NCBI GenBank assembly: GCA_030390025.1
Contig: JASTWF010000033.1
Location: 1,552,001 to 1,616,000, forward strand
DNA from: Squalus acanthias
Lineage: Eukaryota
Direction of reading: 5' to 3'
Length of the DNA stretch: 64,000 bases
A program made the position numbers and the translations under genes. Positions 1 through 64,000 of the stretch are shown piece by piece; within the stretch, counting starts at the first letter, position 1; the number at the start of each line of letters is the position of its first letter. The notes under the pieces are model-generated. The model searched no databases, was not told the origin of the DNA, and saw only the letters and a program-made list of their open reading frames with translations.

Positions 1-407
1 TACAAAGTTGAAGGTGGCGGAAAAAGAGCACAGCATCGTGCTGAGCTCGAAATTCTTTGAGGTGGGGGCATAAGGGGATGAAGCTCAGGCCTTTGCTGAG
101 GACTGATCATTTGGGGTCAGAGAGGGGAAGGTCAGAGGGGATAGTGAAAACATGACAGGGGGTGAGATTGGAGGAAGGGATGGGGTCAGAGGAACCTCAA
201 GGGGAAGAAGGTTCCGGAGGGATGCTGGTGTCCAAGAGTTGTTGAAGCTTGCTATCCTTGACACCTGAATGGAAGAAAAAAAGTTTTTTGTTAAAGCGCC
301 GGATGAGGCGAAGGATGAAATGGAACTGCGGACCAGGACAGCTTTGAGATAGAGTGAGTCGGTGCTGCTGAAGAGTTTTGTTGGAGCGCCGGATGAGGCG
401 AAGGATG
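1..407 (-). mobile_element. Penelope-like element, N-terminal ORF fragment (runs off window edge)
   Basis: Direct similarity to 44740-45105 of the near-intact PLE (e.g. ggggatgaagctcaggcctttgctgaggactgatc; aggatgaaatggaactg). Confidence 0.85.
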
Positions 408-414
408 TGGTTGA

Positions 415-940
415 ATGTGTTCAGTTCTAGTCATCACAACATAGGATTGGTTTATTAGCTTTGGAGGGCGTGCAGCCTAGATTTACCAGAATGATACATA
501 GACTCCAAGGGTTAAATTACGAGGAGAGTTTACTCAAACTAGGGTTGTATTTCTTGGAATTTAAAAGCTTAAGCAGTGATTTGATTGAAGTGTTCAAGAT
601 ATTAAAGCGAACTGATAGGGTAGCTAGTGAGAAATTATTTCCGATGGTTGGCGAGCCTTGTACGAGGGGGTGAGTTTAAAAAATAGAGCCAGACCTTTCA
701 GGAGTGAAGTTAGGAAACACTCCTACATGCAATGGGTGGTAGAAATTTGTAACTCACTTCCGCAATCTGCAGTTGATGCTGAGTCAATTGTTAACTTTAA
801 ACATGAGATTGATCGTTTTTTGTTAACCTCCGGGATACCGGGAAAAGGGATATAAACGGAGCTGGGTCACAGATCACACATGATCTCATTAAATGGCGGA
901 ACATGCTCGAGGGGGTAAATGGCTCACTCCTGTTCCTATA
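415..940 (+). mobile_element. CR1 LINE 3' fragment, degraded
   Basis: ORFs 461-673 and 658-855 resemble the CR1 ORF2 C-terminus (EGVQPRFTRMI...DLIEVFKILK), followed by a CR1-type 3' UTR. Confidence 0.85.
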
Positions 941-1010
941 ATGAGTGTGAAATGATCGTGTTTCAAGGTGCTGCACGCAAGTGAAGATGAGAATCGCGAT
1001 TAAAATGAAA

Positions 1011-1082
1011 GCCCGAACAGTGACTTGAACCCTGAACCCTCAGATTAAAAGTCTGATACACTGCGGACTGACCTATCCGGGC
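1011..1082 (-). tRNA. tRNA-Lys(TTT) copy, probably a pseudogene
   Basis: Reverse complement GCCCGGATAGGTCAGTCCGCAGTGTATCAGACTTTTAATCTGAGGGTTCAGGGTTCAAGTCACTGTTCGGGC matches vertebrate tRNA-Lys-TTT. Anticodon arm intact; D-arm and T-stem substitutions. Confidence 0.85.
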
Positions 1083-1460
1083 TCTACTGTCGATGCGTCA
1101 TACAACGAATTTAACTGGCTCAGCTGCTGCATTACACACTCAACCAATTGCATTTGCTTCTCCAGTAATCCCGCCTGTACAGCGCATTTTTCTCACAAAC
1201 GCAGACTAACTGCCCCCACCGGCTTCACTTCAGGAACAGTGTCCCTCCCACAAAGGACACGCTCTTTAACAGCGGCCTCAGATGTGAAAACGGAGGTGTC
1301 AGTTTGTTACAGTAAATAAATTAGGGCATCTGACGCTTGTCCCCCTGACACTGGTGAACTAGTGAGACAGACTTTACAGCAAGGTTCTGTTTATTGTGAA
1401 AAAGCAAAGAAAATATTCTTACGGAATTATCCAGACTTCAATCAAAGCTAAAAACAGCCC

Positions 1461-1535
1461 TGACCCCGAAGTCATTTGAACACGCAGCCTTCTGATACTG
1501 AGGAGTCAGACGCGCTACCGTTGCGCCACGAGGTC
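1461..1535 (-). tRNA. tRNA-Trp-derived copy with 10-nt anticodon loop, probably a pseudogene
   Basis: Reverse complement GACCTCGTGGCGCAACGGTAGCGCGTCTGA-CTCCTCAGTA-TCAGAAGGCTGCGTGTTCAAATGACTTCGGGGTCA versus vertebrate tRNA-Trp-CCA. A T5 run follows at 1450-1454. Confidence 0.85.
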
Positions 1536-1837
1536 ATAAAAGCAGCAAACTGCTCAGAATACACAACGGGTCGAGCAGCTTCCGAAAAACAATTACACTT
1601 TCGACGTGTAGACAACAGTTAGAACTACAAACAAGGCCGTGTGAAAATATAAACCGTGGGTGTGTATATAGAATCATATAAATTCACAGCACAGAAGGAG
1701 GACATTCGGCCCGTCGTGCCTGTGCTGGCTTAGAAAGAGCAGCCGTGCTGTATTTACATATTAGTCCCCCCAAAGTGCATCACTTCACACTTCCCCGCAT
1801 TGAACTCCAATTGCCATGATTCCGCCCATTTTAAGAT

Positions 1838-4430
1838 CATAGAAACATAGAAACATAGAAGGTAGGAGCAGGAGTAGGCCATTCGGCCCCTCGTGCCTGC
1901 TCCGCCATTTAATGAGATCATATCTGATCATCCAAATTCAGTACCCTGTCCCTGCTTTCTCCCCATATCCCTTGATCCCTTTAGCCTTAAGAAATATATC
2001 GAACTAATTCTTGAATATATTTAATTAATTGGCCTCAACTGCCTTTTGTGGTAGAGAATTCCACAGGTTCACCACTCTCTGTGAAGAAAATCCTCCTCAG
2101 CTCTGTCCTAAATGGCTTACCCCTTATCTTTAGACTGTGACCCCTGGCTCTGGACTCCCACGCCATCGGGAACATCCTTCCTGCATCCAGTCTGTCTAGT
2201 CCTGTTAGAATTTTATACTTTTTAATGAGACCCCCTCTCATTCTTCTGAACTCCAGCGAATATAAGCCCAATCGATCCAATCTCTCCTCATACGTCATTC
2301 CTGCCATCCCATGTATCAGTATGGTGAATCTTCGCTGCATTTCCTCCATGGCAAGTACATCCTTCCTCACATAAGGCGACAGAACTGCACACAATACTCA
2401 AGGTGTGGTCTCACCAAGACCCTGTACAATTGCAGCAAGACATCCTTGCTCCTGTACTCGAATCCTCTCGCTATGAAGGCCAACATACCATTTGCCTTCT
2501 TAACCGCCTGCTGCACCTGCATGCTTACCTTCAGCGACTGGTTTACAAGGACAACCAGGTCTCGTAGCATTTCCCCTGCTCCCAATCTTTTGCCGTTCAG
2601 ATAATAAACTGCCTTCCTGTTTTTGACACTAAAGTGGATAACCTCGCATTTATCCACATTATACTGCATCTGCCATGCATCTGCCCAATCACCCAACCTG
2701 TCCAAATCATACTGCAGATTCTCAGCATCCTCCTCACAACACACACGCCCACCCAGCTTTGTGTCCTCTGCAAACTTGGAGATATTACCTCTAGTTCCCT
2801 CGACTAGATCATTAATATATAATGTGAATAGCTGGGGTCCTACCACCGATCCCTGCGGTACCCCACTAGTCAATTCCTGCCACTCAGAAAAAGACCCGTA
2901 TATTCCAACTCTTTGCTTCCTGTCTGCCAACCAGTTCTCTATCCAAGTCAGTACCTTACCCACAATCCCATGTGCTTTAACTTTACACGCTAATCTCTTT
3001 TGAGGGACCTTATCGAAAAACTTCTGAAAGTCCAAATACACCACATCCACTCGTTCTCCCTTATCGATTCTACCAGTTACATCCTCAAAAATGCCATTGC
3101 ATTAATTAAGCACGATTTACCTTTTGAAAATATATGTTGACTTTGTCTGATCCTGTCACTGTTTTCCAAGTGCTCTGCTCTTGCATCTTTTATAATGGAC
3201 TCTAGCATTTTCCACACTGCCGATGTCAAACTTACAGGGCTATAATTCCCCGTTTTCTCTCTACCACCTTTTTTAAATAGTGGGGTTACATTAGCTACCC
3301 TCCAATCCAGGGGAACTGTGCCAGAGTCTAAAGAATTTTTGAAGATAACCAGCAATGCATCTAATATTTCCAGGGCCACTTCCTTAAGTACCCTAGGATG
3401 TAGATTATCAGGCCCTGGGGATTTATTGGCCTTCAATCCCGTGAATTTCCCTAACACCATTTCCCTACAAATACTGATTTCATTCAGTTCCTCCCTCTCA
3501 TTAGACCCTATGTTATCCGACAGCTCTGGGAGGTTATTTGAGTCCTCCTTTGTGAAGACAGAACCAAAGTATGTATTTAATTGGTCAGCCATTTCTTTGT
3601 TCCCCATTATGAATTCCCCTGATTCTGACTGCAAGGGACCTACGCTTGACTTCACCAATCTTTTTCTCTTCACATATCGATAGAAGCTTTACAGTCAGTT
3701 TTTATGTTCCTCGTAAACTTACTCTCATGCTCTATTTCCCCTCTCATAATTAATCCTTTTGTCCTCCTTTGCTGAATCCTAAACTGCTCCCAATCCTCAT
3801 GTTTGCTGCTTTTTCTGGCCAATTTATGTATCCCCTCCTTGGATCTTATGCTATCCCTAATTTTCCTTGTTAGCCACGGTTTGCTCCACCTTTTTTGTTT
3901 TATTTTTATGCCAGACAGGGATGAAAAAATTCTGAAGTTCATCCATGCGATCTTTAAATGTTTGCCATTGCCTATCCACCGGCAACCCTTTCAGTAAGGC
4001 TCCCCAATCCATCCTAGCCAACTCGTGCCTCATACCATTGTAGTTTCCTTTCTTTAAATTCAGGACCCTAGTCTCTGAGTCAACTACTTCACTCTCCATT
4101 TTAATGACGAATTCTATCATATTTTGATCGCTCCTCCACAAGTGGCTTTGCACAACAAGATTGCTAAGCAATTCTTTCTCATTACATAATACCCAGTCTA
4201 AGATGGCCTCATCTCTTGTTGGTTCCTCGACATATTGGTCCAGGAAACCATCCCGTATACACTCTAGGAATTGCTCCTCCACAGTATTGTTACGAATTTG
4301 GTTAGCCCGATCTATATGTAGCTTAAAGTCACCCATGATAACTGCTGTGCCCTTATTGCACGCGTCTCTAATTTCCTGTTTAATGCCATCCCCAACGTCA
4401 GCATTACTGTTTACGGGTCTGTATACATCC
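1838..4430 (-). mobile_element. CR1 LINE, 5'-truncated (endonuclease C-terminus + RT, frameshifted)
   Basis: Consecutive minus-strand ORFs 3857-4483, 3077-3673, 2367-3050 and 2035-2394 with CR1 motifs (SPGPDNLHPRVLKE, GVPQGSVVGP, WQMQYNVDKC). (catagaaa)n tail at 1838-1860. Confidence 0.95.
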
Positions 4431-5218
4431 TGAAGTCGACAACTATCCTCATCAAGAGCTTTGCCTCTGTATGAAGATTTCAAGCTGGCAAATATCCCTT
4501 AATGCCATGGTCTCACTTTATGCAAAACTCGTTCTTCTGCACTGCTACGAAATCCATGCAATTAATGTGTCCAGCTTTCATACAGTAAGGCAACAGGTGA
4601 ATGTACATTTACAAACAAGCCATTACAATATAGTAGTAATGTCAGCTCTGCCAATGACCATCGCTGTTTATACATAGGAACAACCTTCAGCGCCCTGTAA
4701 AGCAAACTGATCACATTACACATATTAAATTGTGCAGATACCACCTCCAGACTAATTAAAGATCCGCTTCCCATTATCTTAAAAACCGTTTTGTGTAATG
4801 CAGGCGCATCTTTCCATTTGGTCTTTAAATTCATTCATTAAAAATGTTGGGGATGAGTGGACTGGGCAGGTGAGGAAACCCTCGGCAAGGAACGGCTGGC
4901 TGCCTGTGATAGTTACGGTGAAGAACACAACCACAGATTTCAGAGGGAATTACAGAAATATAAAACTGTCCTTTCTGATGCCAGAACATGCACTTTACAA
5001 GGATTGATTTTTGAGAGTGGGAGAGGGAGTTTTGAGGTAAGGATACTTCACAACAATTAAGCATCATGAAAGGTGGCATCACACAGAAAAAAAAACCCAT
5101 TGAAGTGGCAGTAAAATCACAGTTAGTCTTCCAATCATCGTCCCACATACGAACAAAGCACAATACACAGACCTTGTCAGCACCAGTAAGCTCATGATCA
5201 GTAAATTCATATACTTGC

Positions 5219-5370
5219 CATATTGATGAATCTTCTGTCCTGCAGACCTCCAAGAAGTCATATCCATCTTCCAACTGAAAGTCTGTGAAGAGCAGTGCAA
5301 TGTGACGGAAAACTGGGGCTCGAGATAATTGCACTCTGCCCACGCAAGGTCCCTCCACAGCCATCACCCG
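5219..5370 (-). pseudogene. Isolated CSMD-family (most like CSMD2) CUB-domain exon with a frameshifting internal deletion
   Basis: Acceptor ttttgcag at 5371. One frame gives AGDGCGGTLRGQSAIISSPSFP, another gives IALLFTDFQLEDGYDFLEV..TEDSSIW, then a gcaagt donor-like site. Both halves match the recalled CSMD CUB exon, with about 19 codons missing between them. Confidence 0.8.
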
Positions 5371-5589
5371 CTGCAAAAATATATATATATAAATACATTT
5401 TAATAAAAGGAACTGGAAAGGGAGCATTTGAGAAAAGGAAAATCCTTTGTCTTGAAAATGTGAGCAATTTTTAACCAGTTTACTGTGGCTTTTAAAGTTA
5501 TTTTAAAATTACAGTTCACAGTACATAATGTTTTCAGTGAATAAACAGCGTTTTTAAAAAAAATCTACAGAGTATAACTCGAACACAAT

Positions 5590-5840
5590 TCTATTAAGTT
5601 ACCAATTTCGTGAAATTTGCAAATCTTATAATGCTGCTCGAGTCAAGTTCGTTTATAAAAGTTGCAAAGAGTAAAGGATCCAAAACAGACGCTTGGGGAA
5701 CACCACTGGAAACCACCTCCCCGTCTGAAAAACACCCATCCATCACCGTCCTGTGCTTCCTGTCACTGAGCCAATTCTGTAACCATACCATCACTTTTCC
5801 GTTACTTCCATGGGCTTCCATCTTCTTAACAAGCCTCCCC
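5590..5840 (-). mobile_element. CR1 RT fragment
   Basis: ORF 5594-5821: NWLSDRKHR...SGVPQASVLDPLLF..FINELD. Confidence 0.8.
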
Positions 5841-6326
5841 TCAGTGTGCGATATTTATACAGTAAGTTAGTGTTTATGTGATGAGTGGGATGCGTTATAT
5901 GTGGGACAGTTTAAACTTTATTTTTATACCATGATAACTCTTGTTATCCAAATATAACTATATAATTGCATCTCTGACCATTCTAATTGTACTTGGATGT
6001 ATCTGTGTGCTAGTTATAAATATATTTGTGTGTATTTATATGCTATTTATCATTGTTTTGTGTGTGTGTGTCTGTGTTATGTATAAATATATTTGTGTGT
6101 AATTTAAAAGTACCATATTGAGAAATAAATATATAAAAAATACATTTGGAATGAAGACTGATGTCCCCCAATAAAGGAATAAATATTACAGGTACATGGT
6201 AAAACATTTGTAACATTTGAAACATTTGTAACCAGCATTTACATTTAAAATAATCAAAATAAAATTGCATCCAAAATGGATAGACCCAATTATATTTAAA
6301 ATTATCGCAGTGATTTAATATAATTT

Positions 6327-6376
6327 TCCTTGATGGTCTAGTAGTGAGGATTCGGCGCTTTCATTGTTGGGGCCTG
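6327..6376 (+). pseudogene. tRNA-Glu(TTC) pseudogene, 3'-truncated
   Basis: TCCTTGATGGTCTAGTAGTGAGGATTCGGCGCTTTCATTG matches the 5' two-thirds of vertebrate tRNA-Glu-TTC; T-arm absent. Confidence 0.75.
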
Positions 6377-6653
6377 TTATTATTTGCATGCATCTGCTGT
6401 GAGAAAAAAAACCAATTGCTTTAATGACCATTAATTAACAGATGACCTTCTTTTGCAGAATGAAAGAAATGCTGACTAAGCAACAGTCGATATTTCAATA
6501 TTTTTTCTGTGATGAACTGTGACCCACATCTCATTTTACACACTGGAGTCTTATTTAAAATGTTCATTGCTTCTGACACCAGGAATCCGGTGCAAATTTT
6601 GTTAAACTTAAAAGGACCGGTAATTTCTCAGACAATAATATTCTCTGACACAA

Positions 6654-6720
6654 GGTTCCCGCCCGGGCCCGTGACATTCTGCGTGTGAGGCGAAGGTGAT
6701 AACCGCTCCAGTCCGGAAAC
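6654..6720 (-). pseudogene. tRNA-Val(CAC) pseudogene
   Basis: Reverse complement GTTTCCGGACTGGAGCGGTTATCACCTTCGCCTCACACGCAGAATGTCACGGGCCCGGGCGGGAACC; T-loop/B-box deleted. Confidence 0.75.
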
Positions 6721-7150
6721 CAGCGCTTCACCGCACACACACTCTTCAGCGAGATGCTCAATTCCTCTTTCTGCAAATTCATCACTAGTGAACCTTCAAT
6801 CCCAGGGTGCTGGTTTTCAGATTTACATCAGTAACCTTTTAAATAAAGTCATGTCACCGCGAACCAGCTCTCCTGCAACCGGTGCGGTCTCCCTTCCAGC
6901 CTTTCCGTAACTTGTTTGCTCCGAAGTATTCTGATTATCATCGAGCTGAAACGTTAATTCTTATTCTCTCTCCACAGATGTTGCCTGACCTGCTGGATAT
7001 TTTGAAGAAGTTAATGAAGTAGGGTGGGAAGAGGGTCATGAGGAGACTAAAACACGGTCATGGACCTGCTGGGCTGAATGGACTGTTTCCCTGCTGTAAA
7101 TACTGTGTATTACAGCACAGATATTCCCTCGTGCAAACTTCATCTACTTG

Positions 7151-7362
7151 CCATGATGTGGACATGCCGGTGTTGGACTGGGGTGGACAAATGTGAGAAG
7201 TCGCACAACACCAGGTTATAGCCCAACAGTTTTATTTGAAATCACAAGCTTTCGGAGCGCTGCTCCTTCGTCAGGTGAAGTGACGAAGGAGCAGTGCTCC
7301 GAAAGCTTGTGATTTCAAATAAAACTGTTGGACTATAACCTGGTTTTGTGCGACTTTTCACA
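7151..7362. mobile_element. Short fold-back Penelope-derived element with hammerhead motif and 12-bp TSD
   Basis: Inverted arms 7191-7273 and 7281-7363 (83 bp, 4 mismatches). ttcatctacttg is repeated at 7139-7150 and 7363-7374. Minus strand reads tcac-CTGACGA-a-ggagc-agc-gctcc-GAAA-gc-tt-gtga. Confidence 0.8.
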
Positions 7363-7984
7363 TTCATCTACTTGAGCTACTTTTTAACTGGTTCCGGGCT
7401 TCATCTGTTCAAATGTTTACCGCTGGTTCGCTGCTGGCTTAGACTAATTTCACTCAATGATCTTCTGACGTGGAGATGAGAGTGCTGGAAGTGAGTCAAA
7501 GCTAGTCTGAACCGACCATCTGTTGCTGTATTATTGTGAGGATTGTTTGGTATTATCTTACTTTTTTCATTGAAAGTTATGAAAGTTCTGACCCTCGGTT
7601 GTTGAATAAAATGAACACAAATCTTCAATGACCAACACTCAACATTTTCTGAGTTTCCAAACCAACATTCTCCAAATAGTGTTCTAAATGCCATGACAAT
7701 ATTCAACCCACTTTTATATTAACAGTAATTATAATCCAAGTTCATCTCTCTTGGTTAATCGAATCACAGTCCAGGTGGAGTGGGTCTTTATCAATGCTCT
7801 GGTTGAAGGCTTGTGCGTGAGGAAGATTATTTAAGCTTTTGTGGCACTGACACTTAACATTTAAACTTCAGGAATATTGGGCACATGCAGGTGGTGTAAG
7901 TGTTCTGTTGGGCCGCGGGGCCGAGTGACTCAGGGACGGATTATTAATCAATTCTGTGAAGTTCACGTGGATTTGAATTTCGCC

Positions 7985-8420
7985 CTAACTCGCATCAAGT
8001 CCCGTTCAACCATCGCGACTGTGCTCGCTGACCTACATTGGCTCCCGGATAAGCAATGCCAAGATATTAAAAATGTCATCCTCGTATTCAAATCCTTCCA
8101 TGGCCTCGCCTCTCCCTATCGCTGTAATCTTACCCAGCCCTTCAACACACAGAGATTTCTGCAATCCTCTAATTCTGGCCACTTGTGCATCCCCGATTTT
8201 AATCACTCCAACATTGGTGACTGTGCCTTCATTTTGAGAAGGCCCAAAGCTCCGGAATTCCCTCCTTAATCCTCTCCACCTCTCTCTCTCCTTTCTTTCC
8301 TTCTTTAAGACGCTCCTTAAAACAAGCTTTCGGTCATCTGCCCTAATATCTCCTCATGGGATGCGCTTTGGGACATTTTAATACGTTGCAGGCGCTATAT
8401 CAATACTAGTTGTTGTTGTT
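7985..8420 (+). mobile_element. L2-type LINE 3' end
   Basis: LADLHWLP..VILVFKSFHGLA motif in ORF 7877-8269; ends ggcgctatat...(gtt)n. Confidence 0.75.
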
Positions 8421-8777
8421 AGACACATAGGAGGAGGCAATTCAACTCTCGAGACTGTTCCGCCAATTAATTAGATCACGGCTGATCTGTGTCTTAACTC
8501 CACCCACCTGCCTACTTGCCATTATCATATTTGCCTTTTATTTTATCCTTGCTTTATACAAGTTTTAGACTGTGGTTGACCTCGTTTAAATTTTGCATCA
8601 TTTCTCGATTATTGCCGAAACTCCATCGAGCTCTAGAATGGCTTTTTCCTAATTGCACTTCCAGTGTCCTGGATGGTGTTCCAGAGTGTGAGGTCACGGT
8701 TGCTGCCATTGTGACAACGATAGGAACATGGGAGAGGTGGGAAACCGCGGGTCGAGGCTGCTGTCAAGGACCGGATA

Positions 8778-9225
8778 CAGAATCATAGAATCACACAGCA
8801 CAGTCGGAGGCCATTGGGCCCACCGGGTCTGTGCCGTCTCTTTGAGAGAGAGATCCAATTATCACCACTCCCCTGCTCTTTCCGCATAGCCCTGCAATGC
8901 TTTTCATTGTAACTTCTCTTTTTAAAGTTGCAATTGAATCTGCTTTCCCCGCCCTCAAGCAGTGCACGCACTGTCACCCAGATCGTAACAACTCGCTGAG
9001 TAAAGAAAAATCTCCCCACACCACTTTACCAATTATCTGAAATCAGTGTCCTCTGGTTACCGACCCTCTTGTCAGGGGTAACAGTTTCACCCTCTCTGCT
9101 CTATTACCCCCCCCCCCCAATAATTTGGAACACCTTTATTAAATCTCCGCTTAACCTTCTTCGCTCTAAGGAGAACAATCCCTGCTTCGTTGGTCTCTCC
9201 ACATAACTGAATTCCCTCATCCCTG
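8778..9225 (-). mobile_element. CR1 LINE 3' fragment
   Basis: FFFTQRVVTIW motif; agaatcatagaatc tail at 8780. Confidence 0.8.
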
Positions 9226-9792
9226 GACATGATGCAAAGAGACGAAGTTTGGAAAATATTGCCAGTTAGGAGCAGGAAAATCGAAAGGATCCAAAAATAA
9301 AATACATTCGCCAGTTTTGTGAATCTTTAGATACGATTTGGGAAAGGGAATCAGTGGAGAATGAAGGGCGAACCGCTCGATTGACCCAAGGAGGTCAAGA
9401 CACCGTTCCCTGGTTTCAGACGCTGGGAGATTTTCTCTGATGTTATCGGTGACATTAACTGTTCTGAGACATTTAAAGGATTCTCGTCACTGCAGATCAG
9501 GAATTCAAACCTAAGATCGGGTTCAGGACAATCAGAATAATTCGGAACAAACAAGGCACCGAAAGGCTGGAATGGAGACGGCACCGGTTGCAGGAGAGCT
9601 GGTTCGTGGTGACATGGGTGTGTCTGCAGTGTGCGGGACCAGACAATCTCTGTGTGTTCACAATGAATGTCCCATTCTTTAAATTGGACATGTTAAACTG
9701 ACAGTGGGCAATTGCTATTACGGTCGCAGAAATCTGAAACTTTATCTCGCCGACACCTTGGTTCAGGGAATCTTACAACAACATTACCGGCC

Positions 9793-9798
9793 GTCTCT

Positions 9799-9829
<31 letters not shown>

Positions 9830-9867
9830 TAACTGGATGGTTAGTGTTTCGAGCCCACCCAGGGACG
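9793..9867 (+). tRNA. tRNA-Asn(GTT) copy, probably a pseudogene
   Basis: GTCTCTGTGGCGCAATCGGTTAGCGCGTTCGGCTGTTTAACTGGATGGTTAGTGTTTCGAGCCCACCCAGGGACG. Extra T in the anticodon loop and B-box substitutions; T7 run at 9880-9886. Confidence 0.85.
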
Positions 9868-10080
9868 AAGAGTTTAACATTTTTTTCCCTTTATGGTTCT
9901 TTGACCCACAGTTCCAAGTTGTCACTATTTGCTTTGACTGCAGGAAAATATTCCGCACACATTGCTAGCTGTGCTGTTATCCAGTAAATTCCCACCCAAA
10001 TACTTTTATGAGTACTCATTTGAAATCAAATGATAAAAACATATCGTTGGATCATGTTCCTCCATCCAACCTGTTCGAAA

Positions 10081-12437
10081 TATAGAACATAGAACATAGA
10101 ACAGTACAGCACAGTACAGGCCCTTCGGCCCTCGATGTTGTGCCGAGCATTGTCCGAGACCAAGATCAAGCTATCACACTCCCTATCACTCTGGTGTGCT
10201 CCATGTGCTTATCCAATAACCGTTTGAAAGTTCCTAAAGTGTCCGACTCCACTATCACAGCAGGCAGTCCATTCCACACCCCAACCACTCTCTGAGTAAA
10301 GAATCTACCTCGGACATCCCTTCTATATCTCCCCCCATGCACCTTATAGTTATGCCCCCTTGTAACAGCTGCCTCTACCCGAGGAAATAGTCTCAGAACA
10401 TCCACTCTATCTATCCCCCTCATCATCTTATAAACCTCTATTAAGTCGCCTCTCATCCTCCTCCGCTCTAAAGAGAAAAGCCCCAACTCCCTCAATCTTT
10501 CCTCATAAGACCTCCCCCCCAAACCAGGCAGCATCCTGGTAAATCCCCTTTGCACTCTTTCCAATGCTTCCACGTCCTTCCTATAGTGAGGTGACCAGAA
10601 CTGCACACAATATTCCAAATGTGGTCTCACCAAGGTCCTGTACAGTTGCAGCATAACCTCACGGTTCTTAAACTCAAAACCTCTGATAATAAACGCCAAC
10701 ACACCATAGGCCTTCTTTACTGCTCTATCCACTTGAGTGGCAAACTTCAGAGATCTGTGGATATGAACCCCCAGATCCCTCTGCTCCTCCACGTTCCTCA
10801 GAACCCTGCCGTTGACCCTGTAATCCTTATTCAAATTTGCCCTACCAAAATGAATCACCTCGCACTTATCAGGGTTAAATTCCATCTGCCATTTTTCGGC
10901 CCAGCTCTGCATCCTATCAATGTCTCTTTGCAGCCTACAACAGCCCTTCACCTCATCCACTGCTCCACCAATCTTGGTGTCATCAGCAAATTTGCTGATC
11001 CACCCTTCAGTCCCCTCCTCCAAGTCATTGATAAAAATCACAAACAGCAGAGGAACCAGCACCGACCCCTGTGGCACACCGCTGGTAACTGGTCTCCAGT
11101 CCGAAAATGTTCCATCCACCACCACCCTCTGCCTTCTATGAGATAGCCAGTTACTTATCCAATAGGACAAATTTCCCTCTATCCCACAACTCCTTACTTT
11201 CTTCATGAGCCGACCATGGGGAACCTTATCAAACGCCTTACTAAAATCCATGTATACGACATCTACTGCTCTACCTTCATCTACACACTTAGTTACCTCC
11301 TCAAAGAATTCAATCAAATTTGTTAGGCAAGACTTACCCTTCACGAATCCGTGTTGACTATCCCTGATTAAGTTGCCCCTTTCCAAATGGTCATAAATCC
11401 TATCCCTCAGGACCTTTTCCATTATCTTACCAACCACCGAAGTAAGACTAACCGGCCTATAATTACCAGGGTCATTCGTATTTCCTTTCTTGAAGAGAGG
11501 AACAACATTCGCCACTCTCCAGTCCTCTGGCACCATTCCCGTGGACAGTGAGGACCCAAAGATCAAAGCCAGAGGCTCTGCAATCTCCTCCCTTGCCTCC
11601 CAAAGAATCCTAGGATATATCCCATCTGGCCCAAGGGACTTATCGACCCTCAGGTTCTTCAAAATTGCTAAAACATCTTCCCTCAGAACATCTACCACCT
11701 CCAGCCTATCCACCTTTATCACACTCTCATCCTCAAGAACATGGCCCCTCTCCTCGGTGAACACTGACGAAAAGTATTCATTCATCACCTCTCCTATCTC
11801 TTCTGACTCCATGCACAAGTTCCCACTACTGTCCTTGACCGGCCCTACCCTCACCCTGGTCATTCTTTTATTTCTCACATAAGAGTAAAAAGCCTTGGGG
11901 TTTTCCTTGATCCGACCCGCCAAGGACTTCTCATGCCCCCTCCTAGCTCTCCTAAGCTCTTTTTTTTAGCTCATTCCTTGCTACCTTGTACCCCTCAATC
12001 GACCCAACTGTACCTTGTTTTCTCATCCTTACATACGCTTCCTTTTTCCTCTTGACTAGACATTCAACCTCTTTTGTGAACCATGGTTCTCTCACTCGGC
12101 CATTTCCTCCCTGCCTGACAGGGACATACCTATCAAGGACACGCAGTAATTGCTCCATGAAAAAGCTCCACTTTTCGTTTGTGCCTTTCCCTGATAGTTT
12201 CTGTTCCCATCTTATACTCCCTAATTCTTGCCTAATCGCATCATAATTACCCCTCCCCCAATTATAAACCCTGCCCTGCCGTATGGCCCTATCCCTCTCC
12301 ATTGCAATAGTGAAAGTTACCGAATTGTGGTCACTATCTCCAAAGTGCTCTCCCACATACAAATCAAACAGTTGGCCCGGTTCATTACCCAGTACCAAAT
12401 CCAACGTGGCCCCAGCTCTTGTCGGCCTATCCACATG
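10081..12437 (-). mobile_element. Young 5'-truncated CR1 LINE with an uninterrupted 585-aa RT/C-terminal reading frame
   Basis: ORF 10166-11923 (YRPVSLTS, DFSKAFDKV, GVPQGSVL, KFADDTK). Upstream ORF 11952-12434 (SDHN) is offset at the T-run near 11960. (tagaaca)n tail at 10082. Confidence 0.95.
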
Positions 12438-13424
12438 TTAAGTTCTTGTGTTCAAATAAACTGATGGAAATTGATTCTGCATCTGCATATATGGAACTGG
12501 AACAGGAACAGGCCATCGCACCGTGTGAGGCTACATTGAATGTGTGGCTATTGTACAGCTAGCATTAGGGAAAATTATTTAAAACACGCTGGGCCATTGT
12601 ATTGATAATTTAGCTCCATCTAATAACTGTATTTTTTCAATGTAATACGTTGTAAAACACTGCGGTCTGACAGCAGGCACATGCGAACATGATGCAATAT
12701 TTGTGTAGGCGTCATGCTCTGGAACTCCCTGCCTAAACCCCTCCACCTTTACCCCTCCCTCACCTCCTTTCAGACCCTCCTTAAAACAGAAGGCTTTGAG
12801 CAGTTTGGGTCAACCGTCTTACTAGTTTCATATTTGTATAATATAAGGAGCTAAAGCTGACGCCGATCACAGGGGAGAAAACACTAAATATAAGGATAAA
12901 CTCACACATATCAGGCGCAGTGCGGGTCTGGTCAACGTCAAACCCCCTCCTTTCTCATTCAGTGGAGGAAGAAGAGACTCAACGGGAGACAGACGCCAGA
13001 AAGTTTAAATTAATAGAACAACAAAAGTCACAAATATAAGTAACATCTATTTCCAAATCTTATCAATGCGCATTTATTTCACTTTAAATAAAAGCTGACT
13101 GCTATGACTTTGAAAATTAGCACCATGTGGTTTGTGTTCACTAGTGACTTGTATTCCAATGCGTGTCCTTCAAGTTTGCAATTCACTTTGTATTGGATAT
13201 TGAACAGACTTGTATTTCAAGGTGAGAGCACAACGCACCACGTGTAAAGCAACCGACTTGTATAATGACACATGGAGTTTTCCCAACACCTGAGCTACCA
13301 AACCCTTTCAATGCCTTTCAGCGGGTAGAGTGATGACAGAATCTGCAGAATAGGACATTACTCCACCGTCATTGAAAGTTATCGATCATTTTTCTAAGTA
13401 AGGGTCGTGTTCACAATGATCAAG

Positions 13425-13730
13425 TGAAAAAAAAGTTTCTCTATTTTAACCCTATCAATTCCTTTCATAATTCTAAAAGCCTCAATGAAATCACCGCTTA
13501 ACCTTCTAGATTCCAAGGAATACAAGCCTAGTTTATGTAATCTCCCGTCATAATCTAACCATTGGACCCTGGAAACATTCTGGTGGATCTGTGCTGCACT
13601 GCTTCTGAGGCCAATGTCAAACCTTTCTGAGGTGCCGTGACCAGAACTGTACAGAGTCCTCCAGAGGTGATCTAACCAGGACTTTGTACAACTGTAGCAA
13701 AACTTTCTCCTCTTTGTATAACTGCCTCTG
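13425..13730 (-). mobile_element. CR1 ORF2 C-terminal fragment
   Basis: RLHKLGLYSLESRRLSGDFIEAFRIMKGIDRV in ORF 13394-13780. Confidence 0.8.
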
Positions 13731-14272
13731 TACCAGATTATACAGCTCGTGTGATTGGATTGTATAGACCGACTCAGCAAAATAAGGACTCGTTTGATCG
13801 GAATAAAATCTTTAAAAAATTCTATTTGAAATCAATTCATTAATTTTTTTTTTAAGAAACTGTATAAGAATCCCGGTATCCAATTTTAATGTCACTGGAT
13901 CAGGGAACTTCGTCCGTCACCACACACAGTGCATCGACACTGCCGAGGCTCCAGCACCTCTGACAATATTGTTTTTCCAAACTCTCAGTTTTCAAAATGG
14001 AATTGGATAATTACTTGAAAGGGAAACATGTGCAGGGCTGTGGAGAAAGAGCAGGGGAGTGGGATTAATTGGAGCTCTTTCAAAGAGCCGGCACAGGCAG
14101 GTTTAGCGAATTGCCTCCTTCTGTGCTGTGTCATTCTATGATTCTACTAACAGATCAATTTCTGCCATTCTCTACAGCCTTCCTCAATAGAGCACCGAAA
14201 TGCTATTTCTGTAAAACTGATTCATGAAGGGCAGCACGGATGGTGATGTTCCTAAAATCATCTTGCTGCCGT

Positions 14273-14345
14273 ATTTCTGTAGTGCAGTGTTTATCATGTT
14301 TGCTTAACACACGAAATGTCTCTGATTCGGAATCGGGCAGAAGTA
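14273..14345 (+). pseudogene. tRNA-Val(AAC) pseudogene
   Basis: ATTTCTGTAGTGCAGTGTTTATCATGTTTGCTTAACACACGAAATGTCTCTGATTCGGAATCGGGCAGAAGTA is colinear with tRNA-Val-AAC, with many CpG-type transitions; TTTT follows. Confidence 0.8.
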
Positions 14346-14419
14346 TTTTGAGAACTTGTTCAATTAAATATTAGGAAAATAGAATAATTCACATTTATGT
14401 TTAGATATTAAAATACAAT

Positions 14420-15180
14420 GGCCCAAAAATTCGGCAGTTCCCGGGTGAGTACGCGCTCTGTACTCACCCGTATTCATTCCCGAAGTACCGGTTTCCTGCA
14501 TGCACTGCGCATGCGCGGGAAACCGGAACTTCCGGGATGGTGAAGGCGGCGGTTCCTTGGTGAACAGCGTGCGCGCTAGAGGCTGCGCGCACGCAGCACA
14601 CTTAGATTTTTTTTCAGGTTTCAACGCGAGGGTAAGTATTGAAGATGCTACGCTTGTAAAAAGGATGCGTAAGACCCCTTTTGAACAAGGTAAGGAGTTA
14701 ATTAAGTATAATTTTACATTTTTTTCCACATGTTTATCTTTTTTAGATACTTTAAAGAAAGGTAAGTTTATTTTTATTACTTTTAAAAAGTATTTTAATT
14801 TTTTCAAAAATTTAAATTTTTGTTTAAAGTGCTTAATTTATTTAACTATAGTTATTTTATAAATATGATGTTTGTTTTTAAATTTATTTGAAGTTTAGCT
14901 GTTCTTTTGGGGCCGATTTTAATTCACAGATTTGACAGGTCTCCTGTCAAATCTATGAATGAAAGATGGTCTGCTGCCATTGGCTCTCCATGGCCCACGT
15001 GATCCCAGGGGTCGCATCGCACTAACTGTGCCCCTGGAACACGCAAACACTGCACGCCGGCTCTTGGGAGAGGCCCGGGATCCAAGTTCCTGTGGGCCCA
15101 AAACACAATGGTAGGCGCGGTGGGTAAGAGCGCGCGCGATCTTACCCCCGCGGCAAGCCGGCCACGCGAATTTCTAGGCC
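14420..15180. mobile_element. Non-autonomous TIR element (MITE, possibly PIF/Harbinger)
   Basis: Termini ggcccaaaaattcg / cgaatttctaggcc, flanked by aat on both sides. Colinear homologue at 25256-25992. Confidence 0.75.
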
Positions 15181-15269
15181 AATATCTCATAGCTATGTTA
15201 CATTTGCTGTTTCTCTGTTCGTTTCTGTACACATTCAAACTCCACAATTTCTCTGTATCTCTGTGTGTA

Positions 15270-15830
15270 GTATCACTGCAACTATAGAAAACCCTGGTTA
15301 CACCACACCTGGAGTACTGTAAGCAGTTCTGGGCACCACACCTTAGGAAGGATATATTGGCCTTGGAGGGAGTGCAACATAGGTTTTCCAGAATGATACC
15401 CGGAAACGAGGGTTAAGTTACAAGGAGATATTAAACATATTATGCATATATTCACTAGCGTTTAGAAGGTGAAGGGGTGGTCTGATTGCAGTTTTCAACA
15501 TATTATGGGGAACAGATAGGGTAGATAAAGAGAAACTATTTCCGCTGGCTGGGGATATAGGAGTAGGGGCATAGTCTAAAAATTAGATACATACATTTCA
15601 GGTTGAAATTAGGAATCACTGAATTTTGCAACACTCTTCTGCAAAAGACAATTGATGCTAGATCAATTATTACGTTTAAACCTGAGATTGATAGTTTTTG
15701 TTAAATAAAGGTATGAAGCGATATGAAAGGAGGATATGTGGAGCGAGGTTGCAGATCAGCCATGATCTCTTGGAATGGCGGAACAGGCTCGAGGGGCTGC
15801 ATGGCCTCCTCCTGTTGCTATGTTCCGATG
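15270..15830 (+). mobile_element. CR1 LINE 3' fragment, degraded
   Basis: ccacacctggagtactgt...ggcaccacaccttaggaaggatat (PHLEYC..W.PHLRKDI) through a typical 3' UTR. Confidence 0.85.
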
Positions 15831-16599
15831 CTCTCTCAATCGCTCCCGTCACCAGCCCTGACGGTGTAGAAAGTTCCTCTCAAAGCTGCACATTCCGGCT
15901 GATATCAGTTCAATTGTGACAGATGATTAAAGAATCCTGTAGCGCTGCATCGGTCAACAACAGCAGTTCTAAGCCGCATTTCAGACCCGGGAAGAAACCC
16001 ATCAATGATTCTCTCTTCCTCAGCTCCAGAGTGAGTGAGGCCGGGACAAGCAGCAACATTCCGGTCCCACACTCTCCAATCACCCGCTGCCAGCGGAAAG
16101 CTGCGAATGCAGCCTCAATCAGCGGCTTATTGCCCATCCCTGGAATGCAAGCTGCCACGGCCCGGGCCAAATCTCCCCGTACACCCAGCACAGGCTTCCG
16201 AAAAGGCGGGGCGATCATATCCGGGTCACTCAGCCTTCTCGCAGCATTTACAGATACCGGAGTGAGGGAGACTTTATTTGGGCCTCCATGGGGAAACACC
16301 GGGCGGAAACAATTTGTGGGAACTTGCTCATCATGAACGTTTCTACTCGTGTGAAAGGGGAGAAAATCCTTTTAAATTTAACAACGGCTGCAGCAGATTC
16401 CTGGCATCATAATCACTGAGCATTTTTAACCAAACTCTTAAAATACAGTGCGCAAAACGGGAAGGTTAAATATTCAGGACATGCAGAGCAGAAACGCCAT
16501 CACATTTTCTCTTTCACTCGTCAAACAGATGAACATTACGTTCAGTTGCAACAGAAAGTAAAGGGTTTATTGATGGAAATTAATGTAAGTATTCACTGT

Positions 16600-17220
16600 C
16601 TCACAGAGTCGGTAAGGATAATGTGGATCCCTTCAAGATAGACGCAGGCGACATTGTAATTTAAAATAATTAAATGGCAGACATGTTAAACAATTACATT
16701 TTATCGGTCTTCAAATTAGAGGGGAAGGATAAACTACCAGAGACATGGGGGAAACGGAAACTCAATCATAGAGAGGGACTGACTAGATTTAATATGATAA
16801 CTTCCAGCAGACATTTATAAGGTCCCTCACAAGAGTCTGTGAGCAAAAATCAAAGCGCATGGAATTTGAGGCAACGTATTGACACGGGCATGGAGGTAGG
16901 GGGCACAGGGTAGTGATAAATGGTATGTACTCCGATTGGCAGGATGTGACTAGTGGCGTCCCCCTGGGAGCTGGACTGCGGCCTCAGCTTTTCACTATAT
17001 TGATAAATAACTTGGAAGAAGAAATAGTGAACCGGATATCCAAGTTTGCAGATGGCACTAAGTTGGGGGCACAGTATGCAGTGTAGATGGGAGCAGTGAA
17101 TTTTAAAGGGACATTGATAGATTACGTGAGAGGGCAAAACTGTGATTAATGGATTTCAATGTGGGGAAATGTCTGATCATCCACTTTGGACCTAAGAAAG
17201 ACACGTCACTGTATTTTCTA
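16600..17220 (+). mobile_element. Old CR1 RT fragments
   Basis: Degenerate gtgactagtggcgtccccctggga and atatccaagtttgcagatggcactaag (ISKFADxTK) motifs. Confidence 0.7.
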
Positions 17221-17547
17221 AAAACATTGTGTTAGAGAATGATTTTTTTGTGAAATAGCCAATCCTGTTAAATTTAACACATGTTGCTCTAGATACCAGG
17301 AGTCATAAGCACAGAACATTGCAAACCAGGCTCCAAAATACAGTACGTATAATGTGATAGGGATAAATATTCATCGCATGCAAAGGGCAGACTAAATTAT
17401 TTAAGCTTCGACTATCCCTCAGTCCCTTCTTTCATTCTGCAAATGAAACTTATCTGTTAATTAATGAGAATTACAACATTATTTTCCCATTGGATGCAGT
17501 TAGTGAATTTGCTAAGGCTTTGAATTAACAACTGTTGTAATAGTCAA

Positions 17548-17620
17548 TCCGCTCAACGTTGATTGAACCCGAGCCTATAGCGGCGAAAGGGCCGAATCCT
17601 GACCATTAGATCAACAGGGA
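17548..17620 (-). pseudogene. tRNA-Glu(TTC) pseudogene
   Basis: Reverse complement TCCCTGTTGATCTAATGGTCAGGATTCGGCCCTTTCGCCGCTATAGGCTCGGGTTCAATCAACGTTGAGCGGA. Confidence 0.75.
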
Positions 17621-18246
17621 ACGTGGCAACGAATCGTTGGGATAACTTTAAATATAATTGGGTCTATCCGTTTTAGAGGCAATTTGATTTTTGACTTGTT
17701 TCACAAGTAAATGCAATTCATGAATCTACTGCTTGCAGATGTAGTTACATGTATCTGTAATAATTATTCATTTATTAGGGGGCATCTGTCTTCATTCCAA
17801 ACATATTTTGTAAGTTGTCGGGACCTGGAACGCTCGACATGAACAGATGATGAAAGCTGATTGATCAATGATTTTAAAGGAGTTACACAGGTACTTGAGG
17901 ATGAGGAACTTATAGGGTTAGGGACAAAAAGCGGGGTGTGGGAGTAAGCATGGCTGCTCTTTCTAAACCATCACAGGCACGACGGGCCGAATGTCCTCCT
18001 GTGCTGTGAGTTCTATGATTCTATACATACACACCCACAGTTTATATTTTCACACGGCCTTGTTCACAGTTCTAACTATTGCCTACACAACGAAAGTTTA
18101 ATTGATTTTCAAAAGCTGCTCGACCTGTTGTGTGTTGGAGCAGTTTCCTAGTTTACTTTCCTGTGATGTGGTGATTCTGCGGGCGAATGACACGGTGTTT
18201 GAGAAACATTGATGTATGGAACATCTCCTACATTTATCCAAACGGA

Positions 18247-18320
18247 GACCTCTTGGCGGAACGGAAGTGCGCCTGATTTCTTAGATCAAGAAGGCTGCGT
18301 GTTCAAATCACGTCAGGACT
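18247..18320 (+). pseudogene. tRNA-Trp pseudogene
   Basis: GACCTCTTGGCGGAACGGAAGTGCGCCTGATTTCTTAGATCAAGAAGGCTGCGTGTTCAAATCACGTCAGGACT; anticodon arm disrupted. Confidence 0.8.
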
Positions 18321-18769
18321 TTAGCGTTGATTGGAGTCTGGATAATTCTGGAAGAATAAATTAATTGCTTTTTCACAATAAACAGAACCTTGCTATAATG
18401 TCCTTCTCACTAGTTCCCCAGTGTCATGGAGAGAAGCGACAGATGTCCTCATTTATTTAATGTAATAAACAGACACAAACACACGTGTTCAGTAAAGTGG
18501 TCCACACATGTTGATAAACCCTGCCCCCCTCCCCACTCCAGGCCATCTCCCAATGCGCTTCATAGAGATGTGATCAAAAATATGGAAGCCCAATCCTAAG
18601 AAGGAGCTATTAAAACGTTTGTCCAAAAGTCTCCTTAAAGCTAACGGTTTTAAGGAGCATCTTAAAGGAGGAGACGGAAGGTTTTGGGAAGGAAATTCCA
18701 GGCAGTGAGGACATGTTATTGCAGACTATTTGTAGTGTGAAGAGACCGGAGTCATAGAATCATTGAACC

Positions 18770-19395
18770 TCAGGACCATAGAATATTACAGCACAGAATG
18801 AGGCAGTTCGGCCCGTCCTGCCTCTGCCGGCTCTTTGAAAGAACTGTCCAATTTAGTCCAAAACCCCAGATTTTCCCCATAACCCTGCTAATTAGTACCC
18901 TTCAAATACATGTCCAATTGTCTTTAGAAAGTTTCTAGAAACATAGAACATAGAAACATTGATAAATAGGAGCGGGAGTAGGGCATTCAGCCTTCGAGTC
19001 TGCTCCGACATTCAATATGATCATGGCTGATCCTCTATCTCAAAACCATATTCCCACTCTCTCCCCATACCCCTTGATGCCTTTTGCATCTAGAAATCTA
19101 TCCATCTCCTTCTTAAATATATTCAGTGACTTGGCCTCCGCAGCCTTCTGTGGTAGAGAATTCCAGAGGTTCACCACACTCTGAGTGAGGAAATTTCTCT
19201 CATCTCAGTCCTAAATGTACTACCCTGTATCCTGAGACAGTGACCCCGCGTTCTAGAGCCCATAGCCAGGAGAAACATCCTCCCTGCATTCAATCTGTTT
19301 AGCCCTGTCAGAATTGTATACGTTTCAATGACATCCCCTCTCATTGTTCAAAATCTCTTGAATACAGACCCAGTCGATCCAATCTCTCCTCATAT
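18770..19395 (-). mobile_element. Two stacked CR1 3' ends
   Basis: Tails at about 18772 and 18936 (tagaaacatagaacatagaaac); the second closely resembles 1838-2290. Confidence 0.8.
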
Positions 19396-20535
19396 GACTG
19401 TGCTGAAGACTTGTGATCCAGAACTTGCTACACCATATGCAAGCTGTTCCATTACAGCTACAACACTGGCAGCTACCCGACAAAATGGAAAATTGCCCGG
19501 TTATATCCTGTCCACAAAGAAACAGGAACAATCCAATCTGGGCAATTGCCACCCCTTGAGTGTACTCTCAGTTATCAGCAACGTGATGGAAGGTGTCATC
19601 GAGAGTGCGATCAAGCAGCACTTACTCATCAATAACCTGCTCAACGATGCTCAGTTTGGATTCCGCCAAGGCCACGCGGCTCCAGAACTCAATACAGACT
19701 TGTTCCAAACATGGAAAAATAACTGAATTCCAGAGGGGAGGGGAGAGTGACTTCCCTTGAGATCAAGGCAGCATTTGACCAGGTGTGCCATCAAGGAGCC
19801 CTAGTAAAACTGAAGTCAACGTGAATCAAGGGAAATCATACCGAGCACAACGTTAGCTGGTCGTGGTTATTGGAGGCCCAACATCTCAGACAAAGGACAT
19901 CGTTGCAGGAGTTCCTCAGGGCAGTGTCCTCGGCCCAACCATCCTCAGCTGCTTCATCATTAAACTTCCCTTCACAATAAGGTCAGAAGTCGGGATGTTC
20001 ACTGATGATTGCCATTTACAACTCCTCAGATAATGATGGAGTCCATGCCCGAATGGAACAAGACCTGGAAGACATTAAGGCTTGGTCTGACAAGTGGCAA
20101 GTAAAATTCGCGCCATACATGTACCACGCAATGAATATCTCCCACAACAGAGAGTATAACCACCGCCCCTTGACGTTCAATGTTATTACCATAGCCGAAT
20201 CCCGCACCATTAATATCCATTGACCAGAAACTTAACTGGAACTGCCATATAAATACTGCAGCTGCAAGAGCTGGTCAGAGGCTGGGGCTTCTGCTTCTGC
20301 AGCAAGTGACTTACATTCTGACTCCCCTTGAAAGGCCTTTCCACCATCGAATGACACAAGTCTGGAGTGTGATGGGATATTCATCACTTGCCTGAATGAG
20401 TGCAGCTCCAAAAACACTCAAGAAGCTCGGCACCATCCAGGACAAAGCAGCCCGCTTGATTGGCACCTCATCCAGCACCTTTAACATTCACTCCCTCCAA
20501 GATCAACGCACTGTGGTTGCAGTGTGTATCATCTA
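19396..20535 (+). mobile_element. LINE (CR1/L2 group, second family) RT region, degraded
   Basis: VLKTCDPELA, QFGFRQGH, gcaggagttcctcagggcagtgtcctcggccca (GVPQGSVLGP), WSDKWQVKF. Homologous to 51835-52450 on the opposite strand. Confidence 0.85.
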
Positions 20536-20679
20536 CCGGAAACAGAGTTAACGTTTCAGGTCGATCATTTTGCACCATAGAGATGTAACAGGTTTTAAGC
20601 AAGTACAGAGGCAGGGAGAGTTGGGGGGAGCGGGGGGGGACTAAAAGGAAGCTCTGTAATTGGGTGAAAGGCAGGAGTG

Positions 20680-21605
20680 ATCTGAATCTGTCCAATTTCG
20701 CACGGTGGTTGTGCCACACAACATGATGGAGTGTGTTCTCAGTGTGAAGAGGGGATTTCGTCTCCACAAACAATGTGCGGTGGTTACTCCTACTAATTCT
20801 GTCATGGAGAGATGCTACTGGGGCTTATTTAGGACGGATTCAAGTAGGCTTTTCTCTCGTGTTGGTCTCTCACCACCTGCCGCAATTTCAGTCTTGCAGC
20901 TATATCCTTCAGGATTCGGCCAGCTCGGTCAGTAGTGGTGCTACCGAGCCACTTTAAGTGATGGGCATTGAACTCCACCACACAGAGTATATTCTGTGCC
21001 CTGTGGTATTCAAGAGGGAGGAGTAATAATTGATCAGCTGAGGTAGGTGGTAATCTGACGGAGGTTTCCTTGGTGATGGAGGAGTCTGGGACATTGGCTG
21101 AAAGGTATGATTCTGTGAGTATGACTATGTCAGACTGTTGCTTGACGAGTCTGTGGGACAGCTCTTCCAATTATGGCTCAATCCCCAGATGTCAGTGAGG
21201 AGGATCTCACATGGTTGACTGGGCTGGGCGTGCCCTTGCCGTGTTCTAATCCAATGCCTCGTGGTGTGTCCAATTGTATTCTATTTTTGCAACGGTTTGA
21301 TACAACTGATTGGATTGTTAGGCCATTTCTGAGGGCAACATATTTCTGTGGGTCTGGAGTCATATGTAGGACAGAGCAGGTGAGGATGGCATGTTTCCTA
21401 ACATAAGGGGCATTAGTGAACCGGTTGTGTTTATGACAATCTGATGGTTTCATGGCCACAATTACTGATATTCGTTTTTTCTTGCAGATTTATTGAATTT
21501 ATTGAGTTTAAATTCACAAACTGCCAAGGTGGGTTTGACCTCACCTCTCCGGATAATTAGCCCAGGCCTCTAGATTTCTGTGCCAGAAACGTTACCACTA
21601 TGCTA
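20680..21605 (-). mobile_element. 5' part of second LINE family: tRNA-like head, short leader, endonuclease start
   Basis: QQSDIVILTESYL in ORF 20829-21170; 21290-21605 is homologous to 53765-54075. Confidence 0.75.
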
Positions 21606-21774
21606 ACGTAATCTGCTACCTTTTCTGAAATCGTTGATGTTTAGAATCATCGACAGTGCTCATCCATTTATATATCGTAACCTATTGACTATTCCAAATC
21701 ATTGACAGATCCTAGTCCATTGACTTTCCCAATCCATTGATATGACCCAATCTATTGAGTCTCCCACTCCATTC

Positions 21775-22650
21775 AATTTGCAAAAGGTCTTTGATAAGGT
21801 ACCACATTGTAGACTCGAGACTAAGAATCGCACATGTGGAGTCAGGGGACAAGTAGCAGAATTTAAAACAAACTGGCTACACAAAAACAGAGAGCGGGGT
21901 TTCCTCAGACTGGCGGCAGGCCGGAAGTGACGTTCAAAAATGATTGGTGCTGGGACCACTGTGTTCACCATTTGCACAATGTTCTTGGACTCAATAATCT
22001 GAAGTGCACTGTCAAATTTGCGATTGGCACTAAATTGGCAGCTTTAGTTACTGCTGAACAATACTGCGACCACATACAATAAGATGGTAACAAACTTACA
22101 GGATGGGAGTTTAAATGGCAATTTAATTTCAATATAAAAATGCGTGTGGTGTTTTATTTTGGGAAGAGAAATAAGATGGCCACATACTCCAACAGTAAAG
22201 TTATATTACACTTGTATTGTACCTTGGTTAGATCACACTTGGTGTACTGTGCACAGATTGTACTCAATATTACAAAAAAGGATATAGAGGCACTGGAGAA
22301 GGTGCCACCAAGACTGGGCTTGCGGCAGGTGGTGAGAAAAACAACACGAGGGAAAAATCTACTTGACTGAGAGGTTTTAACTTTCAAGAACGACTGAACT
22401 GGCAGTGAACCTTTCCTCTAGAAAAGAGAATTCTGAGGGGCGACCTAATGGAGAATCCAGAATTATCAGGGGGAAGTATTAGAGAAAATATTCATGATTG
22501 TGGGGTACCCGAAATAGTGCTGATACATATAAGATAGTCACTAATAAATCCAGTAGGATTTCAGGATTAACTATTTTCCCAGAAAGTGGAACTCGCTGCC
22601 ACATGGAGTATGTTGAGGCGAATATCATTAATACATTTTAAGGGAGGTAG
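21775..22650 (+). mobile_element. Old CR1 RT fragments
   Basis: LQKVFDKVPH and LYCTLVRSHLVYC motifs, heavily decayed. Confidence 0.7.
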
Positions 22651-22827
22651 AAAAGTAACGAATACCAATCAGAACCCAGCTCCGTGTGGCGAAAGATGAA
22701 TTCAGAAACTAACATTGCAAATGTCTGACATCAGGGTATGGCATCTGGAATATGGCACCTGGTGGGAGACATCTGGAGTATGACACCTGGAGAGGTATGT
22801 CCGGGGTCACTGATGATGCGTGGAGGT

Positions 22828-22899
22828 GTTGCGGCGATCCAGCGTTAATCAGTCGGTCTTATAAACCGCAGAGCGCGTGTTCATCCCCTGTCCGTGCTA
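22828..22899 (+). pseudogene. tRNA-Thr(CGT)-derived pseudogene (anticodon now TAT)
   Basis: GTTGCGGCGATCCAGCGTTAATCAGTCGGTCTTATAAACCGCAGAGCGCGTGTTCATCCCCTGTCCGTGCTA is colinear with recalled tRNA-Thr-CGT (GTCGGTCTCGTAAACCG...GTCCGTGC). Confidence 0.65.
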
Positions 22900-23604
22900 C
22901 TGTTAGTTTTCAATATTTAAGGCGATGTTTAAGCTGCACCTCCTCAAAGACAGTACATCCTTCCTGAGGTGCAGTGCCATACACTGAATGAAGCATTCTA
23001 GATGGGGTCTCAACAAGCCTCGTTACAATTGAAACATAACGTGCCCCACTTAGTATTCCAGCCCACTTCAGATAAACGCCAACATTCCTTCAGCCTTGTT
23101 GAATGGACCTCCAGCAACTTACTCATCAAACATTAAATCGAATGGGATCCTGCAGGCCACTCACAACCTTTATCTTAGCGACTTTGTAGTGCAGTAGAGT
23201 ATGTTAGTATTTGCGATTTCCAGAGTGAAATTTTAGGAACAGGGCAAGTCTGCTTTCTATTATATACAGGCCTGAGGTATAGGCTGTTCGATCCTGAATT
23301 GAAATATGTAAACCGCTGAAACTGTTGACGTCAGCACCAGAAGTTTAATTACTCTTTTCATGTTAACAATCCTATGACAAACACACAGAGATCCCAGGAA
23401 TATCCGGGACCTGAATGTGTGCGAGACACTGCTCTTAATCCACTCGATAAGGTGGACCATGTCGAGCTGCTTCACCTTGCCCAGAACAGTAGAACCAGAG
23501 GACACGACCTGAGATTGAAGGGGGTAAATTCAAAACTAATCTCTGGAAACATTATTTCAGTAGCGACTGTCTATCTATGGAACAGGCTTCCATCTAATCT
23601 TTAT

Positions 23605-24002
23605 AACTCAAATTAGAGGACAGGGGAATTCAGGGGCACACTCTAAATGTTTAATTAGAAACAGAGGACAGGGGAATGTGGCAACAGATATTAGAAAAAG
23701 GACCAGCGGAACACTTCATTTAGAAGTAGGGGACAGGTAAAGACAGCAAATGTTCAATTAGATATCCAGGACAAGGGGATTCAGGGTAATAAATTAACAG
23801 TCTAATTAGAAACATAATAAAAGGAGACATGGGGTAACACAGTAAATAACTGTTTTTTTAGAACTAGGGAGCTGGGGAGACAGTAAATGTTTATTTAGAA
23901 ATAGAAGAGACGGGAATGTCAGGGAAACACAGTAACTGTTTAATTAGAAATATAGAAACACAAGGAAATACAACAAATGGTTAATTAGAAACGGGGGACG
24001 GG
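23605..24002. repeat. Degenerate minisatellite, about 40-50 bp unit
   Basis: Recurrent (tgttt)aattagaaa...gacaggggaa motif, about 9 times. Confidence 0.65.
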
Positions 24003-25255
24003 AAATCACAACCACATCAGATTGAATGTGACCCGGTAATGTAATGGTTAATTATTCATGCCTTTGCTTTTTATTTTACATATTATTTTTGGATGATGTG
24101 GTTGATTACACATCGCCTTCTCACGTTTGTATCTGGGTGCAGAACATCGCTGACTGATGGAATTGAAACCTCTGCCTGCTGCCTGACTCCTGCCTTAAAT
24201 ACTGTTGGCCGTCAGAATCCAGTTAAATGAGTATGTGTCTCTTACACAGAACTGCCCGCAGCTAATGAGCAATTTCCCAGAAGCTGGACGCCAGCCGGAT
24301 TGGCAGAGCCCGGGCTCCACGGGGCCCTGCAACCAAGAGGATTTTGGTTTTGGAGAACGTCTGGGTCAAGTGGAACGTTAAAGAGTGACGGGTAAAGCGG
24401 GCTCTTAATCACAGTTAGTAAATGAAGCCCATTCACAATTAAAGTACAAAGGCTATTGTCCGCATAAGCTTTTCAATAAGGTTCTTGAACATTGGAGTGA
24501 GTTGCCATAGGGTTATTAAGCACATAATACATGCAATAGTTCTTACACACACAATCAAAATGTAAAAATTAGAACCACACCTGATGATGGTTCGTGTGGT
24601 GACCCAAGCATGTCGCAGTCCTGACCTCAGTATCTTAGGATTTTACCAAACCGAATAATCTTTCAAAACTGTAAGTTTTTATTCATTTTTCTCACTCCCG
24701 GTACATGAAAATCCTCACAATTCTGCATTACACAATTATATCAAAGTTAAAATAAAACTCCGCGTAAAGATAATTTAATTGATTTATCTGAAAGATAATT
24801 TCACACATATAATCCAATGGTACCAAGTGAAACCTTTATTCGTGAGACTGTCTGTCTCTGTATCTAAAGTACTATGTGAAAATGATGATGTTCTCCAGAT
24901 GTTTTCCTTTGCAAAACTAACTCTCTTCCCAAACTGTTACCAGAGGAAGAAAGTTCCCTGCAATTGATGAATCTGTTTGCAATGATATGTGTTTAATTAA
25001 ATCGCTTATTACTTCATCCTGAAACTGACCATTGTTGCAGGGTCAGCTCTGGCCCATTAGCCAAGTGGTACTTTAAATAGACTTGTACTTCCTGCTTAAC
25101 AATAAAATACTAAAGATTAACATTACCACAATAGAAAGAAAAAAGAGAAAACAACACAGTATAATATTAGCGTACGTCAGGCTAGTCTGATTAACCCTTT
25201 CCTTACAGCGCACTGTTTGTTTACGTTAGATTATTTCAGGTCAACACTAAACAAT

Positions 25256-25992
25256 GGCCCAAAAATTAGTGCCGCTACGCGAGAGTACGCACTGCGTACT
25301 CTCGCGTATTCTGTCTCCAATTGCCGGTTTTCTGCATGCACTGCGCATGCGCTGAAAACCGGCACTTGGTGAATGGAAAAGGGGGCGGGTCCTAGGTGAA
25401 CCGCGTGCGCGCTACAGGCTGCGCGCACGCTGTGCACTTAGTGCTTTGGACGCGCAGGTAAGTACGGAAGATTTTAGACATAAAAAAAGGAGGAGTAAGA
25501 CCCACTTTTAACAAGGTAAGTAGTGAATTATTTTGCGTGAATTTTTTTTAACAGGCATATCTTTTTTAGAGACTTTAAAGACAGGTAAGTTTATTTTTAT
25601 AACTTTTTAAAAGATTTTAAATTTTTTCAAAAATTAAATTTTTTATTTAAAATGGTTAATTTATTTAACTATACTTATTTTATTAATGTGATGGTTTTTA
25701 AAAAAAAATAATTGAGGTTTAGCTGTTTTTGGGGGGGTATAGTATTCATAGCTTTCACAGCCATGCTGTGAAAGTTATGAATGGAAGATGGTGTGCTGCC
25801 ATTGGCTCTAACTGAGTCACGTGATCCCACAGCTCGCACGAATTAACTACGCCGGTGGGATACGCAAGCCCAGCACGGCAGCTGTCCAGAACATCAAGTT
25901 CGTGCGAGCTGGAACTGAAAAAGCCAACGCGCAGTGAGAGATCGCGGGGAAGCCTTACCTCGCACGAAGGCTTCCTCACGATTTTTTGGGCC
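25256..25992. mobile_element. Non-autonomous TIR element (MITE), second copy
   Basis: Termini ggcccaaaaatt / attttttgggcc with aat on both sides; colinear with 14420-15180. Confidence 0.75.
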
Positions 25993-27414
25993 AATATCTC
26001 CTCAGCATCATAGATCTATCTCGGCCTATTCTATTGCTGAGATCTCCAACCATTGGCTTTACACATGTTCTCACTCTACAGAGCCACAATAACCACTTCA
26101 TGTAGTGCTGTTGTCTGCGTGACTGACCATGTTTTGGATCCGTTCCTCAGAGTAACTTCATCGCGCACAGAACATGCTGGTTGCTTCATGTACAACGCGT
26201 CACTCCTGCAAACACAGCGATATCTCAGGATCCTACAGTGCCAGACATCCGATACAAGCCATTCCAGTCGCTTCTGGCTATCAATCAATGGATCGGGGGT
26301 CGGTCGGTGTTTGATTAGGACCGCCTTTGCATGGTTCCGATGTTTCGCGTATTTCTCAGGCTATCAAGTATATTATTTTTTTTCTTCTTCTAAAGCAAGG
26401 ACACAACCATCTCCAAGAGAAAACTAGCAATTACCCAACTTCACTACAGTGTCCTGACTTTCACTAGACTGTGCATTGATACCAGACTCATATCTTTGGT
26501 GAGTCGAACCCAGGTGGTTTACATTAAGAAGGGATGGGACAGGATAGATGGAAGCGAAACCTTCCGTTAATTCAAAGATCAAGAACTAACGGCCAGAGAT
26601 AAAATGATAAATGTAAGAGGTTCAGAACTAAAGGCAGGAGAAGCCTCTTTACATGGAGAATTGTGAGACTGTGGATATAATGGAGGCAGAAGTTATATGA
26701 ATATTGAAGTTTAAATTCCATATGTGGCTGAATGTAAATAGGTTGAAGGGATGTTGAGACCGTGTGGGTGAAGTCATTGGAACTATTTGCTCCGGTGGAG
26801 GGTAAAAGTCGGCAATAACTGATTGGGTCGAATGGACTGTTATAACATTCCAACAGTGTGATGACCAGTTGAGATTTTCAGTAATTATCTGTGAACAAAG
26901 TTGTCTAATGTCACATTGACGAGCCAATTCCTACTGTCTCCATCATTAGACACTGGTCAGGAGGCAGGGCCCCGTTCTATTGGTCCCGGAGACAATGGGG
27001 GGCGGAGTCTGATGGGGAGACCAGCGCCTGCAACATTCAACACCAAGATTACAGAATTGCAGATAACCACCATTGTAACACACTGTTTCTACACTGAAGG
27101 AAACTTTATCTGTTAATTAAACTGGGGCGTCTCATTCCAGTACCTGCGGTGTGAGGCAGGTAAAGCTGACTCCCACATGTTGTACTCCTCTGTTGAAGCT
27201 CAATCATGACTGTTCTCTTTGAATCTTGAGCGGGAAGTGCGCTGTTTTAGCAGGAAAGGGTTATGTTCACCCGGGGAAAGCAGTAGACATCAAACACACG
27301 GCACAAAGTGGGAGAAATGTTTTCTGATACATGTTCCTTCTCACAACAACAATCTGCTTTCGTCCTAACAGAAAGACAGACATTCTAAAATAGAACACGG
27401 GCTATAATTTAACT

Positions 27415-28346
27415 CTAGTTAGGACAGGAAGCTCTGCTTTGACTTTTCACTTTTTTAACCATTATCCGAACAAATGCCCAAGGAGAATTCACCAGCTTCT
27501 TCAGCTCTTCCCTGAATTTAGTTTGTGTAGCTGCATAAATACACGTGTTTGTACAGGAGCTCAAATACATCAGCAGATATCCGGTTTCAGTGGCGATGTA
27601 AGCAGGCGATATGTAATCGCCTCGGTGAAGCACGGCTAGGTTGTTAACTATAAAACTCACGGCAGACGTCAGCCACAACAATACAAAACTGCCCGATACT
27701 GTGAACAGTAAAATAATGGATTTCCTTCTGTTCTCTATCTCTGGATCGCTCTGATTGTCACTGCTGTGACCCCGGAGTCTCCTGCGGGCTCTACTGGCCA
27801 CTAAAATACGCCTGACTGTCAAACAATTAAGCAGTAATATCAAAACAAAAGGAAGCCACGTAATGAAAATATTTTCTAAGCGGAAGTAGGCTGCACCTGC
27901 AGGCGATGAAAAAAAGGCCGCACTGGGGCGGAAACCCCAGGGAACATTGTTGATTATTTGTTTGTGTTCATATGCAAACCAAAATGGGATGTTCTCTAAA
28001 TAAACCAGGACAGAGACCGTTGTTATAACCGCGGCCGCAGTTCTCACTGTGCAATACTTTGTTTTAAACTTCTGACAACATATAGCAATAAAACGGTCAA
28101 ATGTGAAGGAGACGGTAAACCACACCGACATATCCAAGTTGGCACTACACATATACATAATGAACTTACAAACAGCAGTGTAGGACAGGAATGAATATGG
28201 GAAGTGTTTACTGAAAATGTGATATAGGATTACATTGACGATCATGACCAGTAGATCTGCTGTTGCCATGGCCACCATGTAGACAGAGATACATTTGGAA
28301 AGACCGCATTTTCCTCTGGAGAGAATCACCATTGTCAATAGGTTCG
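27415..28346 (-). CDS. GPR139-like: GPR139-like class A GPCR, exon 2 (TM1 end to stop)
   Basis: Open frame ANLLTMVILSRGKCGLS...MATADLLV...FTFDRFIAIC...RRKSIILLF...SSCTNTCIY. Acceptor ctttcttacag at 28347. Confidence 0.92.
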
Positions 28347-29855
28347 CTGTAAGAAAGAGGGACAAGAGTAAGTAATGGGGACACTCGGATAAATCTTACA
28401 TCGTATTGTGAGATTAACCGATGTTTTCCTACTGAGGGTTATGCACACGTTATTATATAGACGAACATTAACAATAGACCTTTTCAAACGAAAGTAATCA
28501 TTAAACACTCAATATCGAGGGACTGAAAATACTCCGTCCTTCCAGCACGCTTCATTCAGACTGTTTCAAGTTGGTGGGTAGGGGTGGATGCTGGGAGGGT
28601 AGCTCGTATTCAGTATCGGCAATGGTAACGGATAGCGACCCCAACACCACCGACAACCAGGCACTGATGGCTGAACGGAGGGGAAGGTTGACTTTGGGCG
28701 ACAGTGTAAAACGGGCGACAATGGATCAGCCGACCATGATACATCTCTTCTGAATCAATCTCCATCACTATCGCCACTGACACTATATTCATGCATGAAA
28801 ACAGAACATTCTGGAAATACACAGCAGGTCAAGCATTATCTGTGTAGAGGAAAGCAAAGTTTACGTTTCATGTTGAAACCTTTCGTCAGAAATCCATTGA
28901 GGCTCCATTCACACTTTAACGGTGCGGTCCAAGCCATACCGCAGTACCTCGCAGGGACGGTCCAGTTACAGATAAAAGTCCCTTAAAGGGCAACCTTTGA
29001 CGGTTCTGTAACTTGTTAATTTTCACAGTCAATAATGAAGCGGATTCCCTTACATATATCCAAACATACATTCCATTGCAGTGTGGAGCACGGAAACCAT
29101 CCCGCCATGAGGCTGGGACCATGTGATGCACCGAGCCAATTTGATGAGTTACGACAGCGGCACCAGGGAGCAATCGATGGAATTTTACATTTAATCTCAT
29201 CGGTTTCATTGGCGAGGGGCATCTCGGGAGCGGCATCAGATGTCAGCTCTATTCAATATAATTTACAAACAATTACTGGAAAGATATGAATTTAAATAAT
29301 ACATTCAGCAGAGAAACAAACATTCGATGTAGGTCGAAACTCTGCGCTTTTTCTATTTATTGTCGCCTCGAGGAATCTGCTCGGTAACAGAGCGGGAGCT
29401 GGTGGAGCTGCGAAGGTTATTTGCAGCCAAGGGGAGGGGAACAGCTCCCTGAGCGGCAATTATTGCTCCAAATATCTTTCACCGTCCTCTGATGGGTGGA
29501 GGTGGTTGCAGTACAATGAATTATCAACCTTAAGTAGACAGGAAACAACGGTACAGATGAAATGATTACCATGGACACTAAGCAACACATTCTTTAATGA
29601 TCTATGTACTGTTGGAGGGGCCGGGGAATCAGCCTCGCCCTCCCTCAGTATAGGGAGGAAAGTTGAGCTTTCGGTGGCCAGGATCGCGCGACCAGAGCAG
29701 CGCCTCAGCGACCGCGCTGACTGGTAGGATTCCCGCTGATTTTCACCGACTTATCCCGGTGGATAATTGACTCTGCAATTAGGACATTCTCGGAATCTGT
29801 TACGTTAACACTGAGATAGTCAACAGCTATTAGACAACAGAATATATTAACTTAC

Positions 29856-29925
29856 CGGGTGCCCCAAAGGTTGCGAGAATAGGGTAGTAAATGTTCCTTA
29901 TTTGTAGAATTGTTGGCAGTTCCAT
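29856..29925 (-). CDS. GPR139-like: GPR139-like class A GPCR, exon 1
   Basis: ATG at 29925 gives MELPTILQIRNIYYPILATFGAP-G|gtaagt. The phase-1 donor joins exon 2 in frame (70+932=1002 nt, 333 aa). The IYYP..L..G.PAN pattern is typical of GPR139/142-like receptors. Confidence 0.88.
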
Positions 29926-30001
29926 TTTAAAAAACTGTGCGAAATCTGTCCAGCTTTACCGTTCGGACTGCAGTGTTACTGAGATCGGTAAATACTCCTC
30001 A

Positions 30002-30007
30002 TTTATA
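30002..30007 (-). promoter_or_regulatory. Candidate TATA box of the GPCR gene
   Basis: TATAAA on the minus strand about 77 nt upstream of the ATG; positional evidence only. Confidence 0.45.
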
Positions 30008-30289
30008 GAACAATCGGTGCTACGGTCAGAAAAAAAAACATCTTACACAATAAGTGGCGTTAGTTACAGTCACTTAACAAACAAGGGGCGATTTTCGGCT
30101 TCAGTGCGTCCCGGCCCGCAGTGGGAAAATTATATGGAAAGTAATCCCAGAGGGAATTTGCCCAGCGCATGGTCCCTTGACGCTGAATGGAACATCCCTC
30201 CTGGACTCTGCGTTAGGCTCTTGAGGTTTCAAATCCATTCGCTGAAAATGTTCCTCATCCATTGCATAAGTTAAATTTGTTTTTTTACT

Positions 30290-33200
30290 GTAATGATACC
30301 TAGTGATGACTCCACTTTAATATTACTGGCAATGATTCATTGCTAACAATACTGGCGATGATTCATCGCTAACATTACTAGTGATGAATCCTCTCTAACA
30401 TTGCTGGCGGTTACCCTACTCTAATATTAATGGCGAGGATGCTACGCTGAGATTAATACTGCTGATCCTATTCTAACGTTACTGGTTATGAACCTATTCT
30501 ACCGTTACTGGTGTTGATTATACTCTAACATTACCGCTGGTAACCCAACACAAAAAAAACTGGTGAGGACCACTCTAACATTATTGCTGGTAAAGTTACT
30601 CTAAAATTACTGATGTTGATCCTACTTGTAATTACTGGGGATGACCCTACTCCAACATAATTGTGGTGATAATACTCTCACATTACTGGTCGTTGACCCT
30701 ACACTAACATTACTGGTGCTGATCCTACACTAACTTTATGGAAGTGAATCTACTCTAAGATTACAGGTCGTCACCCTACTCTAACATTACTGGCGGTGAC
30801 CCTACTCAAAAATAACTGGCGGTGAAACTATCCAACATTACAGGTAGTGACCATACTGTAATATTACTGGTGGGTGCTCTACGCTAATAAGATTGGTAGT
30901 GATTCTACTCTAACATTGATTGTGTTGACTCTACTCTAACATTATTGCTGGTGACCCGAAACTAACTTTACAGGTGGTGACCCAACTCTAACATTATTGG
31001 TGGTGACTCTACTGTAACATCACTGGTGGTGACTCTTCTATACCATTACTGGTGGTGACCCAACTCTAACAATACTGGTGGTGACTCTACATTAACATTA
31101 CTGGTGTTGACCCGACTCTAACATTACTGGTGTTAACCCTAATCTAACATTAATGTTGGTGACCCAACTCTAACATTACTGGTTGTGACCCTATCCTAAC
31201 ATTAATGGTGCTGACTCTACTCAAATATTACTGGCTTAATCATACTTTAACATTACTGGTGGTAAGCCTACTCTAGCATTACTGGTGGTGAAGCCACCCC
31301 AAAATTACTGGTGGTGATCCTATTCTAACATTAATGGTGGTGAAGCCACCCCAAAATTACTGGTGGTGATCCTATTCTAACATTAATGGTGGTGACCATA
31401 CTCAAACATTACTGGTGGTGACCCAACTCTAACATTACTGGTGGTGACACTACAATAACAGTTATGGTGGTGACCCTATTCTAATATTACTGGTGGTGAC
31501 CCAACTCTAACAATACTGGTGGTGACTCTACAATAACATTACTGGTGGTGACCCAACTCTAAAATTACTGGTGGTGGCTCTACAATAACATTACTGGTGG
31601 TGACTCTACAATAACATTACTGGTGGTGACCCTACTCTAACATTGCTGGTGGTGGCTCTACTCTACAATTTCTGCTGGTGTATCAGCTTTAACATTACTG
31701 GTGGTGACTCTACTCTAACATTTCTGGTGGTGACTCTACTCAAACAATTCAGATGGTGACCCTACTCTAACAGAAATGTTGGTGACTCCACTGTAACATT
31801 ACTGGTGGTGACACTACTGTATCATTTCTGGTGGTGTATCTACTCGAACATTACTGGTGGTGACCCTACTTTAACATTACTGATGGTGACCCTACACTAA
31901 CATTAATGGTGGTGACACTCCTTTAACATTATGGTGGTGACTCCACTATAACATTACTGGTGCTGACCCGACTCTAACATTATTGGCGGTGACCCTACTC
32001 AAACATTACTTGTGCTGACTCTACTTTAACATTACTGGTGGTGACCCTACTCTAACATTACTTGTGCTGACTCCACTATAACATTACTGGTGGTGACCCT
32101 ACTCTACCATTACTGGTGGTGACCCTACTCTAACATTACTGGTGGTGACCCTACTGTAAGATTATTGGTGGTGACCCTACTCTACCATTACTGGTGGTGA
32201 CTCTACTTTAACATTACTGGTGGTGACCCTACTCTACCATTACTGGTGGTGACTCTACTTTAACATTACTGGTGGTGACCCTACTCTAACATTACTGGTG
32301 GTGACCCTACTCTAACATTACTGGTGGTGACCCAACTCTAACATTACTGGAGGTGACCCAACTCTAACATTACTGGTGGCGACCCTACTCTAACATTACT
32401 GGTGGTGTCTCTACTGTAACATTACTGGTGGTGTAACTACTATACCATTACTGGTGGTGACCCAACTCTAACATTAATGGAGGTGACCCTAATCTAACAA
32501 TACTGGTGGTGGCTGTACTCTACAATTTCTGGTGGAGTATCTACTCTAACATTACTGGTGGTGACTCTACTCCAACATTACTGGTGGTGACTCTACTCTA
32601 ACAGTACTGTTGTTGACTAAACTGTAACATTACTGTTGGTGACACAACTGTAACATTTCTGGTTGTGTATCTACTCGAACATTACTGGTGATGACTTTAC
32701 TTTAACATTACTGGTGGTGACCCCACACTAACATTACTGTTGTTGACACTACTCTAACATTAATGGTGGTGCCCCTACCTTAACATTACTGGTGGTGACT
32801 CCACTATAGCATTACTGGAGCTGACCCAACTCTAACATTAATGGCTGTGACACAACTCCAGCATTACTGGTGTTGAACCTACTCTAACATGAATGGCGGT
32901 GACTCTGCTATAACATTACTGGGGGTGACCCTACTCTAACATTACTGGTGGTGACCCTACTCTAACATTATTGGTGATGACCCTACTCTAACATTACTGG
33001 TGGTGACCCTACACTAACATTACTGGTGGTGACCCAACTCTAACATTACTGGTGGTGACCCTACACTAACATTACTGCTGGTGACCCTACTCTAACATTA
33101 CTTGTTGTGACCCTATCCTAACATTAATGGTGCTGACTCTACTCAAATATTACTGGTTTAATCATACTTTAAAATTACTGGTGGTAAACCTAATCTAGCA

Positions 33201-36200
33201 TTACTGGTGGTGAAGCCACCCCAAAATTACTGGTGGTGATCCTATTCTAACATTGATGGTGGTGACCATACTCAAACATTACTGGTGTTGATCCAACCCT
33301 AACATTACTGGTGGTTTCCCTACTCTAACATTGCTGGTGGTGGCTCTACTGTACAATTTCTGCTGGTGTATCCGCTTTAACATTACTGGTGGTGACCCTA
33401 CTCTAACAGTAATGTTGGTGACTCCACTGTTACATTACTGGTGGTGACACTACTGTAACATTTGTGGTGGTGTATCTACTCGAACATTACTGGTGGTGAC
33501 CCTACTTTAACATTACTGATGTTGACCCTACAATAATATTAATGGTGGTGACACTCCTTTAACATTATGGTGGTGACTCCACTATAACATTACTGGTGGT
33601 GACCCGACTCTAATATTATTGGCGGTGACTCTACTCAAACATTACTGGTGGTGTCTCTACTTTAACATTACTGGTGGTGACCCTACTCGAACATTACTGG
33701 TGGTGACACTACTCTAACATTACTGGTGGTGACCCTACTCTAACATTACTGGTGCTGACTCTACTCTAACATTAGTGGTGGTGACCCTACTCTAACATTA
33801 TTGGTGGTGACCCTACTCTACCATTACTGGTGCTGACTCTACTTTAACATTACTGGTGGTGACCCTACACTACCATTACTGGTGGTGACCCTACACTACC
33901 ATTACTGGTGGTGACCCTACTCTAACATTACTGGTGGTGAGTCTACTCTAACATTACAGGTGGTGACCCTACTCTAACATTACTGGTGGTGACTCTACTC
34001 TAACATTACGGGTGGTGACCCTCCGTTAACATTACTAGTGGTGACTCTACTGTAACATTACTGGTGGTCTCTACTCTAACATTACTGGTGGTGACGCTAC
34101 TTTAACATTAATGGTGGTGACTCCACTCTAACATTACTGGTGGTGAACCTCCGTTAACATTACTAGTGGTGACTCTACTCTAACATTACTGGCGTTGACT
34201 CTACTCCAGTATTAATGGTGTTGACTCCACTCTAACATTACTGGTGGTGACCCTCCGGTAACATTACCAGTGGTGACCCTACTCTAACATTACTAGTGGT
34301 GACTCTACAATAACATTTCTGGTGTTGACTCTACTCTAACATTACTGGTGGTGAAGCTACTATATTATTAATCGTGATGTCTCTACTCCAATATTACTGG
34401 TGGTGACCCTACTGTAACATTACCGGTGGTGACACTACTCTACAATTTCTGGTGGTGTACCTGCTCTAACATTACTTGTGGTGAATCTACTGTATCATTA
34501 TTGGTGGTGACTCTACTCTGACATTACTGGTGGTGACTCTACTCTAACATTACTGGTGGTGACTCTACAATAACATTACTTGTGGTGACACTACTCTAAC
34601 ATTACTGGGGCGACCCTACTCTAACATTGATGCTGGTGGCACTACTCTACAATTTCTGGTGTTGTATCTGCTCTAACATTACTGGTGGTGAACCTCCGTT
34701 AACATTACTAGTGGTGACTCTACTCTAACATTACTGGCGTTGACTCTACTCCAATATTAATGGTGTTGACTCCACTCTAACATTACTGGTGGTGACCCTC
34801 CGGTAACATTACCAGTGGTGACTCTACTCTAACATTACTGGTGGTGACCCTACACTACCATTACTGGTGGTGACCCTACTCTAACATTACTGGTGGTGAG
34901 TCTACTCTAACATTACAGGTGGTGACCCTACTCTAACATTACTGGTGGTGACTCTACTCTAACATTACGGGTGGTGACCCTCCGTTAACATTACTAGTGG
35001 TGACTCTACTATAACATTACTGGTGGTCTCTACTCTAACATTACTGGTGGTGACGCTACTTTAACATTAATGGTGGAGACTCCACTCTAACATTACTGGT
35101 GGTGAACCTCCGTTAACATTACTAGTGGTGACTCTACTCTAACATTACTGGCGTTGACTCTACTCCAATATTAATGGTGTTGACTCCACTATAACATTAC
35201 TGGTGGTGACCCTCCGGTAACATTACCAGTGGTGACTCAACTCTAACATTACTAGTGGTGACTCTCCAATAACATTACTGGTGTTGACTCTACTCTAACA
35301 TTACTGGTGGTGAAGCTACTATATTATTAATCGTGATGTCTCTACTCCAATATTACTGGTGGTGACCCTACTGTAACATTACCGGTGGTGACACTACTCT
35401 ACAATTTCTGGTGGTGTACCTGCTCTAACATTACTTGTGGTGAATCTACTGTATCATTATTGGTGGTGACTCTACTCTGACATTACTGGTGGTGACTCTA
35501 CTCTAACATTACTGGTGGTGACTCTACAATAACATTACTGGTGGTGACCCAACTCTAACATTACTGGTGGTGACTCTACAATAACATTACTTGTGGTGAC
35601 CCTACTCTAACATTACTGGGGCGACCCTACTCTAACATTGATGCTGCTGGCACTACTCTACAATTTCTGGTGTTGTATCTGTTCTAACATTACTGGTGGT
35701 GAACCTCCGTTAACATTACTAGTGGTGACTCCACTCTAACATTACTGGCGTTGACTCTACTCCAATATTAATGGTGTTGACTCCACTCTAACATTACTGG
35801 TGGTGACCCTCCGGTAACATTACCAGTGGTGACTCTACTCTAACATTACTAGTGGTGACTCTACAATAACATTACTGGTGTTGACTCTACTCTAACATTA
35901 CTGGTGGTGAAGCTACTATATTATTAATCGTGATGTCTCTACTCCAATATTACTGGTGGTGACCCTACTGTAACATTACCGGTGGTGACACTACTCTACA
36001 ATTTCTGGTGGTGTACCTGCTCTAACATTCCTGGTGGTGAATCTACTGTATCATTATTGGTGGTGACTCTACTCTAACATTACTGGTGGTGACTCTACAA
36101 TAACATTACTGGTGGTGACCCAACTCTAACATTACTGGTGGTGACTCTACAATAACATTACTGGTGGTGACCCAACTCTAACATTACTGGTGGTGACTCT

Positions 36201-39200
36201 ACAATAACATTACTTGTGGTGACCCTACTCTAACATTACTGGGGCGACCCTACTCTAACATTGATGCTGGTGGCACTACTCTAACATTACTGGTGTTGTA
36301 TCTGCTCTAACATTACTGGTGATGACTCTACTTTAACATTACTGGTGCTGACCCGACTCTAACAATACTGGTCGTGACCCTACTCTAACATTACTGGTGC
36401 TGACTCTACTCTAACATTACTGGTGGTGACCCTACTCTAACATTACTGCTGGTGAATCTACTCTAACATAACTTGTGGTGACTCTACTCCAACATTACCG
36501 TTTCTGACCCTCCATTAACATTACTAGTGGTGACTCTACTGTAACATTAATGGTGTTGACTCTACTCAAACATTACTGCTGGTGACACTACTCTAACATT
36601 ACTGGTGGTGACCCTACTCTAACATTACTGCTGGTGAATCTACTCTAACATAACTTGTGGTGACTCTACTCTAACTTTACCGTTTCTGACCCTCCATTAA
36701 CATTACTAGTGGTGACTCTACAATAACATTACTGGTGTTGACTCTACTCTAACATTACTGGTGGTGAAGCTACTGTATTATTAATCGTGATGTCTCTACT
36801 CCAATATTACTGATGGTGACCCTACTGTAACATTACCGATGGTGACACTACTCTACAATTTCTGGTGGTGTACCTGCTCTAACATTCCTGGTGGTGAATC
36901 TACTGTATCATTATTGGTGGTGACTCTACTCTGACATTACTGGTGTTGACTCTGCTCTAACATTACTGGTGGTGACTCTACAATAACATTACTGGTGGTG
37001 ACCCAACTCTAACATTACTGGTGGTGACTCTACAATAACATTACTGGTGGTGACCCAACTCTAACATTACTGGTGGTGACTCTACAATAACATTACTTGT
37101 GGTGACCCTACTCTAACATTACTGGGGCGAACCTACTCTAACATTGATGCTGGTGGCACTACTCTACAATTTATGGTGTTGTATCTGCTCTAACATTACT
37201 GGTGATGACTCTACTTTAACATTACTGATGGTTACCTTACATTAACATTAATGGTGGTGAACCACCTTTAACGTTATGGTGGTGACTCCACTATAACACT
37301 ACTGGTGCTGACCCGACTCTAACATTATTGGTGGTGACACTACTCTAACAATACTGGTCGTGACCCTACTCGAACATTACTGGTGCTGACTCTACTCTAA
37401 CATTACTGGTGGTGACCCTACTCTAACATTACTGCTGGTGAATCTACTCTAACATAACTTGTGGTGACTCTACTCTAACATTACCGTTTCTGACCCTCCA
37501 TTAACATTACTAGTGGTGACTCTACTGTAACATTAATGGTGTTGACTCTACTCAAACATTACTGCTGGTGACACTACTCTAACATTACTGGTGGTGACTC
37601 CACTGTAACATTACTGGTGCTGACACGAATCTAACATTATTGGTGGTGACACTACTCTAACATTACTGGTGGTGACTCTGCTGTAACATTACTGGTGGTG
37701 ACCCTACTCTAACATTACTGGTGGTGACCCTACTCTAACATTACTGGTGGTGACCCGACTCTAACATTACTGGTGGTGAGTCTACGCTAACATTACTGCT
37801 GGTGACTCTACTCTAACATTACTTGTGGTGACTCTACTCTAACATTACTGGTTGTGACCCTACTCTAACATTACTGGTGTTGACCCTACTCTAACATTAC
37901 TGGTCGTGACCCTACTCTAACATTTCTGGTTGTGACCCTCCGTTAACATTACTGGTGCTTACTCTGCTCTAACATTACTGGTGGTGACCCTACTCTAACA
38001 TTATTGGTGGTGACACTACTCTAACATTACTGATCGTGACCCTACTCTAACATTACTGGTGGTGAGTCTACTCTAACATTACTGCTGGTGACTCTACTCT
38101 AACATTACTTGTTGTGACTCTACTCTAACATTACTGGTGGTGAGTCTACTCTAACATTACTGCTGGTGACTCTACTCTAACATTACTTGTTGTGACTCTA
38201 CTCTAACATTACTGGTGGTGACGCTCCTCTAACATTAATGGTGGTGAATCTACTCTAACATTACTGGTGGTGACCGTACTCTATCATTACTGGTGGTGAC
38301 ACTACACTAACGTTACTGCTGGTGACTCTACTCTAACATTAATATTGGTGAGCCTACTTTAACATTACTGGTGCTGACTCTACTCTAACATTAATCGTGG
38401 TGACTCTACTCCAGTATTACAGGTGGAGACCCTACTCTAACATTACTGATAGGGGCTCTCCTCTAAAATTTCTGTTGGTATATTTGCTCTAACATTACTG
38501 GTCGTGACTCTACTCTGACATTACTGGTGGTGAAGCTACTATAACATTAATCGTGATGACCCAACTCTAACATTAATGGTGGTGACTCTACTCTAACATT
38601 ATTGGTGGTGACCCTCCGTTAACATTACTAGTGGTGACTCTACTATAACATTACTGGTGGTGCATCTACTCCAATATTACTGGTGGTGACCCTACTCTAA
38701 CATTACTGTTGGTGACACTACTCTATCATTACTGGTGGTGACACTACTATACAATTTCTGGTGGTCTACCTGCTCTAACATTACTGGTGGTGAATCTACT
38801 GTATAATTATGGTGGTGACTCTACTCTGACATTACTGGTGGTGACCCTACTATAACATTACTGGTGGTGTCCCTACTCCAACATTAATCGTGGTGACTCT
38901 ACTCCAGTATTACTGGTGGAGACCCTACCATAACATTACTGGTGGGGGCTCTACTCTAAAATTTCTGGTGGTGTATCTGCTCTAACATTGCTGGTGGTGA
39001 CTCTACTGTAACATTTCAGGTGGTGACCCTACTCTAACATTAATGTTGGTGACTCCACTGTAACATTACTGGTGGTGACACTACTGTAACATTTCTGGTG
39101 ATGTATCTGCTCGAACATTACTGGTGGTCACCCTACTCTAACATTACTGGTGATGACTCTACTTTAACATTACTGGTGGTGATCCTACAGTAACATTACT

Positions 39201-42200
39201 GTTGTTGACACTACTCTAACATTATTGGTGTTGACACTACTCTAAAATTAATGGTGGTGAACCTACTCTAACATTAATGGTGGTGACGCTACTGTAACAT
39301 TACTGGCGGTGACCCTACTTAAAATAACTGGCGGTGAAACTATCTAACATTACAGGTAGTGACCATACTGTAATATTACTGGAGGGGGCTCTACGCTAAT
39401 AAAATTGGTAGTGACTCTACTCTAACATTGATGGTGGTGACTCTACTCTAACATTATTGCTGGTGACCCGAAACTAACTTTACTGGTGGTGACCCAACTC
39501 TAACATTAATGGAGGTGACTCTACTGTAACATCACTGGTGGTGACCCTTCTATACCATTACTGGTGGTGAACCAACTCTAACATTACTGGTGGTGACTCT
39601 ACTGTAACATTACTGCTGGTGTCACTACTATACCATTACTGGTGGTGACCCAACTCTAACATTAATGGAGGTGACCCAACTCTAACATTACTGGTGGTGG
39701 CTGTACTCTACAATTTCTGGTGGAGTATCTGCTCTAACATTGCTGGTGGTGACTCTACTCTAATCTTTCAGGTGGTGACCGTACTCTAACATTACTGGTG
39801 ATGAATCTACTTTAACATTACTGATGGTTACCTTACACTAACATTAATGGTGGTGAACCTCCTTTAACGTTATGTTGGTGACTCCACTATAACATTACTG
39901 GTGCTGACCCGACTCTAACATTATTGATGGTGACACTACTCTAACAATACTGGTCGTGACCCTACTCTAACATTACTGGTGCTGCCTCTACTCTAACATT
40001 ATTGGTGGTGACTCTACTCTAACATTACTGGTGGTGACTCTACTCTAACAATACTGGTGGTGACCCTACTCTAACATTACTGGCGGTGACTCTACTCTAA
40101 CATTACTGTTGGTGACGCTCCTCTAACATTAATGGTGGTGACTCTACTCTAACAATACTGGAGGTGACCCTACTCTAACATTACTGGTGGTGACTCTACT
40201 CTAACATTACAGTGGTGACTCTACTCTAACATTACTGGTGGTGACTCTACTCTCACATTACGGGTGGTGACTCTACTCTAACATTGCTGGTGGTGACTCT
40301 ACTCTAACATTACTGTTGGTGACGCTCCTCTAACATTAATGGTGGTGACTCTACTCTAACAATACTGGAGGTGACCCTACTCTAACATTACTGGTGGTGA
40401 CTCTACTCTAACATTACAGTGGTGACTCTACTCTAACATTACTGGTGGTGACTCTACTCTCACATTACGGGTGGTGACTCTACTCTAACATTGCTGGTGG
40501 TGACTCTAATCTAACAATACTGGTGGTGACTCTACGCTAACATTACAGTGGTGACTCTACTCTAACATTACTGGTGGTGACTCTATTCTAACATTACTGG
40601 TGGTGACTTTACTCTAACATTTCAGGTGGTGACTCTACTCTAAAATTTCTGGTGGTGTATCTGCTGTAACATTGCTGGTAGTGACTCCACTGTAACATTA
40701 CTGGTGCTGACACGAATCTAATATTATTGGTGGTGACACTACTCTAACAATACTGGTGGTGATGCTACTCTAACATTAATGGCGGTGACCGTCCTCAAAC
40801 ATTACTGGTGGTGACCCTACTCTAACATTACTGCTGCTGACTCTGCTGTAACATTACTGGTGGTGACCCTACTCTAACATTACTGGTGGTGACCCGACTC
40901 TAACATTACTGGTGGTGAGTCTACTCTAACATTACTGTTGGTGACTCCACTCTAACATTAGTTGTGGTGACTCTACTCTAACATCACTGGTTGTGACCTA
41001 CTCTAACATTACTGGTGTTTATCCTACTCTAACATTACTGGTTGTGACCCTCCGTTAACATTACTGGTGCTGACTCTACTCTAACATTACTGGTGGTGAC
41101 GCTCCTCTAACATTAATGGTGGTGAATCTACTCTAACATTACTGGTGGTGACCCTACTCTAACATTACTGGTGGTGACCCTACTCTAACATTACTGGTGG
41201 TGACCATACACTAACATTACTGTTGGTGACTCTAGTCTAACATTAATGGTTTTTAGCCTACTTTAACATTACTGGTGGTGACTCTACCCTAACATTAATG
41301 GTGGTGAAATTACTGTAATATTTCTGGTAGTGACCCTACTCTAACATTAATCGTGGTGACTCTACTCCAGTATTACTGGTGGAGACCCTACTCTAACATT
41401 AATGGTGGGGGCTCTACTCTAATATTTCTGGCAGTGTATCTGCTCTAACATTACTGGTCGTGACTCTACTCTGACATTACTGGTGGTGAAGCTACTATAA
41501 CATTAATCGTGATGACCCTACTCTAACATTACTGGTGGTGACCCTCCGCTAACATTACTAGTGGTGACTCTACTATAACATTACTGGTGGTGCATGCACT
41601 CCAATATTACTGGTGGTCACCCTACTCTAACATTACTGTTGGTGTCACTACTCTATCATTACTGGTGGTGACACTACTATACAATTTCTGATGGTCTACT
41701 TGCTCTAACATTACTGGTGGTGAATCTACTGTATCTTTATTGGTGGTGACTCTACTCTTTCATTACTGGTGGTGACCCTAATATAAAATTACTGGTGGTG
41801 ACCCTACTATAACATTACTGGTGGAGACCCTACTCTAACATTACTGGTGGGGGCTCTACTCTAAAATTTCTGGTGGTGTATCTGCTGTAACATTGCTGGT
41901 AGTGACTCTACTGTAACATTTCAGGTGGTGACTCTACTCTAACAGTAATGTTGGTGACTCCACTGTAACATTACTGGTGGTGACAATACTGTAACATTTC
42001 TGGTGATGTATCTGCTCGAACATTACTGGTGGTCACCCTACTCTAACATTACTGGTGATGACTCTACTTTAACATTACTGGTGGTGAACCTACTCTAACA
42101 TTAATGGTGGTGACGCTACTCTATCATTAATGGTGGTGACTTTACTCTATCATTCCTGGTGGTGACCCTACACTAACATTACTGGTGGTGAACCTACTCT

Positions 42201-42283
42201 AACATTATTGGCATTGACTGTACTATAACATTACTGGTGCTGACCCTACTCTAACATTACTGGGAGTCAAACTACTTTAACAT
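30290..42283. repeat. 26-bp tandem satellite, consensus CTACTCTAACATTACTGGTGGTGAC(C/T)
   Basis: Direct reading (e.g. units starting at 32281 and 32307); roughly 450 units, most degenerate at the left edge. Confidence 0.97.
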
Positions 42284-42383
42284 TACGATAGCAAAATACT
42301 GCGGATGCTGGAAATCTGAAATAACAACAGAAAAAGCTGGAAAAACTCAGCAGGCCAGGCAGCATCCGTGGAGAGAGAAAGAG

Positions 42384-42420
42384 AGTTAACGTTTCAGGTC
42401 GATGACCTTTCGTCAGAACT
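42384..42420 (-). ncRNA. Minimal type I hammerhead ribozyme motif in the PLE 3' repeat
   Basis: AGUU-CUGACGA-A-AGGUC-AUC-GACCU-GAAA-CG-UU-AACU: conserved core, helix I and II pair, palindromic minimal helix III. Confidence 0.75.
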
Positions 42421-42696
42421 GTGAAGAGCCGGAAATCAAATAGATTTAAGGCCCGAGTAAAGCTGGGAAAAGGGGGAGGGGATAAAAGAACAAAAGGGGA
42501 GATGAAGAGACATTAAGAGACATTAAGAGATATGCAAGGCTAGAGGTGGTGTTAATGTGACAGATTAAGGCTGAAAGAAGTGTGAAATCCACTGGCAGAA
42601 TGAAGGACAGCTGCCAGCTTCTAGGAGGAAAAAAAAGGTGGGGGGGGCAAATAAAAGGATGGAAAAAATAAAATATAAATGTGATTGGAGCTGAGG

Positions 42697-45445
42697 TTAT
42701 GATCTAAAATTGTTGAACTCGATATTGAGTCCAGAGGGCTGTAGCGTGCCTAAACGAAAGATGAGGTGCTGTTCCTCGAGCTTACGCTGCGCTTCCGTGG
42801 AACAGTGTAATAGGCCAAGGACGGTGAGGTCAGAGTGGGAGTGAAGCGGTGAATTAAAGTGACAGGCCACCGGGAGCTCGGGGTCCCCTTACGGACTGAA
42901 CGGAGGTGTTCCGCAAAGCGGTCACCCAATCTGCGTTTGGTCTCCCCAATGTAGAGGAGACCACATCGTGAGCAGCGAATACAGTATACTAAATTGCAGG
43001 AAGTACAAGTAAATCGCTGTTTCACCTGGAAGGGGTGTTTGGGGCCCTGGACAGTGGGAAGGGGGGAGGTGTAAGGGCATGTGTTGCATCTCCTGCGCGT
43101 GCACGGGAAGGTGCCGGGCGAAGGGGAAGGGGTGCTGGGGGTGTTAGAGGAGTGGACTAGGGTGTCGCGGAGGGAGCGGTCCCTGCGGAATGCTGAAAGG
43201 GGTGGTGAGGGGAAGATGTGTTTGGTGGTGGGATCACGCTGGAGGTGGCGGAAATGGCGGAGGATGATCCGTTGAATGTGGAGGCTGGTGGGGTGAAAGG
43301 TGAGGACAAGGGAAAACCTATCGTGTTTCCGGGAGGGAGGGGCAGGGGTGAGGGCAGAAGTGCGGGAGATAGAACGGACACGGTCGAGGGCCGTGTCGAC
43401 CACGGTAGAGGGGAATCCTCGGTTGAGGAAAAAGGAAGACATGTCGGAAGCACTGGTATGGAAGGTGGCATCATCAGAGCAGATGCGGCGGAGACGGAGA
43501 AACTGGGAGAATGGAATAGAGTCCTTACAGGAGGCGGGGTGGGAGGAAGTGTAGTCCAGGTAGCTGTGGGAGTCAGTGGGCTTGTAGTGAATGTTAGTCA
43601 ATAACCTATCCCCAGAAATGGAGATGGAGAAGTCGAGTAAGGGAAGGGAAGAGTCGGAGATGGACCATGTGAAGGTGAGGGAAGGGTTTAAATTGGAAGC
43701 ATAGTGAATGAAATGTTCTAGTTCAGGGCGAGAGCAGGAGACGGCACCGATACAGTCATCAATGTACCGGAAAAAGAGGTGAGGGAGGGGACCCGAGTAG
43801 GACTGGAACAAAGAGTGTTCCACATATCCCACGAAAAGGCAGGCATAGCTAGGACCCATGCGGGTACCCATAGCAACACCTTTAATTTGGAGGAAATGGG
43901 TAGAGTCAAAGGAGAAGTTGTTCAATGTGAGAACAAGTTCAGCCAGGCGGAGGAGGGTGGTGGTGGATGGGGACTGGTTGGGCCTCTGTTCAAGGAAGAA
44001 GCGGAGCGCCCTCAGGCCATCCTGGTGGGGAATGGAGGTGTAGAGGGATTGTACGTCCATAGTGAAGAGGAGACGGTTGGGGCCGGGAAACTGGAAACTG
44101 TTAAAATGGCGGAGGGCATCGGAAGAGTCGCGGATGTAGGTGGGAAGAGACTGGACAAGGGGAGAAAAAATAGAGTCGAGATAGGAAGAGATAAGTTCCG
44201 TGGGGCAAGAACAGGCTGAAACGATGGGTCTACCGGGGCAGTCCTGTTTGTGGATCTTGGGAAGGAGGTAGAAGCGGGCTGTGCGCGGTTGGGGAACTAT
44301 GAGGTTGGCGGCCGTGGGGGGAAGATCTCCAGAGGAGATGAGGTCAGTGACGGTCTTGGACACGGTGGCTTGATGTTCAGTAGTGGGGTCATGGTCCAGG
44401 TGGAGGTAGGAGGAGGTGTCAGAGAGTTGGCGTTCAACTTCCGCTAGGTAGAGGTCGGTTCGCCAAACAACAACAGCGCCACCCTTGTCAGCAGGTTTAA
44501 TGACAATGTCAGGGTTGGATCGGAGAGAATGGAGTGCTGCAAGTTCAGAGGGAGGTAGGTTGGAGTGAGTGAGGGGAGCAGAGAAATTGAGCTGGCCGAT
44601 GTCGCGGCGGCAGTTAGCAATGAAAAGATCTAGAGAGGGTAAGAGGCCAGAGGGAGGGGTCCAGGTGGAACGAGAATTCTGAAAGCGGGAGAAAGGGTCA
44701 GCCGTGTGGGGGGAAGACTCCTGGCCAGAGAAGTGGGCACGTGACGGAGGCGGCGGAAAAAGAGCTCAGCATCGTGCCGAGCTCGAAATTCATTGAGATG
44801 GGGGCGTAAGGGGATGAAGCTCAGGCCTTTGCTGAGGACTGATCGTTCGGAGTCAGAGAGGGGAAGGTCAGAGGGGATAGTGAAAACGCGGCAGGGGGTG
44901 AGATTGGGAGAAGGGGGGTCAGAGGAAAGTGAAGGGGAAGAAGGTTCCGGAGGGGCGTTAGTGTCCGAGAGTTGTTGAAGCTTGCGATCCTTGACATCGG
45001 AAAGGAAGAAGAAAAGTTTTTTGTTGAAGCGTCGGATGAGTCTAAGGATGAAATGGAACTGTGGACCCGGACAGCTTTGAGATAGAGTGCGTCGGTGCTG
45101 CTGAAGAGAGAGGTCGAGAGTGTTCATGTGGCGCCACATGGCGTTGAGCGTGGATCTCAAGATGCGGCGAGAGCAGTAGTTCGAGGAACGATGAATATCT
45201 TGGAGATATTTGTAATCCTGGGTTGATCCGAAACACGAAGGGTGGAAGTTTAGTTGGAATCCACGTGGGATAAGTCGGAACCGGAGACAGTTGCTGAGGA
45301 AAGTAATGTGGCTGTGAAACCGAGTCTTGGAAGATACCTGATCAAACACGAGAAGGGAAACTGAAATCAATGAAGATGAACAAGGTTGAAGAGCCAAACG
45401 GAAATCCCGTCGAAGAGAAGAGCAGATCTTCTTCAAGGTAGGCAT
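42697..45445 (-). pseudogene. PLE RT + GIY-YIG endonuclease ORF (about 916 aa) with two single-base frameshifts
   Basis: ORFs 44630-45562 and 42750-44363 join via a shift near 44742. A second shift near 42886 restores RKGDPELPVACHFNS...EFNNFRS*. Confidence 0.85.
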
Positions 45446-45580
45446 TCCTAGAAGAGAGGTGGCAGTGAACCAAACACTAATACGATAGCAAAATACTGCG
45501 GATGCTGGAAATCTGAAATAACAACAGAAAAAGCTGGAAAAACTCAGCAGGCCAGGCAGCATCCGTGGAGAGAGAAAGAG

Positions 45581-45617
45581 AGTTAACGTTTCAGGTCGAT
45601 GACCTTTCGTCAGAACT
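45581..45617 (-). ncRNA. Minimal type I hammerhead ribozyme motif in the PLE 5' repeat
   Basis: Identical to 42384-42420. Confidence 0.75.
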
Positions 45618-46095
45618 GTGAAGAGCCGGAAATCAAATAGATTTAAGGCCAGAGTAAAGCTGGGAAAAGGGGGAGGGGATAAAGGAACAAAGGGGGAGAT
45701 GAAGAGACATTAAGAGACATTAAGAGATATACAAGGCTAGAGGTGGTGTTAATGTGACAGATTAAGGCTGAAAGAAGTGTGAAATCCACTGGCAGAATGA
45801 AGGACAGCTGCCAGCTTCTAGGAGGAAAAAAAAGGTGGGGGGGGCAAATAAAAGGATGGAAAAAATAAAATATAAATGTGATTGGAGCTGAGGTTATGAT
45901 CTAAAATTGTTGAACTCGATATTGAGTCCAGAAGGCTGTAGCGTGCCTAAACGAAAGATGAGGTGCTGTTCCTCGAGCTTACGCTGCGCTTCCGTGGAAC
46001 AGTGTAATAGGCCAAGGACGGTGAGGTCAGAGTGGGAGTGAAGCGGTGAATTAAAGTGACAGGCCACCGGGAGCTCGGGGTCCCCCTTACGGACT

Positions 46096-46465
46096 TTAAC
46101 ATTACTGTTGGTTACTCTACCCTAACATTACTGGTAATTAACCCACTCCAAAATTAGTGGTGGTGACCTTATTCTAGTATTAATGGTGGTGACCCTACTC
46201 TAACATTCCGGTGGTGAACCTACTCTAACATTACTGGTGTTGACCCTACTCTAACATTAATGGTGGTCACACTACTCTAACATTACTGGTGGTGACTCTA
46301 CTCTGACATTACTGATGGTGAAGCTACTATAACATTAATGGAGGTGTCCCTAATCTAACATTACTGGAGATGACCCTACTGTATAATTACTGGTGGTTAC
46401 TCTAATCTAACATTAATGGTGGAGACTCGATCATTTCTGGTGGTGTTTCTACTATAACATTACTC
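46096..46465. repeat. Continuation of the 26-bp satellite
   Basis: Same consensus and orientation resume right after the PLE. Confidence 0.93.
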
Positions 46466-46859
46466 GGACAGACCGTCTTAAGTTTAAGGTGCCCGAAGTT
46501 TCCTGAGTTCTATTTTCTTCCTTTCTATATTTACTGCGTCCTTTTCTCTGCAATTATTGTTTCCTATTATTCTGTTTTCACTTGTTCCTTGTGCTTACTG
46601 TCTCCTAAGATTCCTTATTCCTGTTCCCTGTGTTTCCTTTGCTCCCTGTGATAGGTCAAGTCCATACAAAGTATGAGGGTACCAAAGTGCTAATTGAAAG
46701 GGAGCAACAAGTACCCCAAAATAAACAGGGTCTCCGAAGTCTGAATTACATAGAAATTACAACATGGAATCGGCCCAAACATTCCGTATAGTTGATAATT
46801 AACTTCAAATTACATGTGCACACCCGGTTCCCATATCACTTTATCCCACATTACATTTT

Positions 46860-47145
46860 TTATTTGTTTATTGTTTGTGAGCATCGCTGGCAAGGACAGC
46901 ATTTATTGGCCATCCCGAATGGCTCCTGAGAATGTGATGGTGAGCCGCCTTCTTAAACCGCTGCAATCCGTGTGGTGAAGGTACTCCCACAGTGCTGCTA
47001 GGGAGGGAGTTCCAGGATTTTGACCCAGCGGCGATGAAGGATCGACGATATACTTCTATGTCAGGATGGTGTGTGACTTGGAGGGGAAGTTGGAGGTGGT
47101 GGTTTTCCCATGCGCCTGCTACCCTAGTTGGAAGATGTCGCGGGT
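46860..47145 (-). mobile_element. LINE/SINE 3'-end fragment
   Basis: Recalled shark repeat tail (gctggcaaggacagcatttattg...gggagggagttccaggattttgacccagcg). Confidence 0.55.
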
Positions 47146-47274
47146 TACCACCTATCTAATATATTCAAAACCGTTCACATTTTTAATGTTCATTCAATGA
47201 TGTTGCCAGTTACTGATAATCAAAGTTGCCATGAGAAGTTGATTTGAATGAGCAATCTATGTTGCCGGAGACTT

Positions 47275-47480
47275 CCCGACGGGACGTTAAGTCGATGCCT
47301 TCTCTGACCTCTTGTGTGGACGTTAAAGATCCCATGGCACTATTGAGAAGAAGAGCAGTGGAATTCTCCCCGGCGACCTAACAAGTATTTAAACTCAAAC
47401 AACATTATAACAGATCATCTGGTGATTATTACAGTGTGGAAGTATGATGTGCCCAAATTGGCCACCACATCTACTGCACT
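47275..47480 (+). mobile_element. DeuSINE central domain (left part)
   Basis: ggacgttaaagatcccatggcactatt...gaagagcag..ttctccccgg matches the recalled Deu-domain consensus. Confidence 0.7.
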
Positions 47481-47482
47481 AC

Positions 47483-49116
47483 TGAAATAAAAACAGACAA
47501 TGCGGGAGATACTCAGCAGGTCAGGCAGCATCTGTGAAGCGAGAAACAGAGTTAACGTTTCAGGTCGATGAACTTTGCTCATTGAGGGTGGTGGTGGATG
47601 GGGACTGGTTGGTCCTCTGTTCAAGGAAGAAGCGGAGGGCCCTCAGGACATGCTGGTGGGGGATGGAGGTGTAGAGGGATTGTACGTCCATAGTGAAAAG
47701 GAGGCCGCTGGGGCCGGGAAACTGGAAACTAGCGGAAGTTGATCGCCAACTCTCTGACACCTCCTCCTACCTCCGCCTGGACCTTGACCCCACTACCGAA
47801 CGTCAAGCCACCGTTTCCAACACTGTCACTGACCTCATTTCCTCTGGAGATCTTCGCCCCACAGCCGCCAAACTCATAGCTGCCCAACCAGCACAGCCCG
47901 CTTCTACCTCCTTCCCAAGATCCATAAACAGGTCTGCCCTTGTAGAATCATCGTTTCAGCCTGTTCTTGCCCCACAGAACTTATCTCTTCCTATCTCGAC
48001 TCTATTTTTACTCCCCTTGTCCATTCTCTCCCCACCTACATCTGTGACTCTTCCGATGCACTCCGTCACTTTAACAGTTTCCAGTTTCCTGGCCCCAACC
48101 GCCTCCTTTTCACTATGGACGTGCAATCCCGTCTCCTGCGTTATCCCACCACCAAACACATCTTCCCCTCACTTCCCCTATCAGCATTCCGAAGGGACCG
48201 CTACCTCCGCGACTCCCTGGTCCACTCCTTTATCACCCCAAACAACACTTCCCCTTCGCCCGGTACCTTCCCGTACAAGCGCAGGAGATGCAACACCTGC
48301 CCTTATACCTCCCCCCTTCACACTGTCCAGGGCCCCAAACACCCCTTCCAGGTGAAACAGCGATTTACTTGTACTTCTTGCAATTTAGTATACTGTATTC
48401 GCTGCTTACGATACGGTGTCCTCTACATTGGTGCGACCAAACGCAGATTGGTTGACCGCTTTGTGGAACACCTCCGTTCAGTCCGTAAGGGTGACCCCGA
48501 GCTTCCGGTCGCCTGTCACTTTAATTCTCCGCTTCACTCCCACTCAGACCTCACCTTCCTCGGCCTCTCGCATTATTCCACTTAAGCACAGTGTAAGCTT
48601 GAGGAACAAGACCTCATCTCTCGATTCGGCACTTTAAAGCCTTCTGGACTCAACATGGATTTCAACAATTTCAGATAATAACTTCGGCTCCTATCATATA
48701 TATATTTTTATTCACACTTTTTGTCTGTGTCTTTTTCTCTTCTCTCCCTCATGACAGCTGACTTTCATTCCACCAGCGCGATTCACACTTCATCTGGAGC
48801 CTTCCTTTGTTTCTTAACCTGTCCAATTACCATCTCCTTTTGCCTTGAATATCTCTTAATGTCTATTAACCTCTCCTGCCTTCTATCCTATCACAGACCT
48901 TCCCTTTTGTTCTTTCATCCCCGCTCCCCTTCCCCACCTCCCACACTTGCTTAAATATCTGTTACATTTCCTGCTTTTTTCCAGTACTGACGAAAGGTCA
49001 TCGACCTGAAAAGTTAAATCTGTTTCTCTCTTTACAGATGCTGCCTGACCTGCTGAGTATCTCCAGCATTTTCTGTTTTTCATTCAGATTTCCAGCATCT
49101 GCAGTATTTTCTTTTT
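47483..49116 (+). mobile_element. Rearranged Penelope-like element (inverted 5' piece, internal deletion)
   Basis: 47483-47728 is minus-strand terminal repeat plus RT piece. 47729-49116 is plus-strand RT start, a deletion near 48128, GIY-YIG (ORF 48115-48585) and a 3' repeat with a decayed hammerhead at 48983-49019. Confidence 0.88.
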
Positions 49117-49121
49117 GTCTC

Positions 49122-49195
49122 ACAAGTACTGAATTGGCTGTAAATTGCTTCGTGATATCCTGAGCTGGTGAAAGACGCTCTATCAATGCAAGGCT
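49122..49195 (+). mobile_element. DeuSINE 3' tail (right part)
   Basis: aagtactgaattggctgtaaattgctt..gatatcctgag..gtgaaagacgctctatcaatgcaag continues the SINE broken at 47480. Confidence 0.65.
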
Positions 49196-50807
49196 TCCTT
49201 TGAAAAGCATATAACACAAAACTGCTCCCGGATTGTGCAGGACAGATGAATCAGTGAGCATTTAATGAATGGTGATGTGACTGAGGAGAGCGGGCACACT
49301 GAGCGCTGTGCAGCAAGCAAACAATCAAGAAGAGGACTGAGCTACAAAGCCCAATAAACATGACGTTTCAGGCTCTAATGCTGCAGCTGTGATGTGCTCC
49401 AGTCAGGACTGACCCAGGGTATTGACCTTATTTCTGGTCACTCATGTACAAAGTTAGCATCCACTCCTGTTAGCGGGATAGAGGGAGGCGGCTAGGCCGC
49501 GATCCAGTGTCAGAGAGCTCGGCCACGAGGAAAGTGCAGCGAAAAATCACGCTGTTAAAATGTAATCGCGGTGCAGGAACATACAAAGATAGGAAAAGAC
49601 CAACTGGCCCAGCAATCCTGCTTCCTCAGGTTTGTAACATCAGGGCGTTCTACCTCCATGTGATCTCTTGGGAGCGGTAAAATACTAGGAAAGAAAGAGG
49701 GCCAATAACGGGGGGAAATCCTCTCCGACATGCTCAGGCGATCGAGACCAGTCCAATAGATCACAGTGGCCATGCGCTCGTTAAAAGTTAACCCATTTAC
49801 ATTTAATATGAGGCGATCTCTGGCCCAGCCAAGACCAGTCCAGCTCCCTGCTGAAGGGATGCAGAGAGTCAGCACACACCGCACAAACTGGCAACGCAAT
49901 CCAAACGTTCTCTACTCTCTGGGAAAGCCGAGCATCCAGCCTATTCCTACGTTAGTGTATTTTCAATGCGTGTTCTCTGGTCCTCTCCATCCTCTCAAAC
50001 TATAATAACCTGTCAATAGACATTCTATCCATGGCTTACATTATTTTATATAACTCTCAGTTCGCCTCTAAGACTGTGGAACTGTTGAGTTAGGCAAGGT
50101 ACGAGGGGTGATAAACAAGGATTATCTTAATCAGGTTTAAGGGTACAGAGCGTTAAAGGACCAGAGCTTGGATCATGTGTCAATGCTTCATACTTGTGCT
50201 GACTGATCACTGATTTGATATTCTGGGTCGGGATGGGCGGAAGACTGTTGAACCGTTGAAGGAGGAGCAAGAGACCGTGATGGGATTGTGGATCCAGTGG
50301 ATTGATCTGCTCGATGGACCGAAAGTCATGCCTCATCCGCACATATCTGAGTGAACCAGGGCTTCATCAGAGTTTGGAGTGCGCAAAGAACAGGTTGAAC
50401 ATTAACTAGAGGACCGGTAGTTAGTGGCACTAAGCGGTTAACAAGGGGATTGATTATAACTAGTTAATGAATAAGGCAGCACCTCTAAGGATTAGCCATA
50501 ATTTTATTTTAGATTGATCTTAACTAGTTGTTGTTTTTGACAGAGGACAGAGCTACATTAATTGATTAATAATATGTTTGTATAGTTACTTTGAGACTGT
50601 ACATGGAAGTTTTATTCGTTGATTGTAGTTTTGCTATTTATTTAGACACCGAGAGTTTAACCAAGCCTTCAAATATAATAATTTAGTGAATTAGACATGG
50701 CAGTGAGGGGTGAATACATGTTTGGTTAAAATAACATTAAACAGATCATTGAGACCTTAACAACAGGCTCCGTTTCAAAGACTTCAATCAAACAGAGCAC
50801 CAAAGAA

Positions 50808-51835
50808 AGGGGAGGTGCAACGAGACCTGGGCGTCATGGTACATCAGTCACTGAAGGTGGGAAGGCAAGTGCAGCAGGCAGTCAAGAAAGCAAATGGCAT
50901 GATGGCCTTCATAGCAAGGGGATTTGAGTACATGAGTAGGGAGGTGATGCTACAGTTGTACAGGGCCTTGGTGATGCCACACCTGGAGTATTGTGTGCAG
51001 TTTTGGTCTCCTAACTTGAGGAAGGACATTCTTGCTATTGAGGGAGTGCAACGAATGTTCACTAGATTGATTCCTGGGATGGCCAGACTGACATATCAAG
51101 AAAGGCTGGATCAACTGAACTTTTATCCTCTGGAGTTCAGAAGAATGAGGGGGGATCTTATAGAGACGTTTAAAATCCTGACTGGTTTAGACAAATTAGA
51201 TGCGGGCAGAATGTTTCCAATGTTAGGGAAAGCTAAAACCAAGGGTCACAGTCTAAGGATAAAGGGGAAGCCATTTAAGACTGAAATGAGGAGGAACTTC
51301 TTCACCCAGAGAGTGGTGAATCTGTGAAATTCTCTACCACAGAAGGTTGTTGAGGCCAGTTCGCTAAATATATTCAAAAGGGAGTTAGATATAATACTCA
51401 CAACTAGGGGGATCAAGGGGTATGGCGAGAAAGCAGGAATGGGGTACTGAGGTAGCATGTTCAGCCATGAACGCATTGAATGGCGGTGCAGGCTCGAAGG
51501 ACCGAATGGTCTACTCCTGCACCTATTGTCTATGTTTCTCTGTTTCTATGTTTAAAAATAAGGGGTCGCCCGTTTAAGACAGAGATGAGGAGAATTTTTT
51601 TTCTCACAGAGGGTCGTGAGTCTTTGGAACTCCCTTCCTCAGAGGGCGGTGGAAGCAGAGTTTTTGAATATTTTTAAGGCAGTGGTAGATAGATTCTTGA
51701 TCAGCAAGGGGGTGAAAGGTTATCGGGGGTAGGCAGGAATGTGGAGTAATCAGATCAGCCATGATCTTATTGAATGGCGAAGCAGGCTCGAAGGGCCGAG
51801 TGTCCTACTACTGCTCCTAATTTGTATGTTCGTAT
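50808..51835 (+). mobile_element. Two stacked CR1 3' ends
   Basis: ORF 50815-51327 is a CR1 C-terminus with a (tatgtttc)n tail near 51530-51552. A second shorter 3' end spans 51553-51835. Confidence 0.9.
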
Positions 51836-54075
51836 GAATGTCAAGGGGTGGTGGTTAGACTCTCGCTTGTTGGAGATAGTCATTGCCTGGCACTTCTGTA
51901 GTGCAAATGTTACCTGCCACTTATCAGCCCAATCCTCCACGTCGTCCAGGTCTTGTTGCATGCGGGCATGGACTGCTTCATTATCTGAGGAGTTGTGAAT
52001 GGCACTGAACACTGTGCAATCATCAGAAAACATCCCCATTCCTGAACTTATGTTGGAGGGAAGGTCATTGATGTAGCAGCTGAAGATGATTGGACCTAGG
52101 ACACTGCCCTGAGGAATTCCAGCCAACAATGCTCTGGGGTTGTGATGATTGACCTTCAACCACCACAACCATCTTCCTTTATGTTAGGTATGATGACACC
52201 TTCCATCACTTTACTGATGATTGAGAGTAGACTGATGAGGCGGTAATTGTCCGGATCGGATTTGTCCTGCTTTTTTTGGACAGGACATACCTGGGCAGTT
52301 TTCCACATTGTCGGATAGATGCCAGTGTTTTAGTTGTATTGGAACAGCTTGGCTAGAGGCGCGGCTAGTTCTGGAGCACAAGCCTTCAGCACGATAGCCG
52401 GGATGTTGTCGGGGTCAACAGCCTTTGCTGTATACAGTGCGCTGAGCCGTTTCTTGATATCTCGTGGAGTGAATCGAATTGGCTGAAGACTGGCTTCTGT
52501 GATGGTGGGCACCTCAGGAGGAGGCCGATATGGATCATCCACTCGGCACTTCTGGCTGAAGATGGTTTTAAACGCTTCAGCCTTGTATTTTGCACTCACG
52601 TCCTGGGCTCCACCATCATTGAGGATGGGAATATTAATGGAGCCTTCATCTATCATTCATTATTTAATAGTCCACCACCATTCACGACTGGATGTGGCAG
52701 GACTGCAGAGCATTGATCAGACCCGCTGACTGTGGGATCGCTTAGCCCTGTCTATAGCATGCTGCCTCCACTTTTTAGCATGCATGTGGTACTTTGTTGC
52801 AGCTTCCCCTGGTTGGCACCTAATTTTTAGGTACACCTGGTGTTGCTCCTGTCATACCCTTCTACATTCCTTATTGAACCAGGGTTGGTCCCCTGGCTTG
52901 ATGGTAATGTTAGAGTGAGGGATATGTCGGGCCATGAGTTTACAGATGGTGGTGAAATATAATTCTGCTGCTGCCCCACAGCACCTCATGGATGCCCAGT
53001 TTCGAGCTGCTAGATCTGTTCTGAATCATTTCCCATTTTGCACAGTGGTAGTGCCAGACAACACGATGGAGGGTGTCCTCATGTGTGAAGACGGGACTTC
53101 GTCTCCACGATGACTGTACGGTGGTCACTGCTACCAATATTGTCATGGACATATGCATCTGCGACAGGTAGATTGGTGAGGACGAGGTCAAGTAGGTTTA
53201 CCCCTCATATTGGTTCTCTCACCACCTGTCGCAGGTCCAGACTGGCAGTTATGTCCTTCAGGACTCGGCCAGTAGTGGTGCTACCGAGCCACATCTTGCT
53301 GATGGACATTAAAGTCCTCCACCCAGTGTACATTCTGTGCCCTTGCTACTCTCAGTGCTTCTTCAAAGAGATGTTCAACATGGCAGAGTACTGATTGATC
53401 AGCTGAGGGAAGGCGGTAGGTGGTAATCAGCAGGAGGTTCCGCTTGCGCGGAGTCAATGATGAGGACTCCCAGGGCCAGTCCTTCCCGACTGTATACCAC
53501 GGTGCCGCCACCCCTGATGGGGCAGGACATACCCAGTGATGGGGATGGAGGAGTTTGGGTCATTGGCTAAAAGGTATGATTCTGTGAGTATGACTATGTC
53601 AGGCTGTTGCTTGACTGGTCTGTGGGACACCTCTCCCAATTTTGGCACAAGTCCCCAGATGTTGGTGAGGAGGACTTTGAAGGTCGACTGGGCTGGGTGT
53701 GCCGTTGCCGTGTACGGAGCCAGTGCCGAGTGGTTCGTCCAGTTCCATTCTTATTATTTTGTTTAGTAGCGGTTAATTACAACTGAGGGCAGTTCAGAAT
53801 CAATCACATTGCTGTGGGTCTGGAGTCACATATCGGCCAGACCAGGTAAGGACGGCAGATTTCCTTCCCTAAAATACATTAATGAACAGATGGGTTTTTA
53901 CGACAATCCGATAGTTTCATAGTTACCATTACTGATACAAGCTTTTTATTCCAGATTGATTTAATTAACTGAATTTAAATTCCCAGTTGCAGTGGTGGGC
54001 TTTGAACTCATGTCTCTGGATCATTAGTCCAGGGCGGTGGATTACTAGCACCAGTGACATTACCACGACGCTACC
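51836..54075 (-). mobile_element. LINE (second family) with tRNA-like 5' head, endonuclease and RT, internally deleted
   Basis: QQPDIVILTESYL, LLLITTYR, DPDNIPAIVLKACAPELA, GIPQGSVLGP..YINDLP, WADKWQVTF. A/B-box-like head at 53990-54075. Confidence 0.85.
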
Positions 54076-55164
54076 GTTCCCGTTATTAGTAGAACCGCAC
54101 TGTGTAACTCAATGAGGACATTACGGTCCCTGGAGTGAAACGGAGAGACTCCGCAGGACGTTGACAGCATTCTGGGGAGCGCCTCTCTTTGAGTTGAATT
54201 AAAATGAGGCGGCGAAAGCTGCAGCTCGTGTTCTAACTGTGGCCGAACCAAAGCCTTGCCCAAATGCATTATTACTTGTTGCTGCTGCGCTCAATGTCCC
54301 TCTCTGTTAAACTCGAATCCCTGCTGCTTTTATCATGGATTTACTCTCTGTACCCGTACTGTCAGGGAATTAAGTCTTTAAATCCCGAGATGTGGCTGTT
54401 CATCCTCGCCTTTCATTCCATTCAGACCTTGTTCCCACCCCTTGTTATTCACACCGGAATGTGAGGGTTGATCACCTGTGAACAACGAGTTACTGATTCA
54501 AACTGGTGACATGTTCTCAATGAGTTGGAACAATATGTGTCCAGGAACTAAGACGGCACTCACCAAATATGCTTTAGAAGGAACTGCAAAGATTCAGCAG
54601 AACACCGACTTTACACCATTTGGAAGACTGATTGAGACCAGAATATCAATATTGTTGCTCCTCGTTGTTTAGTCACAAGTACTACCTTCATTTTTCAACA
54701 ATACATTTTCATTTTCAGTAACTATCCTTAAACAGAGATGCCTAACATCACTTTGACAACTCAAGTTCCTCCTGCCTCCATCATTAGAGCACTTATCAGC
54801 AGACAGATTAGGGTTCAATTGGGACAGTAAACAATGGGATCTGATGGGGAGACCGGAGCCTGCAATATTCTTAACAAACTTCCAGAACAGTTACAAATAC
54901 CTACCATTAAAAGACTCCTGATTCTTGCAAATGTGAGGTCATTCACATTGGACATAAAAAGGATAAAAGAGGATAGTACTTTCTAAATGGTGGAAAGCTA
55001 GAAACAGTGGAGGGCCAAAGAGACTTGGGGATCTGGTCCATGCACATAGATCACAAAAACAGAAATAATGTAAAAGGCTAATGGAATGTTGGCCTTTATA
55101 TCTAGAAGACTATAATAAAAGTGGGTAGAAGTAAGGCTGCAACTGTACAAAGCCCTGGACAACC

Positions 55165-56700
55165 CATAGAAGCATAGAAGCATACAAGATAGGAGCAGGA
55201 GTAGGCCATTCGGCCCCTCGATCCTGCTCCACCATTTAATGAGATCATGGTTTTTCATCCAAATTCAGTACCCTGTCCCTGTTTTCTCCCCATATCCCGT
55301 GATCCCTTTAGCCTTAAGAAATATATCTATCTCCTTCTTGAATATACTTAATGAATTGGCCTCAACTGCCTTCTGTGGTAGAGAATTCCAAAGGTTCACC
55401 ACTCTCTGGGTGAAGAAATTCCTCCTCATCTCAAACCTAAATGGCTGAGCCCTTATCCTTAGACTGTGACCTCTGGATCTGGACTCCCCTGCCATCGGGA
55501 ACATCCTTCCTGCATCTAGTCTGTCTAGTCCTGTTAGAATTTTATGAGTTTCAATGAGAACCCCTCTCATTATTCTAAACTCCAGCGAATATAAGCCTAA
55601 TCGAGCCAATCTCTCTTCATACGTCATGCCTGCCATCCTAGGTATCAGTCTGGTAAATCTTCGCTGCACTCTCTCCATGGCAATAACATCCTTCCTCAGA
55701 TAAGGCGACCAAAACTGCACACAATACTGAAGGTGTGGTCTCACCAAGGCGCTGTACAACTGCAGGAAGACATCCTTCCTCCAGTACTCGAATCATTCCG
55801 CTATCAAGGCCAACATACCATTTGCCTTCTTAACCGCCTGCTGCACCTGCATGCTTACCTTAAGCGACTGATGCACAAGGACTCCCAGATCTCGTTGCAC
55901 TTCCCCTTTTCCCAATCTATTGCCGTTCAGATAATAATCTGTCTTCCTGTTTTTGCCACCAAAGTGGTTAACCTCGCATTTATCCACATTATACTGCATC
56001 TGCCATGCATCTGCCCAATCACCCAACCTATCCAAATCATACTGAAGTTTCTCTGCTTCCTCCTCACAGCACACACGCCCACCCAGCTTTGTGTTGTCTG
56101 CAAACTTAGAGATATTACATCTAGTTCCCTCGTCTAGATCATTAATATATATTGTGAATAGCTGGGGTCCTAGCACCGATCCCTGCGGTACCCGACTAGT
56201 CACTGCCTGCCACTCGGAAAAAGACCCATTTATTCAAACTCTTTGCTTCCTGTCTGCCAACCAGTTCTCTGTCCAAATCAGTACCTTACCCCCAATCCCA
56301 TGTGCTTTAACTTTGCACGCTAATCTCTTACGTGGCACCTTATCGAAAGTCTTCTGAAAGTCCAAATACACCACATCCACTGGTTCTCCCTTATCTATTC
56401 TACCAGGTCCATCCTCTAAAAATTCCAGAAGTTTAATCAGGCATGATTCACCTTTTGTAAATCCATGCTGACTTTGTCCGATCCTGTCACTGTTTTCCAA
56501 GTGCACTGCTATTACATCTTTTATAATAGACTCTAGCATTTTTCCCACGATGTCAGGCTTACCCGTCTATAATTCCCCATTTTTTTCTCTACCACCTTTT
56601 TTAAATAGCGGGTTTACATTAGCTAACCTCCAATCCATGGGAACTGTTCCAGAATCGATAGAATTTTGAAAGATGACCAGCAATGCTTCTACTATGATTG
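55165..56700 (-). mobile_element. CR1 LINE, 5'-truncated, same family as 1838-4430
   Basis: ORFs 56234-56548, 55793-56203 and 55265-55759; DNA colinear with 1860-3370. Confidence 0.93.
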
Positions 56701-56789
56701 ATGCCCCAGGATATGGGCACGGAGGGAGGGTGAAAAGAAGCAAATAAAATCAAGAATAATATTAATAATAACATACGTTCTTTACTTCT

Positions 56790-59030
56790 GTAAATGAAAT
56801 GTCTGCATACTGTGATTTGAATGGAGTGGAATAAAATAAATGGAAAGATCCGACAGCAGCTTTTGCTCTGAAAACACTCGACAAACATTCCGCAAAAGAG
56901 CCCAGTCCAGAGAAACAGCAATTAAATTATTCTGAAAATAATAATAAAATAAATATAACATATATATATTTTGTTTTTACAAAAGTCTTGCCTTGTTTTA
57001 GTTTTGTTGGGAATTAATGGGAGAGTAAGGGCACACAGCAGGATATGCTCTGACATATCCCACAAATATTCCCCGATACAGTCCAGTCCAGAAAAAAATC
57101 AAATGGCTTGTTGTCAAGTGGCTTGTTGTAAATCTGTAGCTTTGATTTTTACATGTCTTGAAAGAAAGGCAAAGTAAGATCCCTCAGCAGTGCGGTCTGG
57201 AATGAACTCAGTATGATCTAAAGATTTTTTTCAGACAAGAGATGCAGTACCAATGCACACGGCAGATAAATTGAACAGAGATAAGCCCTGCATACACACC
57301 AGCTTTTGCTCTCTGTCTCTCTCTCACACACACACACACACACAAACACAGGCCAGTCTGCAAAATTGCCACACAATGCTGTCAGCAATGAAAGACATTT
57401 GATTTCTCTCATTGCTCTGCTGTGTTTGGCAGTTTAAAAGTAAAAAAAAACACTTTCCCATATCTTAATTTTTCATTTTGCGGTCTCCAAAATTAGGCTT
57501 TCTATTCTGCATCAAAAGCAAAACTCTGCGGATGCTGGAAATCTGAAATTAAAACAGAAAATGTTGCAAATACTCACCAGGTCAGGCAGCATCTGCGGAG
57601 AGAGAGAGAAACAGAGTTAATTCAGCTTGATGACCTTTCGTCAGATTCTGGCAAGATTCTGACGACAGGTCATCGAACTGAAATGTTAACTATGCATCTC
57701 CATCTCTCCACATACGCTGCCTGACCTGCTGAGTTTTTCAGCATTCTCTGTTTTGATTTCTATTCTGCCTGTTGTCTTAATTTAATTTGTCTCTCTCATT
57801 GCCTGCCTGCCTTGTCTTGATTTGGGTAGAGTGGAATAAAATGAATGCAAAGGTCCACAAAGACATTTTTCAGTATCTCACTGACTGTCTTGAAGTGAAG
57901 TGAAGTGAAATAAAGTGCAATAAAGTGATACACATCAGCATTACATGTGGACCAGTCAAGAATGAATTCAATAGGGTTTAATACAACAACAGCAGTTAAT
58001 AAGACAGCAGTCCACATCTCACACAAACACCAGCTTTTGCTCTCTCCTTCACTCTCTCTCACTCACACACACACAAACACGCACCCTGGCCAGCCTTCAG
58101 AGGGATGAATGCCGTGTTGGAAAATTAAAACCAAAAATACACTTTTCTGTATCGTATCTTTTCACTTTGTGGCCTACAGAAACAGGCTTTCTATTCTGCA
58201 CCTTGCCTTGTGATTTCATGTCTAGCTCTCTCACTGGCCATCTGTCTGTCTGTCTCTCACTCACAATATCTCCCTCCCATCCACAGTGAACTAAAACTTA
58301 CAGTGACATGACACACAGATTCAGCAATTTGCAGAAACATAGACACCCACACACATACAGATACACTCACACAGAGTCTGCAATTTGCAGACTCACAGAC
58401 ACCCACACACATACAGACACACTCACACAGACTCTGCAATTTCCAGAAACTCACACACATACATCCATTCTGAAAGGGTGCAGCCTGGAGTGTCTATTTT
58501 TAATGATGTCCGTTCCTGGCTGTGCAGCCTTGTTTGATAAGGCCAATCCAACAGGAAGAAGTGAAGCCGAGGCCCAAGAAATCCGGGTCCCCGAGAGGAA
58601 ATGTAAGCCCTGAGGGTGAAAAGAAGTAAATACAATCAGGAATAAATAATAATATATATACTTTACTTCTATTAACTAAATGTCTGCCTGTCTGTGGTTT
58701 GCCTGGAGTGTAATAAAATGAATGGAAAGATCGCACAGCAAGTTTTGCTCTGAAAACAGCCCAAGCACATTCCCCAATAAAGCCCAGTCCAGAAAAAAAT
58801 CAAATAGATTATTCTGAAAAAATTTAAAAAGTATAATATGTACGGTTTTTTTTACAAATGCCTTGTCTTGTTTGAGTTGGGATGAAGGGGAGAGCAAGAT
58901 CCCACAAACCAGGATGTGCAATGAAACACTCCACAATCATTCCCCTATAAAGTCCAGTCCAGAAAAATATCAAATGGGTTGATGTATATATGTAAATTTG
59001 CTTTTTACTGAATTCTTGAATGAAAGACAA
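56790..59030. repeat. Diverged local tandem duplications
   Basis: 56790-57150 resembles 58670-59020 (atggaaagatc..cagc..ttttgctctgaaaac..gcccagtccaga); 57290-57510 resembles 58020-58200. Confidence 0.7.
57511..57756. mobile_element. Short fold-back Penelope terminal-repeat element with 12-bp TSD
   Basis: Two inverted copies of the PLE 3' end meet at their hammerhead cores (57612-57690). tttctattctgc occurs at 57499-57510 and 57757-57768. Confidence 0.8.
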
Positions 59031-59034
59031 AGAA

Positions 59035-62000
59035 TGTCTCTCTCAGACTCTCTCTCTCTCACACTGTCTCTCTCAGACTCAGTCTCTCACACACTGTCTC
59101 TCTAAGACTCTCTCTCACACACTGTCTCTCTCAGACACTCTCTCACACACTGTCTCTCACATTCTCACACTCACACTCTCTCGCACACTCTCTCACAGTC
59201 ACTCTCACACTCACTCTCACACTCACTCTCACACTCTCTCACTCACTCTCACACTCACTCTCACACTCTCTCACACACTCTCTCACACTCTCACTCACAC
59301 TCTCTCACACTCCCTCTCACGCTCTCTCTCACACTCTCCCTCACACTCTCTCACTCTCTCTCACACTCTCTCTCACTCTCTCTCACACACTTTCTCTCAC
59401 ACTCTCTCTCACACACTCTCTCACACTCACTCTCACACTCTCTCACACTCACTCTCACTCTCAAACTCACTCTCACAATCTCTCTTACACTCTATCTCAC
59501 ACTCTCTCTCACAATCTCTCTCACTCTCTCTCTCGCACTCTCTCTCTCTCTCTCACACTCTCTCACACACTCTCTCTCACACACTCTCTCACACTCACTC
59601 TCTCACACTCACTCTCTCACACTCACTCTCTCATACTCACTCTCTCTCACACACCGTCTCTCTCAGACTCACTCTCTCACTCAAACTCTCTCTCAGAATC
59701 AAACTCTCACACACACATACTCTCTCTTAAACTCAGTCTCTCATACACTGTCTCTCTCAGACTCTCTCTCTCTCACACATTCTCACACATTCACTCTCTC
59801 ACACACTGTCTGTCAGACTCACTCCCTCATACACTCTCTCTCAGCCTCACTCTCTCACATACTGTCTATCTGGCTCACTCTCTCACACAACGTCTCTCAC
59901 ACTCACTCTCTCACGCTCACTCTCGCACACTGTCTCTCTCAGACTCTCTCTCACACATAATCTCTCTCAGACTCTCTCTCTTACACACTGTATCTGACTC
60001 ACTCTCTCATTTTCGGACTCTCTAAGACCATCTCTCTCACACTCACTCTCTCACGCACTGTCTCTCCCAAACTCTCTCTCACACACTCTCTCAGATTCAA
60101 TCTCTCACACACTCTCTCTCTCAGACTCACTCTCTCATACACTGTCTTTTCAGACTCACTCTCTCACACACTGTCTCTCTCAGACTCACTCTCTCGCACA
60201 TTGTCTCTCTCAGACACTTTCTCACACACTGTCTCTCACACTCTCTCACTCACACTCTCTCACACACTCGCTTACACTTACTCTCACACTCACTCTCACA
60301 CTCACTCTCACACTCTCTCTCACACTCTCTCTCACACTCTCTCTCACACTCCTTCTCACACTCTCTCTCACACTCTCTCTCACACTCTCTCTCACACTCT
60401 CTCTCACTCTCTCTCACACACTCTCTCTGACACTCTCTCTCACACTCTCTCTCACACTCACTCTCACACTCTCTCTCTCACACTCTCTCTCACACGCTCT
60501 CTCACACTCTCTCTCACACTCTCTCTCACACTCCCTCTCACACTCTCTCTCACACTCTCTCTCACACTCCCTTTCACTCTCTCTCACACACTGTCTCTCA
60601 CACTCTCTCACACTCACTCTCTCACAGTCACTCTCTCACAGTCACTCTCTCACACATACACTCTCACCCTCACTCTCTCACACTCACACTCTCACACACC
60701 GTCTCTCTCAGACTCACTCTCTCACACACACTCTCTCTCAGAATCACTCTCTGAAACACACTCTCTCTCTTTAACTCACTCTCTCATACACTGTCTCTGT
60801 CAGACTCTCTCTCACACATTCTCACACATTCACTCTCTCACACACTGTCTGTCAGACTCACTTCCTCACACACTCTCTCTCAGATTCACTCTCTCACACA
60901 CTGTCTCTCACACTCACTCTCTCACGCTCACTCTCGCACACTGTCTCTCTCAGACTCTCTCTCACACACTATCTCTCTCAGACTCTCTCTCTTACACACT
61001 GTATCTGACTCACTCTCTCATTTTCGGACTCTCTAAGACCATCTCTCTCACACTCACTCTCTCACGCACTGTCTCTCCCAAACTCTCTCTCACACACTCT
61101 CTCAGATTCAATCTCTCACACACTCTCTCTCTCAGACTCACTCTCTCATACACTGTCTTTTCAGACTCACTCTCTCACACACTGTCTCTCTCAGACTCAC
61201 TCTCTCGCACATTGTCTCTCTCAGACACTCTCTCACACACTGTCTCTCACACTCTCTCACTCACACTCTCTCACACACTCGCTTACACTTACTCTCACAC
61301 TCACTCTCACACTCACTCTCACACTCCTTCTCACACTCTCTCTCACACTCTCTCTCACACTCTCTCTCACACTCTCTTTCACACTCTCTCTCACTCTCTC
61401 TCACACACTCTCTCTCACACTCTCTCTCACGCACTCTCTCACACTCACTCTCTCACACTCACACTCTCTCACACACTCTCTCACACTCACTCTCACACTC
61501 ACTCTCACACTCACTCTCTCACACTCACTCTCACACTCACTCTCACACTCTCTCTCTCACACACTCTCTCACATGCTCTCTCACACTCGCTCTCACACTC
61601 TCTCTCACACTCCCTCTCACACTCTCTCTCACACTCTCTCTCACACTCCCTTTCACTCTCTCTCACACACTGTCTCTCACACTCTCTCACACTCACTCTC
61701 TCACAGTCACTCTCTCACAGTCACTCTCTCACACATACACTCTCACCCTCACTCTCTCACACTCACACTCTCACACACCGTCTCTCTCAGACTCACTCTC
61801 TCACAGACACTCTCTCTCAGAATCACTCTCTGAAACACACTCTCTCTCTTTAACTCACTCTCTCATACACTGTCTCTCTCAGACTCTCTCTCACACATTC
61901 TCACACATTCACTCTCTCACACACTGTCTGTCAGACTCACTTCCTCACACACTCTCTCTCAGACTCACTCTCTCACACACTGTCTCTCACACTCACTCTC

Positions 62001-64000
62001 TCACGCTCACTCTCGCACACTGTCTCTCTCAGACTCACTCTCTCGCACATTGTCTCTCTCAGACACTCTCTCACACACTGTCTCTCACACTCTCTCACTG
62101 ACACTCTCTCACACACTCGCTTACACTTACTCTCACACTCACTCTCACACTCACTCTCACACTCACTCTCACACTCTCTCTCACACTCTCTCTCACACTC
62201 TCTCCCACACTCCTTCTCACACTCTCTCTCACACTCTCTCTCACACTCTCTCTCACACTCTCTCTCACACTCTCTCTCACTCTCTCTCACACACTCTCTC
62301 TCACACTCTCTCTCACGCACTCTCTCACACTCACTATCTCACACTCACACTCTCTCACACACTCTCTCACACTCACTCTCAAACTCACTCTCACACTCAC
62401 TCTCTCACACTCACTCTCACACTCACTCTCACACTCTCTCTCACACTCTCTCTCACACGCTCTCTCACACTCTCTCTCACACTCTCTCTCACACTCCCTC
62501 TCACACTCTCTCTCACACTCTCTCTCACACTCCCTTTCACTCTCTCTCACACACTGTCTCTCACACTCTCTCTCACACACTCTCTCACACTCACTCTCTC
62601 ACAGTCACTCTCTCACACATACACTCTCACCCTCACTCTCTCACACTCACACTCTCACACACTGTCTCTCTCAGACTCACTCTCTCACACACACTCTCTC
62701 TCAGAATCACTCTCTGAAACACACTCTCTCTCTTTAACTCACTCTCTCATACACTGTCTCTCTCAGACTCTCTCTCACACATTCTCACACATTCACTCTC
62801 TCACACACTGTCTGTCAGACTCACTTCCTCACACACTCTCTCTCAGACTCACTCTCTCACACACTGTCTCTCACACTCACTCTCTCACACTCACTCTCGC
62901 ACACTGTCTCTCTCAGACTCGCTCTCTCACACTGTCTCTCTCAGACTCACTCTCTCACACACTGTATCTGACTCACTCGCTCATACACGGTCTCTCTCAG
63001 ACCATCTCTCTCAGATTCACTATCTCACTCACTGTCTCTCTCAGACTATCTCTCACACACTCTCTCAGTTTCAATCTCTCACACACTCTCTCTCTCAGAC
63101 ACACTCTCTCATACACTCTCTCTCTCAGACTCACTCTCTCATACACTGTCTCTCTCAGACTCACTCTCTCCTACATTGCCTCTCTCTCAGACTCACTTTC
63201 TCACACACTGTCTCTCTCAGTCTCACTCTCTCACACACTTTCTGTCAGACTCACTCTCTCACACACTGTCTCTCTCAGACTCTCTCTCAAATACTGTCTC
63301 TCAGTCTCACTCTCACACACACCGTCTCTCTCAGACTCTCTCTCACACACACTGTCTCTCTCAGACTCACTCTCTCTCTCACTGTCTCTCTCAGACTCAC
63401 TCTCTCAAACACTGTCTCTCTCAGACTCTCTCTCACTGTCTCTCTCAGGCTCACGCTCTAAAAAAACACTGTCTCTGTCAGACTCACTTTCTCACACACT
63501 CTCTCTCTCAGGCTCACTCTCTCACCCACTGTCTCTCTCAGACTCACTCTCTCAGACACCGTCTCTCTCAGACTCACTCTCTCACACACTGCGTCTCTCA
63601 GACTCACACTCTCACACTGTCTCTCTCAGACTCTCTCTCACACACTGTCTCATTCAGACTCACTCTCTCACACACCGTCTCTCACAAACTCACTCTCACA
63701 CGCTGTCTCTCAGAATCAGTCTCACAAACAGTCTCTTTCAGACTCACTCTCGCACACACTGTCTCTCTCAAACTCACTCTCTCAAACACCAGCTCTCTCA
63801 GACTCACTCTCTCACACACTGTCTCTCTCTCAGACTCACTCTCTCACACACTGTCTCTCTCAGACTCTCTCTCAAACACTGTCTCTCAGTCTCACTCTCA
63901 CACACACCGTCTCTCTCAGACTCTCTCTCACACACACTGTCTCTCTCAGACTCACTCTCTCTCACTGTCTCTCTCAGACTCACTCTCTCACACACTGTCT
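59035..64000. repeat. CT/CA-rich low-complexity repeat with higher-order periodicity
   Basis: (CT)n/(CA)n mosaics such as cactctct and ctgtctctctcagactca; runs to the window end. Confidence 0.95.

Follow-up and report, generated by a model that had tools for sequence, protein, structure and literature searches.

A tRNA-like head at the 5' end of ORF1-less Zenon LINEs in Squalus acanthias, a putative Pol III promoter on a coding retrotransposon

By the textbook division of labor, Pol II serves coding LINEs and Pol III serves short, noncoding SINEs. A stretch of 64,000 nucleotides from Squalus acanthias (contig JASTWF010000033.1, positions 1,552,001 to 1,616,000; "the window" below) contains, on its minus strand, a LINE that begins like a tRNA-derived SINE, and it raises the question of which family this element belongs to and what such a head might do on a coding retrotransposon. 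A sequence-only reading of the window had proposed a SINE/LINE hybrid with a Pol III head. As set out below, the A/B-box head on an ORF1-less LINE stood up, and the use of Pol III itself is putative. That reading could not tell whether the element had already been described; the family is in fact published, as elasmobranch Zenon (Stuart et al. 2026, PMC13343379).

Zenon copies in the window and in published sequences

By the likeness of their 5' parts, the two head-bearing copies in the window (A and B; Table 1) are decayed members of this known elasmobranch LINE. An 18-nt leader motif from the window had seven matches in the supplement of PMC13343379, all of them in elasmobranch Zenon rows (SquAca_Zenon-1, SquAca_Zenon-2, SquAca_Zenon-3, CarCar_Zenon-1, RhiTyp_Zenon-1, ScyCan_Zenon-1, and HypSab_Zenon-1), and the first 400 nt of each Zenon reference row were compared. 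Over that span, the elasmobranch rows have the same head, leader, and junction sequence as copy A and do not differ in kind from the window copies, which makes the latter members of the family. The SquAca rows were the closest: copy A differed from SquAca_Zenon-1 at ~10 positions in the first 115 nt (~91% identity, by eye). According to the accessible text of PMC13343379, all Zenons are without ORF1, and the elasmobranch elements consist of APE and RT, measure 2.9 to 3.3 kb, and end in a poly-A tail, which within the CR1 group is unique to Zenon. Near-full-length copies number hundreds to thousands per genome, intact ORF2 is almost absent (between 0/59 and 3/612 in Table S3, where a single cell is garbled), and the elasmobranch Zenons were never submitted to a repeat repository. 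A CR1-Zenon-like element is also noted in the accessible part of the whale-shark genome preprint (10.1101/443036). The term "tRNA" does not occur in the main text or supplement text of PMC13343379, nor does "polymerase III" in its main text, and these texts hold no remark on a tRNA-like head, a T-run deficit, or an out-of-frame start. A full-text literature search, with Repbase, Dfam, and most subscription papers outside its scope, returned no tRNA head on a shark Zenon and no Pol III-driven LINE. The head is already contained in published sequences, and its promoter type has apparently gone unremarked.

Table 1. Zenon-derived features in the window
Feature	Position	Strand	Remarks
Copy A, Zenon LINE	~54081-51830	minus	decayed; cut at 51830 by another repeat
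tRNA-like head, copy A	54081-53988	minus	box scan and relaxed ARAGORN
Leader (5' UTR)	53987-53749 (~240 nt)	minus	present in all 7 elasmobranch Zenon rows (first 400 nt)
Short upstream frame	53748-53599	minus	conserved AUG; 49 codons in copy A; overlaps endonuclease start out of frame
Decayed endonuclease-RT frame, copy A	53678-51830	minus	frameshifts, stops, internal deletion
Copy B: head, leader, and part of endonuclease	21609-20678	minus	aligns with copy A
Piece C: RT and downstream part, same Zenon family	19400-20540	plus	orientation opposite to that of copy B
Piece D: probable 3' end of Zenon family	46855-47140	minus	end of coding frame, then A-rich tail

Copies A and B aligned at 75.6% identity over 545 columns, starting from 54077 and 21609, respectively, and then at 71.3% over 439 columns. 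The pairwise alignment began at the head, with nothing aligned above it, and the flanks 5' of the two copies did not match each other. The sequence-only reading had placed its feature at 53650 to 54075, had seen the same head-leader-endonuclease junction independently near 21605, and had taken this recurrence as evidence against a chance SINE next to a LINE. The feature is real, with a 5' end that actually lies a few bases higher, at ~54081; the second junction was confirmed; and because the junction recurs with unrelated flanks and in seven published rows, the copies are neither chance neighbors nor one segmental duplication sharing unique flanks.

Piece C was 75.7 to 80.7% identical to copy A and had protein matches as well. 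Copies A and B and piece C all lack 3' ends; an A-rich tail is found on piece D, which we infer to belong to the Zenon family. Piece D overlaps neither A nor C, and no protein bridging D to C was found among the proteins retrieved. A look-up of target site duplications gave no repeat between the 5' flank of A and the 3' flank of D and, for copy B, only an 8-mer with one mismatch, all window copies being incomplete. Since no such duplication was found, a single insertion comprising A and D was rejected; nested insertions may have removed the duplication. Copy B (the 5' part, minus strand) faces piece C (the 3' part, plus strand), with ~630 nt of the element absent between them, an arrangement that looks like a later inversion. 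Twin priming was rejected as its origin because the inverted 3' piece sits downstream of the 5' piece. The joint itself (20530-20690) matches short repeats beside Penelope-like copies at 48873-49026, 45574-45687, and 42377-42488.

The window as a whole is filled with CR1-like and Penelope-like fragments. Penelope-like RT frames were recognized by eye at 42750-44765 (minus strand; open for 671 aa) and 47675-48585, and at 47270-47400, just upstream of piece D, lies a fragment with some resemblance to an antisense Deu-type SINE. A satellite array with a 26-nt unit starts at ~30200 and gave ~400 overlapping 300-nt matches per family, and a long CT/CA-rich low-complexity tract at 59000-64000 has internal repeats that produce spurious long frames. 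An open frame of 326 aa at 27415-28395 (minus strand) resembles, by eye, the seven-transmembrane "probable GPR139" proteins P0010 and P0013.

Read-derived contig data containing part of the stretch came from 20 runs in 10 studies. In the DNA-type run X5, 21833 contigs aligned to the stretch. Their mean summed depth reached 4.6e5 in the ORF, 6.0e5 in head plus leader, and 4.0e3 in the flank, a drop of ~150-fold from the leader to the flank above 54118; by the tool's own caveat, summed contig depth does not give a copy number and reflects expression poorly.

The head, the leader, and the absence of ORF1

On the minus strand, copy A carries an A box (TAGCGTCGTGG, 54073-54063) with one mismatch to the consensus and a B box (GTTCAAAGC, 54007-53999) 66 nt after the A-box start, which confirms the A/B-box-like head reported from sequence alone. 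In copy B, the corresponding minus-strand boxes lie at 21605-21595 and 21540-21532, with a spacing of 65 nt and one mismatch. The box patterns were consensus motifs, and a scan for pairs with at most one mismatch in total returned 14 pairs on the two strands of the 64 kb, two of which are those at the 5' edges of A and B. With its threshold relaxed to 80%, ARAGORN called a tRNA-like gene at 54080-53988, in copy A only; at default settings, it missed the head of copy A. Neither head had an Rfam tRNA match at E values up to 10, and the best phage match, to an annotated tRNA-Met over the B-box arm, was weak (E 0.3). The first 412 nt of copy A folded no better than shuffled sequences (z 0.26), weak evidence given that the copy is decayed, and acceptor-stem pairing was absent, by eye, from the visible parts of the published rows. 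The candidate promoter boxes are thus clear in Zenon heads, and a cloverleaf is not.

The 5' ends of SINEs and tRNAs lie 5 to 10 nt before the A box. By eye, the same distance holds for all seven published elasmobranch rows, from five species, and a consensus B box is present in six of the seven (five by exact motif, one by eye). The 65- to 66-nt spacing of the boxes in the Zenon head exceeds the 47 nt found in other local SINE heads, which, like the lack of an Rfam match, weighs against the Pol III reading. The window held no third copy of the Zenon head and no stand-alone SINE with that head. None of its other four tRNA-headed repeats (18235-18476 and 9792-9868 on the plus strand, 1296-1535 and 1009-1083 on the minus strand) matched it; three of them have the 47-nt spacing, and 18235-18476 and 1296-1535 are 81.7% identical to each other. 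The suggestion that the element might be the parent of local SINEs is thus unsupported, there being no third head copy and no match to the other tRNA-headed repeats.

Behind the head, copy A is without ~20 nt near 53785 that are kept in copy B, and 163 contig loose ends at this place show them. At 53683, the loose ends of 66 contigs run on into this leader and have one base more. Ten proteins with the endonuclease start were found, and in two of these, which are whale-shark gene models, the leader is translated into peptides ahead of the endonuclease (P0014; P0017, E 2.8e-10 and 4.5e-19). The contigs, the whale-shark gene models, and the published rows together establish the head-leader-endonuclease junction as a property of the family. 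Only 403 nt separate the element start from the K codon of the endonuclease, and the longest AUG frame within them has 49 codons. ORF1 is absent from the Zenon copies here, as the sequence-only reading had claimed; this is an already published trait of Zenon and is not new. The leader seems unlike the Deu domain. Of the raw-read runs X21 and X22, the latter contributed no reads and X21, from another organism, only eight, all partial and all on the leader core at 53774-53945, a very faint hint that this segment may be a conserved SINE-body-like sequence outside the Zenon family.

Other Zenons differ from the elasmobranch ones at this end. The hagfish elements EptBur_Zenon-1 and EptBur_Zenon-2, the coelacanth element LatCha_Zenon-1, and lepidopteran Zenon are likewise ORF1-less members of the CR1 group with poly-A tails, but the first 400 nt of the hagfish and coelacanth rows showed no such head by eye, and two of them have a T4 run there. 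According to the accessible text of PMC6740152, Persaeus, a deletion derivative of lepidopteran Zenon with the Zenon 5' UTR in it, is not homologous to tRNA and lacks a Pol III promoter. A LINE with tRNA-like sequence has been described in the RTE clade: RTE-1_DAn and elements related to it (Kojima 2018, PMC5786205) match many tRNA-derived SINEs in this way, and they are given there, in a single sentence, as a source of accidental matches, with neither an element position nor a promoter role stated; no other paper naming RTE-1_DAn was found. Pol III heads of small-RNA origin, fused to retroelement sequence, are found in the tRNA-headed SINEs built on pieces of bipartite LINEs (Bov-tA, MAR1, SINE2_Gav, and SINE2-1_AMi; PMC5786205) and in the TRIMp3 elements Helenus and Cassandra (PMC10886601, accessible text). 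These are short and noncoding, whereas the Zenon head sits on a full coding element. Joined as it is to an EN-RT frame, the head does not make the Zenon copies SINEs, which are defined as nonautonomous, noncoding, and shorter than 700 nt. Two SINEs of cartilaginous fishes, SacSINE1 with a Deu domain and an L2-2_CM tail and HE1 with a V domain and an HER1 tail, have tRNA-derived heads too; their descriptions, in the accessible parts of PMC5499810 and PMC3747384, set them apart, the reported partners being L2 or CR1 and not Zenon. Motif searches in the supplements of PMC4824008 (one file outside the search), PMC7245038, and PMC11481361 gave no match in the files covered.

The coding frame and its start

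In copy A, the stretch KVLLTNIWGL...PDIVILTESYL begins with a K codon at 53678, and the RT matched Pfam RVT_1 (E 2.9e-14, 51770-52183), which bears out the earlier claim of an endonuclease start near 53680 running on into RT. Exo_endo_phos was matched by a close relative, P0018, at E 0.0014, below the curated cutoff, and was not matched by the 75-aa piece from the window. By family design, EN and RT share one frame, which is broken in the window copies. Shark proteins matched the frame of copy A at 64 to 85% identity, and the named matches were from sharks. The RT piece of copy A was 60% identical to piece C and 33 to 37% identical to local CR1 RTs, indicating that it is not a canonical CR1. 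Neither a full-length ORF2 nor a clade-level name came out of the protein searches; an Atlas search with the RT gave generic RT clusters only. Pattern scans for related DNA in viral and metagenome contigs returned nothing, and scans with P0003 found four distant metagenome loci (25 to 36% identity) and none in viral and genome contigs. Pieces of the LINE frame also occur in shark gene models (P0001, P0006, P0007, P0010, P0011, P0013, and P0024-P0030), including ones named aldo-keto reductase, anoctamin, cystathionine beta-synthase, and GPR139-like. These are probably annotation artifacts, with some exonization possible.

No AUG lies near the start of the endonuclease frame. The original reading overlooked a short, conserved frame upstream, which overlaps the beginning of the endonuclease out of frame. 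Nine AUGs precede the endonuclease in copy A, and all except the one at 53748, which opens this upstream frame, lead to a stop within 31 codons. The AUG is present, by eye, in six of the seven published rows and missing in SquAca_Zenon-3; the frame itself had no Pfam match and no Atlas match. Copy A lost 1 nt at ~53681, and the extra base is present in 64 contigs and 66 loose ends. In the HypSab row, the only one with the junction visible intact, the endonuclease frame is -1 relative to the upstream AUG, and the same relation appears in the contigs and from the spacing in copy B. Comparing the visible rows by eye, we found three between-row differences immediately upstream of the junction that leave the peptide of the upstream frame unchanged and two immediately downstream of it that leave the endonuclease unchanged; certain other differences on the upstream side do alter the peptide. 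Taken with the -1 frame relation, this pattern weakly suggests that translation may start at the 53748-type AUG and undergo a -1 shift. A comparable frame, short and overlapping, lies upstream in RTE elements. At the PAK/KVLL junction, no canonical slippery heptamer was seen by eye. P0014 has SPVDPAK joined to VLLTNIW, and P0015, P0016, and P0019 carry the upstream-AUG peptide and join it to the endonuclease at other places; such gene models favor copies whose indels happen to fuse the frames. Read-through of the conserved leader AUG-GCC-UAG as the start of ORF2 was also considered and was rejected because the frame is not kept: in six of the published rows, the next AUG follows at 55, 55, 55, 54, 51, and 47 nt (by eye).

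T-runs, transcription, and rival explanations

The sequence-only reading had proposed looking for T4+ runs on the sense strand as a check on its Pol III head, and the counts came out in its favor. We counted T-runs on the sense strands of A, B, C, and D together (4589 nt, of which the 261 nt of D are from a presumed member). Against the expectation from base composition, TT occurred 183 times (228 expected), TTT 23 times (50.8), and TTTT 3 times (11.3), and A-runs were normal (AAA, 106 observed and 117 expected; AAAA, 35 and 34). Four local CR1 stretches, used as a control (6795 nt), were not depleted (TT, 460 observed and 417 expected; TTT, 124 and 103; TTTT, 30 and 25.6). Relative to length, the numbers of T-runs differed between Zenon and CR1 (3 versus 21; binomial p 0.006). 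When the expectation came from a first-order Markov model, in which the TT deficit is absorbed, the TTTT count was not significantly low (3 observed, 5.05 expected). All three T4 runs were private to copy A (0/3 shared), and 8 of 19 CR1 runs recurred in another copy, a comparison in which each CR1 run had up to eight comparators and each Zenon run only one. No T4 run was seen by eye in the visible 400 nt of the seven elasmobranch rows. With CR1 as the only control, the deficit could be a Zenon-wide or a codon effect; it fits, and does not prove, that Pol III transcribes all 3.3 kb. In run X15, which we guess to be RNA and which may be DNA, head and leader were ~10-fold deeper than the ORF, compared with 1.3-fold in X5. 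This is a lead only and could reflect promoter activity or, equally well, short derivative RNAs.

On balance, we favor the view that the tRNA-like head probably served as an internal Pol III promoter for full-length Zenon RNA, with some confidence. Target-primed reverse transcription is established for LINEs. We hypothesize that an ancestral shark/ray Zenon took up the 5' portion of a tRNA-derived SINE (or of a tRNA) by template switching and that the captured head became the new 5' end and internal Pol III promoter of a 3.3-kb ORF1-less element. Selection would then have removed T4 terminators along the 3.3 kb, and the full-length RNA would undergo target-primed reverse transcription starting at its poly-A end. 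Production of the enzyme is the least certain step. Uncapped RNA with nine upstream AUGs, as in copy A, is a poor message. For the enzyme, we favor rare internal initiation at the upstream AUG followed by a -1 shift near PAK/KVLL; less probably, it might come from a non-AUG start or from protein supplied by Pol II read-through RNAs. The complete scheme, in which Zenon would be an autonomous coding retrotransposon transcribed end to end by Pol III from a SINE promoter acquired in a shark/ray ancestor, purged of terminators over 3.3 kb, and translated from uncapped RNA by internal initiation and a -1 shift, is a tentative proposal to which we give slightly less than even odds. According to the accessible text of PMC10886601, LINEs are transcribed by Pol II, and Pol III processivity limits SINEs to 100 to 700 bp.

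That general rule, along with the need for the ORF to be translated, lends weight to a different account, in which the captured SINE 5' part is fixed in the element but serves as an ordinary Pol II promoter or 5' UTR or is simply a passenger, with Pol III giving short RNAs at most and the low T content having other causes. LINEs commonly exchange 5' UTRs, the X15 excess over head and leader fits short transcripts only, and TTTT is not significantly low under the Markov model. Against this stand the seven published rows, which start just before the A box, and the retention of the boxes across sharks and rays in those rows; moreover, the coding body is poor in TT, TTT, and TTTT alike and not in A-runs. 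We regard this account as unlikely overall, though still deserving serious weight. The sharpness of the 5' end, close to tRNA position +1, would also be accounted for if the tRNA-like fold were a processing signal at which a read-through RNA is cut in an RNase P-type reaction, yielding uniform 5' ends like those made by the ribozymes of R2, RTE, and Ingi; six LINE clades are known in which a ribozyme defines the 5' end (PMC5786205). However, the acceptor stem is unpaired, by eye, in the visible published rows, the shuffle-like folding of the decayed copy A points weakly the same way, and the T-run deficit would be left unexplained. We consider such processing very improbable.

Two further explanations deny that the head belongs to the element. 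LINEs that target small-RNA repeats exist, such as Dewa and Keno of the Tx1 clade, and Zenon might be a target-specific LINE inserted at a fixed site in an abundant SINE, head and leader being target DNA. Were this so, the head and leader would not be expected to show a depth in X5 just 1.3-fold that of the ORF; nor does it agree with the 5'-truncated piece D, whose assignment is presumptive and which has no leader upstream, with the lack of any free head copy in the 64-kb window, or with the colinearity of leader, conserved AUG, and ORF in the visible rows of five species. Its probability appears to us slightly lower still than that of processing. Finally, in a window so dense in SINEs and LINE fragments, a SINE and a 5'-truncated LINE could have become adjacent by chance and the segment been duplicated once, but the flanks of A and B are unrelated, the same junction occurs in many contigs and in whale-shark gene models, and the seven consensus rows from several species refute the idea, leaving it a negligible probability.

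Returning to a Pol III promoter in the head as the preferred reading, a widespread shark/ray LINE would appear to carry a SINE promoter on its coding form and to avoid Pol III stop signals. This opens two questions: can an autonomous retrotransposon be driven by Pol III, and how would its RNA be translated? If the reading is true, the boundary between LINEs and SINEs is blurred, and a Pol III RNA serves as both message and template. The usual story of SINE birth would be reversed, as a head-bearing LINE could yield a SINE by one internal deletion, and SINE annotation in shark genomes may be counting the 5' ends of LINEs.
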